Shown piece by piece: positions 1 through 64,000 of a DNA stretch of 64,000 nt. Made by a program: the position numbers and the translations under genes. How positions within the stretch are numbered: the first letter of the stretch is position 1; each line of letters opens with the position of its first letter. Source of the stretch: Promethearchaeota archaeon (GTDB lineage: Archaea > Asgardarchaeota > Lokiarchaeia > Sigyniarchaeales > SOKP01). A model generated the notes under the pieces. It saw nothing but the letters and a program-made list of their open reading frames with translations. It was not told the DNA's origin and made no database searches. The stretch is from assembly GCA_019058365.1 (NCBI GenBank), contig JAHPZE010000004.1, positions 192,001 to 256,000 on the forward strand. The letters are read 5' to 3'.

Positions 1-2
1 AT

Positions 3-779
3 TTTCTAAGAAGTAATACGGTAATCTGGGATATGGGAGGTCAAGAAACATATCGAGAGATTTATGTCAATTATCAAGATGTTTACTTTGATTCTACTGA
101 TTTACTAATCTATGTAATAGATATTCAGGATCCAGATCGATTTAATAACTCACTTGAATACTTAAATGCAATTTTAAGCTTCTTTGAAAAGAGTGAAATG
201 AACGTTCCGATAATAATAACATTTCATAAATACGATCCTGAGTTGAAAGCTAATGAAGAAATCCTTTTAAATATTGAAAAATTAAGAGAAAAAATATTAA
301 ATAAATATCCTAATTTCAACATATTATTTCAGCAATCTTCTATTTATGATATAATTTCTATAGTCCAGTTAGTTTCATATGGGCTTTCTGTATTTGATAA
401 AAAGTTTTTTCAACTTTCAGAATTATTAGAATACTATTTAGATATTTTTAAATGCCAAGCTTTAATTATATTCGATCGAAATGGTATTATCATTTCTGAA
501 TATTATAGTGATATCAACCCTGAAGTATATGTTGAGTTGCTAGAATCCATCAAAGAACATCTCTTCTTACTTAAACGGATGGATGAGGAAAAGTATGAAG
601 GAAATTTTGATTTTACATCAACTGAAGGTCCGCTCTTTTCATATTTATTAAGAAAGAAAATAAATAATGATATGTTTTTTGTGTCTGCAGTACTTAAAGA
701 ACAAGATAAAGAAAATTTTTTTGAAAGCTTCCCAGAATTTCTTGAAAGTGTAACTCAGATTTTAAAAGAATTAATATAA
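3..779 (+). CDS. Rag/Gtr1-like small GTPase with C-terminal roadblock/longin-like domain (5' part outside window)
   Basis: Frame open from base 3 (FLRSNTVIWDMGGQ = G3). Rag-type G4 HKYD and G5 SSIYD; C-terminal ALIIFDRNGIIISE roadblock-like segment. Confidence 0.8.
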   Translation, partial: FLRSNTVIWDMGGQETYREIYVNYQDVYFDSTDLLIYVIDIQDPDRFNNSLEYLNAILSFFEKSEMNVPIIITFHKYDPELKANEEILLNIEKLREKILNKYPNFNILFQQSSIYDIISIVQLVSYGLSVFDKKFFQLSELLEYYLDIFKCQALIIFDRNGIIISEYYSDINPEVYVELLESIKEHLFLLKRMDEEKYEGNFDFTSTEGPLFSYLLRKKINNDMFFVSAVLKEQDKENFFESFPEFLESVTQILKELI

Positions 780-805
780 ACCCAATTATAACAAGGAAAC
801 TACCT

Positions 806-1906
806 TTAATCAATTTTTAGAAGGTTTCGAGCTTTATCTATTAATTTTTCTTTTTTTTTTCTATGATTTTTTATGAAATTTAAAACTTTCTCAACACATT
901 CTTGTTTATGATCTCCACACATTAACTCACCCTTAACACACATTTCAAAGTCTTTAGCTAATTTTTCATCATCTTCTTCAAAGTGATACATTAGCATTTT
1001 ATAAACCATGCATTTTTGAGGTTCACCACCTAATTGCTTCTGCTCTTTCAAATTTCTTCTGCCTCCAGTGAGAGATCCTTTAACCTTCTTTTCAATTGAC
1101 TCAAGAGGCTCATTGAATGTAAAATAACTGTTAGGATTTCTCTTAGCCATTTTCTCTGAGCCATCAATTCCCGCTAATAAATAATGATAAGTTGCTCCCG
1201 GTAAAAACAACTTCTTATAATTTCTGCGTGTTAGATCTCTGGTAAGACGTAAATGAGGATCCTGATCTATCCCTACAGGCACTATTGTTGGTTGAGGCCC
1301 TTCTATAACTTGTGGGAGTATAATATCTCCTACTTGTATTAACGAAGATATATAAAGTCCAAATGTTCTTTCACCATAAATAGCATTTAGCATATTCTGG
1401 GTAACGAGCCTACTAACCTTAAAACAAATATCCTTTACTTTTGACTCTCTTGATTGTCTCCAAATATATGCTTTTTTTGGAGATGGATCCAACCCAAGAG
1501 CTAATATATCAGCTATATTATCTACTGCTGTATCTTCTGCTTTCTCCCATGGTATTCCATTATCTTCCCAACTTTCAATATCTGCAACTCCATAATATGC
1601 CTTTCCTCCCATTTTCTGAAACTCTACGATCTCCAATGCTGTAGTTGCTGTACCTAAGTGAAATGGTCCAGAAGGTTTAATTCCACTCATCACTGCCCAC
1701 GGTTGGCCTTTCTCTATAGCTTTATAAATAAGACCTAAATCACGATGACCAAAAATGATTTTTCTTCTAATAAAACGGTTTTTAATCATTTTTTGTCTAA
1801 TAACATCTGTGATTTCTTCGATCCCGAACTCTTTAATTAATCTAGCGTAATCATCTTCTTGGATTGCTGAAGCCCCCCATGGGTCTATTTTGAAATCCTC
1901 AGTCAT
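806..1906 (-). CDS. trpS: Tryptophanyl-tRNA synthetase, archaeal type
   Basis: IDPWG start, GHRDL, SGIKPSGPFHLG (HIGH), VPVGIDQDPH, KMAKR (KMSKS), C-terminal LMCGDHK. Confidence 0.93.
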   Translation of the reverse strand: MTEDFKIDPWGASAIQEDDYARLIKEFGIEEITDVIRQKMIKNRFIRRKIIFGHRDLGLIYKAIEKGQPWAVMSGIKPSGPFHLGTATTALEIVEFQKMGGKAYYGVADIESWEDNGIPWEKAEDTAVDNIADILALGLDPSPKKAYIWRQSRESKVKDICFKVSRLVTQNMLNAIYGERTFGLYISSLIQVGDIILPQVIEGPQPTIVPVGIDQDPHLRLTRDLTRRNYKKLFLPGATYHYLLAGIDGSEKMAKRNPNSYFTFNEPLESIEKKVKGSLTGGRRNLKEQKQLGGEPQKCMVYKMLMYHFEEDDEKLAKDFEMCVKGELMCGDHKQECVEKVLNFIKNHRKKKEKLIDKARNLLKID

Positions 1907-2144
1907 GTTTTTCTACTACTGTTTATGTTTAATAATAATAGAAATACATATAATATAATAAATTTTGATTTCAATTCAACATAATAAGCAAGAATTTAAT
2001 CCAAAAACAATTAATTTGAGTTTTTTAAAAAATTTTCAACGAAAACTAGATTTTAAATTAAATTTTTATAAAATTTTATATATTTCTCAAAATAAAATAT
2101 ATTGATCTTAATAAATCTCATAATTTTATTTGGATTGATCTTTA

Positions 2145-2603
2145 ATGAAGAGAGAGAAAGTTCTAGATGAAATTGACAAACAAATCATCCGTATACTTCA
2201 AGATAATGCTAGAACTTCTTATAGGGAAATTCAAGATAAATTAGGAATCTCAATTGGAACTATACATAATCGAATTACTAAATTAAAAAAGACCGGTGTA
2301 ATAGAAGGTTACACACTCAGACTCAATAACGAAAAACTCGGCTATAAATTAACCTTTTTAATAAGAATCGACGTAGATGGAAAATTTACTGAGGAAATAT
2401 TAAATGATATCGCTAAAAAACCTGAGGTTTGTAGTGTTTTTCACACAACTGGGGAACAATCAGCAGCTTTGATTTGTAGATTTAAAGAGTCTGAAGATGT
2501 TCACGCATTTATTCGAGATTTGAATAAAAAGGAGTATGTAACCCGTACAAATTCAAATATGATTTTAAAAGAGTATAAGAACACTTCTTTTATTGAAATT
2601 TAA
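2145..2603 (+). CDS. Lrp/AsnC family transcriptional regulator
   Basis: LDEIDKQIIRILQDNARTSYREI HTH, RITKLKKTGVIEGY, RAM domain HTTGE. Confidence 0.9.
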   Translation: MKREKVLDEIDKQIIRILQDNARTSYREIQDKLGISIGTIHNRITKLKKTGVIEGYTLRLNNEKLGYKLTFLIRIDVDGKFTEEILNDIAKKPEVCSVFHTTGEQSAALICRFKESEDVHAFIRDLNKKEYVTRTNSNMILKEYKNTSFIEI

Positions 2604-2704
2604 AATCAAATAAAATTAGTTACTATCCAATTTGATAAAATTTTTATGACATAGAGATCTATATAAATAATAATTCAAATTTCATAAAAAAAAGTGCAAT
2701 TAAA

Positions 2705-4294
2705 ATGTCAAATGTACCAATTATAATACTTAAGGAAGGAACAGAGGAAGTACGTGAAAAAGAAGCTCGAAAACAGAATATTACTGCAATGGTTGCAATT
2801 GCAGAAACCGTACGATCCACTTTAGGTCCTAGAGGAATGTCAAAAATGCTTGTTGATTCTCTGGGTGATGTTACAATTACTAATGATGGAGCCGAAATTT
2901 TAAAGAACCTCGACATCGAAAATATAGCTGCAAATATGATGGTTAATGTCGCAAAATCAATTGATGAAGATATCGGTGATGGCACAACTTCTGCTGTAAT
3001 ATTTTCTGCTACTTTATTAAACAACGCTTTAGAATTGATTGAGCAAGGGATTCATCCGAGACCTATTACTCATGGATATAAGCTAGCAGCTGATAAAGCA
3101 CTTTCAATTATTAAAGAAATATCAATTAAAATTTCAAGCGACGATGATGAGGTTCTTAAAAATGCTGCAAAAACAGCTATGAATTCTAAGGAGATTGCTC
3201 CCTTAAAGGATTTTTTTGCAGATTTAGCCCTAAAGGCAATAAAACAGATAGCAGATGAGAAAGGGAATAATTTTGCAAAAGTAAGCAACGTTAAAATTGT
3301 TAAAGCATCGGGGAAATCCCTAAAAGATACTGAATTAATTAACGGAGTATACACTCAAAAAGAAAAAGTAAATGCTATGATGCCTGTTTCTATAAAAGAT
3401 GCTAAAATTGCGGTTATTAGAAGAAAATTAGATGTAAAAAAGACAGAATTTGACGCTCAAGTTCGTATTTCTAGCCCTTCTGAAATTCAAAAATTTCTTA
3501 ATCAAGAAGATAAAATTCTCTTAGATTATTTAAAAATCTTTAAAAATTTAGGAGTAAATATGATTGTAAACAGTAGCGATATCTCTGACAAATTCGGTGC
3601 TTATTTAGCAAAAGAAGGGATTGCTGCTATAAAAAGTGTTGGTGAAAGCGATTACAAGTCAATATTAAAGGCTGTTGGTGCAAAACTTGTAGATGATTTA
3701 ACTTCACTTTCAATAGATGATTTAGGATTTGCAGAAAGAATCCATTTTGAAAAACTTGGTGATGACGAATATACTTTATTTACAGGATGTAAAAATCCTA
3801 AATCTGTGTCTATTTTGATCAAAGGTGGTTTAGATAAGATTCTTAGTACTGCTGAAGTCTCTTTAAACGATGTATTATCAGTTATAGCTAAAATATCAGA
3901 CACTAAGACTGTAGTAGCTGGGGGAGGTGCAATATATATCGAACTTGCTAAAAGAATAAGAGCTTATGCAAACGAAATTGGCGGAAAAGAACAACTTGCC
4001 GTGAATGCGTTTGCCTTAGCACTCGAAGAAATCCCTAAAACTTTAATCAAAAATGCTGGATTAGAAGAAATTGAAAAGTTAACTGAATTAAGAGCAGCAC
4101 ATAAAACTGATGATGATAAATGGATAGGAATCGATACGATTACAAATACTATTGGAGATAATTATAAAAAGGGAATTGTCGAACCCGCCGAATTGATAAA
4201 TCATATTATAAAATCTGGTAGTGAGTTAGCGAATCTTATCTTAAGAGTAGACAGAATCATAAGTGCAAAGGGTAGTAAACCTGAAGGGTTATAA
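2705..4294 (+). CDS. Thermosome (group II chaperonin) subunit
   Basis: STLGPRGMSKML, TITNDGAEIL, GDGTTS, AGGGA, LILRVD. Confidence 0.93.
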   Translation: MSNVPIIILKEGTEEVREKEARKQNITAMVAIAETVRSTLGPRGMSKMLVDSLGDVTITNDGAEILKNLDIENIAANMMVNVAKSIDEDIGDGTTSAVIFSATLLNNALELIEQGIHPRPITHGYKLAADKALSIIKEISIKISSDDDEVLKNAAKTAMNSKEIAPLKDFFADLALKAIKQIADEKGNNFAKVSNVKIVKASGKSLKDTELINGVYTQKEKVNAMMPVSIKDAKIAVIRRKLDVKKTEFDAQVRISSPSEIQKFLNQEDKILLDYLKIFKNLGVNMIVNSSDISDKFGAYLAKEGIAAIKSVGESDYKSILKAVGAKLVDDLTSLSIDDLGFAERIHFEKLGDDEYTLFTGCKNPKSVSILIKGGLDKILSTAEVSLNDVLSVIAKISDTKTVVAGGGAIYIELAKRIRAYANEIGGKEQLAVNAFALALEEIPKTLIKNAGLEEIEKLTELRAAHKTDDDKWIGIDTITNTIGDNYKKGIVEPAELINHIIKSGSELANLILRVDRIISAKGSKPEGL

Positions 4295-4310
4295 TAGTTA
4301 AAACAATTCT

Positions 4311-4328
4311 ATTTTATTTCTTTTTTTT
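4311..4328 (+). terminator. Oligo-T archaeal terminator candidate after thermosome gene
   Basis: ATTTTATTTCTTTTTTTT ~17 nt after the stop. Confidence 0.4.
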
Positions 4329-4519
4329 AATTATATTTTAATAAATCTTATTTAAGTTTTTCAAAATTTTTAAGATTAAATATTCTCAAACTATAAATAT
4401 CGGCTTGGAAATCTGAAAGTATAAAAAAAGTAAAATTAAAAAAACTCAGAACTTTTCCTATAACACATCTATAATCATTATTAATTGATTCTATAATAAA
4501 AATAGCTGAAAAAATTAAA

Positions 4520-6397
4520 ATGGAAGTTATCGATAAAAATAACTTTGATAAATTAATTGCTCTCAATAATAGTCACGTCGTAAAAGTTATAGATGAGTTT
4601 GTTACTAAATGCAAACCCTCTAAGGTTACAGTTATAACAGATTCAAAAGAAGATATTGACTACGTAAGAAATAGAGCTGTCGAGCTTGGTGAAGAAGCGA
4701 GATTAAATCTGAAAGGACATACAATACATTACGATGGGTTTTTTACAATGACTAATCATGATCAAGCTAGAGACAAAGAGAATACTCAAGTATTAGTACC
4801 CAAAGGACAAAAAGATTCATATCCTTGGATAAATACTATGGAAAGAGAAAAAGGATTAATGGAAATTATGGAAATTATGGATGGTTGCATGAAAGGTCAT
4901 GAGTGTGTAATTCGGTTTTTCTGCTTAGGGCCAAAAAGTTCGAAATTTTCAATACTTGCACTTCAATTAACAGATTCGTTTTATGTTGCCCATTCAGAAG
5001 ATCTTCTTTATAGAGCAGGCTACGAGGAATTCAAAACATTAAATGGATCCGATGATTTTTTTTATTTTATTCATTCTTCCGGAGAATTAACTGGTGATCC
5101 TCCAGTTACTAAAAATCTCGATAAAAGGAGGGTTTATATAGATTTGAAAGAAGGACGTGTGCTTTCAGTAAATAATCAATATGCAGGAAATTCACTTGGA
5201 TTAAAAAAACTCGCTTTACGTTTAGGTATATATAAAGCTAATAATGAAGATTGGCTAACAGAGCATTATTTTATAATGGGGGTTCATCCAAAAGCAAAAA
5301 GCAGAGTTTCATATTTCTGTGGTGCGTTTCCTTCTGCTTGTGGCAAAACTAGCACCGCAATGTTACCTGGACAAACTATAGTTGGAGATGATATAGCTTA
5401 TCTTCGAATTTGGGAAGATGGTTATGCTCATTCGGTAAACATTGAGAGGGGCATTTTTGGAATTATCAAAGATGTAAATGCTGAAGATGATCCTGTAATA
5501 TTTGACGCTTTAACAACCCCTAGAGAAACTATTTTTTCTAATGTGCTTGTTAAAGATGGAACCCCTTATTGGATTGGAGATGGAAGAGCAATCCCAGATG
5601 AAGGATTTAATTTTTCAGGTAATTGGAATAAAGGAAAGAAGGATATTGATGGGAAAGAAATACCTCTTGCTCATCCAAATGCTCGATACACAATCCGTAT
5701 TGAAGAATTGAATAACGTCGATCCGAATCTCCATAATCCAGATGGAGTATCAGTGCATGGCATACTTTATGGAGGCCGTGACAGTGATACAATGCCCCCA
5801 GTAATTGAAAGTCTTGACTGGGAACATGGAGTTTTCTTAGGGGCTTCTATTGAATCAGAAACTACCTCTGCAACCCTAGGAGCAGAAGGTGTTAGACAAG
5901 CAAATCCTATGGCTAATCTTGATTTCTTAGTCTTAAGTTTAGGAAAATATTTAAAAAACCACCAAAAATTTGGAAACCAATTAGATCATTGCCCTAAAGT
6001 GTTTGCAACTAATTACTTTCTTAAAAATAAAGAAGGAAAATATTTAAATGGTATCTTAGATAAGTTATGTTGGGTAATTTGGGCAGAAGGTCGTGTTCAT
6101 AATGATTATGAGGCAATAGAGACACCTATTGGTTATATCCCTATATATTTAGATTTAAAAACACTTTTTAAACAATATCTTCAGAAAGAATATACAGAGG
6201 AAGATTATGTAAAACAATTTTCTATTAAACCTAATAAGCTTCTCGATAAATTAGATCGTATTGAAACAATGTATAAAAAAGAAAAGGATGTACCTAAATT
6301 TTTCTGGAATTTACATAAAAACCTACGAATAAATTTAAAAAATTTGCAAAAAGAATATCCTATGGAAGAAATATCTCCTATATCATTAAAAAAATAG
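4520..6397 (+). CDS. pckG: Phosphoenolpyruvate carboxykinase (GTP)
   Basis: DQAR, YAGNSLGLKK, WLTEH, AFPSACGKTS, VGDDIAY, HPNARY, YGGRD. Confidence 0.93.
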   Translation: MEVIDKNNFDKLIALNNSHVVKVIDEFVTKCKPSKVTVITDSKEDIDYVRNRAVELGEEARLNLKGHTIHYDGFFTMTNHDQARDKENTQVLVPKGQKDSYPWINTMEREKGLMEIMEIMDGCMKGHECVIRFFCLGPKSSKFSILALQLTDSFYVAHSEDLLYRAGYEEFKTLNGSDDFFYFIHSSGELTGDPPVTKNLDKRRVYIDLKEGRVLSVNNQYAGNSLGLKKLALRLGIYKANNEDWLTEHYFIMGVHPKAKSRVSYFCGAFPSACGKTSTAMLPGQTIVGDDIAYLRIWEDGYAHSVNIERGIFGIIKDVNAEDDPVIFDALTTPRETIFSNVLVKDGTPYWIGDGRAIPDEGFNFSGNWNKGKKDIDGKEIPLAHPNARYTIRIEELNNVDPNLHNPDGVSVHGILYGGRDSDTMPPVIESLDWEHGVFLGASIESETTSATLGAEGVRQANPMANLDFLVLSLGKYLKNHQKFGNQLDHCPKVFATNYFLKNKEGKYLNGILDKLCWVIWAEGRVHNDYEAIETPIGYIPIYLDLKTLFKQYLQKEYTEEDYVKQFSIKPNKLLDKLDRIETMYKKEKDVPKFFWNLHKNLRINLKNLQKEYPMEEISPISLKK

Positions 6398-6414
6398 ACT
6401 TACTTTAAAATCAA

Positions 6415-7095
6415 TTAAACCAAATATTTTAACCCACTTCTTACTTTAAATACCTTTTTAATTCTATCCACTTCAATAAATCTTTTAATCTCTAAATTAT
6501 TTAAAAAATCTCGCATTTGAACATTATCCTTTTTTAATTCTTGTGCTAAACCTTCAATATCATTTTCATATGCCCGAAGTGTTTGAAGTAATGATGAATA
6601 TTCTTCATAAATATGATTTACTAAATAAGTAACCGATTCTTTTATGTTCATTCCGGATTTTGCACTTGTAGGAAAGATTTTACTATCTTCAGGTAAATAA
6701 TTTTGAGCTTGGATCACTTCTGGTGGTCGTGCGCCTTCAATATCCTGCTTGTTTGCCACAAATGTTATCGGAGTATTAGGAGGTAATAACTTGCGAATAG
6801 AATTTAATATTACAATTGCACTATCATCTTTTTCTGGAGCAGCAGCATCAAAAATAAAAATTATCCCATCAGAACCAGTGGTGACTATGCTTCTCATTAT
6901 TGAGAATCTTAAAAGACCTGGAGTACCAAATAAGTAGCAATCAAATCCATTTAACTTTACGCTCCCAAGATCCATCCCAACTGTATAAAATTTTTCGTCC
7001 TTTCCTTTTGCTTCAACATTCAAAGCATTTGGATCTAACGCTTTAATGTAACTTGATTTACCAGATTGTAACGGACCAGATACCAGTATTTTTAT
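6415..7095 (-). CDS. Small GTPase (MglA/conservon-like) fused to a C-terminal winged-helix-like domain; probable ATA start
   Basis: P-loop GPLQSGKS lies in frame upstream of the track start at 7023. G2 TVGMD, G3 GTPGL, G4 NKQD, G5 SAK. Confidence 0.8.
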   Translation of the reverse strand: MKILVSGPLQSGKSSYIKALDPNALNVEAKGKDEKFYTVGMDLGSVKLNGFDCYLFGTPGLLRFSIMRSIVTTGSDGIIFIFDAAAPEKDDSAIVILNSIRKLLPPNTPITFVANKQDIEGARPPEVIQAQNYLPEDSKIFPTSAKSGMNIKESVTYLVNHIYEEYSSLLQTLRAYENDIEGLAQELKKDNVQMRDFLNNLEIKRFIEVDRIKKVFKVRSGLKYLV

Positions 7096-7401
7096 TGTTA
7101 TTTCACCAATTTTTTAATGATGCAATTGAAACTTGAATTTACTTTTCTTATTCATATATTTAAAAGGATAGTATATTTGGATAATATATTTTATTATTTA
7201 TTAAATAGTTAATTTGTGGTTTAATTATTAATATCTTATTATTCATATCAAGTTTTCGTAATCACTTGAGAAAAATAATTTCTAATTAAATAGCCAATTT
7301 TTCTCCGAAGCTTTAAATTTTAAATAAAATTTTTCAAATTTTCTTTCCAATGATATTTGGAATATTTGTATTTCTACGTATAAAATAAACGTTTAATTCT
7401 A

Positions 7402-8541
7402 TCAAATTACTTTTCTTACTTCAAAATTTTCAGCTCTTTTTATTTTTTTTTTACTAAAACTAATAACCTGCGCTAAAATTTTTGATTTTTCTACTGAAGT
7501 ATTTAATTCATTTGGTTCAAAAATATATCCTTTATTTTGAGCGAGATTATAGATTTTTTCTCCTGTTTTTGTTCTAATCATAACTGTTGTATAACCAGTT
7601 TGAGAACCCAAACCTCCAAAAGAAATATCAGCAAAATAATTCGAAAAATTTTCACAAACTCTGCACGCGTGTCTCATAATGTCTCTAAGGTCAGAAAATT
7701 CGATTCTTAAAGGATTTTCTTTATTTCTTAGATTAATTATCAAATTGTTTTTAATATTTATCTTCTCAATGTCCTTAAAAGAAAAGTTGAACCTCTCTTC
7801 AATTCTCGCTCTAGCAACATCATCAAATTTAAAATTCTCGTAACAAAATAAACCTAAAGTATACTTAACAATATGAGCAGGAATAATATTTAGTTCTTGC
7901 ATTTTTCTTATGGAGTGAATCTGACAGGGAACTCCAACCACAGCAATTTTCATATAATCTGAATCAGTAACTTTTTTTAATTCAGAAATAGTTGAAACAA
8001 AGGTATTATAATTGCCTAATTCTGGAATAGGACCTTTTAAATCGTAATTTGTACCTGCAGCTTCAAGAATTTCTTCCTTGGTTTTAGCAAAAAAAGGTAT
8101 CCTCTGAAAAGAACTAATTCTTTTTGATATAAGTGCGCCATTTATTAAATTATTATCTAAAAGAGCAATTAAAATAGCTGTCACAATACCTCCATCAGTA
8201 GCTACTTCCCGAATTTTTGGATCTTTTGCTTGAGCTGTTACAATTTTAACCCAATTTCCAATTGGGGGTTTAAAATCGAATCTCTTGTTTAATTCGTTTC
8301 TCAATTCAAAAGTTTCAGGACAAATTAAATAGCATATTCCACAATGTAAACAATTTTCTTTATTAAAATAATGAGGTGGTCCAACTTCTGTCATTTCAAT
8401 TGCTCCAATATCTGCTGCGGTACAAAAACTTACACAACCCCCGCATTCTCCACATATATCTTTTTCATGAATATCTTTAATGAGATCTTCAAAAGATTTA
8501 GGCATGATATCACTCATTTTTAATGTAGGATCTTCAGACAT
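7402..8541 (-). CDS. FrhB/FdhB/FpoF-family (F420-binding) subunit with N-terminal 2x[4Fe-4S]
   Basis: CGECGGCVSFC, CLHCGICYLICP, DGGIVT, AAGTNY, VVGVPCQI, GLFCYENF, CRVC..ADISFGGLGS. Confidence 0.88.
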   Translation of the reverse strand: MSEDPTLKMSDIMPKSFEDLIKDIHEKDICGECGGCVSFCTAADIGAIEMTEVGPPHYFNKENCLHCGICYLICPETFELRNELNKRFDFKPPIGNWVKIVTAQAKDPKIREVATDGGIVTAILIALLDNNLINGALISKRISSFQRIPFFAKTKEEILEAAGTNYDLKGPIPELGNYNTFVSTISELKKVTDSDYMKIAVVGVPCQIHSIRKMQELNIIPAHIVKYTLGLFCYENFKFDDVARARIEERFNFSFKDIEKINIKNNLIINLRNKENPLRIEFSDLRDIMRHACRVCENFSNYFADISFGGLGSQTGYTTVMIRTKTGEKIYNLAQNKGYIFEPNELNTSVEKSKILAQVISFSKKKIKRAENFEVRKVI

Positions 8542-9049
8542 ACAAATTTACCTTTTCTTTTCTTTCAAAAGTTAATTAATAATTCTATAATATTTTCCAA
8601 CATTATAATTTTTGTTAATAAAAATATATCAAAATGACTTAAATCGTATATTTTTTACTATATAAATATAGGAATTTGAACTATATTTCCCGATTCAATA
8701 ATTTTATATCAAAAATTATTTTTGTAAAAAATAACAAGTTTTTACAATATTTTGAATTAATATTCAAAATTGATAATTTTAAAAGTTAAAAAATTTATAA
8801 ATTAATACTTTTTTCTTACTAATTTTTCAAAAAGATAAATGAAAATGTCGGAAATTTTAAAAAATGTTATATATTTCCGAAACCGTATAAAATCTTTAAA
8901 TACGAAGATCGATCTTAATTATAATATTGGAAAAAATTATTGTAATCCTTAAAAATATAATAAATATATTATTAAAAATATCAATATTAATAAAATAGAT
9001 AATTAGTTTCTAAAACATAATATATTAATTAGCTTATGGGGTATAAATT

Positions 9050-9556
9050 ATGCAAATGGTTGATTTTGAATTTCGAAATGAGTTGATAAAGGAAGATTTC
9101 TCATTAAATTATTGTTATCAATGTGGAACTTGTTCCAGCTCATGTCCAGTAGCTTTTGTTACTCAAGGTGAATATAATCCTCGAAAAATTATCGAACAAT
9201 CACTTTTAGGGCTTAAAGATATGCTATTAAAAGACCAAAAACCTAATGTATGGTTATGTTGTACGTGTCAGATGTGCGTAGAAGAATGCCCCCAAAAGGT
9301 TTTTTTAACGGAAATTTTTGAGAGGATTAAAAATAAGATTGTATTATTAGGAGAACCTTACCCTGAGAATTTTAAAATACAAGCAAAAAGCGTAATACAA
9401 AATGGATTAGCAATTCCTCTAACACAACCAATTATTCGTAGAAGAGAACAATTGGGACTTCCGAATATAGAATCTGCTAATATTAAAGAATTAAAAAAAT
9501 TGTTAGATGCTACTGATTTTGAAAAAAAAATAAAAGTGTTTGAGGTAAGTAAATAA
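9050..9556 (+). CDS. hdrC: Heterodisulfide reductase subunit C
   Basis: CYQCGTCSSSCP and WLCCTCQMCVEECPQ; first gene of the operon. Confidence 0.9.
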   Translation: MQMVDFEFRNELIKEDFSLNYCYQCGTCSSSCPVAFVTQGEYNPRKIIEQSLLGLKDMLLKDQKPNVWLCCTCQMCVEECPQKVFLTEIFERIKNKIVLLGEPYPENFKIQAKSVIQNGLAIPLTQPIIRRREQLGLPNIESANIKELKKLLDATDFEKKIKVFEVSK

Positions 9557-9557
9557 A

Positions 9558-10427
9558 ATGTCTTATAGTTACTTTTTAGGTTGTGTAATTCCTGGAAGAC
9601 TACCATTTTTAGAAGCATCAGCGCGAAACACATTTGAAAAAATTGGTTTGAAAGTTGGAGATCAAGCCAAATGTTCATGTTGTCCAGATCCTACTGGGGC
9701 AGCTCAATTGGATCATGAAACATTCTTAGCTTTAGGAGCAAGAAATTTATGTCTTTTTGAAGAAAGTAATAAAAGTATATTAAGTCTCTGTTCTGGATGT
9801 ACAGAATCTCTCAAAACAGTTAAACATATATTAGATAATGATGATGAGAAGAAAAAAGAAATTAATTTGAAATTAAAGGTAATAGGAAAAGCCTATAAAG
9901 GAAGTATTGATATTAAACATTTTGCTGAAGTATTATATGAAAATATTGAAAAAATTAAACAAAAGGTTAAAAAACCATTAAAAGATCTAAAAGTTGCGGG
10001 TCACCCTGGATGTCATTATTTACGTCCATCTGAAATAATAAATTGGGATGATCCATTGAATCCTAAAACCTTAGATGAATTAATTGAAGCAACTGGAGCA
10101 GATCCTGTTGAATATAGTTTGAAAAATGATTGTTGTGGAAACCCAGTAGAAAAATCTGATAAGGACATTTCTCTAAGGATGTTAGAGAACAAACTTAAAA
10201 GCATGAAAGAAGCAGGAACAGATTGTATTGCGTGTGTTTGCCCTGCTTGTTATCAGCAATTTGATTTCAATCAGAGAGAAGTAAATAAAATTTACAATAC
10301 AGATTATAATTTTCCAGTTTTTTATATAACAGAACTCATTGCTTTAGCTATAGGAATGGATACAGAAAAGCTTGGCTTAAATTTCCACAGAATTAAAGTT
10401 AATGATATTTTAAAAAAAATTGCTTAA
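9558..10427 (+). CDS. hdrB: Heterodisulfide reductase subunit B
   Basis: YFLGC, CCPDP, HPGCHYLRP, CCG, CPACYQQFD (CCG domains). Confidence 0.92.
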   Translation: MSYSYFLGCVIPGRLPFLEASARNTFEKIGLKVGDQAKCSCCPDPTGAAQLDHETFLALGARNLCLFEESNKSILSLCSGCTESLKTVKHILDNDDEKKKEINLKLKVIGKAYKGSIDIKHFAEVLYENIEKIKQKVKKPLKDLKVAGHPGCHYLRPSEIINWDDPLNPKTLDELIEATGADPVEYSLKNDCCGNPVEKSDKDISLRMLENKLKSMKEAGTDCIACVCPACYQQFDFNQREVNKIYNTDYNFPVFYITELIALAIGMDTEKLGLNFHRIKVNDILKKIA

Positions 10428-10447
10428 TATAAAGAAGATGATTTAAG

Positions 10448-11743
10448 TTGGATGAAAATTTAAAAAGAGTTATGGTTATTGGAGGGGGAATCGCAGGAAT
10501 TCAAGCATCTTTAGATTTAGCTGAAAGAGGTATAAAAGTCGAATTGATTGAGAAAAATGCCTGTATCGGAGGACGAATGGCACAACTTGATAAAACATTT
10601 CCTACTAATGACTGTTCTATTTGTATTTTAGCTCCAAAACTCGCAGAATGTTTTCGACATCCAAATATTACTTTGCATACACTTTCAGAAGTAAAAAATC
10701 TATCAGGTCGACCAGGGAATTTCAATGTGAAAATATTCAAGAAAGCAAGATATGTAAAAGCAGAAGAATGTATAAATTGTGGACGATGTATAGAAAAATG
10801 TCCAATGAGGGTAGACGATGAATTTGATATGAAATTAAGAAAACGTAGAGCAATTTATATTGATTATGTTCAAGGTGTTCCCTCAATAATGACTATAGAT
10901 AAAGAAAACTGTTTATTTTTCACAAAGAACGCTTGCAGGATTTGTGAAAAAGTGTGTGAAAGAGAAGCAATCGATTTCGATCAAAAGGATGAAGAAATGG
11001 AATTAAATGTGGGATCTATCATTGTAGCGACAGGTTATGATATATTTGATCCAAAAACTCTCGAATCTTTAGGATATGGTCGATATCCCAATGTTGTTAC
11101 TGCTCTAGAATTTGAAAGATTAATTAGTGCTTCTGGACCGTTGGGAGGACATTTGACGAGGCCATCGGATAAAAATGAGCCTAAAAAACTGGCTTTCATT
11201 AATTGTGTAGGTTCAAGAGATATAAAAAACAATCCATATTGTTCATCTTGTTGTTGTATGTATACCACTAAAGAAGCAATGATAGCTTATGAGCATGATA
11301 ATGAGATAGATACTTCAATATTCTATATTGATCTTAGAGCTGCTGGTAAAGGTTTCCGAGAATATATTCAAAGAGGAGGAGATGAATATGCTATTAAATA
11401 CATTAAAGGAAAGGTAGCGAAGATATTGGAAGATGATCAAAGAAATCCTTTAATTATATTTGAAGATATTAATACTTCGCAAGTGAAACAACTTAAATTT
11501 GACTTAGTAATTTTAGCTACTACTATGATACCTAAAAAAGATGCTGCAGGATTAGCTAAAATCCTTGGAATTAAAATAAATGATTATAACTTTTTCAAAG
11601 CAGAGAATTACCAACCACAAAAATCCTCTAAGGAAGGAATTTTTCTCTGCGGTGCTTGTAGGGAACCAATGGATATTCCAAATTCTGTAATTGATGCAAG
11701 TGGAGCAGCCGCTAAAGCTGCTGAAATTGTAATGAGGGGGTAA
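10448..11743 (+). CDS. hdrA: HdrA-like flavoprotein, N-half type (FAD domain plus inserted ferredoxin)
   Basis: TTG start; VIGGGIAG, LDKTFPTNDCSICI, CINCGRCIEKCP, EFERL, CVGSRD..YCSSCCCMY. Confidence 0.88.
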   Translation: MDENLKRVMVIGGGIAGIQASLDLAERGIKVELIEKNACIGGRMAQLDKTFPTNDCSICILAPKLAECFRHPNITLHTLSEVKNLSGRPGNFNVKIFKKARYVKAEECINCGRCIEKCPMRVDDEFDMKLRKRRAIYIDYVQGVPSIMTIDKENCLFFTKNACRICEKVCEREAIDFDQKDEEMELNVGSIIVATGYDIFDPKTLESLGYGRYPNVVTALEFERLISASGPLGGHLTRPSDKNEPKKLAFINCVGSRDIKNNPYCSSCCCMYTTKEAMIAYEHDNEIDTSIFYIDLRAAGKGFREYIQRGGDEYAIKYIKGKVAKILEDDQRNPLIIFEDINTSQVKQLKFDLVILATTMIPKKDAAGLAKILGIKINDYNFFKAENYQPQKSSKEGIFLCGACREPMDIPNSVIDASGAAAKAAEIVMRG

Positions 11744-11747
11744 AAAA

Positions 11748-13415
11748 ATGACGGACGACGATATTAGAATTGGCGTTTTTATTTGTCATTGTGGTACTAA
11801 TATAGGTGGTGTTTTAGATATCTCTGAGTTAACAGAATATACCAAGACTTTACCTAATGTAGTATATAGTGCTGCAAACCTTTATACATGTTCAGAAGTT
11901 GGATTAAGTGAGATCAGAGAAAATATAAAGGAACATAATTTAAATCGTGTTATTGTAGCATCATGTTCTCCTCGAACTCATGAACCATTATTTAGATCAA
12001 CTTGTCAAGAAGCAGGTTTGAATCCTTATTTATTCGAAATGGTAAACATTCGAGATCAAGATTCTTGGGTTCATATGAAAGAGCCAGAAAAAGGTACCGA
12101 AAAGGCTAAAGATCTCATTAGAATGGGTGTTTTTAAGGCTGCTCTATTAGAATCATTAGAAAAAATGCAAGTTAGCGTAATACCTTCTGCTATAGTAATA
12201 GGTGGCGGGATCGCAGGAATGAATGCTGCATTAAATTTAGCAAACCAAAGTTTTAAAGTAAGTGTAATCGAAAAGGATTCTGAATTAGGAGGATTAATTA
12301 GACATTTAAATAAAGTATATCCTACTAATGAAGATGCTTCAAATATATTAGAAACAAGAAATTTGGTAGAGAATCATAAAAAAATTGAGGTATATAAGTC
12401 TGCTGTAATAGAAAAAATAGAAGGATATGTAGGGAACTTTAAAGTAATTATTCTTCAAAATAAAAAAACCATAGAAATTGAAGCAGGAGCTATTATTGTT
12501 GCTACAGGCGCAAAAGCTTTATCACCAGAAGGATACTATAATTATAATGGAAAAACCATAATAAGTCAATTAGAACTTGAAGGTTTATTAAAAGAGAATA
12601 AAATTAACAATTCTAACATTACTATGATTCAATGTGTTGGTTGTAGAAATGAAGAACGAAAATATTGTTCAAATATATGCTGTATGACTGCGCTTAAAAA
12701 TGCAATCTTAATCAAGGAACACAATCCAAATGCTAATATTAATATAATTTTTAGAGATATCCAAACTCAAGGTGTTGCCTATGAGGAATACTATAGAAGA
12801 GCAAGAGAAATGGGAATTTTGTTTATAAAATATTTACCAGAGAAACCTCCAACAATTAAGAAAGACCGTATTGAGGTTTATAATGAATTTATGAATCAAA
12901 TCATTGGATTTCCTTATGATCTTGTTGTATTATCAATGCCTCTTGTTGCTAATGAAGATTCAGAACAGCTAGCTAAAATGTTAAAAGTGCCATTAGAAGA
13001 GAATCATTTCTTTTTAGAAGCTCATGTGAAATTAAGACCTGTTGATTTTGCTACAGACGGTATTTTTGTATGTGGCTCTGCTCATTGGCCAGCGGATATT
13101 TCAGAATCAATATCACAATCAAATGCTGCAGCTTCTAGAGCAAGTACAATAATCTCGAAAGAAATGCTAGAAGTAGAAGGTTCTACAGCCGAAGTTAATA
13201 CAGATTTATGTGTGGGATGTGAAGCGTGTATTAAGATTTGTTCCTATAGTGCAATATCTAAAGATGAGGAAACTGATACTGTCGTAGTTAATAAAGTTGT
13301 TTGTAAAGGGTGTGGAGTATGTGGTGCTAGTTGTCCGCAAAATGCAATAACGATACACCACTTTACTAGCGATCAAATTATTGCTGAAATTGTAACTTAT
13401 GGAGGTGGAGAATAA
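11748..13415 (+). CDS. hdrA: HdrA-like flavoprotein, C-half type (N-terminal Fe-S domain, FAD domain, C-terminal 2x[4Fe-4S])
   Basis: RIGVFICHCG, ASCSPRTHEPLF, VIGGGIAG, FLEAHVKLRP, CVGCEAC, CKGCGVC. Confidence 0.88.
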   Translation: MTDDDIRIGVFICHCGTNIGGVLDISELTEYTKTLPNVVYSAANLYTCSEVGLSEIRENIKEHNLNRVIVASCSPRTHEPLFRSTCQEAGLNPYLFEMVNIRDQDSWVHMKEPEKGTEKAKDLIRMGVFKAALLESLEKMQVSVIPSAIVIGGGIAGMNAALNLANQSFKVSVIEKDSELGGLIRHLNKVYPTNEDASNILETRNLVENHKKIEVYKSAVIEKIEGYVGNFKVIILQNKKTIEIEAGAIIVATGAKALSPEGYYNYNGKTIISQLELEGLLKENKINNSNITMIQCVGCRNEERKYCSNICCMTALKNAILIKEHNPNANINIIFRDIQTQGVAYEEYYRRAREMGILFIKYLPEKPPTIKKDRIEVYNEFMNQIIGFPYDLVVLSMPLVANEDSEQLAKMLKVPLEENHFFLEAHVKLRPVDFATDGIFVCGSAHWPADISESISQSNAAASRASTIISKEMLEVEGSTAEVNTDLCVGCEACIKICSYSAISKDEETDTVVVNKVVCKGCGVCGASCPQNAITIHHFTSDQIIAEIVTYGGGE

Positions 13416-14186
13416 ATGGTCTTTGAACCTAAAATTTTAGGTTTTTTATGTAATTGGTGCTCTTATGCTGGAGCAGACTTAGCAGGTGTTAGTCGAATCC
13501 AATACCCAACAAATGTCAGAGTTATTCGCGTTATGTGTTCTGGAAGAGTTGATCCAGTATTTATTGTTGAAGCATTTATGAATGGTATTGATGGAGTACT
13601 TGTTTTAGGATGTCATTTAGGAGATTGCCATTATATAAGTGGTAATTATGAAACAGAATTAAAAATGAAAATGTTAAGTAAAACATTATCAATGATAAAT
13701 TTCTCTGATCGAGTTCGACTTGATTGGGTTTCTGCATCAGAAGGAAATAGATTCGCTCAAATAATTGGTGATTTTACTGAACATATCCGTAAATTGGGAC
13801 CATCTCCAATTAAAAATGAGAAAGTAAAGAAAGAAATAATTGATAATCTAAATGCTGTTAAATTTGCCCTATGTGATTCAAGGTTAAGAGCTTTAGTTGC
13901 TAGGCAACGAGAATTAACCACAGATGGAAATGTATATGGGGAAATAATACCGACAGAAGAATTTGAGGAAATACTTGATAATGCTATTGAAAATGAAATT
14001 ATTCGTCATAAAATTTTAGAAAAAATTAAGAACGAAGGTAAGTCTGTCCCTGATATTGCAAAAGAAATTGACGTTGAACCTTATAAAGTATTACAACATA
14101 TTGTAACTCTTCGAGCTCGAGGTTTAGTTGATGTTGATCAAATAAATGAAGAAATTCCCACTTTCATATCGATTAAAGAGGTTTAA
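13416..14186 (+). CDS. mvhD: MvhD [2Fe-2S] subunit with C-terminal helical plus winged-helix-like extension
   Basis: FLCNWCSYAGAD, RVMCSGRVD, GCHLGDCHY, WVSASEG; ~125-aa extension ending KSVPDIAKEIDVEPYKVLQHIVTLRARGLV. Confidence 0.88.
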   Translation: MVFEPKILGFLCNWCSYAGADLAGVSRIQYPTNVRVIRVMCSGRVDPVFIVEAFMNGIDGVLVLGCHLGDCHYISGNYETELKMKMLSKTLSMINFSDRVRLDWVSASEGNRFAQIIGDFTEHIRKLGPSPIKNEKVKKEIIDNLNAVKFALCDSRLRALVARQRELTTDGNVYGEIIPTEEFEEILDNAIENEIIRHKILEKIKNEGKSVPDIAKEIDVEPYKVLQHIVTLRARGLVDVDQINEEIPTFISIKEV

Positions 14187-14188
14187 AG

Positions 14189-17100
14189 ATGGAAAAAATT
14201 GGGTCAGTTTTAGTAATAGGAGGTGGAATAGCAGGCATCCAAGCTTCAATGGATTTAGCAGATTCAGGCTTTAAAGTTTATTTAATTGAATCATCAATGA
14301 GTATAGGAGGAGTTATGTCTCAATTAGATAAAACTTTTCCTACGAATGACTGTTCTATATGTATTCTCGCTCCTAAATTGGTTGCTGCAGGGCGTCATGA
14401 AAATATTACACTTTTAATAAATACAAATTTGGAAAAAATTGCGGGAAATCCTGGTAATTTTACTGTTGGGTTGAAACAAAACTCTTTATTATTGGATCAA
14501 GAAAAATGTACTGGTTGTGGGGTATGTGCTCAAGAATGTCCTGTAGAAGCTATTGATTTTTTTAATGAGGGGCTCTCAAATAGAGCTGCTATATCTGTTA
14601 AATTTCCACAAGCAGTTCCTTTAGTATTTTCAATTGATCAGGATCTGTGTATCGGATGTGGTTTTTGTAAGGGCGTATGTAAAGCTAAGGCAATTGATTA
14701 TACTCTCGAGGACAAATTTACTACTTTGAATGTTGGAGCTATTATTTTAGCAGTTGGTTTTGATGAATATGACCCTAGTCTTACACAACAATATGGTTAC
14801 AGTAAATATTTGAATGTTGTCACTAGTATTGAATTTGAGCGAATATTAAGTGCAAGTGGTCCCCATTCGGGGCTCATCCTTAGGCCATCTGATGGAATTA
14901 TTCCAAAAAAAATAGCATTTTTGCAGTGTGTTGGTTCAAGAGATAAAAAACATGGTGCAGAATATTGTTCTTCAATCTGTTGTATGTATACCGCTAAAGA
15001 AGCTGTAATTGCGAAAGAACATATGGCAATTATTGAACCTACGATTTTCTCAATGGATGTGAGAGCTGTTGGAAAAGATTTTGATAAATATATTGAACGT
15101 GCTCAAGATGAATATGGCATTAGATATATTAGAAGTAGAATTTCGGATATTAAGGAAATAGTAGAGACAAAAGATCTGATTCTTCATTTTGAGAATGAAG
15201 AGGGAAAAGTAGTTAGTGAGGTTTTTAACTTAGTTGTTTTGGCCGTAGGTGCTTTACCAAATCGGAGTACAAAAGAGTTAGTAAAAAAGCTAAATATTGA
15301 ATTGAATAGTTATGATTTCTGTAAGACAAAGCCATTTTCCCCAGTAGAAACATCCAGAAAAGGAATTTATGTATGTGGTATGATTTCAGAACCTAAAGAT
15401 ATTCCAGAAACAGTTGTAGAGGCAAGTGCGGCAGCAGGTGCTGTAAATATTCTTTTATCTGATGTCAGAAATACTTTAATAACTGAAAAAGAATTACCAA
15501 AAGAAATTGATACAAGTGGAGAACCCCCTCGCATCGGTGTTTTTATATGTCATTGTGGGATTAACATTGGAGGTGTTGTAGATGTTCCTGAAGTTGTTGA
15601 ATATGCAAGTCAATTACCTGATGTAATTTATGCTGAAAGGAATTTATATACATGCTCAGCAGATACTCAAACTAAGATTAAAGAAAAAATTAAAGAACAT
15701 AATCTAAATAGAGTAATTGTTGCTTCATGTACCCCAAGAACTCATGAACCCTTATTTCAAGCAACAATTAGGGAAGCAGGTTTGAATAAATATCTTTTTG
15801 ATTTAGCAAATATCCGGGATCAATGCTCATGGGTACATATGCATGAACCAGAGGAAGCAACAGAGAAAGCAAAGGATCTAGTGAGAATGGCTATTGCTAG
15901 AGCTCGAAAATTAGTCCCTCTCCAAGAACAACAAGTAGAAGTAATACATAAGGGAATGGTAATTGGAGGAGGCGTTGCAGGAATGACAGCAGCTTTAAAC
16001 CTTGCAAATCAAGGATTTGAAGTATTTCTTATAGAAAAAGCTGAAAAATTAGGAGGATTTTCTAATAATATTTATCAAACTATAGAAAATTATGATGTTC
16101 AAGAATTTCTTGAAGATTTAATTAATAAAGTTAATAATCATAAGCTCATTAACGTATTTCTTAATGCTAGAATTAACTCAATAGGTGGTTACGTCTGTAA
16201 CTTTACAACCAAAATTACATGTGGTGAAGATAAACAAAAGAAAGAATTTCAGCACGGTATTATTATTGTAGCTACTGGAGCTCATGAATACCAACCAAAA
16301 AATGGTGAATTTCTTTTTGATAAAGATAATAGAGTTATATTACAATCAGAACTCGAAAAAATTCTTTTCACTGAGGAAGAGAAAATTAATAATTTAAATT
16401 CAATAGTAATGATACAGTGTGTAGGCTCTAGAAATGAAGAGCATCCATATTGTAGTAGGATGTGCTGTAGTGAAGCAATTAAAAATGCTTTAAAGGCAAA
16501 AGAGATTAATCCAAATCTTAATATCACTATTTTATATAGAGATATTCGAACCTATGGCTTTAAAGAAAAATATTACAATTTGGCAAGAGAAAAGGGAATA
16601 CTTTTTCTCAGGTTCAAAGATGATGCACCCCCTGAAATTAAGTTAGAAAATGGTAAATTAGATGTTTATATAGATAAATCAGATATTGGAACTATTAAAA
16701 TAGGAGCAGATTTAATTGCTCTAAGTGCAGGTATTGTCGCTGATGGTGAAGCTAACGAAATTTTAGCAAAAATGTTAAAAGTCCCAACGAATGATGATAA
16801 TTTTTTCTTAGAAGCTCATGTAAAACTTCGACCATCAGATTTCGCAACTGACGGTATCTTTTTATGCGGAACTGCTCGCGGAACTGCAACAATTAGCGAA
16901 AGCATAGGACAGGCAATGTCAGCTGCCTCTAGAGCTACTACAATTTTATCTAAAGATATTTTAATTACTCAAGGTGTCATATCTAAGGTTGATCCCGCTT
17001 TATGCATTGGATGCAATAGATGTGCTGAAGTGTGTAATTATGGTGCAGTTGGTGTAAAATATGAAGAAGGTTTAATGGTTTCTGAAGTTAATCCTCTACT

Positions 17101-17650
17101 TTGTAAAGGTTGTGGAGATTGTGCTGCTGAATGTCCTGCAGAAGCTATTACTATGAGTCATTTTGGACGTATTCAAATTGAACCAATGATAACTGAAGCT
17201 GCAAAAACTTCACTTTCAGATGGACCGCCTAGAATAGTTGCATTTCTCTGCAACTGGTGTAGTTATGCCGGTGCAGATCTAGCTGGAGTAAGTCGATATC
17301 AATATCCTCCAAATATAAGAACTATAAGAGTAATGTGTTCTGGGGGCATCCCTAAGAGTTTTATACTCCAAGCATTTTTAGAAGGTGCTGATGGCGTTTT
17401 TGTAGGTGGATGCCATCTAGGAGATTGTCATTATATAGCCGGAAATCAAGATACTTTAAGAAGAACTAATGAAATTGAACAAATTATAGAATCTCTCGGA
17501 ATCAATCCCGGTAGATTCCTGCGAAGATGGGTTTCTGCTAGTGAAGGAAAGCTTTTTGCTGAAACCATTACAGAATTTACCGAAAAATTAAAAAAATTAG
17601 GTCCTATTGAAAATGACTATAAAAAAGAAGAAATTCTTATAACAAAATAA
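14189..17650 (+). CDS. hdrA: Large HdrA-HdrA-MvhD fusion protein (two FAD domains)
   Basis: Colinear with the three preceding genes: two GGGxAG FAD motifs, LDKTFPTNDC, RIGVFICHCG, C-terminal FLCNWCSYAGAD/GCHLGDCHY. Confidence 0.9.
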   Translation: MEKIGSVLVIGGGIAGIQASMDLADSGFKVYLIESSMSIGGVMSQLDKTFPTNDCSICILAPKLVAAGRHENITLLINTNLEKIAGNPGNFTVGLKQNSLLLDQEKCTGCGVCAQECPVEAIDFFNEGLSNRAAISVKFPQAVPLVFSIDQDLCIGCGFCKGVCKAKAIDYTLEDKFTTLNVGAIILAVGFDEYDPSLTQQYGYSKYLNVVTSIEFERILSASGPHSGLILRPSDGIIPKKIAFLQCVGSRDKKHGAEYCSSICCMYTAKEAVIAKEHMAIIEPTIFSMDVRAVGKDFDKYIERAQDEYGIRYIRSRISDIKEIVETKDLILHFENEEGKVVSEVFNLVVLAVGALPNRSTKELVKKLNIELNSYDFCKTKPFSPVETSRKGIYVCGMISEPKDIPETVVEASAAAGAVNILLSDVRNTLITEKELPKEIDTSGEPPRIGVFICHCGINIGGVVDVPEVVEYASQLPDVIYAERNLYTCSADTQTKIKEKIKEHNLNRVIVASCTPRTHEPLFQATIREAGLNKYLFDLANIRDQCSWVHMHEPEEATEKAKDLVRMAIARARKLVPLQEQQVEVIHKGMVIGGGVAGMTAALNLANQGFEVFLIEKAEKLGGFSNNIYQTIENYDVQEFLEDLINKVNNHKLINVFLNARINSIGGYVCNFTTKITCGEDKQKKEFQHGIIIVATGAHEYQPKNGEFLFDKDNRVILQSELEKILFTEEEKINNLNSIVMIQCVGSRNEEHPYCSRMCCSEAIKNALKAKEINPNLNITILYRDIRTYGFKEKYYNLAREKGILFLRFKDDAPPEIKLENGKLDVYIDKSDIGTIKIGADLIALSAGIVADGEANEILAKMLKVPTNDDNFFLEAHVKLRPSDFATDGIFLCGTARGTATISESIGQAMSAASRATTILSKDILITQGVISKVDPALCIGCNRCAEVCNYGAVGVKYEEGLMVSEVNPLLCKGCGDCAAECPAEAITMSHFGRIQIEPMITEAAKTSLSDGPPRIVAFLCNWCSYAGADLAGVSRYQYPPNIRTIRVMCSGGIPKSFILQAFLEGADGVFVGGCHLGDCHYIAGNQDTLRRTNEIEQIIESLGINPGRFLRRWVSASEGKLFAETITEFTEKLKKLGPIENDYKKEEILITK

Positions 17651-17688
17651 TATAATTATCAAATTAATAAAATTAAGAGTTTTTTAAA

Positions 17689-18387
17689 ATGATTATAACT
17701 AAACAAAAAGGTATTGAAGAAATATATGAAATGATAAAACCATACTCAAAAATCCTAGTCGCTGGGTGTGATGGATGTTGTCAACCTCCACGCTCAATTA
17801 ATGAAGCAAAATTATTGGCACAAATGTTAGAATTGAAAGCAAGGAGTAATGGAAAAGAATTAAAATGGAAAGCTATCACTGTCCTAAGACAGTGTGATGA
17901 TAGAATTGCAGCAACGACAATAAGACCATTTATTGAAGAATTTGATGCAATTGTATCTTTAGCATGTGGTTTAGGTGTCGGAATGTTAAATAGAATCTTT
18001 CCTACAATTCTCACTTTTCCAGCACAAAACAGTATGTTTGGTGGAGCAGAAAATAATGGAGAAAATTATTTTGTTGAGTATTGTGAAACTTGTGGAGAAT
18101 GTCTCCTGGGAGTTACAGGTGGTATTTGTCCGATGGCAGGATGTGCAAAAAACCTGAGTAACGGTCCTTGTGGAGGACAAGTTGAAGGTAAATGTGAAGT
18201 AGGAGGATATACACACGATTGTGCATGGGTCAAAATCTGGGAACGATTGAAGAAATTCAATAGACTTGATTTATTCACAGTTTATAGACCACCACGAAAT
18301 TACCGTATATGGTCGAGTCCAAGATTTTTACATATTTATGAACCAAGTTCAAATGTGGAAGAACCGAAAAAGGAGGAGAAAGTATAA
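17689..18387 (+). CDS. metV: MetV, methylenetetrahydrofolate reductase Fe-S subunit (MTHFR C-terminal domain family)
   Basis: GCDGC, SLACGLG, CETCGECLLGVTGGICP..CAKNLSNGPCGG..CEV..CAW. Confidence 0.87.
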   Translation: MIITKQKGIEEIYEMIKPYSKILVAGCDGCCQPPRSINEAKLLAQMLELKARSNGKELKWKAITVLRQCDDRIAATTIRPFIEEFDAIVSLACGLGVGMLNRIFPTILTFPAQNSMFGGAENNGENYFVEYCETCGECLLGVTGGICPMAGCAKNLSNGPCGGQVEGKCEVGGYTHDCAWVKIWERLKKFNRLDLFTVYRPPRNYRIWSSPRFLHIYEPSSNVEEPKKEEKV

Positions 18388-18388
18388 A

Positions 18389-19327
18389 ATGCCAAAAAGA
18401 CCTGCTTACAGTAATCTAGTAAAGAATATCAAAGAAGGAAAATTCGTATTCACTGGTGAATTAGAACCTGAGAAAGATTTTGATTTAAAACATGTTCTGA
18501 AGTCTGCAGAAGCAATGAAAAAGACTAATAAAATCGTTGCCGCTAATGTTACAGACGGGCCTCAAGGAGATGCTTATACATGTTCCATGGTCCCTTGCTA
18601 TCTAGTTCAAGAAAAAGTTGGATTAGAAGCCATCTGGCAGATGACTGTTCGAGATAGAAATAGAATTGCTCTATTTGGTGATATTTTAGGTGGTGCAATT
18701 CTCGGTCTTAAAAATCTACTTGCATTAACAGGTGATCATTCTGCACTTGGAGATCACCAAAATGCTAGACCTGTTTATGATCTAGATTCTACTCAATTGA
18801 TAGAACTCGTTTCAAAAATGGTTGATGAAGGAACTGATTTAGAAGGAAATGAGATAGTAGGAGGAAAACCGCAAATAAATGTTGGTTGTGCTGCAAATCC
18901 AAATTCAAATCCAAGAGAGCCAGAAATTTTAAAAGTTGGGAGAAAGGTAGAGGTGGGAGCAGATTTCATTCAAACTCAAACTTCATTTGATATTGATGAT
19001 GCTAAGGAGTTTCTAAAGGAATTAGAAAAATATAATACTCCTGTCTTACTTGGGTTATTTCCAATAAAAAGTTATGGAATTGCTGCCTATTTTGATGCAA
19101 ATATTCCAGGTGTGTCAGTTCCTAAAGAATTTCTTGGAGCATTAAAGAAAGCAGAAAAAGATAATAAGGGGAATAAAAATGCTAAATATGCTGCGATAGA
19201 TAAGGTTAATCTGGAGTTCTACAGACCGTTTATTAATGAAATTAAGAAAACTACTAAAGCTGCAGGAATTCATTGTATGGCAGTACATTATGAAAGATTA
19301 TTTGATCCACTCCTTAAAGATTTCTGA
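18389..19327 (+). CDS. metF: MetF, methylenetetrahydrofolate reductase (FAD)
   Basis: ATG 1 nt after the metV stop; FTGELEP, NVTD, QMTVRDRNR, LALTGDH, PVYDLDS, GADFIQTQ, GIHCM. Confidence 0.9.
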   Translation: MPKRPAYSNLVKNIKEGKFVFTGELEPEKDFDLKHVLKSAEAMKKTNKIVAANVTDGPQGDAYTCSMVPCYLVQEKVGLEAIWQMTVRDRNRIALFGDILGGAILGLKNLLALTGDHSALGDHQNARPVYDLDSTQLIELVSKMVDEGTDLEGNEIVGGKPQINVGCAANPNSNPREPEILKVGRKVEVGADFIQTQTSFDIDDAKEFLKELEKYNTPVLLGLFPIKSYGIAAYFDANIPGVSVPKEFLGALKKAEKDNKGNKNAKYAAIDKVNLEFYRPFINEIKKTTKAAGIHCMAVHYERLFDPLLKDF

Positions 19328-19415
19328 AATAAGAACATAAATTTAAAGAATAATTTTTTCGAAATTTCAAATTAAGATTTTTTTAAATATTAAAAAAGAG
19401 AAGAGGGAATTAATA

Positions 19416-19886
19416 ATGAAAAATTTAGATGATAAGGATAAGAGAATCCTTGAAATGCTTCTTGCGGATTCTAGAAGACCATATCATGAAATAGCGGCAG
19501 ATCCAAAGGTAGAATTATCTGAATCGACTGTAAGAAAACGTGTTATCAAACTGCAAGAAGAAGGGGTAATTGAAAAGTTTACTATACAGATCTGCCGTGA
19601 AGATGAAAGATGCATTATTGCATTCATTACACTTATTCCAAAAAGTTTAGCTGAGACAAAAGAATTATTAAGAGAAGCCCAAATCCTACCTCAATGTGAG
19701 GAAGTTTATTTTCTTGCGGGAGAATGTGGTGTTTTGATAAAAGTCAATGTACCTGAAATAATTGAGCTAGATGCGTTAATAGAATCATTCCGTGCTCGTG
19801 CTGATGTAAAAAGTGTTGAGAGAGTATGTGTAGTTTTAAGACCAATAAAAACCCTTCAACAACAATCGGAAGTTCGAGTTTTATAA
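19416..19886 (+). CDS. Lrp/AsnC family regulator (5 Cys)
   Basis: LDDKDKRILEML..RRPYHEIA..LSESTVRKRVIKLQEEGVIEKF. Confidence 0.87.
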   Translation: MKNLDDKDKRILEMLLADSRRPYHEIAADPKVELSESTVRKRVIKLQEEGVIEKFTIQICREDERCIIAFITLIPKSLAETKELLREAQILPQCEEVYFLAGECGVLIKVNVPEIIELDALIESFRARADVKSVERVCVVLRPIKTLQQQSEVRVL

Positions 19887-20477
19887 CTATTTTTTGAATG
19901 CTTTTGTAAAAACCATCTCATCACTGATGACTTGCCAAGTTCTCCAACCATTTTCAACCTTTTCTTTAGCTTCTTTAATAAAGGCGTTATAACCGATCTC
20001 ACGGCATCTTTTCAAATTATTACATGTATCTCTACTATATCTTGTACAAATCATTTTGGTCATTTGAGCTTTATTTGCCATTGGCACGGGATTAGAATCT
20101 TCATTTGGACAGGCAGTTTCTGCTGAAGAATCATAATCGTTACATTCAGCACATGTCCAGTAACCCTTGGATTTAACACATTTCGCAATACCACAAAATT
20201 GTGATGCAAACCCTCCGATATAACATCCAGGACACTTTCCTTTAACACTGGCTTTAATGTATTTATTTAATGTCTTTAAGGTAATATTTATTTCTTCAGG
20301 ATTTAATCCAATTGCCATACTAGTATCTACCATATTTCCTCCTTCCCAAATACTTTTAAGTTTTTTTGCCGCTTCTAACCCTCCTCCAGTATAAGTATCA
20401 CATCCTAAACAGACAATGCCACAAGGAGCAAGAACTCCTCTATCTTCTTCTTTAACATCTTCTAATTTTAAACTCAT
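19887..20477 (-). CDS. Cys-rich protein, DUF3795-like
   Basis: APCGIVCLGC, CPGC, CGIAKCVKSKGYWTCAEC. Confidence 0.7.
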   Translation of the reverse strand: MSLKLEDVKEEDRGVLAPCGIVCLGCDTYTGGGLEAAKKLKSIWEGGNMVDTSMAIGLNPEEINITLKTLNKYIKASVKGKCPGCYIGGFASQFCGIAKCVKSKGYWTCAECNDYDSSAETACPNEDSNPVPMANKAQMTKMICTRYSRDTCNNLKRCREIGYNAFIKEAKEKVENGWRTWQVISDEMVFTKAFKK

Positions 20478-20590
20478 ATTTAATCACTTAATATAATATA
20501 TAAATTTGAATAATTAGTTAAACAATACATTTTTTATAAAAACCTACTCCCTAGTGATAAATTGTATTTGTTGAATTTTCCCGTTTTTAA

Positions 20591-20698
20591 CTAATCTTTA
20601 GGTATAGCCTTATCTGTTGGGATTTCTATATAAGGGCATTGTATAAGGCAAGTTCTAGATCGCCCACAAGGTTCTTCAATAAACTTCACGAAAACCAC
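20591..20698 (-). pseudogene. Possible remnant of an Fe-S protein N-terminus
   Basis: Reads VVFVKFIEEPCGRSRTCLIQCPYIEIPTDKAIPKD*, a CxxCxxCxxxCP motif with the second Cys replaced by Ser. Confidence 0.35.
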
Positions 20699-20880
20699 TA
20701 TTATAATAAACTTCTATTATTTTTAGTAGTTTGAAATTAAAACGAAGAAAGATTTATTCTACTTAAATGTTAGAAAATGCAAACATAATATAATAAATAT
20801 TTCTACTTGACAATTACATTAAGCAAAACATTTTTAAAAATAGTAAATATTTAAATTCACTTTATATTCCAATATTAATC

Positions 20881-21801
20881 GTGATAGAAATGAGAAATAT
20901 CGTAGATAATGTTTATATAGTTAATCCATATGATCCTAATGGTTCAGGGTGCTGTGTTTACATGGTCGACACCAAAAGTGATGAAGGTTTAGTCTTGATT
21001 GATGCAGGAATGGAAATTGAATTACTACGGGTTATAGAGGAAGATGGATTTGATCTAAAAGATATTAAACACTGTCTTATAACACACGGGCATATAGACC
21101 ATTACGGTGTCTGTAATAAACTTAAAGAATTTAACAAAGATATCAAATTTTACGCGCATGACCTAGATGCTGAAGATAATGAGTTAAAGATAAGAGATCC
21201 TAGTACTGCTCAAATGTATGCAGATTATAAATATGAACCTATTAAAATTAATAGAATTATAAAAAATGATAACGAGATTTTGAAATTTGGGAATTATGAG
21301 TTTAAATGTATTCACATTCCTGGACACACTCCCGGATCTGTAGCATATCTTTTAGAAACAAGTGGTAAAAAGATTCTCTTTGGTGGAGATCTGCTGGGAA
21401 TAGCTATTAATTTTCAAGGAGGGAATTTAGACGCTTATCTCAAATCAATGCAAAAATTAATTGAGTTAAAAATCGATATATCGTGTGAAGGGCATGAAGA
21501 TCTTATAGAACCGGCAGAAAAAGTGTTGAAATTTATTAAAGGGTATATGGAGCTTAATAAAAATCTTAATACTGTTGTATTAGAAAACCCATCCGATACT
21601 AAAGCTTTATTTGAGTTGGCATTTATATCTTATGAGCTTGAGTTTTATGAAATGACATTAGATTTTTGTAATTACTTGTTAGAAATTCAACCTGAAAATG
21701 AAAAAGCTCAAAAACTACTTAAAGAAACCAAGAAACATAATCCTACAAAATTTGAATGGATAAAAAACTTCATAAACCGAGCTTCTGGATCAGTAAATTA
21801 A
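20881..21801 (+). CDS. Metallo-beta-lactamase fold hydrolase with C-terminal TPR-like repeat
   Basis: THGHIDH, PGHTPGS, GGD, EGH; C-terminal NPSDTKALFELA..LLEIQPENEKA. Confidence 0.82.
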   Translation: MIEMRNIVDNVYIVNPYDPNGSGCCVYMVDTKSDEGLVLIDAGMEIELLRVIEEDGFDLKDIKHCLITHGHIDHYGVCNKLKEFNKDIKFYAHDLDAEDNELKIRDPSTAQMYADYKYEPIKINRIIKNDNEILKFGNYEFKCIHIPGHTPGSVAYLLETSGKKILFGGDLLGIAINFQGGNLDAYLKSMQKLIELKIDISCEGHEDLIEPAEKVLKFIKGYMELNKNLNTVVLENPSDTKALFELAFISYELEFYEMTLDFCNYLLEIQPENEKAQKLLKETKKHNPTKFEWIKNFINRASGSVN

Positions 21802-21804
21802 GAG

Positions 21805-22404
21805 TTAATTTATAGCTGAAACTAATCTATGTTTACAAAATTTCCTTAGTATCAATCTCAGTACATCTTCAAAACATTCAAGTATTCCCTCTCCACTAAC
21901 CGCAATCGTATATTTTGATTCCACGTTCTTAAATTTGTGAAAATCAATTTCTTTTAAGAAAACTCTAGGACTGAATTTCTCTGGTAAATCTTGTTTGTTA
22001 AATGCAATTATTATTGGAATATCATCAATAGAATCTCCAAAATATGACATAAGTTCATTCCAAGAAATAAGATTACGTTCATACACATCTTCTTGAGAAT
22101 CTAACACAAGAATGATTCCATCAACTGCTCGTAAGGTGATCGGTCTGGTAATCAAATAGAAATCCTGACCAGTTGTAGTATAAATATGAAGTTTCAATCT
22201 CCATTCTTCATTTTGAAATGCAACTGTTCCATAATCAAAAAATAAGGTTCTTTTTACTGTACTTTCGATACTCTGTAACGCTTCATCCTTACCAAAGTGA
22301 GAAAATAATGCTTTAATAGAAGTAGTTTTACCTGAATAAGCAGGTCCAAAATACACGATTTTTATACTGATTGTCTTGTCACAGTGATCAATAATCATGA
22401 ACAT
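21805..22404 (-). CDS. MglA-like small GTPase
   Basis: IKIVYFGPAYSGKTT, RTLFFD, YTTTGQDFY, NKQDL. Confidence 0.85.
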   Translation of the reverse strand: MFMIIDHCDKTISIKIVYFGPAYSGKTTSIKALFSHFGKDEALQSIESTVKRTLFFDYGTVAFQNEEWRLKLHIYTTTGQDFYLITRPITLRAVDGIILVLDSQEDVYERNLISWNELMSYFGDSIDDIPIIIAFNKQDLPEKFSPRVFLKEIDFHKFKNVESKYTIAVSGEGILECFEDVLRLILRKFCKHRLVSAIN

Positions 22405-22475
22405 ACTTCTAAAATTACATTTTTAAAAGCCAATTTTTTAAAGAGATTGTATAAATAAAAAAATAAAAAAGTCAC

Positions 22476-22509
22476 TTGATAAAATCAAATATTTAGTTGA
22501 CTCTGTCAA
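22476..22509. promoter_or_regulatory. Two tandem palindromic operators upstream of the MarR-GNAT gene
   Basis: TTGAT-AAA-ATCAA (22476-22488) and TTGAC-TCT-GTCAA (22497-22509), 21 bp apart. Confidence 0.6.
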
Positions 22510-22545
22510 GATTTAAATTAGTTAAATCATATTATAATATGAAGA

Positions 22546-23472
22546 ATGTTGAAAAAAAACCTTGATAGAATAGGAGGAATACGAAGCTTTAATCGTTTCT
22601 ACACTAATTTACTAGGACTTTTAGACAGCACCCTATTGAAGAGCAGTTATTCTTTAACTGAAGTGAGAATAATGTTCGAACTTAACCGTCTTTCAACATT
22701 AAGTGCGAGTGAACTTGCCAACCTACTTAATCTGGATCCTGCTTACCTTAGTCGAATATTAAGTAGTTTTGAACAGAAAAAATTAATTCAAAAAGAACAA
22801 TCAAGAGAGGATTTACGGAAGTATCTAATTTCGTTGACAAGTAAGGGAAAACAGGTGATTTCAGATCTTCAGGAAAAGGCAAATGGACAAATTAAAATAC
22901 TCCTTACCAATATAACCGATATAGATCAAATTCGACTCGTAACCGCGATGAAAACAATTGAAAATATATTAAAACATGAAAAAGAGAAATCACAATTTTA
23001 CAGTTTACGTTCTCATAAATCTGGTGACATTGGCTATATTATATATAGACATGGAGAGGTCTATGCTAATGAATATCAACTGGATGAAACTTTTGAAGCT
23101 TACGTGGCTAAATACATGGCTGAATTTATTGAAAACTATGATATCACTAAAGATCATCTTTGGATTGTAGAGAAGGGTACTGAAATAATTGGTTCAATTG
23201 CCATTGTGAATGTGGACGAAAAAGTAGCACAATTACGTTGGCTTCTTGTCGAACCTCATGAACGAAATAAAGGGGTTGGCAATAAATTGATACATGAAGC
23301 TCTTACTTTTTGTAAGAATCGGAGTTATCAGAAAGTTGTTTTAGGGACATTTAGTGACCTAATAATAGCTCGGAAGTTATATATAAAGAATGGATTTCGA
23401 CTAGTTGAATCTAAAAGTCATCATATTTGGGGACAAGATTTAACCGAAGAGCAATGGGAATTAATTTTGTAA
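22546..23472 (+). CDS. Bifunctional MarR HTH / GNAT acetyltransferase
   Basis: IRSFNRFYT, SLTEVRIMFEL, LDPAYLSRIL; GNAT AQLRWLLVEPHERNKGVG, LYIKNGF. Confidence 0.9.
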   Translation: MLKKNLDRIGGIRSFNRFYTNLLGLLDSTLLKSSYSLTEVRIMFELNRLSTLSASELANLLNLDPAYLSRILSSFEQKKLIQKEQSREDLRKYLISLTSKGKQVISDLQEKANGQIKILLTNITDIDQIRLVTAMKTIENILKHEKEKSQFYSLRSHKSGDIGYIIYRHGEVYANEYQLDETFEAYVAKYMAEFIENYDITKDHLWIVEKGTEIIGSIAIVNVDEKVAQLRWLLVEPHERNKGVGNKLIHEALTFCKNRSYQKVVLGTFSDLIIARKLYIKNGFRLVESKSHHIWGQDLTEEQWELIL

Positions 23473-23527
23473 TGGGTAATAATTTGTTTATCCATCTTCA
23501 AAGAAAAATAAAAGACCTAATGAGATA

Positions 23528-23992
23528 TTAATTATCTAATAATTCAATGCCACAAAATTCACAAAATCTTTGGTTCTCGTAAAGAATAACCCTACCACAA
23601 TTATTACATTTACTTAATTCTTCTTTTGGGTGCATTTCTCTATAAAATTGTAATTTTAAATTATTCATTAACCTTGCAAGCATCATCAGATATTTCTTAT
23701 CCATACCTATGGGAGGAATTCCAATGTAACCTTTTTTCAAAAGAACATGTAATTCTGTACTGTTCTCTTTATCATGCAAATTAATTGAAATTTTAACGGG
23801 TAAAATTGAAGGCTCAGCACGAATACCCCTTGTATGAGCTTTTAGCCTAGAGCCATACATCCCCGTTATTATCTTGTTATTCATTTTTTTTATCTTTATT
23901 CGATGTTGGTTAACAAAATCCATAATTCTTTGATAAATTTCATTTTTAGGAAGATCTGTATTTATATTATCCTTCAATTCTAATTTTTTCAT
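23528..23992 (-). CDS. Hypothetical protein with C-terminal zinc ribbon
   Basis: CNNCG...FCEFCG; ATG with upstream AGGAG. Confidence 0.7.
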   Translation of the reverse strand: MKKLELKDNINTDLPKNEIYQRIMDFVNQHRIKIKKMNNKIITGMYGSRLKAHTRGIRAEPSILPVKISINLHDKENSTELHVLLKKGYIGIPPIGMDKKYLMMLARLMNNLKLQFYREMHPKEELSKCNNCGRVILYENQRFCEFCGIELLDN

Positions 23993-24235
23993 TTCAAAAA
24001 CTCCTTATTTGTCTTATATCTACATTAAATAAGAAGTATAAATTATTATTAATTAATTAAATGGAGTCCAGTTATTAATTAGAGCCTTTATTTCTATATA
24101 AATGAACTTAGGGATTAAATATAAACTAATATAATTTAAATATTAACAATCAAGGGTAGAGTATATATCATCTGTTATTTAGAACTTAAATATTCTAAAT
24201 AAAATACAAGCTGGAACCTATAGAAAAAGATTAAA

Positions 24236-25396
24236 ATGATTGAAGAAGCCCGAATTAAAAAAAATCTTAAAAAATTTGCTTTTCCTCGATTATCTGGAAC
24301 TAAATTTGAACTTGAAGCATTTAATAAAATAATAGAAGAAATTGAAAACCTTAATTTGCAATTTGAAGTCCAAGGTTTTACTTTCAGTTCGTTTTATTCG
24401 AGAATATATCCTAAAATCACATTTTTATCCGTTTCGCTAATATTATTACTCCTTTATTTGAATATATCTATGATTTACTCTACGATTATAATCCTCACAT
24501 TATTTGGAATTGTGATTACATCGATAATTTTTACAAGAAAACCAGAAAAAATTCAAATCATACCAAGATTCAATTCACAAAACCTTTTAGTAAAAATTAA
24601 ACCTTTATCAAATGAAATAAAGAATAAGGAAAGAATTGCATTGTTCATGAGTCATGTGGATTCTAAAGGACAAAGATTCAAGGTTGGATTTCGGATAAAA
24701 ATAGTTAAGTTTTGGATTGCTTCATCAATTATTCTAATATTCATTGTAATTCTTAAAAACTTGATAATTATAGGATTTGAGCTAATATTTTATATTATCG
24801 GGCTATTTCCTTTAATATTTAATATATTTTCTTCGATTTTGATGCTTCTTAACACTACAGACAACAGTTCTAATGGTGCAATTGATAATGCTTCTGGTAT
24901 AGCATGCAACTTAGAACTGGTAAACTATTATTGTATTCCTGAAAACAGATTACAAAACTATCATATATGGTTTCTTTTTACAGGAGCTGAGGAATGCGGA
25001 ACAATGGGTATTAGACATTTTTATAATAATTTAGAAAATTTCGATCCCAACAAATCGCTAATATTTAATTTTGAATCCATAGCTAAGTACGTGTTTCTAT
25101 GGCTTGGAGAAAATGAAGGAGATCATGCGAAAGATATTGATCATAAACTTTTGAATAACAAAAGAAATCTTCCCATTAGTCATTACCCTGCAGAAAGGGT
25201 TCTAGGTACTCATTCCGACGGAGGTTTTTTAGGAGATAGGGGTCTTCAAGGATTTGGAATTGGTGGCGTGGAATCATATGCTTATATGCATACTCCTAAT
25301 GATACAATTGACAAAATTAATGTAAAAATTTTAGAGAAATTATGTTTGGTTCTTACTGATTCTTTAAAAGAGCACGATGCCAATCTTAATGTTTAA
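24236..25396 (+). CDS. Membrane-embedded M28 family metallopeptidase
   Basis: SHVDS, GAIDNASG, TGAEECG, SD, MHTPND; four hydrophobic segments. Confidence 0.85.
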   Translation: MIEEARIKKNLKKFAFPRLSGTKFELEAFNKIIEEIENLNLQFEVQGFTFSSFYSRIYPKITFLSVSLILLLLYLNISMIYSTIIILTLFGIVITSIIFTRKPEKIQIIPRFNSQNLLVKIKPLSNEIKNKERIALFMSHVDSKGQRFKVGFRIKIVKFWIASSIILIFIVILKNLIIIGFELIFYIIGLFPLIFNIFSSILMLLNTTDNSSNGAIDNASGIACNLELVNYYCIPENRLQNYHIWFLFTGAEECGTMGIRHFYNNLENFDPNKSLIFNFESIAKYVFLWLGENEGDHAKDIDHKLLNNKRNLPISHYPAERVLGTHSDGGFLGDRGLQGFGIGGVESYAYMHTPNDTIDKINVKILEKLCLVLTDSLKEHDANLNV

Positions 25397-25605
25397 ATTT
25401 AAACTGTTTGTTTATCAATTTTTATTGTATTAAGTATTAATTTAAGTTTATAAATTATTTAATCACTGTTGTTAAATTGAAGTAATATAAATTCTAAAAT
25501 ATCCTACTAACTATTTTAACATCCTAATAAGTAACTAAAAGAAATAAAATCGAAATTTACTTATTTATTTTTAAAAATATATAATAAAAATTATAATTAG
25601 ACTAA

Positions 25606-26055
25606 ATGTTATCGAAAGGTTTTGACTCAAAAGAATTAGAAGAGATAAAGTCAATTAAAATAGGTAAATGGGATATAATCTCTGAATATCATCGTATTGA
25701 CTGGCTCAAAGCTGGACATAATGAAGAAGAGGCAAAGATTCATGGTATTGTTATTGCTATTGTTGGATATCAAGCACGCTTAGGAAAAGAACCTCAAAAA
25801 TATAAATTAGAACAAAAAGGAAAGGAAAAGGGTGTATCTATAACCCATAGAAAGCAAGAGAAATGGATAACAACTAAGGAATTTAATAAAATTATTAATA
25901 AGATTGGTAATAAATATTATAAAAAAGTTTTTTCTCCCGCAATAGAAAATTTATATAATAAAGATTACTCTTATGATGAAGTAAAGAAAGCAGTTGAAAT
26001 CCCCTCAAAAATAGGAGCGAAAATAACTCTAGATAAATTTTTACCTTTTCTATAA
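25606..26055 (+). CDS. Hypothetical protein
   Basis: 149-aa ATG ORF with genome-typical composition; no motif recognised. Confidence 0.6.
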   Translation: MLSKGFDSKELEEIKSIKIGKWDIISEYHRIDWLKAGHNEEEAKIHGIVIAIVGYQARLGKEPQKYKLEQKGKEKGVSITHRKQEKWITTKEFNKIINKIGNKYYKKVFSPAIENLYNKDYSYDEVKKAVEIPSKIGAKITLDKFLPFL

Positions 26056-26216
26056 TTAGAAAAAAATTAGGAAATATATAATCATAAATATAATTAGCAT
26101 TAAAACTGCTTTCTTCCATGAATACAGAAAAATAAAAAAAGACTCTCCATATAAAATTATATGAATTAATCCCAAAAGTCTTGGGTGAATATATGTAAAA
26201 TATTTAGTGATAAAAA

Positions 26217-26558
26217 CTATAATAAATTCTTAATTTTTCGGGCTAATTCCTGAGCATCTGCTTCAGAACTCTCAAGAATCTTGAACATCTCCCCACGATT
26301 AACTATCATACCAGCATCAAGCAACTTCTGAAGTCCAATCACAGTGTTAATGCGCTCATTCTTCTGTAGATGAAAAATCACCATCCCCAATTGATTTTTG
26401 AGCTTCCCTTTCTCTGATTCTAACGCCAAACGCAATAATGCAGGACAGACCTCTTCTATCGTCTCACGATTTACCCTTTTCGCGTATTCATACATTTGTA
26501 CCCGTTGGTCATCTGTGAGCCCAACAACTTTCTCTTCTATTTTTGATAATGGTTCCAT
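26217..26558 (-). CDS. Hypothetical helical protein
   Basis: 113-aa ATG ORF with upstream AGGAAGTGA; no motif recognised. Confidence 0.65.
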   Translation of the reverse strand: MEPLSKIEEKVVGLTDDQRVQMYEYAKRVNRETIEEVCPALLRLALESEKGKLKNQLGMVIFHLQKNERINTVIGLQKLLDAGMIVNRGEMFKILESSEADAQELARKIKNLL

Positions 26559-27028
26559 TTTTCGTTATCACTTCCTAACATTTTTGATTTTTTTATTTTT
26601 ATTTTTAATATTTTTTGACTAATCATTATACTATCACTCTCATATTTAAATGTTTTCAGTCATAATCCTCGATAAAAAGTGCGAAATCCGTCAGAATAAA
26701 ACATTTAGTATTTTTAAAATATACAAAATGACGAAAAAATGATCATATACTCTAGTGGGATCTTTTTGGGACGTTATGAATTTTTCATATTTTTTATCGA
26801 GAATATAAGAAACAATTTCGGAATGTGATTGACCGGAAAAAGTAAAATATATTGAACAAAGTAACCTTTCAGTCATTCAACGACAAAAAGATGATCAACA
26901 TTCGACATTCGTTCTTGATTCATTGATAAAATCAATCACAATCAACACTTTCCGTAACTAAAAACCAGCATTATAATGCAAAACATTTTTTTCATATCCT
27001 TAAAATTTGTGATTGTATTCATAAATTC

Positions 27029-27098
27029 TGATCGATTTGATGTAAAAGGTTGATCGTACTATCGCAACATTATGATCGAAAAGCGACACATTTATATA
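27029..27098 (+). promoter_or_regulatory. Three TGATCG boxes at exact 22-bp spacing followed by a TATA box
   Basis: TGATCG at 27029, 27051 and 27073; TTTATATA at 27091-27098. Confidence 0.5.
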
Positions 27099-27150
27099 TC
27101 GAAATTTATTATCAATAATTGTAAAACAAATAAATGATTGAGGGAACAAA

Positions 27151-27420
27151 ATGGGACATATAGAAAAAGAAGAAAAATTGGATGATATAATGGTCTATTA
27201 TAAAAACATTCGAGAAGCAATTGCTGGGTTGACTGATATAGTTGCGATTAATTTTAATAATAAGGATTTCTATCATCAAGCAGCGATGGATAATTTGAAA
27301 GCCTTACATGATAATGTGTTGGAAGTATTAAAAGCTTCTTTTACTCCTCGTGAGATTCGCATACGTTTACGAGAGCTCGAATTTGACGAGAAGGAAGCCG
27401 AGAAAGTGTTTCCTTTATAA
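27151..27420 (+). CDS. Small hypothetical helical protein
   Basis: 89-aa ATG ORF with GAGGG RBS and upstream TATA box. Confidence 0.7.
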   Translation: MGHIEKEEKLDDIMVYYKNIREAIAGLTDIVAINFNNKDFYHQAAMDNLKALHDNVLEVLKASFTPREIRIRLRELEFDEKEAEKVFPL

Positions 27421-27748
27421 TATTTATAGATTTTATTTTTAGTTTATCTTTTGAATTATGTTCTAGTTTTCCCTATCAATATTCATTATCACAACTTGGA
27501 CATTTCGACATAAAAGTTATTAAATAGTTCAAACATACAAAAATTCTTCTAGATTCCTATTATTTTTATTCCTTAGAGATTGCGTATAATTTTTCAAAGT
27601 CTCCCGATTATCTGAGTAATTTCTTTATTCCATGTAAATATTTATATACACAAAATTTTACTTTTACCATGAAATGAAAGTTTATAGCAATAAATTCAAA
27701 TTTTTTAACATTTCTAATCATTAAAGGTGATGATAAATTTCAGGTGAG

Positions 27749-28195
27749 TTGACTCGAATTAGAAGAGAATATACTAAGTGGGATTTAGGGTTTGCAGTAT
27801 TTTCTATTACTCTTAGTATAATAGACTTCATTTTTATCATGGTAGGGATAATTTATAATGATTTATTATATCAAATTTTATCATACATTTTGACATTTGT
27901 GATTTCTTTGTTAGTTTATCTCTTTATTAAAGGAAAAATTTCTTTCAAGAAAAAAACCGAAGATTATTACACAACTTCTAAGAAAGAGATCTTCAATTTT
28001 TTAAAGATAAATGCTAAGAATTCGTATACTGCTAATGCGCTACTAAAGAATGTAAATGAAAAAATAAATCCCTCTTCTTTTAAAAGGTATATAAAGAAAA
28101 AATATGAATTGATTCTATCAGAATTGATTGCAGATCAACAAATTCAGTTAATTCAAAAGAATGGGCAAGATTATTATTCATTTCCAAGTGAATAA
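27749..28195 (+). CDS. Hypothetical membrane protein (2 TM) with C-terminal winged-helix-like domain
   Basis: Two hydrophobic helices, then EIFNFLK..YTANAL..ILSELIADQQIQLIQKNGQDYY. Confidence 0.6.
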   Translation: MTRIRREYTKWDLGFAVFSITLSIIDFIFIMVGIIYNDLLYQILSYILTFVISLLVYLFIKGKISFKKKTEDYYTTSKKEIFNFLKINAKNSYTANALLKNVNEKINPSSFKRYIKKKYELILSELIADQQIQLIQKNGQDYYSFPSE

Positions 28196-28392
28196 TAATG
28201 AATTCTGCACTAATTAGAGTTTGAGGAGAATAAGGTTAAGTTAGTCTTCCTCTCTAATTTTACTAATTTTTATTTTTAATATTTTTCTTTTCGAAATGTA
28301 ACATTTTATAACTCAAAATAATAAATATCTTGATTAATTTCAATACTTAAGATTAAAAAATACCTTTTAAAAAAAGAAAATTTGTGAAAAAA

Positions 28393-29064
28393 ATGGTTGT
28401 TATAACAACTAAAAAGCCTGTAGAGGAAGTTCTTAATGTCCTGAAAGATAATAATGCTAAAAAGTTGTTTATTGTAAGTTGTGGGGTTTGTTCAGCATTA
28501 TGTCAAACAGGTGGTGAACAAGGCTTAGAGGAATGGAAAGAAATCTTAGAGAAAGAAGGATATGAGATAGTTAATGGCATGGTTGTAGATGATGTCTGTG
28601 ATAATAGAGAAATGGCTAAAGTTGTACGCAAAAATGATGCGGATGTTCAAGAAGCTGATTCTATTGTCACCTTAAGTTGTGGACTTGGAGTTCAATCTAC
28701 AGTTCAGGTGCTTTCTAAGAAATATCCTGAAAAGCAAGTGTTTGTTACAAATAATACAGAATTTATGGGTATGACAGAGAGAATCGGCAGATTTTATATG
28801 CGATGTCGAGGATGTGGTGATTGTCTATTAAATGAAACAGGTGGTATTTGTCCCATTACCACATGTGCAAAATCGCTTATGAATGGACCATGTGGAGGAA
28901 TGGTTAAAGGCAAATGTGAGGTTGGTAATTACGAGAAAGATTGTGGCTGGGTATTAATTTATAATCGATTGAAAGAGATAGGGAGATTAGATTTATTTTC
29001 CAAATTGAGAGATCCCGTAGATTGGAGTGAATCTGGACACCAACGTGAAGTAGTATGGAGGTAG
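28393..29064 (+). CDS. metV: MetV paralog (second copy)
   Basis: SCGVCSALC, LSCGLGVQ, CRGCGDCLLNETGGICPITTCAKSLMNGPCGG; ATG 28393 preferred over GTG 28384. Confidence 0.87.
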   Translation: MVVITTKKPVEEVLNVLKDNNAKKLFIVSCGVCSALCQTGGEQGLEEWKEILEKEGYEIVNGMVVDDVCDNREMAKVVRKNDADVQEADSIVTLSCGLGVQSTVQVLSKKYPEKQVFVTNNTEFMGMTERIGRFYMRCRGCGDCLLNETGGICPITTCAKSLMNGPCGGMVKGKCEVGNYEKDCGWVLIYNRLKEIGRLDLFSKLRDPVDWSESGHQREVVWR

Positions 29065-29071
29065 AATCAAA

Positions 29072-30004
29072 ATGGCAGAAAAAAAAGTATTTTCTAAATT
29101 AGGTGAAAAGTTAGCAAATGGGGAATTTATACTAACAGGCGAGCTAGAGCCTGAAAAAACTTGTGATCTTTCACATACAATCCAAGAAGCTAAAGAAATG
29201 GCTCCATACGTTGTTGCTGCCAATGTTACTGATAGTCCACTTGGAATAGTAACAATTAATAGTATGGCTGCCTCTCATATTATTCAAAAAGAAGCTGAGT
29301 TGGAAGTGATTTGGCAACTTACAGTAAGAGACGTGAATAAATTAGGTATAGCTGGAATGATAATGGGGGGTCATGCATTAGGATTGAGAAATGTTTTATC
29401 TCTTACTGGGGATCATCCTGCCCTTGGAGATATGCCTGAATCTAAACCTGTATTTGATCTTGATTCAGCGACTCTAGTTAAATTAATACGAGAGATGGTT
29501 GATAAGGGAAAAATAAATGGTCATGAAATTGAACATCCTCCAACTCTTCATGTAGGAGCCGCTGCAAATCCAAACGCAGATCCTATGGGAGCTGAGATTT
29601 TAAAAATTGGAAGAAAAGCCGAAGCAGGCTGTGAATTTATACAAACTCAAGTTGTTTACGATTTGGACAGAACTATTGAATTTTTAAGTGAGATCAAAAA
29701 GTATAACGTTCCAGTTTTACTTGGAATTTTTCCAATGAAAAGCTATGGTATTGCCAAGGGTTTTGATACTTTTGTTCCTGGAGTTGATGTTCCAAAGGAC
29801 ATTTTAGCCAAATGGAAAAACATCAAAACAGAGTTTAAGGATGATAAAAAGGAACAGAATAGATTATATGATCAGGCTAATTATGAGTTTTTCAAGCCCT
29901 TTATTTCCGAACTAAAGAGAAAGGGTTTATTAGCGGGCGTACATTGCATGGCTGTTCATTATCCCCGAATCTTTCCTAAATTGATGGAAGTAATTCAAGC
30001 TTAA
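29072..30004 (+). CDS. metF: MetF paralog (second copy)
   Basis: LTGELEP, NVTD, LTVRD, LTGDH, PVFDLDS, FIQTQ, GVHCM. Confidence 0.9.
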   Translation: MAEKKVFSKLGEKLANGEFILTGELEPEKTCDLSHTIQEAKEMAPYVVAANVTDSPLGIVTINSMAASHIIQKEAELEVIWQLTVRDVNKLGIAGMIMGGHALGLRNVLSLTGDHPALGDMPESKPVFDLDSATLVKLIREMVDKGKINGHEIEHPPTLHVGAAANPNADPMGAEILKIGRKAEAGCEFIQTQVVYDLDRTIEFLSEIKKYNVPVLLGIFPMKSYGIAKGFDTFVPGVDVPKDILAKWKNIKTEFKDDKKEQNRLYDQANYEFFKPFISELKRKGLLAGVHCMAVHYPRIFPKLMEVIQA

Positions 30005-30029
30005 ATTTAATTTCTTTTTATTTTTTTTA

Positions 30030-31121
30030 TTATGGTAATTTGATAACTTTACCAACTTTTAAATCAAAATAAGTCTCTTTAAACGTCTCCTTAAAAATAT
30101 TAATGCTCTCTATGCTGCTATCATGAGGTGAAAGCGCGATTAATTTAGGATTTCTAGCTTTTAGGTAATCTAAAGCGAAATCTCGATCATTTTTATCCCA
30201 TGGTTCCCATGGTGGTCTTTTTGTCATGATAAATTTATGAATTGGCAATCCTGACCAAATATCCTCATCACCTGGGAAATTTGGGATAGGCAAATGTAAT
30301 CCTCCTATAAAACCATAAATGGGTGTATTAAATAAAGCTTCTACACGATCTATTATCTTTTTAATTCCTTGATGTCCACAACCGACAATAATTACAATCC
30401 CTTTTCCTTCAACATTTATAGCCATAGCCTGTTCGTAAATATCTCTAAAAAAAAACAAAGGATTATGTATAGGACCGATGGAAGCTATACCCTCTGATAT
30501 GACCTCTGGACCTTTCACTTGGCTTATAATAGCAGTAGGATGAGTCATGGGAACAGGAGTAAATGCTTTTACATGGTTTAGGTTAAGTTGGGTTCCTGAA
30601 AGTGAAAATGTATTCTTCTGAGCCCATTGTAAACCTCCTACATGATCACCATGTAAGTGTGAAATAAAAATATACTTAAAGTCTTCTAAAGTGATACCTA
30701 AAGCCTCCATATTCTTTAGAAGGGGAGATGGATGCTTTCTATTAGGATTTAAACCTGTATCATATAGAATACCTACATCATCAGCTTTAATATAATAGGA
30801 AACTCCATTTTCAGTGAAGAGATTATTTTCAGCATGATAATCGATAAGAGGGACAATCTCCAAATCTTTAACTATGCCTATATCATCTAATTTGTTGAAC
30901 TTAGTACTCGACCACTCATTCTCAATAATTTGTTTATTCTTTTCAAATCTTTTGTTCAATACCATTAAAGTGAATAAAGGAAGTGACATTTGAAAAGCTC
31001 GCATCAATTCAAACTCAGAAAGTTTCTCTCCATTTACAATTTTGGATATAATCTCACGATCCTTTATTAGAGGATATTCTTTTAGCAATTTCTTGATTTC
31101 TTCTAAGCTTATACTACTCAA
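30030..31121 (-). CDS. MBL-fold hydrolase, MJ0301-like family
   Basis: ENGVSYYI, ILYDTG, SHLHGDHVGG, GCGHQG, GGLHL. Confidence 0.75.
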   Translation of the reverse strand: MSSISLEEIKKLLKEYPLIKDREIISKIVNGEKLSEFELMRAFQMSLPLFTLMVLNKRFEKNKQIIENEWSSTKFNKLDDIGIVKDLEIVPLIDYHAENNLFTENGVSYYIKADDVGILYDTGLNPNRKHPSPLLKNMEALGITLEDFKYIFISHLHGDHVGGLQWAQKNTFSLSGTQLNLNHVKAFTPVPMTHPTAIISQVKGPEVISEGIASIGPIHNPLFFFRDIYEQAMAINVEGKGIVIIVGCGHQGIKKIIDRVEALFNTPIYGFIGGLHLPIPNFPGDEDIWSGLPIHKFIMTKRPPWEPWDKNDRDFALDYLKARNPKLIALSPHDSSIESINIFKETFKETYFDLKVGKVIKLP

Positions 31122-31210
31122 TTTAAAAACCAGATTTGATTCTTTATTTTAATATTGTATTTAGTCTACTTTATTTATTTCTTATTATTTTATTCAATCG
31201 GCTTACACTT

Positions 31211-32278
31211 TTATCCAAAGGAAATTCCACCTGATTTTGTTATTAAGCTCCAATCTTCCCAAGCATAACTAGTATCTATCATAGTAGGAGAATTACAACT
31301 GTCGCAGTTTTCTGTTTCTTTTAAATATTGTTGAAATCGTGGTAAATTCATGGCTTCTTTAACAGAGGTTTCTCGTAAATTTGCGATTGGTCTATCTAAT
31401 CGAAGACAATCTTCGATATCACCATTAGAATTAACAAACATGAAGACCTTCCTTGCATGGCATCGATAAGTTTTCTTTCCTCCGATGAAATGTTTCAAGT
31501 ACATTTCTGAATTTAATATGTGAGAGCCATTCCTTTTTGCATCTAAAATTCTCGAAAAAGCATCACTTATTTCCTGGTCCGTTGCAGAAAGTTCTCCTTT
31601 TTCATCCATATCCCCATATGAATAGTGGCGTATGGTATTTATTACATTAAATGCAATAGGAATCTCTATTTTATTGCCAAGAGCAATCATTTCATCAACA
31701 CGATGAATGTTAAATTTACTAATAGAAAAACTAAATTGTAAAGAAATAAGAGGATAATCCCTTTTAATTATTTCAACTGATTTCATTATATTATCATACA
31801 ATCCAGGCAATGACCTAATTTTATCATGTTCTTCTCGTATAGGAGAATCAAGAGACATAAGAATAAGGTCAAGATCATCCCCAAATTCAAGGATTCGTTT
31901 AGGTATAAGAAAACCATTGGTCACCATACCTATAAACGCAAAGTTGGCTTCATGCTTGGCAAATTTTATAATATCAGAAATATCTTTGCGAAGCGTAGGC
32001 TCGCCCCCCCAAAGAATAGATATTAGAAAACCTTCTTCTTTAGCCTCCAAATAAATACGTTTTATTTCTTCTAATGTTAATTCGTTTTTAACTGAATTAT
32101 CTTTCCAAAAACAAGACTCACAGTTACAATTGCATCGTAATGTCATAAGGAAATGAAAAATGAATGGTTTACCTCCACTATCTTTTGCTTGTTTTGCTGC
32201 GATTGCTAATTTGGCAAACATTTTACTTTTTTGTTGTTTTATATCTTTGGTTGTTATTTTTTGCGCCATAAAGGTCAT
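31211..32278 (-). CDS. Radical SAM protein with C-terminal twitch/SPASM-like Cys domain
   Basis: CNCNCESC, WGGEP, VTNG, YRCHA..GDIEDC..CDSC. Confidence 0.88.
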   Translation of the reverse strand: MTFMAQKITTKDIKQQKSKMFAKLAIAAKQAKDSGGKPFIFHFLMTLRCNCNCESCFWKDNSVKNELTLEEIKRIYLEAKEEGFLISILWGGEPTLRKDISDIIKFAKHEANFAFIGMVTNGFLIPKRILEFGDDLDLILMSLDSPIREEHDKIRSLPGLYDNIMKSVEIIKRDYPLISLQFSFSISKFNIHRVDEMIALGNKIEIPIAFNVINTIRHYSYGDMDEKGELSATDQEISDAFSRILDAKRNGSHILNSEMYLKHFIGGKKTYRCHARKVFMFVNSNGDIEDCLRLDRPIANLRETSVKEAMNLPRFQQYLKETENCDSCNSPTMIDTSYAWEDWSLITKSGGISFG

Positions 32279-32422
32279 TTTATTTTATTTTAAATTTTAA
32301 ATAATTTAAGTAATTATTTTCAAATATCAATTTTTTTTATATTTTATTATAATTACTAATTTATTTCCATCTCAAGATTTAGGAATAAAAATAGAAAAAA
32401 ATTGACTTTTTGGTGATATTAA

Positions 32423-33133
32423 TTGAGTTCAAGACAAGAGGAGCATATTGTTGGTGGAGGTAAGATTCGTAGTGTGATTTTAGGGTTGAATGATGGATTA
32501 ATCTCAACATTCACATTATTAGTAGGAGTAGCAGCAGCAACTTTAACTTCAACAGGCAGTAATGCAATTGTAGTATTAACAGGATTTGCGGCTATGGTTT
32601 CTGGAGCAATTAGTATGGGACTCGGTGAGTATATTTCGAGTAAATCTGAGTATAATTACATTAAAAATGAATTAAAAAAAGAAAGAGCAGAAATTGAACT
32701 TTTTCCCAAAGAAGAAAAAGAAGAAGTTAAGGAGATTTTTGAAAAAATGGGACTAGAAGGAGCCACACTTAATGCATGTGTAGATAAGATTACTTCAAAT
32801 AAACAAGTTTGGCTGGATTTTCTAACAAAAAGTGAGTTAGGATTAGAAGAACCAGAAAACCCTATTTTGGGAGCGCTATTGACATTTGTTGCATTTGTTT
32901 CTGGATCTTTTTTAACACTATTTGCATATTTTTTCAATTTGGGCTTAATTTCATTAATTTTATCCTCCCTGATCTCTTTCACATTGTTATTTATCGTGGG
33001 AGTTCTAAAGACTAGAATTACCGGAGAAAAAAAATTTAAAAGCGGGTTAGAGATGGTACTTATTGGAATTGTGGCTTTTATAGCATCATACGCAATAGGT
33101 ACTCTGCTTGAGCAATTAATTACCGTTGTCTAA
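32423..33133 (+). CDS. VIT1/CCC1 family Fe/Mn transporter
   Basis: ILGLNDGLIS, GAISMGLGEYIS, ELGL; TTG start after GGTGA. Confidence 0.9.
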   Translation: MSSRQEEHIVGGGKIRSVILGLNDGLISTFTLLVGVAAATLTSTGSNAIVVLTGFAAMVSGAISMGLGEYISSKSEYNYIKNELKKERAEIELFPKEEKEEVKEIFEKMGLEGATLNACVDKITSNKQVWLDFLTKSELGLEEPENPILGALLTFVAFVSGSFLTLFAYFFNLGLISLILSSLISFTLLFIVGVLKTRITGEKKFKSGLEMVLIGIVAFIASYAIGTLLEQLITVV

Positions 33134-33152
33134 ACAGAAAAACAAAAATATG

Positions 33153-33719
33153 CTAATATTCTTGAAAGAAATTTTGACTATGTTCACATATTGGGCAAAC
33201 TAAGGGAGGAGCTTCAATTTCGACGTTTCCACAGATCTGACATACAAAAATTTTCCTTTTCTCAATGGATTTATTATTCTCTAAAAATTTTAAGTAATCT
33301 GTAAATAATTCAGCATGAACTTTCTCTGCTCTTCTTGCTAATGAAAAAGATAGCTCAGCAACTTCAATTCCCTCTTTTTTAGAATTTTTTACGAAATTTT
33401 TATACATCTTCTTAGTTTCATAAGTTTCTCCACTGATAGCATCAATTAAGTTTGACTTTGTATCTTTGATGTGGTTTTTTAAGTCAACTTCATTCACTTC
33501 TACGAAATCTTCTGTCTTCACACCCGCATTAGTGAGAACTGCCAATGCTCTAATATGGTTTTTTATATGGATCGTTTCTGCAACTGAAATAGCCTCAAAC
33601 AAATGAGCAACCTCAGAAAGATTTTCTTCTCTTGCTTTTTCAGCGCATAATTCATATTTTCGTTTCGCGTTACTTTCTCCATTAATAGCCTCTTTTAAAT
33701 TTTTTATAACAGTTAACAT
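33153..33719 (-). CDS. Rubrerythrin
   Basis: GES..AETIH, GETYE..AEKVH, CQICG..CPIC. Confidence 0.9.
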   Translation of the reverse strand: MLTVIKNLKEAINGESNAKRKYELCAEKAREENLSEVAHLFEAISVAETIHIKNHIRALAVLTNAGVKTEDFVEVNEVDLKNHIKDTKSNLIDAISGETYETKKMYKNFVKNSKKEGIEVAELSFSLARRAEKVHAELFTDYLKFLENNKSIEKRKIFVCQICGNVEIEAPPLVCPICEHSQNFFQEY

Positions 33720-33917
33720 TTTTTTTAAACTATTTTATGAATTTAAAACCTTAATAAATTGAGATTTAAAAGTAATATCTTCTATTTTATTATATCTTTT
33801 ATTTTTTAAAAAAATGAATTATTTCAAACTTTTCTGTATTGATTTTTATTATTATTTTATATTATTAATACCAGAAACCTGAACAAACGCACTCTGGAAT
33901 TGTAAAAAATACATATT

Positions 33918-35696
33918 TTACTCTCTAAATAAAGTTAAATTTAACTCACGCAATTTATTTTTATCCATCTTTATTATTTCACGATCATAAGTTAGTAAAC
34001 CATTAATTTCATACTCAACATCAGTAATTTGTGTGTAGATTGCAGCACATAATCCATTTTCAATTAAAAGTATAAGTTTTGAAATCATCTTTTCATATAT
34101 ATTCAAGAGCTTATGCTGATCCTGCAAATTCCTATACACAAATTTTCCTTTAGATTTCCACATATGACCTTCAACCTTAAGTCCCAATCCACCAAATTCT
34201 CCTACAACAGCAGCTCTTCCATTAAGTTTGTTTGGCATTTTAGGATCAGGATATTTATGAATGTCTCGGATATCCCCAACTCCTTTATCAAACCACCCAC
34301 TAGCATTATTTATAAGACGTGAAGAATCTAGATTTCGAGCTGTATCAACTATTTTTTCTGTATCAAATTGTCCCCATCCTTCATTAAATGGAATCCAAAC
34401 TATAACGGAGGGTGAGTTATAAAGCAAATTAATCATAGTTTTTAGCATATCATAATAATTTTTCTTGGCATAATCTTTCCTCTTTCCTTTAAATCTCTTT
34501 TCACTTATAAGTTTCATTTTAATATGCTTTAATATGTTCCAATGTTCTCCATTTGGCATATCTTGCCAAACTAGTATGCCTATTTTATCACAATGATAAT
34601 ACCAGCGAGCAGGTTCTATCTTAACATGTTTTCGAATCAAGTTAAATCCAAGTTCTTTGGTGATTTCAATATCATATTTGAGTGCATCATCAGTTGGAGC
34701 TGTATATAATCCATCAGGCCAATATCCCTGATCTAGAGTGCCATATTGAAGAAGAGGTTTATTATTTAATTCTATCACTTTAAAATCCTTCATATTCCTA
34801 CCGAGTGCTATTTTTCGCATTCCAAAATAACTCTTTACTTTATCTAGAATTACATTATTTCTTTTGATCTCCACGATAATGTCATAAAGATATGGAGAAT
34901 CTGGACTCCAAAGTTTAGGTGATTGAATTTTAAATAAAATCTCTTTCTCAGGTGTCTCATGATCAGTTATGATTTGACCTTCTTTCTCAAGAATAATTGT
35001 ATGGATTAAATCATTCTTTTGGGAACCTATGATATTCACTTTAAGGTTTAGAGTTTCATTATCAATATTTGGAATCATTGTTAAACTTTCAAAATAGGTA
35101 TCTAAGACTGGTTCAAGCCAAACGGTCTGCCAAATGCCTGAAACGGCGGTATAAAATATTATATTTGGCTTTAAAGATTGTTTACCATGTTCTTGATGTC
35201 CCTTATCAGTAGAATCCCAAACTGATACGACTAATTCATTATCTTCTCCTTTTTTCAGATATTTAGAAATTTCGAAATAAAATGTTGTAAATCCCCCTTT
35301 ATGAACACCAACTAACGATTCATTAATCCAAATTGTTGTTTCCCAATCGACAGCACCAAAGTGTAAGAGAATTTTTTTTTGATTCCATGAATCAGGTACT
35401 ATAAATGTTCGATGATACCATAATTTTTGTTTAGAGCCCAATTTTCTCTTTACTCCAGATAAAGCAGATTCTATAGGATAAGGTACAAGAATCTTCCCTT
35501 CAAAGCCATCAATATAATTTTGCTCTTTTGGGCGGATAGCATAGTCCCACAGTCCATTCAAATTTAACCATTCTTTCCGTTTAAGTTGCGGTCGTGGATA
35601 CTTAGGTAGTGGTTTTTCAGGATCTATTTTACTTACCCATCGAGTCATTATTTGACCTTCTATGGGTTTCCATGAAGTTTTTTTACTTTCTTTCAT
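33918..35696 (-). CDS. Glycoside hydrolase family 2 (beta-galactosidase-like)
   Basis: YPRPQL, LNLNGLWDY, LHFGAVDW, SGIWQTVWLE, LDQGYWPDG, FNEGWGQ, GEFGG; ATG 35696 avoids overlap with the upstream gene. Confidence 0.9.
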   Translation of the reverse strand: MKESKKTSWKPIEGQIMTRWVSKIDPEKPLPKYPRPQLKRKEWLNLNGLWDYAIRPKEQNYIDGFEGKILVPYPIESALSGVKRKLGSKQKLWYHRTFIVPDSWNQKKILLHFGAVDWETTIWINESLVGVHKGGFTTFYFEISKYLKKGEDNELVVSVWDSTDKGHQEHGKQSLKPNIIFYTAVSGIWQTVWLEPVLDTYFESLTMIPNIDNETLNLKVNIIGSQKNDLIHTIILEKEGQIITDHETPEKEILFKIQSPKLWSPDSPYLYDIIVEIKRNNVILDKVKSYFGMRKIALGRNMKDFKVIELNNKPLLQYGTLDQGYWPDGLYTAPTDDALKYDIEITKELGFNLIRKHVKIEPARWYYHCDKIGILVWQDMPNGEHWNILKHIKMKLISEKRFKGKRKDYAKKNYYDMLKTMINLLYNSPSVIVWIPFNEGWGQFDTEKIVDTARNLDSSRLINNASGWFDKGVGDIRDIHKYPDPKMPNKLNGRAAVVGEFGGLGLKVEGHMWKSKGKFVYRNLQDQHKLLNIYEKMISKLILLIENGLCAAIYTQITDVEYEINGLLTYDREIIKMDKNKLRELNLTLFRE

Positions 35697-35712
35697 ATTA
35701 TTTGAAATCAGA

Positions 35713-36312
35713 TTATCTTTTTTTCTTTGGAAAGAACATTCCTGTTTGCTTTTTATAATCAATATAGGGTTCTCCATATCGAATCTCTAAATCTTTTTCT
35801 TCTGCTTTACAAAACCAATAAAAAATTGGAAACCATACAATAGAATATAGAAAAAGAAAGGGAGAGTTTAACACCAATGCAATTACCCACCAAATAAACA
35901 CTTCTCCAAGTGCTTGAGGATGTCGAATTTTTTTATATATTCCCCCATACAGAGTATGTTTTTTATCTGGGAAAAGAGCCTCTCTTCCAGCATCTTTAAC
36001 CCCCTTTAGCATAATATATAAACATGGAATAAGAATAACAAAACTAAGAATAACAGAGATCCAATAATCCCAAATAAAAAATTGAGGAATATGAATTGGT
36101 AGAGGAAAAAACAAATATAGAATAAAATTAACAGCAGTAATTAGTTCAAAAACACTAGCAATAATTCGATAATTTCCACATCTCGCATATGCTTTCTCAC
36201 CAATTTTTTGTTCTAATTTTGCTGGACCTACACTTTTAATATAGAAAAATGCCATTAGTATAGTTGAAATAATTAGGATTGAAAAATTAATCCATTCTAT
36301 CATATTATTCAC
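35713..36312 (-). CDS. Isoprenylcysteine carboxyl methyltransferase / PEMT family membrane protein
   Basis: GGIYKKIRHP, EEKDL..YG..Y..YK..TGMFFP; multiple TM segments. Confidence 0.8.
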   Translation of the reverse strand: MNNMIEWINFSILIISTILMAFFYIKSVGPAKLEQKIGEKAYARCGNYRIIASVFELITAVNFILYLFFPLPIHIPQFFIWDYWISVILSFVILIPCLYIMLKGVKDAGREALFPDKKHTLYGGIYKKIRHPQALGEVFIWWVIALVLNSPFLFLYSIVWFPIFYWFCKAEEKDLEIRYGEPYIDYKKQTGMFFPKKKR

Positions 36313-36318
36313 TTTAAA

Positions 36319-37341
36319 TTAGCAATAATATAAAAGTTTTCCATTACTTTCAATTGCTTTTACTTTATCTTCCGCTTCAAGATAAAAGAGATGCCCTAAC
36401 ACTTCACTTAATGCCATATAAGAATTCATTTCGTCTAAATCTTCTCCAAAATGGATTTGAGATATTCTATAAGCAGTCATAGGATTATCTTTAATCAATC
36501 TTGAAATCTCTGTTAATCTATTTTGATGATGTTCTTTAATTTGTTGAATCCGTTCATGGGGGTTATAAATTATCTCTTGGTGAGCAGGGAAAATTATTTT
36601 TGGATTTAACTTGTCAATTTTATCTAAAGAGATTAAATAATGCTTTAAAATGTTCTTAAAATCGTGATTTTTGTATTTTTCTGCCATATCAGTAGGAATA
36701 ATGAAATTTCCTATGTGAGGTGTAATTCGACTCAAAATGTGGTCCCCAGAGAAAAGATACTTATTTTCCTTATCAAAAATACAAATATGGCCGAAACTGT
36801 GTCCTGGAGTCCAAATAATTTCTAATCTTTCAAATAATATATCTCCATCGTGTACTACAATATCAGGTTTTTGATATTCCAAAAATTTTGGCCAATATGT
36901 AAAAAACTGAACAATTCTATTTCCTTGTTCTTCACTGAGTCCATAATTTATCAATTGGTTTGCTGTCAGTCTGGCTTCTTGTTCTAATTCAGGTAACTGC
37001 TCATCATTAGTTTCCCATTTCAATAGATCATGAGTTATGTCATGCATTAAGATTTTAAGCTCAGGATTTTTCTGCTTGAGTACTTTAACTAAGCCTATAT
37101 GATCTGTATGAATGTGTGTAATGATGCAATAGTCAATATCTCGAATTGAAATGTTAATATCTTCAAAAGCAGAGAATAATTTTTTTTTCCAATTACCCAT
37201 ATTTAAACCAGCATCTATAAGGATATTCTTTCCCTGAAGTTTAAATAGATAAACACATATGTATTTGACGGGGAAAGGAACAGGTATTTTTATTCGATGT
37301 ACTCCATTAATTTCAGTTAATTCAAATTTAGAACTAGACAA
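36319..37341 (-). CDS. MBL-fold hydrolase with C-terminal winged helix
   Basis: THIHTDH, TPGHSFGH, SGDHIL, PAH. Confidence 0.85.
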   Translation of the reverse strand: MSSSKFELTEINGVHRIKIPVPFPVKYICVYLFKLQGKNILIDAGLNMGNWKKKLFSAFEDINISIRDIDYCIITHIHTDHIGLVKVLKQKNPELKILMHDITHDLLKWETNDEQLPELEQEARLTANQLINYGLSEEQGNRIVQFFTYWPKFLEYQKPDIVVHDGDILFERLEIIWTPGHSFGHICIFDKENKYLFSGDHILSRITPHIGNFIIPTDMAEKYKNHDFKNILKHYLISLDKIDKLNPKIIFPAHQEIIYNPHERIQQIKEHHQNRLTEISRLIKDNPMTAYRISQIHFGEDLDEMNSYMALSEVLGHLFYLEAEDKVKAIESNGKLLYYC

Positions 37342-37624
37342 TGGTAATTCATCTAATATTCTTACTTTATTAGGTAAAATTTTGAGAATTTTAGTACTTT
37401 CCGATACTAATATTCAGAAATGATTTGATAAAAAATAATAATATAAAACCTAAATAATTTAATATTCAATTATGTAATTTGATTTAATACTTTAGAAAAC
37501 AATGCCAGAGTTGATCTACATAGATAAACTCCTAGAACCGCATATCAAACATACCAATATCGTTACTTGGTCAATAAATATTGTTATAGAGATTTAATCT
37601 TTTAAGAAAAAAAGGAAAAAAAAA

Positions 37625-38425
37625 TTAAAATTTAGTTTTTTTCTGGAAAATTAAAATACCTAATAAAGTGAAACCAATCGAAAAAGCAACTACAATTAAT
37701 ATTCCTCCCAGTATAGTAATTGGAAGCGCTTTAGCACTTGCTCCTATTAATGAACTACTATATAAATTGTCATTTAATCCTTGTCCAAGTACAGTAAGTT
37801 GCAGAAATATTTGTTTAGCCCAAAACGGGGGTGTAAAATAAACAATAGGACTTTCAAACGGCATTAAACTTCCTGAGAGAAAAATTAATACCATGAATAT
37901 TAATAATGAAAAAGCATTAGCTATTTCGACAGTTTTTGAAACACTTGCTATCATTATTCCCAAACCAACCGCAGATATACCAAATAAAACAGATACTAAG
38001 AATCCAAAAAATAATTCTAATGGACCTACAAAATATAAACCTAGTATCACGTAGCCAAAAATGAACATAATTATAATTTGAAGCATTAAGAAAAATGATT
38101 CAGAAATTAATGCCCCTAAAAATATATTTTTTCTACCGGTTGGCATAGTATCTAAGCGAGTTAACATCCCTGATCCTTTCTCTTGAGCAAACATAATAGC
38201 AGCAGTCATAGTTCCTATACCTGTTGCATATATAACCATCCCTGGAAAAAAATAATCAAAATAACTTCGACCAGAAGGATCCACTTCAGACCCTATAATA
38301 AAGTAAAACATAATGGTGAACATTATGGGTAATAGAAGTGAAAAAAATAGATATTGCCAGTGTCTTAGCTTATCTTTAAGATTTTTGATCGCTATTTGGA
38401 TAGCTTTATTTTCTAATAAGGTCAT
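37625..38425 (-). CDS. ABC-2 type exporter permease
   Basis: Six TM pattern, EKGSGMLTRLDTMP, FLSG..P; coupled to the ATPase gene. Confidence 0.87.
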   Translation of the reverse strand: MTLLENKAIQIAIKNLKDKLRHWQYLFFSLLLPIMFTIMFYFIIGSEVDPSGRSYFDYFFPGMVIYATGIGTMTAAIMFAQEKGSGMLTRLDTMPTGRKNIFLGALISESFFLMLQIIIMFIFGYVILGLYFVGPLELFFGFLVSVLFGISAVGLGIMIASVSKTVEIANAFSLLIFMVLIFLSGSLMPFESPIVYFTPPFWAKQIFLQLTVLGQGLNDNLYSSSLIGASAKALPITILGGILIVVAFSIGFTLLGILIFQKKTKF

Positions 38426-38426
38426 T

Positions 38427-39410
38427 TTAATCTCTCAACCTCCTTCCGGTTAAATTTAAAAATACATCTTCAAGTGAGTTTTGTCTAAACTTCATATTTT
38501 CAACCTCATCAATGTTGTTAATAAGCCCTTGTTGTAAAAGTTTCACAAGGTTTTTTAAGCCACCTTGAAAAGAAATTATTAATGTTTTTCTTTCCTTATG
38601 GCTAATTTCACTCGAATTAGCAACAAATGATATATTTTCTATCTTATTTTTTACTAATTCAAGGTCTTCCTGTTTAAGGAAAGATATTTCCAATGCATTA
38701 TCACTCCCATACTTCTCTTTTAATTCAGTAGGAGTTCCTTCAGCAATTATTTTTCCTTGGTCTATTATTGCAACTCGATCACTTAAAGCATCAGCCTCAA
38801 CCATATCATGTGTCAATAGAATTATCGTAATATCTGTATTTTTCAAACTTCTAATAAAGTCCCATACAAGACGGCGTGCTTGAGGGTCGAGACCCGCAGT
38901 AGGTTCATCAAGAAATAAAATTTCGGGTTCAAATATCAAAGCCATTACGAGATTTAAACGCCGTTGCATACCCCCTGAGAAATGTTTAGACCAGTCTTTT
39001 CTTCCTGCAATTCCAAATTCTTCCAGCAATTTTCTAGATTTCTCTTTCGCTTCTTTACGAGGCATTCCATGCATAATGGCCATAAACTCAACGTTTTCCT
39101 CTGCCCTTAAAACTTCATAAATTGTAATTTCCTGTGGACACACACCAATTTTCTTCACAATTTCATTTTTTCCCGTTAGAATACTGTGCCCATTAATGTT
39201 AGCATCACCAGCAGTAGGAGTTAAAACAGTGGTCAACATTCGGACTAATGTGGTTTTTCCAGCACCATTAGGTCCAAGAATGCTAAATAATTCCCCTTTT
39301 TTAACTTTCAAGGACACTCCATCTACAGCTTTGACTTCTTTAAAACATTTTTTAAGATCTTTTATATCAATTGCGATAGAATCTTTACTTACACTCATAA
39401 TTTCATACAC
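38427..39410 (-). CDS. ABC exporter ATP-binding protein (start possibly ATG 39398)
   Basis: GPNGAGKTT, FSGGMQRR, LFLDEPT, THDM, SLEDVFL. Confidence 0.92.
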   Translation of the reverse strand: MYEIMSVSKDSIAIDIKDLKKCFKEVKAVDGVSLKVKKGELFSILGPNGAGKTTLVRMLTTVLTPTAGDANINGHSILTGKNEIVKKIGVCPQEITIYEVLRAEENVEFMAIMHGMPRKEAKEKSRKLLEEFGIAGRKDWSKHFSGGMQRRLNLVMALIFEPEILFLDEPTAGLDPQARRLVWDFIRSLKNTDITIILLTHDMVEADALSDRVAIIDQGKIIAEGTPTELKEKYGSDNALEISFLKQEDLELVKNKIENISFVANSSEISHKERKTLIISFQGGLKNLVKLLQQGLINNIDEVENMKFRQNSLEDVFLNLTGRRLRD

Positions 39411-39645
39411 AAATTAATTTTTTGTTTTTAATGATATTATATCTACTTTTTTGGAAAAATAAAAACTATTAAAAAGACTGGAGTCCAAATTTTGATAAAT
39501 TTCATGTGAAGTTGAAAGATATAATACTTAATGAACTTATTCTCTGTGCTAACTATTAGTCAATAATCTTATAAACAACTTGTTCTATTATTCTAATTAC
39601 TTAATTTCAAAAAAATTAATACCATTTACAAAGATGATAAATACA

Positions 39646-41154
39646 ATGCGAAAAGATTTAGATAAAGATTTATCAGAGATCCTCAAAAAAGAAAGATTTC
39701 AAGGCAAAATGATAAACTACATTTCAAAGGGAGGGAAGTTCTTAGTTTTTACACTTCCGATTATACTTGTAATAATTACTATAGTCACTTTTTATATATT
39801 TCCAGTATTACCAGCAGTTACTTCATTTTTCGATCATCCAATAGAATACAAAGTGTTAGCGCTAACTTTTATTGTCGTTTTAATAATTTATTTTTTTAAT
39901 TCCATTATGTTACTATTAGGAGCTACATCCACCGAAAGTTCTCTTAAATTACGATTAAAATTTGAAAGAAAAAGAGGTAGACCAATAGATAGTCTTGATG
40001 GGTTCGATTTACTCTCGAATAATGTAAAGCGAGTTACAAGTTTACTTAAAACTATTGCCCTTGTTTGCATAGTATCATTAGTTTTATTCATAATAATGCT
40101 ATTTATGAGTGAATTTAATTTAGGATTTGCAGCCGCAGGTTTTTCCTTAGTGGGTTTTGGTCTAGCATTATTAATTCGGAGTTTAAATCTTAATATTCAT
40201 GATGTTAATGGTCTTCAAGACTTTTACAAACCAACGACCCATGAAATCTTCCTAGATAACTTCTTTGCAGAGATTTTATCAAATCATTTAGACCCAGTCA
40301 CCTATCTTAAATGGGACGAGTATTTAGCAGGAATAAATAAAATATTAATACCTACATTCGTACAAAAAATTAGAGAAACCGAACCAGATGAGCTTCCTAT
40401 AACTTTTGCCATTGAGAAAATCTTATTTTTGTATTATCTAAAGTTCCAAGAAGTCGTAACGGAAGAACAATTTATACAAGAACTAAAAGAAGTCATTAAC
40501 GTAGATTCGGATAGTTTTGACATTGAGGAAGGATTACTGATAGAGGGTTCCTGGTATTTCTCTACTAATGATGTATTTAAATTATTTAATTATATCAAAA
40601 AATTTAATCCTGGATTTTTCGATATCATTGATAGATTACAATTAGAATTAGCAGATAATATTGAACGTATTTCTAAAGATCCGATATACATGGATTCTTC
40701 CGCTCAAGAAGTTGTTTATCTAAACACTGAACTAAATATTATAATTTTCCTCTATAATAACTCTCCGGAAGCTAAAAAATATATTATTAAGATTAATGCA
40801 CCTGGGTTTGAGCCAAATAAATTAAAACTTGAAGTTGAAGTTGAAGGGAGAGGCACTTTTTTAATTCCCAATAGGCAGATCCCATTGATTTCTTCTGAGG
40901 GGAAAGATATTGCGGGTGTATTATCAACAATATTAGAAAATGGAGATACTATATGGCTAACCTTAGAACCTAGAGAAACTGGTGAACAAACTGTACAGAT
41001 CTTTTTACTATCATCTGACGGAACAATAATAGAGGGAAAGACACGAGCTGTGAAAGTATCTAAGAATATAAAAGATTACATAAAGAAGCTAAGTTCGATT
41101 GGGTCTCTACTTGGCGGTTTAGCAGTTCCATTATCAAAAATCTTACTATCATAA
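39646..41154 (+). CDS. Hypothetical membrane protein (4 TM, helical domain, beta-sandwich-like C-terminal domain)
   Basis: Long ORF with hydrophobic N-terminal helices; start uncertain (39580/39634/39646). Confidence 0.7.
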   Translation: MRKDLDKDLSEILKKERFQGKMINYISKGGKFLVFTLPIILVIITIVTFYIFPVLPAVTSFFDHPIEYKVLALTFIVVLIIYFFNSIMLLLGATSTESSLKLRLKFERKRGRPIDSLDGFDLLSNNVKRVTSLLKTIALVCIVSLVLFIIMLFMSEFNLGFAAAGFSLVGFGLALLIRSLNLNIHDVNGLQDFYKPTTHEIFLDNFFAEILSNHLDPVTYLKWDEYLAGINKILIPTFVQKIRETEPDELPITFAIEKILFLYYLKFQEVVTEEQFIQELKEVINVDSDSFDIEEGLLIEGSWYFSTNDVFKLFNYIKKFNPGFFDIIDRLQLELADNIERISKDPIYMDSSAQEVVYLNTELNIIIFLYNNSPEAKKYIIKINAPGFEPNKLKLEVEVEGRGTFLIPNRQIPLISSEGKDIAGVLSTILENGDTIWLTLEPRETGEQTVQIFLLSSDGTIIEGKTRAVKVSKNIKDYIKKLSSIGSLLGGLAVPLSKILLS

Positions 41155-41314
41155 AGAATAGTATAATTAGATCCTTATTCATAATCTTTTTTTATTTTTT
41201 CTTGTAGTAATTAAAAGGGTACTATTAAATTATTTTAAACTTATATGAGAATGCTTAAAAACGACATTTTAACACATAAATTTAAATATTATAAGTTGAC
41301 TATTTAAGTGTTTT

Positions 41315-41454
41315 AAAAAGGAATTTGGATTATGTGATGCTATTCAAAGGGTGTGGAAGATAGGTAAACCAGAAAATTTTCCCACAGCCTTTTATCAAGA
41401 TGATAGCATTCTAGTTGGACTGAAAATTATGTTTACAAATTACCTTCAGGCAAA
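41315..41454 (+). pseudogene. Frameshifted, truncated PAS-domain remnant 5' of the histidine kinase
   Basis: KKEFGLCDAIQRVWKIGKPENFPTAFYQDDS in one frame continues as SSWTENYVYKLPSGK in the kinase frame after a 1-nt shift near 41406-41412. Confidence 0.7.
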
Positions 41455-43182
41455 GTGATTGCGATTTTTAAAGAAAAATCAGAGTATATGGAAGCAGAAG
41501 AAAATTATAAAAAAAGAATAGAATTTGAAAAAACAATCGCTACCATCTCATCTCGATTTGTTAATCCTGTTGATATAAATAAAGCTATTGATTTATTTCT
41601 TAAAGATATTGGAAGATTTAGCCAAGTAAGTCGAAGTTATGTATTTATCTTTAATGATGACTGTAGAACAATGAGCAACACCCATGAATGGTGTGCTGAG
41701 AATGTTTTGTCACAAATTAAAGAACTCAAAGACATTCCAATGGATGCATTTCCTTGGTTAATAAATAGACTAAAGAAAGGTGAGATTTTAAACATTGAAA
41801 ATGTTGAGGATCTACCTACTGAAGCATCAGCAGAAAAAAAAGAGTTCTTAAGAGAAAATATAAAATCTTTAATTCTCTTACCGTTAAAAGTAGGAGAGGA
41901 CATAGCGGGATTCATTGGATTTGATAATGTAAGAGCATCAGAGAAATGGAGTAAAGATAATTTAAACCTTCTAAATATATCTTCTGATATTATAGGAAAT
42001 ACTTTAAAGCGTATAAAAACAGAACAAGAATTAGAAGAACTAAATCAGGAGTTAAAAAATATTGTTGAAGAAAGAACTAGAAAACTACAAGAAAGTGAAA
42101 ATGAAAAAACTGCTATCTTAGAAAGCCTTCTAGAGCATATAATCTATCAAACTATAGATAATACAATAATATATGCTAACAAAGCTGCTGCTGATTCTGT
42201 AAATTTCACGCCAGAACAATTGATTGGACGTAAATGTTATCAAGTCTGGAATAATCGAGAAGAACCATGCGATGGGTGCCCAATATTACTATCATTAAAA
42301 ATTAATAAACCAGCAAATAATGAAATAACTACTCCAGATGGGAGAATTTGGTATGTAGCAGGTTATCCTGTCAGAGATAAAGATAACAATATCATAGGTG
42401 TCGTTGAAGCTACTCTAAATATCACCGAGAAAAAAACTGCTGAGCAAAAGTTAAAAAAATCTGAGGAGAAATATCGAAAAGCCTATTATCAAGCTAATCT
42501 CTATAGAGACATTTTTGCTCACGATATCAACAATATCCTTCAGAATATTAGTTCCTCAGTTGAACTTAGCTCTCTGTATCTCAATGATCCTGAAAAGCTC
42601 CATACAATAAAGGAGTTATTTAATATAGTAGATGAACAAGTTAACAGAGCAAAAAAGTTAATATCAAATGTAAGAAAAATAACTGAACTCGACAAATCTG
42701 AAATAATTTTAGAAAAAATGGATGTGAATCAAGTATTGAATAATGCTATTGAATTTTTACAATCTAGTTTTCAAACAAGAAATATTAATATTCAACTCAA
42801 TACTCACTCTAAAAGAAATTATGTACATGCAAATAATCTTTTATTAGATATATTTGAAAACCTTTTGATCAACGCTGTCAGATATAATAATAAATCCAAT
42901 ATCGAGATAACTATTGATATTAATAAAGAACAAAAAGGAGATGAAAATTATATTAAAATGGAATTTAAAGATAATGGATTAGGTATTTCTGATCATCGTA
43001 AAAAAACTATTTTTAAAAGAGGAACGCAAAAATCACAAAAAAGTACAGGAATGGGGCTTGGATTATCTCTTGTTAAAAAAATATTAGACATTTATCATGG
43101 TGACATTAGGGTGGAGGATAAAGTCAAAGGTGACTATAAACAGGGAAGCAATTTTGTAGTTTTAATACCGACTAATTCTTAA
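41455..43182 (+). CDS. Cytoplasmic sensor histidine kinase (GAF-PAS-HisKA-HATPase)
   Basis: SNTHEWC GAF; LIGRKCY..PCDGCP PAS; H-box FAHDINN, N-box ENLLINA, DNGLGI, GMGLGL. Confidence 0.9.
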   Translation: MIAIFKEKSEYMEAEENYKKRIEFEKTIATISSRFVNPVDINKAIDLFLKDIGRFSQVSRSYVFIFNDDCRTMSNTHEWCAENVLSQIKELKDIPMDAFPWLINRLKKGEILNIENVEDLPTEASAEKKEFLRENIKSLILLPLKVGEDIAGFIGFDNVRASEKWSKDNLNLLNISSDIIGNTLKRIKTEQELEELNQELKNIVEERTRKLQESENEKTAILESLLEHIIYQTIDNTIIYANKAAADSVNFTPEQLIGRKCYQVWNNREEPCDGCPILLSLKINKPANNEITTPDGRIWYVAGYPVRDKDNNIIGVVEATLNITEKKTAEQKLKKSEEKYRKAYYQANLYRDIFAHDINNILQNISSSVELSSLYLNDPEKLHTIKELFNIVDEQVNRAKKLISNVRKITELDKSEIILEKMDVNQVLNNAIEFLQSSFQTRNINIQLNTHSKRNYVHANNLLLDIFENLLINAVRYNNKSNIEITIDINKEQKGDENYIKMEFKDNGLGISDHRKKTIFKRGTQKSQKSTGMGLGLSLVKKILDIYHGDIRVEDKVKGDYKQGSNFVVLIPTNS

Positions 43183-43300
43183 TTTTCAAAAAAAATTATC
43201 TCCTTATTGATATTCAAAATTTATCTGTATCAATTTTATTAATACTATCCTTTAATTTATTACTATAAACTTTAAAAGCGATATAGATAAAAATGAAATT

Positions 43301-44824
43301 ATGAAAACATATGACTTAGTAGTTATTGGAAGCGGAGTAGGATTAAGTGTTTTGAATGTCGGACTTCAATTAGGAATGAATTGTGCTCTTGTAGAAAATA
43401 CTAAAATAGGGGGCACCTGTTTAACACGAGGTTGTATCCCTTCGAAAGTATTGGTCTATCCGGCTGATTTAATCCGAGAAACTCAGCATGCCAAAAAAGT
43501 TGGAATTAAGTTCAATGTAGAAAATATTGATTGGGATTTAATGGCAAAAAGAATGTGGTCTCAAATCGATGAAAGTAAAATGATTGACCAAGGATTATCA
43601 ACTGTGCCGAATTTGAAAGTGTATAAGGGAGTTGGAGAATTTGTTGGAGAATATGAGATGAAAGTGAATGATACTAAGAAAAGTAAAGAGTTAGGACATT
43701 TCAAAGCTGAACGATTTGTAATTGCTTCAGGGGCGAGATCTTTTATACCACCAATTCAGGGAATAGAAGATATGAACTATATAACCAATGAAAACTTTTT
43801 TGGTGATAGATTTCCAAAAAAGCCATGGAAAAGTCTCATTATTATTGGTGGTGGAGTTATAGCAGCAGAATTTGCACATATTTTCTCTGCAATGGGTACT
43901 GAGGTGATTATTGTGGAGATGCTTCCTCGATTAACTGTAACAGAAGAACCTGAGATTAGCGAACTATTGGAGAAAAGTTTCAACAATCATATGAAAGTTT
44001 TGTTAAATGAAAAGGCAATAAAAGCATATATGAACAAAAATCAAAAAGTAATTTTAGTAAAAAATATGAAGACTGGCGTAGAAAAGGAAATAATAGCAGA
44101 GGAAATTCTTATTGCAGCAGGACGACGTTCAAATGCAGACTTATTAAAGGTAGAAAACACTGGGCTTGTAACGGATGAGAGGGGTTGGATAAAAACTAAT
44201 GAATACTTAGAAACCAATAAGAATAATATTTGGTGTATAGGAGATGCAAACGGTCTTTATCAATTTAGACATAAGGCAAATTATGAAGCAGAAATCTGCA
44301 CAAATAATATATTTGGTCCAGAAGATCAAAAACGATCTGTCGATTATTCTGCAGTTCCATGGGCTATCTTTACATATCCTCAAATAGGACATGTTGGAAT
44401 GACACAAGCAGAAGCTATTGAAAAAGGTTATGAGATTTATGTTGCTATGAAAAATTATTCAACCATAGCAAAAGGTTATGCAATGGGTTTTGAAAGTAAT
44501 CAAGAGGATGATGGCTTTGTAAAATTAATTGTTGATAAATCTTATAAAATATTAGGAGCTCATGTAGTAGGCCCTCATGCGGCTCTTTTAGTGCAACCAT
44601 TTGTATATCTAATGAATTCAGGATTTACTTGTACACTACCAGAATATAGGGACGAAAAAAGCCTACCTAAAGTAGAAAAAGCTTGTCCTGAAGCAGGATC
44701 CTTTATACCTATATATCGTTCAATGGTTATACACCCTTCTCTTAATGAAGTAACAGGGTGGGCAATTGGCAATTTGAAACCGGTTAATATTAAAATGGAA
44801 CATCATGAACATCATCATACTTAA
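43301..44824 (+). CDS. Pyridine nucleotide-disulfide oxidoreductase (dihydrolipoamide dehydrogenase/mycothione reductase-like)
   Basis: VIGSG, GGTCLTRGCIPSK, IGGGVIAAE, IGD, HPSLNE; His-rich tail. Confidence 0.88.
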   Translation: MKTYDLVVIGSGVGLSVLNVGLQLGMNCALVENTKIGGTCLTRGCIPSKVLVYPADLIRETQHAKKVGIKFNVENIDWDLMAKRMWSQIDESKMIDQGLSTVPNLKVYKGVGEFVGEYEMKVNDTKKSKELGHFKAERFVIASGARSFIPPIQGIEDMNYITNENFFGDRFPKKPWKSLIIIGGGVIAAEFAHIFSAMGTEVIIVEMLPRLTVTEEPEISELLEKSFNNHMKVLLNEKAIKAYMNKNQKVILVKNMKTGVEKEIIAEEILIAAGRRSNADLLKVENTGLVTDERGWIKTNEYLETNKNNIWCIGDANGLYQFRHKANYEAEICTNNIFGPEDQKRSVDYSAVPWAIFTYPQIGHVGMTQAEAIEKGYEIYVAMKNYSTIAKGYAMGFESNQEDDGFVKLIVDKSYKILGAHVVGPHAALLVQPFVYLMNSGFTCTLPEYRDEKSLPKVEKACPEAGSFIPIYRSMVIHPSLNEVTGWAIGNLKPVNIKMEHHEHHHT

Positions 44825-44954
44825 AGAATTAATAGTAAGATGTTTTCTTTTTTAATTTACTCGGTTTTTTTAAGTTTTTGCTAAAACATGGCTTACTAAT
44901 TTTGATTGATTTAACCATCAATTATATAGATTCTTAATCTAATATTAAGATCAG

Positions 44955-46910
44955 ATGGTATTAAAAAACATTAATTCTAAAAGAGATAATAGAATTGGAC
45001 AAATCTTTACTCCAAGTTATATTGCTGAATTTATGGTTAGAAACATAATTTCATTCATCATGAAATCAAGAAAAGACCCTTCTAATTTAAGAATCCTAGA
45101 GCCCTCTGTAGGAGAAGGGATTTTTCTGAAATATCTCTTAAAATATCACTTTTCTGATATAACTGCTTATGAAAGGGATGATGATTTGAAAGACGTCCTT
45201 GTGAAATCTTATCCTAATATAGACGTTAAATTTGACAATTTTTTAAGCTCAAATCCAAATGAAAAATTTGATATCATAATTGGAAACCCTCCATATTTGG
45301 GGCAAAATTATAATGCTGAAATATTTCAAGAATATGTAATGAAATATCCTTTTTGTGCGAAATTTTTTGTAGGGAATATGGATTTATTTTACTTTTTCAT
45401 TCATTTAGGAATAGAAAAATTAAAACCGGGTGGAATTCTTTCGTTTATCACCACTAATTATTGGATTACAAAATCTAAGAAAACTGGTATAAAATTATTA
45501 AAACCACATGTGTTAAAAGAATGTTTTTTGCTTCAATTTATAGATTTATCTCAATTACACTTATTTGAAAGTGCTAAAGGTCAACAAAACTGTATTTTTG
45601 TATTACAAAAAAAGACTGAGCAAGAGAAAATTCAAATGAAAAATAAAAATATTGAAGTAATTCAAATTATTAAAAATAAAGAAATCGATCAAAATTCTAA
45701 ATCATTAAATGAAGTAGTTTTCAAAGATTTAAGCTCTGGAAATGTTTTAAGCAATGTTAAGAGATTCACCTCAGCAATTACTAATAACGATTTAAGAAAA
45801 GATGAAAGTTGGAATCTCATCTACCCTAATGAAGTAAAATATGTAGTAGACAAAATTGAAAGCTATTGCAAAGTAAATAGAAAAAACTCATTTTTAAAAG
45901 ATTATTTCTTAATACGAAATGGGTTAATTCTCATAAAAGATTCTATTTTCATATTATATGAAGGTAAAAATTTAAGAATTGAGAATAATGATTTCTTTAT
46001 TCGTATAAATAGAGATTTTTTAAAACTCTCTAAAGTTGAGAAATCAAGATTAAAAAAAATATATAAAAGCAAATCAATTAAAGCATATGGCTATGAGGAA
46101 GATGACTATATAGGATATGTGATTTATTTTAATAAAAATGAATTTAAATCACAATCTACTCTTGAAAGAAACCAACTAATTAATTTGAAATACCCTCTTC
46201 TTTCAAAATATATTCAACAATATGAAAAAGAATTAAAAGATATTTTAATCAATGCCAAAGAAAACCCAGATGATTTTTATTTTCCTAGAAGAGGTTCTTT
46301 TATCCGCCTATTTGAAAGAAATAATATAGAAAAATTAACAGATCTTGAACCTTTATATGATAACGGGGAGAAGATCTTTTTTAAATTTATTTCAAAAGAA
46401 AATAATTTTGGATATACAAACACCTCCTACTATGCCACTTCAGATACATACTTCCTATGGCAAAAATGCCCCGATGATGAGATTGACTATCTGTTTATCC
46501 TTGCCTATCTGAATTCCAGATTAATCACTTTCATTTTTCAAGCAAAAAATATTTCTGTAAAAAGAAGTAAAACTAAGCTTGAACAAGGATTACCTATACC
46601 TCATCTAAATAATTTTATAAATAAAGAGAGTAAAGCTATTATAGAATTAATTAAAACATTTTCTTATTACTTAATTGGAATTACTTACGGCAAATCCAAC
46701 AAAAATATTGAAAATCTTATTGAAAAAATACAAACTTCAAATTACTTTACATATACCAAAAATATCAAATTAAAAGAAAAGGTAATTAGATTATTAAAAA
46801 AACATGATAGGGATAATATAAAAATCATATTAGATCAACTATTTTTTCAACTTTTTAATTTAGATGGAAAAATAATAAATAAATTATTAAAAGAATATTA
46901 TAATCTTTAA
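44955..46910 (+). CDS. N6-adenine DNA methyltransferase (gamma class, TaqI/Eco57I-like)
   Basis: GQIFTP, ILEPSVGEGIF (motif I), IIGNPPY (motif IV), FILAYLNS in the TRD region. Confidence 0.85.
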   Translation: MVLKNINSKRDNRIGQIFTPSYIAEFMVRNIISFIMKSRKDPSNLRILEPSVGEGIFLKYLLKYHFSDITAYERDDDLKDVLVKSYPNIDVKFDNFLSSNPNEKFDIIIGNPPYLGQNYNAEIFQEYVMKYPFCAKFFVGNMDLFYFFIHLGIEKLKPGGILSFITTNYWITKSKKTGIKLLKPHVLKECFLLQFIDLSQLHLFESAKGQQNCIFVLQKKTEQEKIQMKNKNIEVIQIIKNKEIDQNSKSLNEVVFKDLSSGNVLSNVKRFTSAITNNDLRKDESWNLIYPNEVKYVVDKIESYCKVNRKNSFLKDYFLIRNGLILIKDSIFILYEGKNLRIENNDFFIRINRDFLKLSKVEKSRLKKIYKSKSIKAYGYEEDDYIGYVIYFNKNEFKSQSTLERNQLINLKYPLLSKYIQQYEKELKDILINAKENPDDFYFPRRGSFIRLFERNNIEKLTDLEPLYDNGEKIFFKFISKENNFGYTNTSYYATSDTYFLWQKCPDDEIDYLFILAYLNSRLITFIFQAKNISVKRSKTKLEQGLPIPHLNNFINKESKAIIELIKTFSYYLIGITYGKSNKNIENLIEKIQTSNYFTYTKNIKLKEKVIRLLKKHDRDNIKIILDQLFFQLFNLDGKIINKLLKEYYNL

Positions 46911-47003
46911 TTAAACTTATTTCTCAGGCTTTACTGCTTTATTTTCCAAAATCGATAAGTTTTTATAGGTATTATAGTATATTTTAATTGTAAGAACTAA
47001 GTT

Positions 47004-47020
47004 GTCAATTATAAATTGAC
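47004..47020. promoter_or_regulatory. Palindromic operator upstream of hsp20
   Basis: GTCAAT-TATAA-ATTGAC between a TATA-like TTTTTATA (46960-46967) and the GGTGA RBS. Confidence 0.55.
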
Positions 47021-47043
47021 GTTTTTAAGAAATTTGGTGATAA

Positions 47044-47661
47044 ATGATTAAGGATGAATTTGATGACTTTATTGATGAAATTAAAAGATATTTTAAATTA
47101 GATTCAGATAAATTTGATGTGGATTTTTTATTTATTCCAGATTCAGAAAATAAATCAAAATTAAAACCCGATGATAAGAAAGTAAAAGGGATTAAGATAT
47201 CATATCATTTTGAAACAGGTATGGAAAAACCTGAGATTCGAATTGAAGGAAATATCGATGAGAAGAAGATTCAAGAGTATTTTGAAGGAATAGATATCTC
47301 GAAATATCCTAGCATTAAAAAGTTACTTGAATCAAGAAATATTGAAGAAATTGATGTCAGTGAGCTTTCTTTAGAATCAAGTGAATATGATAAGGATTTA
47401 AATATAATAGAACCACATACCGAAATTAATGATTACAATGAATATACTGAAATTGTTCTTGAAATTCCTGGAATAAATGAAGAGGAAATCATGATAGATA
47501 TTTGCGACGAGGGAAATAAGTTAATCTTTAAAGCTGAAAATGAAAATAGAAAATATATAAAAAATGTTAATTTACCTTTAATAACTTCAACTAAAGACTA
47601 TAATGTTGAAGTAAAAAATGGATTAGCTATTATTCTAATAAAGAAATCAGAGAGCTATTAA
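47044..47661 (+). CDS. Small heat shock protein (Hsp20/alpha-crystallin family)
   Basis: EPHTEI..IVLEIPGI..YIKNVNLP..KNGLAIILIKK; GGTGA RBS. Confidence 0.8.
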   Translation: MIKDEFDDFIDEIKRYFKLDSDKFDVDFLFIPDSENKSKLKPDDKKVKGIKISYHFETGMEKPEIRIEGNIDEKKIQEYFEGIDISKYPSIKKLLESRNIEEIDVSELSLESSEYDKDLNIIEPHTEINDYNEYTEIVLEIPGINEEEIMIDICDEGNKLIFKAENENRKYIKNVNLPLITSTKDYNVEVKNGLAIILIKKSESY

Positions 47662-47723
47662 CTATTATATAGAAAAATATAGAATGAAAAATTAAACAAA
47701 AATGAATATAAAGGGATAAAAAA

Positions 47724-49949
47724 ATGAGTGGGATAACTCGGGAGTATAGGGCAGAAGGAATAAAAGTAAGGATAAAAGATGCTTATAAAGGAGATGCTGG
47801 TAGAGGAAGAATAAGAATAGATCCAGAAGTAATTGATAACCTTAACCTTAGAACTGGTGATGTTATTGAAATCTCCCATAATGCAGCGGGTAAGAAAACT
47901 GCTGCTTTACTATATCCAGGAAAACTAGAAGATGCAGGTACAAATACAATCAGGATAGATTCTTCATTGAGAAGGAATATTGGTGCTTCTCTAGATGATA
48001 TAGTAGAAATTCGAAAAATAGATGCTAGTTTAGCCGATAGGATTACATTTGCTGGGTTAGAAGAGTCTGTTATTCTTAGGAGATCTGATCAATTGGTACG
48101 AATGTTAGAAAATCGTGTTATCACTAAAGGGGATATTCTCAGTTTTAATGCGATGGGTCGAAGGATTGATTTTATAGTTATAGATTTTAATCCTAAAGCT
48201 GCGGCTGTTAGGATTCATTTAGATACTAAAATTACGATCTCAGAAAAAACAAATAAAGAGCTTGAAGAATTAGAGGCAAGGAGAGTTACTTATGAAGATA
48301 TTGGGGGTTTAGAAGAAGAGATCCAGAAGATTCGGGAAATGATTGAATTACCAATAAGACATCCCGAATTATTTAAAAGAATAGGTATTGACCCTCCTAA
48401 AGGGGTTTTACTGCATGGGCCTCCAGGTACGGGTAAGACCTTGCTTGCAAGAGCTGTTGCGTATGAAACTGAGGCACATTTTATAACAATCAGCGGACCT
48501 GAAATTATGAGCAAGTTCTATGGACAGAGTGAGGAAAACCTTCGTAAAGTATTTGAAGAAGCTAAAGAGATGGCACCCTCGATAATATTCATTGATGAAT
48601 TGGATTCAATAGCTCCTAAGAGGGGTGAAGTCACTGGTGAAGTAGAAAGAAGAGTTGTTGCTCAATTACTTTCATTATTAGATGGTTTAGAAGGGAGGGG
48701 TGAAACTATTGTTATAGGGGCAACAAATAGAGTGAATGATATAGATCCAGCACTTAGGCGTCCTGGAAGATTTGACCGAGAAATCGAGATTGGTGTCCCA
48801 GATACTGACGGTAGATATGAAATATTATTAATCCACACACGTGGAATGCCCTTATATGATGACGTAGATCTGCGTCTTATGGCTGAAAAGACTCATGGGT
48901 TTGTCGGTGCGGATGTAGAAGCATTAGCAAAAGAAGCTGCAATGTTAGCAATTAGAGAGTTATTACCAAAAATTGATTTAGATAAACCAATTCCTCCTGA
49001 AATTTTAGCTGACCTTCTAATTAAGATGAAAAATTTTGAAACGGCTTTAAATAGTATCGAACCTTCGGCTCTGAGAGAAGTGTTAATTAGCCAACCTACT
49101 GAAACATGGGATGATATTGGAGGTTTAGAAGAAGCAAAACAACAATTAATGGAAATAATTGAATGGCCATTAAAATATCCAGAATTATACAGACATTTAA
49201 ATTCAAAACCACCTAATGGAATATTGCTCTTTGGACCTCCTGGAACGGGAAAAACTCTTTTAGCAAGAGCACTAGCTCATGAAAGTGAAGTTAATTTTAT
49301 TTCAGTAAAAGGACCAGAGTTTCTTTCTAAATGGGTTGGTGAAAGTGAAAAGGCAGTAAGAGAAACATTTCGAAAAGCAAGAGCAGCAGCTCCTTGTATT
49401 ATATTTTTCGATGAAGTCGATGCAATAGCCGGTATGAGGGGTAGATTTGCTAGCTCCCAGGTAACAGAACAAGTAGTCTCTCAGTTACTAACAGAAATGG
49501 ATGGATTAGAAGGATTGAAAGATGTTATATTACTTGCTGCTACAAATCGACCAGATATGCTTGATCCTGCTTTATTACGTTCAGGGAGATTTGGAAGACA
49601 TATTGATATACCGATGCCAGACAAAGATGCGCGTGTTGAGATATTTAAAATTCATCTTAAAAATAAGCCATTAGCTAAAGATGTAAGCATTGATCAACTA
49701 TCACAAGATTTAGAAGGATATACAGGCGCTGATATTCAAGCAATCTGCGAAGAAGCAACACTCTTAACTATTCGCAAGGCTATTAATGATACAAAAATCG
49801 ACACAAAGAATGAAGATTCAGTTAAAGTAGTAAAAATTTCTAAAGCTGAATTTGAAATATCAATAGAAAAGGTAGTAAAGTCAGCCGATAAGGCTAAAAA
49901 ATCCCATGAAACATATTCAAAAGAACCTTCAGAAGAATTATATCGATAA
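47724..49949 (+). CDS. cdc48: CDC48/VAT AAA+ ATPase
   Basis: DAGRG N-domain, two GPPGTGKT Walker [19 protein letters not shown]-terminal LYR (HbYX). Confidence 0.95.
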
Positions 49950-49991
49950 TAAACATTTAAATAGAAAACTAAAAAAAAAGGAGTGATTAAA

Positions 49992-50777
49992 ATGGAATTA
50001 GAGGACCAAGAAGGAGGAGATGTTTTTCTTAGTATTGATAGCTTGTTTGAAATATTAGGAAATCCTACAAGAAGAATGATTTTATCAAAGTTAGCAAAAG
50101 TTCCGTTAGGGGCTTCGGAATTGGCAGCCTCGTTCGGAAAAAAGATATCAAGACAAGCGATTCATAGCCAACTTAAAATGCTTACTGATTATGGGATAAT
50201 TGAAAGCTTTGGTGAAGATCCAAGAAGTATTAAATATCGTATTAATAGTAATCTATCTTTAAGAATTGATGTCACTCCAGATTATTTTAATATAAATTAC
50301 AATATAGCGAAAATTAATAACGCTCGAGACAATTTGGAAATTAAAGACACGGGATGTCAAGTAGATTATCAAAAAATTAGGAGCCCAGATAAGAAGCTCA
50401 GATTTTTAGCAGAAAAAATTAAGGAAATTGAACAAAGTATAGGCGGTTTAGAACAAGAGAGAACTGTGCTATTACATAATAAAGAATGTTTTATTATAGA
50501 ATTAAAAAACATAATCAAAGACCAATATGAAGATGATCTTAAGACAAAAGAGCAACCCAATTTAGAGAAAGAGATTTTTTATACACTTTTTTATAATCCA
50601 ATAAAATATTTCAAAAGAATAAACATTGATAAATTACTTGATGATATGTTCTTTTCAGAAATGGGACCGATTAGAAGGGATCAACATAAAGTATCCATTA
50701 GGCATCTACTTAGAGATTTGTCCAGTTTAATGGATGTCTTTCGTGAAGATGAGGATAATTGGTTTTTCGATATTTAA
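49992..50777 (+). CDS. ArsR-family heat-shock regulator (Phr/HSR1-like) with coiled coil
   Basis: ILGNPTRRMILSKL..ISRQAIHSQLKML..GIIES; in hsp20-cdc48 operon; GGAGTGA RBS. Confidence 0.78.
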   Translation: MELEDQEGGDVFLSIDSLFEILGNPTRRMILSKLAKVPLGASELAASFGKKISRQAIHSQLKMLTDYGIIESFGEDPRSIKYRINSNLSLRIDVTPDYFNINYNIAKINNARDNLEIKDTGCQVDYQKIRSPDKKLRFLAEKIKEIEQSIGGLEQERTVLLHNKECFIIELKNIIKDQYEDDLKTKEQPNLEKEIFYTLFYNPIKYFKRINIDKLLDDMFFSEMGPIRRDQHKVSIRHLLRDLSSLMDVFREDEDNWFFDI

Positions 50778-50822
50778 AATAAAGTTTTTTTCGAAATTAT
50801 TATCTAGTTTTAATGCTGAATT

Positions 50823-51320
50823 ATGAATCTACAAGATTTAAAAAAATTAATGCCTGATATATTTGAACGAGTTAAAAAAGATGTAGAGATAGTCTATGGA
50901 CGACATCGGGCTGGCTTAAGTCTTGGACTTGTGGAAATGGGTATTTATAGAGGGGGTTTTATAGGTGGAATGCATTTCACTCCAGGGACAGATATTGTTA
51001 TGAATAAAACACCCCTTAAAATCATTTTAAAAGAACAACCTTATGAAATTGTATGGGCTTATACATATCACATTCTTTTACATGAATATATTCATTCTTT
51101 GGGTGTTCTAGATGAACAACAATGTAGAAATATCACTCTAAGAATTAGTGAGGAAATTTTCAAGGAAAGCAACCACCCTGCTATAATTCTCGCAAAAAAT
51201 GGTATTAGTACCTATTTTCCTAATTTGCCTTTAATTTATGCTCCTCCAGATCTTAAATCTGAGGTACAAATTGAATATATATATAATTTTGATCAAGAGA
51301 GTTATGATTATATCTCTTAA
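50823..51320 (+). CDS. Putative zinc metalloprotease (HExxH)
   Basis: HILLHEYIHSLG. Confidence 0.7.
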   Translation: MNLQDLKKLMPDIFERVKKDVEIVYGRHRAGLSLGLVEMGIYRGGFIGGMHFTPGTDIVMNKTPLKIILKEQPYEIVWAYTYHILLHEYIHSLGVLDEQQCRNITLRISEEIFKESNHPAIILAKNGISTYFPNLPLIYAPPDLKSEVQIEYIYNFDQESYDYIS

Positions 51321-51385
51321 TTAAAATATAAAATGGTTTATAGGAAAATTCCTGTTATATCTGTAATTCATTTATGATATAACTT

Positions 51386-51748
51386 TTATGAATTCAAGCA
51401 TTCATTAAGGGTATTTATTAATTTTTGATGTGTAAAAGGTTTATCCAAGAAACCCATTGCTCCATTAGCATAGACTTCTTCTTTAATAGTTTTGTCAGCA
51501 CTTGCAAAAATAACTTTTGAATTATGATCAATTTGTAGAATTTCTTTTAAAGCATCTATCCCATTTTTAATAGGCATTCTATGATCTAAAATTATTATGT
51601 CGGGTTTTTTAGTAAAAAAGTTGAACATTCTTATTGCCTCCTCTCCATTATTAGCAATGCCTAAAACTTGAAAGCCCGCCATTCTTAATAAGAGTTCATA
51701 TAGTCTTTGAAGATCTCTATCATCTTCAGCAATAAAAATTGTTTTTAT
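51386..51748 (-). CDS. Single-domain response regulator receiver; probable ATA start
   Basis: IKTIFIAEDD in frame upstream of track ATG 51682; PDIIILDHRMP, SA, FLDKPF. Confidence 0.85.
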   Translation of the reverse strand: MKTIFIAEDDRDLQRLYELLLRMAGFQVLGIANNGEEAIRMFNFFTKKPDIIILDHRMPIKNGIDALKEILQIDHNSKVIFASADKTIKEEVYANGAMGFLDKPFTHQKLINTLNECLNS

Positions 51749-52139
51749 CCCTAATTCACCTTTTAGGAAACTAATCCTATTTAGAAAACTTCTGTTTTAG
51801 ATAACTTTAAAATAGAAATTTTTTCTCAACAATCGTACAAACCAATTACAGAAATAATAGTATTTATGCTTTGACATTAAATAAAATTATCTTGAATCCT
51901 GGATTATATTATGAAAATATAAATATCAAGAGTATTTCAAAACCATTACCGTAAATTTTTTTTGTACTTCAATTTTACAAGAACTTAGAAAATAAGCTTT
52001 TATCTTTTACCCATTATATAAAGGATAATATAAAAAAATTCTATAATAATATGTAAATAAAAAAGAGGGCATAAAAATTACGCGAACATTATCTGATGAT
52101 GAATCTGTTGATGGAAAAAAAGAATCTATTCAAAAAGAC

Positions 52140-53159
52140 ATGGACATATTACCTGAACAATTAGTACTTAAATGGAAGTTTCAAAATGTTGATAAAAAAC
52201 TTATATATGATATAAAGCGTTGTATAGGATGCTCATTATGCAAAATTATTTGTCCTGTTGAGGCAATTGAGCTTGGACCAATTCCCGATATCGCTCAAGG
52301 AATATTAGATGATAGTAATCCAAAAATATTGATAGACCATGATAAATGCTGTTATTGCATGTTATGCGCAGTAGTCTGCCCAAATGATGCATTCCATGAA
52401 AATATTATTCCCGAAGAACAAATAGACCTTGAACAATTCCCATCAATTGGAAAGTTTTTCAAGATAGATATGAAGAAATGTATTGAAGATTCTAAAAATG
52501 AAATATGCCAATTATGTTTAAAAGTTAGAGATAGAAACAATGTAAAGGAATACTTTAAAATTCAAAAGGAGTGCCCCGTCCAATGTTTTTCAATTGATTC
52601 TCCAATTAAAGGAGAAGTTATTATCAAAAAAAACATGCTACATAAATGTGATCCTCAAGGGTGTAAAGCTTGTGTCAATATCTGCCCAACTGAGTCTTTC
52701 TTTATTCCTGAAAGCGCTGAAGATGTGAAAAAATATGGAAAAATTGCTTGTAATGAAAATGAATGTTTTTATTGCGGAGCATGCGAAAATTCTTGTCCTG
52801 ATGATTTGATAGTTGTTAATAGAAAGGAAGTTGTAATCATTGATCCTAAGAAGAAAGGAAATTATCCGTGGATACAGGGTTGGATAAAAAGTATAAAAGA
52901 AATTCTTAGAAAAGCGTTGATTCGCGGAAAAGGCAAAAAAAAAATCCCAGAAATTGAAGAAGAAGTCAAAAAATTACAAAAGAAAATTGAAGAAGAAATT
53001 CCACAATTATCAATGGAAGATAGAAAAAAATTGGATGAATTAAACCAGAAGATTCAAACTTTCCTCAGATCTCCAAAAATCAGGTACTGGATAAAAGATA
53101 AGAAAGTTAATAAAGTAACAGAGGAATTAAGAAAAATCCTTTCTGAGCAAAAAAAGTGA
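52140..53159 (+). CDS. Polyferredoxin (FwdF-like)
   Basis: CIGCSLCKIICP, CCYCMLCAVVCP, CKACVNICP, CFYCGACENSCP; frame open upstream to 52050. Confidence 0.8.
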   Translation: MDILPEQLVLKWKFQNVDKKLIYDIKRCIGCSLCKIICPVEAIELGPIPDIAQGILDDSNPKILIDHDKCCYCMLCAVVCPNDAFHENIIPEEQIDLEQFPSIGKFFKIDMKKCIEDSKNEICQLCLKVRDRNNVKEYFKIQKECPVQCFSIDSPIKGEVIIKKNMLHKCDPQGCKACVNICPTESFFIPESAEDVKKYGKIACNENECFYCGACENSCPDDLIVVNRKEVVIIDPKKKGNYPWIQGWIKSIKEILRKALIRGKGKKKIPEIEEEVKKLQKKIEEEIPQLSMEDRKKLDELNQKIQTFLRSPKIRYWIKDKKVNKVTEELRKILSEQKK

Positions 53160-53810
53160 AAAAAAATTTATTAGCTAAAAAGAAACCAAGGATTCTAGTG
53201 TTTCTTCATGGAACCTGTATCATGCATAGGAATGCATTGGGGCTTTCAAGAGAGGAAGTAATACAACAAATTATAGATGATGTTGATGGATCAATATCTG
53301 ATTTTGGTTCATACATTCCAATTGGTAATGTTGTTAAAAAATTAATTACATGGCAAAATCAAGGGGCTGAGATCTTGTATCTTAGTTCTCATTTATCTCT
53401 TGGAAATGTTAAAAAGGATGAGATAGTTTTAAAAAAATATGATTTTCCAAAAGGACCGATATTTTACCGAAAAGAAAAAAATTGGAATTTACCAATTGAA
53501 GAAGCTAAGCCAGATATACTAATTGAAGATGATTGTGAGAGCATCGGTGGTGAATATCAAATGACTTATCCTAATCTTATATTAGAATTAAAATCTAAAA
53601 TAATTTCAATTGTTATAAAAGAATTTAGCGGAATTGATGACCTTCCCGATGATATTGATGAATTAACGAAATTGAGTTCAATATCTTAACAATATACATA
53701 AAATTGAAAAAGAAATTCCACAATTATCAAAGGAAGATAGAAAAAAATTGGATGAATTAAACCAGAAGATTCAAACTTTCCTCAAATCTCCAAAAATCAG
53801 GTACTGGATA
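52983..53810 (+). repeat. 111-bp direct repeat (52983-53093 and 53700-53810), 108/111 identical
   Basis: Direct comparison shows three substitutions; copies are 717 bp apart. Confidence 0.92.
53156..53689 (+). CDS. Hypothetical protein, HAD-like fold possible
   Basis: ILVFLHGT, ILYLSS, PDILIEDD; GTG overlaps the upstream TGA. Confidence 0.65.
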   Translation: MKKNLLAKKKPRILVFLHGTCIMHRNALGLSREEVIQQIIDDVDGSISDFGSYIPIGNVVKKLITWQNQGAEILYLSSHLSLGNVKKDEIVLKKYDFPKGPIFYRKEKNWNLPIEEAKPDILIEDDCESIGGEYQMTYPNLILELKSKIISIVIKEFSGIDDLPDDIDELTKLSSIS

Positions 53811-53871
53811 GAGAAAAAAAACCCAAACTATCATAAGGGAACTTAATAAATTCTTAAGTAAGAAAAAATAA
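53700..53871 (+). pseudogene. Orphaned 3' end of the polyferredoxin gene with a different tail
   Basis: KIEKEIPQLSKEDRKKLDELNQKIQTFLKSPKIRYWIEKK, then a frameshift to TIIRELNKFLSKKK*. Confidence 0.75.
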
Positions 53872-53967
53872 GGAAAATAAATATCTCTTTCTTCAAAAAT
53901 ATCTTTGTTTAAATATGTAGTTATATAATTAAGGTAAATATCAAAATCAATATTGGAGTATTGTTAA

Positions 53968-54255
53968 ATGAAATTAATTTTAAAGGTTAAACCAAATAAG
54001 CAATCAAAAAATAACAAACTGATTGCTTGGATACAAAAAGACACAACCTTTAAAAATGATATTATTCAACTGTTTAAACTCTTTAAAGATAATATTCATA
54101 TATCTAAATTAAGTAAAATTTTAAGATATCATATTGTAACTTCCGAAAATCCAGCAATTATCTTAAATCTATTTTCATCAATTCAAGAACTAATCCCTGA
54201 GGTTTACTTTAATAAAGAAGATTCAATAGAGATTGATGATATAATTGATATATAG
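53968..54255 (+). CDS. Small hypothetical protein
   Basis: 95-aa ATG ORF with GGAG RBS. Confidence 0.6.
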   Translation: MKLILKVKPNKQSKNNKLIAWIQKDTTFKNDIIQLFKLFKDNIHISKLSKILRYHIVTSENPAIILNLFSSIQELIPEVYFNKEDSIEIDDIIDI

Positions 54256-54289
54256 ATATAATATTGAGGATAATTAAGAACACAAAAAA

Positions 54290-54391
54290 TGGGAGAGGGG
54301 GGATTTGAACCCCCGACCCCTTGGTCCCAAACCAAGATTCACGCTGTAGTGAAAGCCCCTACAGTATCATACCAAGCTAGACTACCCTCCC
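54290..54391 (-). tRNA. tRNA-Pro(UGG) with a 28-nt intron at position 25/26 (intron 54338-54365)
   Basis: Acceptor GGGAGGG/CTCTCCC, anticodon arm CTTGG-TTTGGGA-CCAAG, T arm GGGGG-TTCAAAT-CCCCC; CCA not encoded; BHB at the intron ends. Confidence 0.93.
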
Positions 54392-54618
54392 ATGTCAAAC
54401 AGAATTCTCTTTTTAAAGATTTTACTTAACCTTAAGAGATGGGATAATTATTACACAACTTAATACAAAATCTAATTGTTATATAATACAAATAATAAAA
54501 ATTAAAATATTTTTTCAATTTTTACTTAGACATGATAGAAATTAGTATCTGATTTTAAGGTTTTCATTTAACTTGATAGATTTTTAATTAAAATTACTCT
54601 AAAATTTCATAATCTAAA

Positions 54619-55194
54619 ATGAAGAAAATTATTGAATTGTTAAAAATTGGAGACTTGGAACAAACAATTTTTGTGAAATTAAAAGACAACCTTGAAAATA
54701 TATTTAATAGCTTTAATATCTCTATCAGTATATTTAAGGACGCAATTCAATTGGAGAAGGCAGAATATAATTCAGAAAGAAGACAATATAATGCTAATAA
54801 AATTTTAAAAAGAATTATAAACCATACTAAAGATTTTCACGCTTTTCGAATATTGGGAGTAATGGATCAAGATATTTATTCAGAACCATTAAATTTTGTA
54901 TTTGGTATTGCTATAAACCCAAAAAAAAGAATTTCAGGAGTTCCAGTTGTTGCCTTAATTTCAATCACAAGACTCAGAGAAAAGTTTTATAGAAGACCTG
55001 AAAACAACGATTTTTTCGAATTAAGGATATTAAAAGAAGCCATTCATGAACTTGGGCACACATTTAGTTTAGAACATTGTAATAAATTTTGTATAATGCA
55101 ATTTTCAAATACTCTAATGGATACAGATAAGAAACCGCCACAATTTTGTGAATCTTGCTTGAAAAAATTAACAATTTTCTTTAAGAGCTTGTAA
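54619..55194 (+). CDS. Archaemetzincin (M54 zinc protease)
   Basis: RRQY, DIYSEPLNFVFG, KEAIHELGHTFSLEHC..CIM.FSN..D.K..FCESC. Confidence 0.92.
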   Translation: MKKIIELLKIGDLEQTIFVKLKDNLENIFNSFNISISIFKDAIQLEKAEYNSERRQYNANKILKRIINHTKDFHAFRILGVMDQDIYSEPLNFVFGIAINPKKRISGVPVVALISITRLREKFYRRPENNDFFELRILKEAIHELGHTFSLEHCNKFCIMQFSNTLMDTDKKPPQFCESCLKKLTIFFKSL

Positions 55195-55202
55195 CAACCT
55201 TT

Positions 55203-56204
55203 TCAATATTTTTCCTTAAAGCTAATGTAAAGATCCTCACTGATTTTCAAGATTTTTTTATCATTTTTAACTAATTTTTTTAAATCAGGAGAGATGTTTT
55301 GTATACCAAAATAAGCTCCCGCTAGACTTCCTCCTATTGCTCCAACAGTATCACTATCCCCTCCAGCTGTCGCAAGCTCGAAAATACACTCTTTGAATGA
55401 AGTTAGTCTTTTTAAAAAGATGAAAATTGCACAAACCACAGTACTTATGGTATATGGATGAACGAAAGCTTGACCTAAATAATCTTCGATAAAATATGGT
55501 GATTTAACTCCTGCTTGTGAAAATTTAATCAATCCTGATTCAATTGGTATATTTAATTTCGATTTCAATTTATTCAAGATTTTAATGAATTCTTCCCATA
55601 TTTCATCTTGAGTATTAGCAATTGAATTAGTAATAACTTCAAAAAATTCATCTATGGAAAAACCAGTTTCAGGATTTTTATCTATTAAAAATACAATAGC
55701 ACTTGCTATAACTACTGCTCCCGCTGAAGCCGCTGGATGACTATGGGTAATAATACTGGATTTAATTGCAGTTGTTTTTAATGCTTTAGGATCTTTGCAG
55801 TAATATAAACCAACTGGGGCAATTCTCATAGTAGTACCGTTCCCCCCTGAATTTGAAGCAGCTTCCTTCCAAGGGACACCTAATTTTAATTTTCTGATTG
55901 AGGAGATACAACCATAACCCGGTCCAATAGGAGGATCATCTAACCAATTTATATATTCATCGAGAAAGTATTCGATTTTAAAACCATTGCCTTTAATTAG
56001 AGCTTCAGCAGTATGAAGAGTTAATTGTGTATCGTCTGTGTAGGTTCTAAATAGAGATTTATTCTTTTGAACAAACTCATCAAAATCATCAAAATAAGTA
56101 TGTATTTGGGAACGAAGTTTCCCTTCAAAAGGATGCCCCAAGGTATCTCCTATTGCTACACCTAATAAACAGCCTTGAAATTTGTCTAAAAGATTTATTT
56201 CCAT
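55203..56204 (-). CDS. ADP-ribosylglycohydrolase family protein
   Basis: GVAIGDTLG, YTDDT, GNGTTMR, ITH, GGDSDTVGAIGG. Confidence 0.9.
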   Translation of the reverse strand: MEINLLDKFQGCLLGVAIGDTLGHPFEGKLRSQIHTYFDDFDEFVQKNKSLFRTYTDDTQLTLHTAEALIKGNGFKIEYFLDEYINWLDDPPIGPGYGCISSIRKLKLGVPWKEAASNSGGNGTTMRIAPVGLYYCKDPKALKTTAIKSSIITHSHPAASAGAVVIASAIVFLIDKNPETGFSIDEFFEVITNSIANTQDEIWEEFIKILNKLKSKLNIPIESGLIKFSQAGVKSPYFIEDYLGQAFVHPYTISTVVCAIFIFLKRLTSFKECIFELATAGGDSDTVGAIGGSLAGAYFGIQNISPDLKKLVKNDKKILKISEDLYISFKEKY

Positions 56205-56564
56205 ATTATATCAATAATAAGTTAGAATTATAAAATTTCGCTCTACTAATTTTTGGGTATTTACAAAATCCAGTGATAGCTAATTAAATTAAGATCACTT
56301 GCTCTTAATTGGGTTGCATGGTCACATACACTTATAGTCAGATATATAAATTTAAATATCTTTAACGTGTGAAATACTGAAATAATTATTTAGACAGGTC
56401 TATCTATTTCTTTTATCTACTCACATTTTCTGTAATAATTCTTTTCAGTTTTAAGTTTCTAAACTTAGATTTTTCATTAATATTGTAAAAGAAGTTTTTT
56501 AAAACCCATATCTTCAATTGAAAAGCTGATTGTATTTAGGAAAAGCATCAAACTATAACTCTGA

Positions 56565-56760
56565 TAATTAAAATGAGGATACATTTAATATATGACTGAA
56601 TCTGTTGATGGGATTGAGGCCTCTTTTTCTTTAAGATTATAAATTTTTGTTCTCTTTATAAAAGTACCAAAGAGCCCTCCAAATCCGCATATTATACTAA
56701 AACCAAAATAACTGACAACCATGATTAAAAATAAGAAAATTAGTGAAATGAATGAAAAAT
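56565..56760 (-). pseudogene. Degraded paralogous fragment of the adjacent membrane-protein gene
   Basis: FSFISLIFLFLIMVVSYFGFSIICGFGGLFGTFIKRTKIYNLKEKEASIPSTDSVIY* aligns with the C-terminal third of 56855-57580; stop where the intact gene has Glu. Confidence 0.8.
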
Positions 56761-56854
56761 ATTCAAAAAATCAATACAAATAAACCTATATAATTACGTC
56801 CTTTTGAAGTAGAGGGTGTTAATTCAATTGTCTCTTCCATTTTCAGTATTAATA

Positions 56855-57580
56855 TTAATTTTCTTTTACTTTTTGCTTGATAATTTTTTTACATACAGGA
56901 CATTGAAAAACCCCTGCTACTAAGGATTCCATCTCTATATCACATGCAGGACATTTTTCATATATAGCTGAAATGGTTGATGGGATTGAATCTGTTTCTT
57001 CTTTAGGAATATATAATTTTGTTCTCTCTATAAAAGTACCAAAAAGCCCTCCAAATCCGCATATTAAACTATAACCAAAACAACTGATAGCCATGATTAA
57101 AAATAAGAAAATTTGAGAGATAAGGAAGAAATCTTGGTTAGACATTGATAACCAAATCATTAATGGAAATAATGCAAAGGGGAGACATGGAATATATGCA
57201 GCTCTTCTGAAAGGAGTTAATCCTTTTTTCTTACTCTCCTCTATATAACCCCAGCTCAAAAATATTCCAACAAGTAAACATCCACTATAAATACTTTGAG
57301 ATATAAGTGAAATCTCAAAATTAAACAAGACGAAAATAAAGCGAATAACAAATAGTATAAATAAGGTATCGGCAGCACCCAAAAATCCTACTAAGAATCC
57401 TTCCTTTTTATTTTTAAGACCGATAGAGGTTATTAATCCTATAAAAAATGTTAAAACCATGAAGATTAGTAGGAAAATATAATTGATAATTTCAAACATA
57501 TCTATTGAATTGAAAAACAATATAATTGGAAATAGTGATAATAAAAATGAATTTAAAGATATTCGATTATATATCTCCAT
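56855..57580 (-). CDS. Hypothetical multi-pass membrane protein with C-terminal zinc ribbon
   Basis: Several TM segments; CPAC..CPVC. Confidence 0.72.
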   Translation of the reverse strand: MEIYNRISLNSFLLSLFPIILFFNSIDMFEIINYIFLLIFMVLTFFIGLITSIGLKNKKEGFLVGFLGAADTLFILFVIRFIFVLFNFEISLISQSIYSGCLLVGIFLSWGYIEESKKKGLTPFRRAAYIPCLPFALFPLMIWLSMSNQDFFLISQIFLFLIMAISCFGYSLICGFGGLFGTFIERTKLYIPKEETDSIPSTISAIYEKCPACDIEMESLVAGVFQCPVCKKIIKQKVKEN

Positions 57581-57880
57581 TAATTATACCCTCTCATATA
57601 TTTATATAATAATGTAAAGGGGTATTTTTGATTCTTTATAAATCTTGTTTGTAAATTTATGAGAAATTATTATCAAGATATCAATATAAAACTCTCGTTA
57701 ATCCATTTATTAACCATCACTGGATCCTGCACCTACCCTAATTTTTTTCGTTAAATATAGATAGAAATTAGATCCTTCAATGCAATCTATAAAAATTATA
57801 AAGTTAGTAAATAGGCTTATATATGAATTTTACTAGTTAATGTTTTAAACTATAAACTAAATGATACAAAGAGGATTTAA

Positions 57881-58780
57881 ATGGTTAAAATAGATAAACT
57901 AAATAATGTAATTACAGCTATGATCACTCCGTTTAATGAAGATTTATCATTAAACGAAGAGAAATATAGAGAATTTATTCGGTTTCAAATTGATAATGGG
58001 TGTCAAATCTTAACAATGGGCACGACTGGAGAGAGTGCTACAATGTCTCATGAAGAACACCACCAAGCTATGGAAATTGCAGTGGATGAGGCATCTAAAA
58101 GTAATAAAAACCCATTCGTGCTTGCGGGAACAGGGAGTAATTCTACTAAGGAATCTATTTCCTTATCTCAATATGCTGAGAAGATAGGGGTAGATGGGAT
58201 ATTACTAGTTGTACCCTATTATAATAAGCCAGTGCAGCATTCGCTTATAGACCATTTTTCAGAAATTGCTGATTCCATATCTCTTCCAATAGTTTTATAT
58301 AATGTTCCAAGTCGCACAGGAACAAATTTAGAACCTGAAACTATATCTAAATTAGCAAATACTAAAGATAATATTGTAGGAATAAAATGTGCGAGTGGAA
58401 ACATTGATCAGATTACTAAAATCATTAAAAATACTCCTGATGATTTTATTGTATTAAGTGGAGATGATAGTTTTACATATCACATTATGGCTTTGGGGGG
58501 GAAGGGAGTTATTAGCGTGGCCTCTAATATTATTCCTTCAAAGATGGTTGAATTCACTAATACTATGCTTAAAAATGAATGGAATAAAGCTAGGGTTTTG
58601 CAATTGGAACTCTATGATTTATTCAAGGTTCTTTTCATCGAAACTAATCCTGGACCGGTAAAATTTGCTGCTGAGCTTATGGGTTTAATGAATAAAAGGA
58701 TGAGGATGCCATTAACTCCCCCATTAGAAGCTAATCAAATGAAAATAAAAGAAGTATTAGAAAAACTACATCTAATTTAA
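57881..58780 (+). CDS. dapA: 4-hydroxy-tetrahydrodipicolinate synthase
   Basis: TAMITPF, GTTGES, PYYNKP, YNVPSRTG, GIK, SGDD, ETNP. Confidence 0.93.
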   Translation: MVKIDKLNNVITAMITPFNEDLSLNEEKYREFIRFQIDNGCQILTMGTTGESATMSHEEHHQAMEIAVDEASKSNKNPFVLAGTGSNSTKESISLSQYAEKIGVDGILLVVPYYNKPVQHSLIDHFSEIADSISLPIVLYNVPSRTGTNLEPETISKLANTKDNIVGIKCASGNIDQITKIIKNTPDDFIVLSGDDSFTYHIMALGGKGVISVASNIIPSKMVEFTNTMLKNEWNKARVLQLELYDLFKVLFIETNPGPVKFAAELMGLMNKRMRMPLTPPLEANQMKIKEVLEKLHLI

Positions 58781-58800
58781 TTAATAAAAGAGGTCAAAAT

Positions 58801-59622
58801 ATGATTAAATTATTAATTTTAGGACCAACTGGCACAACGAGTAAGCTAATAAGTAAATTAGCTTTAATAGACCAAGAAATAGATGTTGTTGCGGCATGTG
58901 ATATCACTAATATCGGTGGTGATTTAGGTTTCTTAATAGGTGTAAAAGATCCAAATAATATAAAAATAAATGATGTAGATGATCTACGAGACATAATTAA
59001 TAAAACTCACCCAGATGTAGCAGTAGATTTTACTGTGGCACAAGCAACTGAAAAAAATTGCGTAATATGTGTTGAGAATGGAATACGATGTGTAATTGGT
59101 ACAACTGCATTATCAGAAGGTTTTTTTACTACGTTTGAAGAACTTGTAAAAAAGAATAAAGCACCGGCAGTAATATCACCTAATATGGCTACTGGAGTTA
59201 ACATACTCTTTAAAATGGCATCAATATTAACTAAATATTTAGCTGAATGGGATATTGAAGTGTTAGAAGCACATCATAATAGAAAAATTGACGCTCCAAG
59301 TGGTACTGCAATGAAAATAGGACAGATAATAAGTGAAACACTTGGATCTAATTTTGAAGATATAGCTAAATTTGGTCGAAGTCGGGGACCTAATAAGCGT
59401 TCAGTTGGCGCTAAAAATGAAATTGGAATTCATTCTATTAGAGCAGGTGATATTATAGGAGACCATACAATATTATATGCTGGACTTGGAGAAAGAATTG
59501 AATTGAGACATCAAGCTCATAGTAGAGAATGTTTTGCTAATGGGGCATTAAAAGCAATTAAATTTATTACAACTGCTAAAGAAAATAAGATATACTCCAC
59601 AAGTGAAGTATTAGGCTTATAA
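58801..59622 (+). CDS. dapB: 4-hydroxy-tetrahydrodipicolinate reductase
   Basis: VDFT, VIGTT, SPNMATGVN, EAHHNRKIDAPSGTA, SIRAGDIIGDH. Confidence 0.92.
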   Translation: MIKLLILGPTGTTSKLISKLALIDQEIDVVAACDITNIGGDLGFLIGVKDPNNIKINDVDDLRDIINKTHPDVAVDFTVAQATEKNCVICVENGIRCVIGTTALSEGFFTTFEELVKKNKAPAVISPNMATGVNILFKMASILTKYLAEWDIEVLEAHHNRKIDAPSGTAMKIGQIISETLGSNFEDIAKFGRSRGPNKRSVGAKNEIGIHSIRAGDIIGDHTILYAGLGERIELRHQAHSRECFANGALKAIKFITTAKENKIYSTSEVLGL

Positions 59623-59674
59623 AAGAAAATCTCCTTTATGGTAATACTTTTAGAAAAGATAAAATTATAAAAAA

Positions 59675-59791
59675 GATCAGTGCAGATCAGTATCATCATC
59701 AATCTTCTTAATTGTAAAACTCTGCGTAGATTTCATAAAGCCAACACTTCATCGAGAGCATTAAGGGGTATCCAAGCCCTAATAGTCCCAC
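59675..59791 (-). ncRNA. Candidate structured small RNA (alternatively a coding remnant)
   Basis: GC-elevated intergenic island, TTATATA ~21-27 nt upstream, serial hairpins, U6 tract at the end. Confidence 0.25.
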
Positions 59792-59867
59792 TTTTTATAA
59801 TTTTATCTCAATATAATAATAATAGACATAAATTTTTATTTTTGTTGGTTGAGTAAAGCAATTATAA

Positions 59868-61181
59868 TTATTTCAAATAATCTGGAACTATTTGATTTCT
59901 TATTAGGTCATCAAACGTTTCTTCATTACGGATTTTGAATATATTACCATCATTTATTAAGAGTTCTGCTGGTCTTGGTCTTGAATTATAAGAACTACTC
60001 ATAGTAAATCCATACGCACCCGCATCTAATATTGCGAGATAGTCTCCTTCGTTCAATTCGGGTAAATCTCTTTCCTTACCAAGGATATCTCCTGATTCAC
60101 ATATAGGTCCTACAATATCATATTTCAATATTTTTTCTTTATTTCTCTGATTGCAAACTATAATATGATGATATGAGCCATACAAAGTAGGCCGAATTAA
60201 AGTGTTAAATCCCGCATCTAACCCGGCAAACAATTTATAACCATTATCTTTTATGGTGTTTATTTGTGTTAAAATAATGCTTGATTCTGCTGAAATATAA
60301 CGTCCAGGTTCAATAAAAAGAAAAGGTTCTCCAATTTCTCCTTTTTCTACAATTTCTTTAAATCTAGTAAAAACAATTTCACTATATATATTTAAATCAA
60401 TCGGATCCTGTTCTGGATGATAGGGAATTCCAAGACCTCCCCCAAAGTCTACAAACTCAAATTGAATCCCTAATTGCGATGACAATTTTTCTATAATAGT
60501 AAGAAATTTCTCAGTAGGGTTTTCATAATTTTTAGTATCAATAATCCCCGACCCAATATGCTGGTGAATCCCGAATTTTTTAAAACCTAATTCCTTAGCC
60601 TTCGTATATGCTTTAATCATCTGATTCTCTAATATACCAAATTTAATTTCTTTCCCTGCTGTTATAGTATGAGGATGATGTCCCGCTCCGAATTCAGGAT
60701 TAAACCTAAAAGAAATGATTGATTTATCTTTTCCTTTTTTCTCATATATTTTTGCTAATCTAATTAATTGGCTATAGCTGTCTAAGTTAGTTAGCACATT
60801 ATTATCAATAGCAAATTTAAAATCATTATTAGTAAACATATTTCCCGTATATATTATTCGATCTGGTGAAACCCCCGATTTCAAACATGTATAAATCTCT
60901 CCTGTTGATGAGCAATCTAAACTTGATCCTTCAGAAACTAATATTTTTAAAATTGATAAATTAGTATTTGATTTTATGGCATAGTAGATTTTATTTCTTT
61001 TATATCCTAAATTCAAAGTATCTTTTAATTCTCTATACCTCTCTCGAATCTTTTGTTCATTTATAACATAAATAGGAGTACCAAATTTTTTTGCAATTTC
61101 TAATGTATTCAAATTAGCAAAATATAGATTTCCATCGCGGTATTCTAAATCTTTCCTATCCAACCAATCAATATAATTCAT
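59868..61181 (-). CDS. lysA: Diaminopimelate decarboxylase
   Basis: FGTPIY, YAIKSN, HQHIGS, DFGGG, EPGR, GPICESGD, GAYG..MSSSYNSRPRPAE. Confidence 0.93.
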   Translation of the reverse strand: MNYIDWLDRKDLEYRDGNLYFANLNTLEIAKKFGTPIYVINEQKIRERYRELKDTLNLGYKRNKIYYAIKSNTNLSILKILVSEGSSLDCSSTGEIYTCLKSGVSPDRIIYTGNMFTNNDFKFAIDNNVLTNLDSYSQLIRLAKIYEKKGKDKSIISFRFNPEFGAGHHPHTITAGKEIKFGILENQMIKAYTKAKELGFKKFGIHQHIGSGIIDTKNYENPTEKFLTIIEKLSSQLGIQFEFVDFGGGLGIPYHPEQDPIDLNIYSEIVFTRFKEIVEKGEIGEPFLFIEPGRYISAESSIILTQINTIKDNGYKLFAGLDAGFNTLIRPTLYGSYHHIIVCNQRNKEKILKYDIVGPICESGDILGKERDLPELNEGDYLAILDAGAYGFTMSSSYNSRPRPAELLINDGNIFKIRNEETFDDLIRNQIVPDYLK

Positions 61182-61256
61182 AATATAACACAATTAGGTT
61201 ATTAAAGTGATTTATTTCTGAGAAAATCAAATTAATCTTCTCTTAAAAGTAACTCG

Positions 61257-62138
61257 TTAAATCTCGATTCTCTCAATTATACCATCAAAAACTTTTTCTA
61301 TCGGACCTTCCATAAGAACTCTTTTGCCATTATAGGTTATCTTTAAATCCCCGCCGTCGTTATGCACTAATATAGGTGTATTTTCTTCAAAAATACCCAA
61401 TATAGTGCCTGCTACAACAGAAGCACAAGCTCCTGTACCACATGATTTAGTGATTCCAACACCTCTTTCAAACACTCTTACAATGCTCTCTTTCTCAGAA
61501 ATTATATTAACGAATTCAACGTTTACCTTATTTGGAAAGCACTCATGAGATTCTATTGCCGCTCCATACATATTTAATTTGTTATCATTTAGGAGTTCTT
61601 TGGTAAATATAACTGCGTGTGGATTTCCCATTGAAACCGCCGTAAAGTTAAAAATTTTATCCAAAATCACTAATTGTTCATTAACACATCGATTCACCAG
61701 GCTATCTAAAATAACAGGAATTTCTTCACAATTCAGAATTGGTGGTCCCATATCAATTTCCACACTATTAACTTTATGATCAACAATGTTAAGTTTTGCT
61801 AATAGGATACCCTTGAGAGTTTCTATTGTGATCTCCTCTTTTTTTACAATATCATTCTCATAGATATATTTTGAAAAACATCTTATCCCATTCCCACACA
61901 TTTCCGCTTCTAATCCATCATTATTAAATATCCTCATTTTAATATCAGCATCTTTAGATTCACAAACAAAAATTAAACCATCTGCTCCTATTGAAAAATG
62001 AATTTCACACAATTTTAGTGCTAAGGATGATTTTTTCTCTTCTGGAATATTCCATCTAATATCATTAATTATTACATAATCATTACCTAATCCATGATAT
62101 TTACCAAAATCCAAATTTTCTATAATTAAATACGCCAT
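61257..62138 (-). CDS. dapF: Diaminopimelate epimerase
   Basis: KYHGLGND, GADG, EMCGNG, SMGNPH, VFERGVG..SCGTGA. Confidence 0.93.
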   Translation of the reverse strand: MAYLIIENLDFGKYHGLGNDYVIINDIRWNIPEEKKSSLALKLCEIHFSIGADGLIFVCESKDADIKMRIFNNDGLEAEMCGNGIRCFSKYIYENDIVKKEEITIETLKGILLAKLNIVDHKVNSVEIDMGPPILNCEEIPVILDSLVNRCVNEQLVILDKIFNFTAVSMGNPHAVIFTKELLNDNKLNMYGAAIESHECFPNKVNVEFVNIISEKESIVRVFERGVGITKSCGTGACASVVAGTILGIFEENTPILVHNDGGDLKITYNGKRVLMEGPIEKVFDGIIERIEI

Positions 62139-62277
62139 GAAATCTCTAAGGTATATGCTTAAGACAATATTATTAAATTTTATTCAAAATTCAACAAAAA
62201 GATCTAAAGTGAATTTTAATTAAAACTCATAATTATATTATAATATATTTTTTGAATATGTTACGGTAACTTTTATA

Positions 62278-62829
62278 ATGAATTATAAAAAGATATTAAT
62301 ATCAATTTTTTTACTTTTGATGATAGTTCCAATTAATAATACTATAGCTTTCACTTATATTGATAATGTTAATAATGGAAATTACACTTTCTTCCTAACT
62401 GATTTGGATGAAAGCCAAAATATTGAGCTTAGTTTAACTCATACCGAAAGTGGAAATTTTACTCTTTTTCTGTTCAACGTAAGACCTGTACAATCTTATA
62501 TAAATAATGATAATACTTTAAATAAAGTCATTTTTAATACTCCACCTACTGTTGCATATAGTCTGGACGATAACCCATATATCAATTATACAGCAACAGA
62601 AGAAAAGATTTATTATATTGAGATAATATTAGTCAGTGGTGGACCAGATACTTTTTTTTTAACATCTACTATAACTTATACCAACGGAACAGTAATAAAT
62701 AAAGATTTAACAAGATATTACCTCCCAATAATACCTGGTTTTGAATTAGAATTGGTTATATTTTCACTAATCTTTGCTTTAGGGCTAATTATTATCTATT
62801 ACAAGAAAAGTATTAGAAGAATTTCATAG
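62278..62829 (+). CDS. Secreted/surface protein with IPGF C-terminal sorting signal
   Basis: N-terminal signal peptide; C-terminal IPGF plus TM helix plus KKSIRR; several N-x-T sequons. Confidence 0.7.
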   Translation: MNYKKILISIFLLLMIVPINNTIAFTYIDNVNNGNYTFFLTDLDESQNIELSLTHTESGNFTLFLFNVRPVQSYINNDNTLNKVIFNTPPTVAYSLDDNPYINYTATEEKIYYIEIILVSGGPDTFFLTSTITYTNGTVINKDLTRYYLPIIPGFELELVIFSLIFALGLIIIYYKKSIRRIS

Positions 62830-62992
62830 TAAAAGACGAAATCCGACATTAATACTTTTTAAATAATTGTCAAATTCAATAAACAAATTTTAAATTTTTT
62901 ATAATGTTTTTTTCAATATTAATAAAATTTTTAGATTAAAAGTGTGATGAAAAATTTCATTCGATGAATTAAGCAAAAAATTAGCTAAATTT

Positions 62993-64000
62993 ATGAAAGA
63001 TACTGAAGAAATCGAACTCCAAGATGTAGATTTGTTTGCCGAATATCTTGAATTTCAAATGCTTCCAAGCATCGTACAAGCTGCTGCTCAAGCTGTACTG
63101 CCGGGAGTTCCAGGGAAAGCAGAATGGACACCTGCTAAATTTTCACTTGACTTAGAATATCCCGGAAAGATTGAAACTGTTGAATTTGTCCGTTCAAAGG
63201 GTAAAAGAGTTACTATTGGTGGTGAAGTAGTACCTCCATTTTACAATTTTTTGGGACTTGCTAAAAGAAATCCCCATCCTCCCCTCGTTACTTATGATGT
63301 ATTTGATATGGGTGCGGAAATGATGCTTCCAAAACCAATTAAGGAAGAATATGCTGATGTATTAGGACATCCCGCTGAATGGGCCAAATTTGCTGTTGAT
63401 AAGTTTGGTGCGGAATGTGTAACATTTCATTCACTTGGAATCGACCCTGGTACATTAGATTGGCCAATTTCAAAATCTAAAAAGTTATTTGAAGACATTC
63501 TCCAAGCTGTTGACGTTCCTGTTATTATTGGGTGCTCAGGGAATAAAAAGAAAGATGTAGAAATGTTCACAGAATTAGCAGCTATCTCTGAAAGCGAAGT
63601 TTTGATGTTATCTGCTGCTGATAAAGCAACATGGGAAGAAGTTATCCCTCTAGCTGTGAAATATGATCATAACTGCTTACTTTGGACGAGCTTAGATCTT
63701 AATAACCAAATTAAAATGAATAAAGATGCCTTGGAACTTGGACTTCCCCGTAATAGAATAGTAATGGACCCTACATGTGCTACATTAGGTTACGGTATGG
63801 AATATTCATTTAGTATTTATCAGAGAATGCGCGTTGCTGGATTATTAGGTGAAACGGATTTAGCATATCCCATAAGTGGAGGAACTACTAATGCTTGGGG
63901 TGCTAGGGAAGCTTGGATGAGCGAAAAAATAGCACCTGAATGGGGGTTAAGGCAATATCGTGGTCCTATGTGGGAGATTATTAATGCTTTAAGTTTATCG
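62993..64000 (+). CDS. cdhD: CO dehydrogenase/acetyl-CoA synthase delta subunit (corrinoid Fe-S small subunit); runs off the window end and is missing from the ORF track
   Basis: Own translation: VTIGGE, YDVFD, PAEWAK, AVDVPVIIGCSG, IVMDPTCATLGYGMEY, NAWGAREAW; frame open from 62951. Confidence 0.9.
   Translation, partial: MKDTEEIELQDVDLFAEYLEFQMLPSIVQAAAQAVLPGVPGKAEWTPAKFSLDLEYPGKIETVEFVRSKGKRVTIGGEVVPPFYNFLGLAKRNPHPPLVTYDVFDMGAEMMLPKPIKEEYADVLGHPAEWAKFAVDKFGAECVTFHSLGIDPGTLDWPISKSKKLFEDILQAVDVPVIIGCSGNKKKDVEMFTELAAISESEVLMLSAADKATWEEVIPLAVKYDHNCLLWTSLDLNNQIKMNKDALELGLPRNRIVMDPTCATLGYGMEYSFSIYQRMRVAGLLGETDLAYPISGGTTNAWGAREAWMSEKIAPEWGLRQYRGPMWEIINALSLS

Follow-up and report, generated by a model that had tools for sequence, protein, structure and literature searches.

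The operon described here, which lies in a 64,000-nucleotide stretch of DNA (the window) from a Lokiarchaeia genome, appears on balance to encode an Hdr-wired enzyme interconverting methylene- and methyl-H4MPT in Loki-type archaea without Mer. Judging from sequence, Ftr, Mch and Mtd are present and Mer is absent, and in nearly all loci examined metVF shares its operon with a protein ending in an adapter composed of a C-terminal ferredoxin and MvhD. The operon is a variant form of the Hdr-type MTHFR, and there is good reason to think that its MetVF replaces Mer. These analyses confirm the Asgard origin assumed in a preliminary description of this DNA and partly support its interpretation.

Eight co-directional genes on the plus strand run from hdrC to metF, and their recomputed gaps (1, 20, 4, 0, 2, 38 and 1 nt) agree with the range of 0-38 nt reported before. 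The first two encode HdrC (9050-9556; TIGR03290, E 3e-29) and HdrB (9558-10427; PF02754 twice, with both CCG motif sets intact). Two complementary halves of HdrA follow: HdrA' (10448-11743) lacks the N-terminal domain and carries the Cys197 motif, an inserted ferredoxin and the equivalents of E356/K409, and HdrA'' (11748-13415) has the N-terminal domain, a C-terminal ferredoxin and no Cys197 motif. The next gene encodes an MvhD (13416-14186; PF02662 at residues 7-128) with a C-terminal winged-HTH-like domain, for which the HTH matches are weak; this MvhD-HTH defines its own MvhD clade in the tree. It precedes a 1153-aa HdrA'A''-MvhD fusion (14189-17650), the flavin body of which is akin to Hdr-Flx-type paralogs, and the adapter at its end (16973-17623, plus strand) is the MetV docking site (port 2) predicted from an identity crossover, trees and complex prediction. 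With residues numbered via alignment to 5ODC, the E356/K409 equivalents, which mark bifurcating flavin domains, and the cluster cysteines are present in all four flavin domains of the window HdrA proteins.

The operon ends with the Fe-S subunit MetV (17689-18387; PF12225), in which the alignment reveals invariant N-terminal Cys27/30/69/93 and C-terminal cysteine cluster motifs, and with the methylene-pterin reductase subunit MetF (18389-19327; PF02219), which retrieves only distant relatives in a PDB search (best E 2e-8). A longer metF frame starting at TTG 18266 is improbable, as ATG 18389 fits the 310-312-aa form of several relatives. The gene for an Lrp/AsnC regulator (19416-19886, plus strand) starts 88 nt beyond the end of metF and is kept 3' of it in most family loci. 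A second metVF pair at 28384-30004 had been overlooked in the preliminary description. The cdhD gene does occupy the window end (62993-64000), as stated there, but lies 43 kb off and is not counted as contextual support.

Upstream of hdrC, and again as reported, lies a divergent frhB-family gene (7402-8541, minus strand), the 379-aa product of which is an FrhB/FpoF-like F420 oxidoreductase module (N-terminal 2x[4Fe-4S] and FrhB_N/C; PF04422/PF04432) scoring under all equivalog cut-offs. The two genes are separated by a 508-bp AT-rich spacer (8542-9049), the hdrC-proximal half of which is retained even in frhB-less relatives. A sigma-70 promoter and terminator scan, which models the wrong promoter type for this DNA, returned uninformative AT-rich noise. 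Domain searches of the cluster found no MvhAG, Fdh, Flx or GltD modules, in line with the earlier statement that hydrogenase, Fdh and NAD-binding modules are missing, and no fdhA/elpA. Among the matches listed for the window HdrA proteins there is no GltD or Fer4_20 domain, which is seen only in a rare type III allele.

The case for Mer replacement rests on the distribution of one-carbon genes. Canonical Mer (TIGR03555) is found in 0/131 genomes of the host order and in 7/7 of other orders. The host LLM genes, which reach 163 and 135 bits where the Mer cut-off is 349, were rejected as Mer on account of these low scores and their patchy distribution. As pointers to the C1 carrier, Ftr, Mch and Mtd are all present in the host, FolD was found and Fhs was not; McrA was likewise not found in this genome, rated 100% complete. 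The host thus combines an H4MPT branch with the lack of canonical Mer, the setting of an ANME-1-type Mer-replacing MetF. Counted among kin, and hence not as independent events, Mtd occurs in 109/117 and the window metV ortholog in 98/118 family genomes; the sister family has Mtd in 0/11 and window-type metV in 1/11 genomes, and three genomes of one genus have neither. Given Mer in 0/131 and metV in 98/118 genomes, MetVF-Hdr stands as the leading candidate to fill the known Mer gap, which supports the replacement suggested in the preliminary description. Window-type metV is missing from around ten family genomes that have Mtd, including two of 99-100% completeness, and MetVF is therefore not the sole solution to this gap.

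The gene linkage of hdr with metVF is conserved. An HdrA-MvhD gene lies in the operon upstream of metV-metF in 23/23 Asgard loci returned by the search, so that the hdr-metVF order is not due to chance. Three input-module types swap at one locus, with the adapter in every type; the variants include a GltD-like type and types without hdrCB, one sub-allele of which would need HdrCB in trans. In another Asgard class, locus L119 reads metV-metF-hdrAA/mvhD-hdrC-hdrB-mer-mer, and both mer genes are true.

Complex prediction of MetV with the fusion adapter yielded an ipSAE of 0.67, compared to 0.01 for the best of 3 controls; of the solved pairs 58/80 reach the mark used, as do 2/110 of the mismatched ones, both being rough counts because our own alignments were used. 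At least 95% of the contacts agree between runs, partner pLDDT is 88, and the predicted contacts adjoin the cluster cysteines on both partners. The prediction has MetV binding the adapter through its N-terminal cysteine domain, with the proviso that proteins closely related to the true partner may pass as well. A PDB sequence search returned no significant solved MetV homolog (best E 0.33). On the complex prediction, MetV probably sits on the MvhD arm, as a donor, instead of downstream of the bifurcating flavin, as the scheme of the preliminary description would have it. In Elp-Hdr, donor electrons pass through HdrA clusters and the MvhD homolog and reach the flavin in the partner HdrA (PMC12350162). 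A pattern that fits such a route is seen in the majority allele: E356/K409 are retained in HdrA', and in most loci both are missing from HdrA'', with S and R in their place.

In the mechanism we propose, electrons would move from the MetF flavin through the MetV clusters, the HdrA C-terminal ferredoxin and the MvhD [2Fe-2S] cluster to the HdrA' flavin, where they would split or merge between ferredoxin, at the inserted ferredoxin domain, and a putative disulfide at HdrBC. The overall reaction, 2 CH3-H4MPT + Fd(ox) + RSSR <-> 2 CH2=H4MPT + Fd(red) + 2 RSH, would run near equilibrium, with MetVF as a port at mid-potential, in balance with ferredoxin and the putative disulfide. The redox potentials of H4MPT and F420 are -323 mV and -360 mV. 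Other redox values were taken from the literature (PMC9430772, PMC9012536, PMC5244752), with ferredoxin at -420 mV and the disulfide at -200/-281 mV added as a range. The computed energy of methyl-H4MPT oxidation coupled to ferredoxin and disulfide is -16 to +10 kJ for disulfides of -143 to -200 mV, and the reaction costs 11-26 kJ if the disulfide lies at -281 mV.

Since the window allele holds two HdrA'A'' pseudo-dimers, it would offer two MvhD ports. The one on MvhD-HTH would most likely hold the divergently encoded FrhB-like protein, linking the F420 pool to the shared ferredoxin/thiol pools, in the way that the F420H2-oxidising FdhB/ElpB donate at the MvhD arm of methanogen Hdr (PMC12350162). 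The host does encode an FrhB-family protein together with CofD, CofE and CofG above cut-off, as an F420-fed Hdr calls for, and with Mtd this bears out the expectation that F420 is made and used. The best PDB matches of the FrhB-like protein are 8RJA_E (E 5e-47) and 8RIU_B (1e-40), with FdhB at only ~1e-11. Membership of this FrhB in the same complex as MetVF is plausible, if slightly short of probable. The full two-port supercomplex, with MetVF on the MvhD donor arm at the methyl/methylene-H4MPT mid-potential and the FrhB-like protein on a second MvhD arm, is put forward tentatively.

It is unlikely that FrhB instead oxidises F420H2 and feeds MvhD/HdrA, with the flavin splitting electrons between methylene-pterin (via HdrCB or directly to MetVF) and ferredoxin, or operating in reverse to F420. 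Such input through MvhD to HdrA is known for Fdh-Hdr and Elp-Hdr (PMC12350162), two flavin modules may permit routes absent from solved structures, and across three genera frhB has stayed next to the module, at 69-92% identity, and persists where hdrCB was lost. However, the frhB linkage claimed in the preliminary description does not extend beyond the window's allele: of the genomes carrying the window-type module, 18/26 have the ortholog (identity of at least 69%), as do 18/98 of those with window-type metV, leaving 8/26 and 80/98 without it. No frhB of the window clade accompanies the majority allele, and in L071 the frame was cleanly lost secondarily with the spacer retained. Moreover, MetV itself is predicted on the MvhD arm. 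Energetically, electron transfer from F420H2 to ferredoxin is exergonic with a methylene-H4F sink in 5/6 computed cases (-4 to -19 kJ) and endergonic with methylene-H4MPT (+4 to +28 kJ). The F420H2-driven scheme of the preliminary description therefore works with H4F only, against which stands a host without Fhs and with Ftr, Mch and Mtd; its reverse direction is feasible. We infer that FrhB can be dispensed with or have its role taken over by paralogs in trans, and that it constitutes an optional second electron port and not a defining part.

H4F has to be kept in view as a substrate because FolD and a second metVF exist. Still less probably, the complex could be a folate enzyme, a methylene-H4F reductase serving methionine or glycine/serine C1 metabolism with FolD, the Mer step being left to a distant F420-dependent LLM protein or to the second MetVF. 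In several genomes (L101-L103) LLM homologs have the second metVF as a neighbour, a distant mer candidate has been proposed for Loki-3 (PMC8027215), and the Mtd-positive genomes without window-type metV also fit this explanation. Against it, the host has no detected Fhs, window-type metV follows Mtd across families, and no more than 57/117 family genomes carry the LLM candidate, which also occurs alongside true Mer; furthermore, a 10-kb flavin/Fe-S operon seems too costly for an anabolic step. Finally, the idea that Hdr is a plain wire or scaffold without bifurcation with MetVF, and frhB a hitch-hiker from an ancestral Hdr-Flx operon serving other complexes, draws on the interchangeable input modules (including GltD-like and hdrCB-less ones), the genome's roughly nine FrhB-like proteins and many HdrA paralogs, and the Sporomusa MetVF, which did not co-purify with Hdr and for which bifurcation was not shown (PMC9430772), but is very doubtful given the residues kept in all four flavin domains and the retention of frhB across genera in most module-bearing genomes.

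The closest known systems are the Hdr-type (fourth type) MTHFRs of Moorella thermoacetica and Sporomusa ovata, MetFV-HdrCBA-MvhD, which likewise assemble hdrC, hdrB, a tandem two-flavin hdrA, mvhD and metV-metF in one operon (PMC9430772, PMC5861303), a likeness correctly drawn in the preliminary description. In contrast to these, the window host is an archaeon with an H4MPT branch and no Fhs, its HdrA lacks the NAD(P)H-binding GltD insertion, and the HdrA'A''-MvhD unit occurs twice, once split and once fused, and is accompanied by the divergent FrhB-like gene. Furthermore, the Sporomusa model routes electrons through HdrA-HdrCB-MetVF (PMC9430772), whereas our prediction favours MetV on the MvhD arm. 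Archaeal MetVF has been proposed to replace Mer on H4MPT in the Ca. Syntrophoarchaeum MetFV-HdrA-MvhD system and in the ANME-1 Mer/MetF switch, which share the complementary Cys197/N-terminal-domain HdrA halves and the FdhB-only HdrA clusters; Asgard MetF in general is reported to branch with ANME-1 MetF (PMC9012536). Unlike the window metF, that of ANME-1 lies apart from hdr genes, and a further difference is that the Cys197 half comes first in the window fusion. That work does not describe the present Lokiarchaeia operon, the swapping of its alleles or an FrhB-Hdr-MetVF combination (PMC9012536).

A putative FrhB-family F420 port on MvhD and an HdrA-MvhD fusion also relate the operon to FdhAB-MvhD-HdrABC (7BKB), Elp-Hdr (PMC12350162) and M. 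acetivorans HdrA2B2C2 (PMC5861303). The F420H2-fed methanogen complexes, however, reduce CoM-S-S-CoB, whereas the window host lacks McrA; they do not include MetVF, and the window FrhB is FpoF-like, nearer to 8RJA_E/8RIU_B than to their FdhB.

For the Mer gap acknowledged in the Loki-3 H4MPT Wood-Ljungdahl pathway (PMC8027215), as for the ANME-1 Mer/MetF puzzle (PMC9012536), the operon thus supplies a concrete candidate, and it bears on the Hdr-type MTHFR, the mechanism of which has been unsettled since 2014. If the proposal is correct, energy models of sediment Asgard archaea would change, with Mer-step electrons exchanged with ferredoxin and thiol and not with F420 alone. Should the two-port arrangement hold, Lokiarchaeia would have swapped the one-step F420 enzyme Mer for a ferredoxin/thiol-coupled reaction whose inputs, F420 or NAD(P)H, can be exchanged, and MetV of the unsolved acetogen enzyme would dock in the same way. 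The natural allele series (with and without FrhB, with and without HdrCB, GltD-type input) makes the wiring testable, and the predicted MetV-adapter interface, spanning two proteins and ~450 residues, is accessible to small constructs.

The fusion itself shows a mosaic of affinities. Its body shares 59-74% identity with Flx/C16 paralogs and 38-58% with the majority allele, compared to 34-44% and 55-66% for the ferredoxin segment and 62-65% and 79-83% for the MvhD core. In quick trees, supported by SH-aLRT only, grouping of the body with the majority allele is rejected (p 8e-103); for the 218-residue adapter, the AU test rejects neither grouping (p 0.18 each), so recombination is not formally demonstrated and shared constraint is an alternative explanation for the likeness. 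An adapter clade exclusive to metV neighbours is refuted by a non-metV group within it (L105-L113, L120), whose interface residues are similar to the metV-linked ones.

In the tree, the window frhB clade groups as sister to FrhB from an Hdr-Flx operon (SH-aLRT 99). A paralogous Hdr-Flx-FrhB operon, also overlooked in the preliminary description, is located on the same contig, ~70 kb upstream of the cluster, and contains the closest frhB paralog (57%). In common with FlxABCD-HdrABC (cited in PMC9430772), it has the backbone hdrC-hdrB-hdrA'-hdrA''-mvhD/HTH-hdrA'A''-mvhD; after the second MvhD it continues with flxCBA, an NAD(P)H-type module, where the window operon has metVF. The genome also contains two GcvH-family genes, both distant from the operon.

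The frhB-hdr-metVF operon is a real system, and its link to F420 is optional. The gene content, order and spacing reported in the preliminary description were confirmed, with gaps of 0-38 nt within the co-directional run that occupies most of 7402-19886, a FrhB/FpoF-like gene divergent from hdrC across 508 bp, and lrp starting 88 nt past metF. HdrA' carries the Cys197 motif and an inserted ferredoxin and lacks the N-terminal domain, whereas HdrA'' has the N-terminal domain and a C-terminal ferredoxin domain and lacks Cys197. The same complementarity of HdrA halves has been interpreted as an asymmetric dimer (PMC9012536), and the A'A''-MvhD unit is therefore encoded twice in the operon, once split and once fused. 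The MvhD of the split unit (13416-14186) ends in a winged-HTH-like domain of about 110 aa, which is also kept in the Hdr-Flx operon. Two loci have lost sequence between the hdrA repeats, through either real recombination or assembly collapse, one (L022) with the HdrA'' start fused to the tail of the fusion (702 aa) and the other (L016) with an hdrC fragment immediately 5' of the fusion.

Comparison with relatives shows that differing modules are inserted between a thermosome/PEPCK/GTPase block and metV-metF-lrp. In the majority (type I), an hdrA'A''/mvhD gene product of about 1160 aa, 47-51% identical to the window fusion, is followed by hdrC-hdrB; where adapter and metV share a contig, their distance of 1.5-1.6 kb fits this order in 52 of 53 cases. 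Type II, the module of the window, was found in 26 genomes, including one sub-group that keeps frhB and lacks hdrCB. In type III (two genomes; L056:12244-14976 and L068), a 910-aa fusion of an HdrA N-terminus, a GltD-like NAD(P)H-type flavoprotein, a ferredoxin and MvhD lies directly 5' of metVF in place of the Hdr module. Common to all alleles is a protein with a C-terminal ferredoxin and MvhD at its end, hereafter the adapter, which spans residues 929-1145 in the window fusion. In the host, the protein most like the majority of type I HdrC proteins (30-38%) is encoded by an orphan hdrC located elsewhere (G000 C35:281318-281830). Two records labelled Odinarchaeota and Thorarchaeota (L019, L021) contain the operon at 84-94% identity and look mislabelled, as their metV genes agree in coordinates or sequence with genomes assigned to the host genus.

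The expected synteny of frhB with hdr-metVF held for most of type II, where an ortholog accompanies the module in 18 of 26 genomes (on one contig in 15, separated by contig ends in 3) and is absent in 8, and failed for the type I majority, whose loci lack frhB of the window clade. In one type II locus (L071), the whole spacer up to the former frhB start codon is retained (81% over 566 nt) and the frhB frame is gone, which marks the loss as secondary. Both the type II backbone and the FrhB that goes with it are of one family with the Hdr-Flx-FrhB operon, which the host carries on the same contig as the window (L001, G000 C39:114840-128740; hdrC-hdrB-frhB-hdrA'-hdrA''-mvhD/HTH-hdrA'A''-mvhD-flxC-flxB-flxA-frhB). 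In one genus, HdrC, HdrB, HdrA', HdrA'' and FrhB of this operon are 68-75% identical to those of the window, and the FrhB encoded there branches as sister of the window frhB clade (SH-aLRT 99). This kinship indicates that FrhB moved with the Hdr module and not with metVF. The nearest solved relatives of the window FrhB-like protein are F420-type beta subunits (8RJA_E, 8RIU_B). The Hdr-Flx operon, with its two FrhB-like genes, is widespread in the family, and a genome of another order (G007, L091) has frhB divergent from hdrCB-A'A''-mvhD/HTH-hdrAA with lrp adjoining. In another Asgard family (L115-L118), an frhB-like gene that overlaps hdrAA/mvhD comes next to it, with one resembling the large subunit of glutamate synthase, and the set may encode a glutamate synthase linked to F420/Hdr.

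The adapter of the window fusion differs in affinity from the remainder of the protein. Residues 1-920 are 59-74% identical to Flx/C16-type paralogs and 38-58% to type I, and past about residue 920 this order is reversed, both in the ferredoxin segment (34-44% versus 55-66%) and in the MvhD core (62-65% versus 79-83%). Accordingly, the fusion body grouped with the paralogs (SH-aLRT 99), its union with type I being rejected (p-AU 8e-103), and the adapter grouped with types I and III (SH-aLRT 97), in a clade that also contains a non-metV group on a long branch; for the adapter, which is short, the AU test rejected neither grouping (p 0.18). Either recombination or shared constraint may underlie the crossover, and both explanations point to a MetV-related role of the adapter. 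HdrA-MvhD fusions with MetV-type interface residues (L105-L113, L120-L123; 1161-1186 aa, reaching 1648 aa where GltD is inserted) also occur 3' of an HdrD-like gene, not adjoining metV, and could serve the second MetVF (see below) in trans, or FrhB.

Multimer modelling, proposed earlier, was applied to the ferredoxin-MvhD adapter and MetV and placed MetV on the adapter with a score of 0.67, compared to 0.01 for the best control, although close relatives of the true partner might pass as well. Of 80 solved complexes 58 attain the mark used, as do 2 of 110 mismatched pairs, a calibration that applies only roughly here because our own alignments were used. Contacts agreed between runs to 95% or more, the pLDDT of the partner was 88, and the model supports binding of MetV to the adapter, with predicted contacts between adapter residues 12-16 and 54-57, beside the ferredoxin cluster cysteines, and MetV residues 28-39, which flank the invariant Cys27/Cys30. 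A sequence search of the PDB returned no solved MetV homolog. In Elp-Hdr and Fdh-Hdr, the partner HdrA receives electrons at its flavin from the donor arm, by way of HdrA clusters and the homolog of MvhD (PMC12350162), and the retention of E356/K409 in A' and their replacement in A'' in most type I proteins agree with such a route.

The host genome, rated 100% complete with 6.6% contamination, encodes Mtd, Mch, Ftr and FolD, as well as the F420 synthesis proteins CofD, CofE and CofG; Fhs and McrA were not found in it, and cdhD lies at the window end (62993-64000). Canonical Mer was likewise not found, two distant Mer-like (LLM) genes reaching 163 and 135 bits against a Mer-model cut-off of 349. 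Among 138 genomes of the class, Mer was found in 0 of 131 of the host order versus 7 of 7 of other orders; Mtd occurs in 109 of 117 family genomes versus 0 of 11 in the sister family, and the window metV ortholog (at least 67% identity) in 98 of 118, including the host, versus 1 of 11. The absence of typical mer is an acknowledged gap in Loki-3 (PMC8027215), which this pattern matches and to which we infer the host belongs. One host LLM gene of this kind is found in only 57 of 117 family genomes. In another Asgard class (L119), the string metV-metF-hdrAA/mvhD-hdrC-hdrB-mer-mer ties the MetVF-Hdr module to the same C1 step as Mer. A strict rule of metV for Mer is weakened by about 10 Mtd-positive genomes without the window metV ortholog and by a second metV-metF pair (28384-30004, forward strand; 38% and 49% identical to the first) without hdr genes. 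Several relatives (L101-L103) have an F420-type LLM gene beside this second pair, and a pair of this type has true mer genes in its vicinity in other orders (L099, L100). In one genome (G006, L098:6619-8259), Mer is 546 aa long, with an N-terminal extension of 218 aa, and its gene is about 3 kb away from hdrAA/mvhD-metVF.

In the mechanism that we propose, MetVF would serve as a two-electron port of middle potential, comparable to MvhAG or FdhB, and the two branches would lead to ferredoxin and to a candidate disulfide at HdrBC. With methylene-H4MPT at -323 mV and the disulfide at -143 to -200 mV, the computed MetVF-port reaction is -16 to +10 kJ. The forward reaction envisaged before, in which 2 F420H2 reduce methylene-pterin and ferredoxin, is unfavourable for H4MPT (+4 to +28 kJ) and favourable mainly with H4F, its reverse being feasible. 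The unit that ends in MvhD-HTH, the second of the two, would most plausibly accept the FrhB-like protein as its partner. If both ports ran together, their sum would be the Mer reaction and ferredoxin would show no net gain; if each ran on its own, they would link the C1 step to the pools of ferredoxin and thiol on which the host's Mvh-Hdr-like and Hdr-Flx systems also draw. The thiol partner of HdrB may be a lipoylated protein. At one locus (L033:9096-14321), cofD and cofE-fbiB directly adjoin lipS1, an lplA-like gene and lipS2, two GcvH-family genes lying elsewhere.

The window operon resembles the Hdr-type MTHFR of Moorella/Sporomusa (PMC9430772, PMC5861303) in operon and flavin features, and differs in lacking the NADH-binding GltD domain and probably in its pterin. 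The literature searched, with incomplete coverage, yielded no description of a Lokiarchaeia frhB-hdr-metVF operon; MetFV-HdrA-MvhD clusters are already known in Syntrophoarchaeum, and F420H2 input via FdhB-family subunits is established (PMC9012536, PMC12350162). Elsewhere in the window, the metallo-beta-lactamase-fold proteins (20881-21801, 30030-31121 and 36319-37341), far under B3 beta-lactamase cut-offs where tested, are probably ordinary hydrolases.
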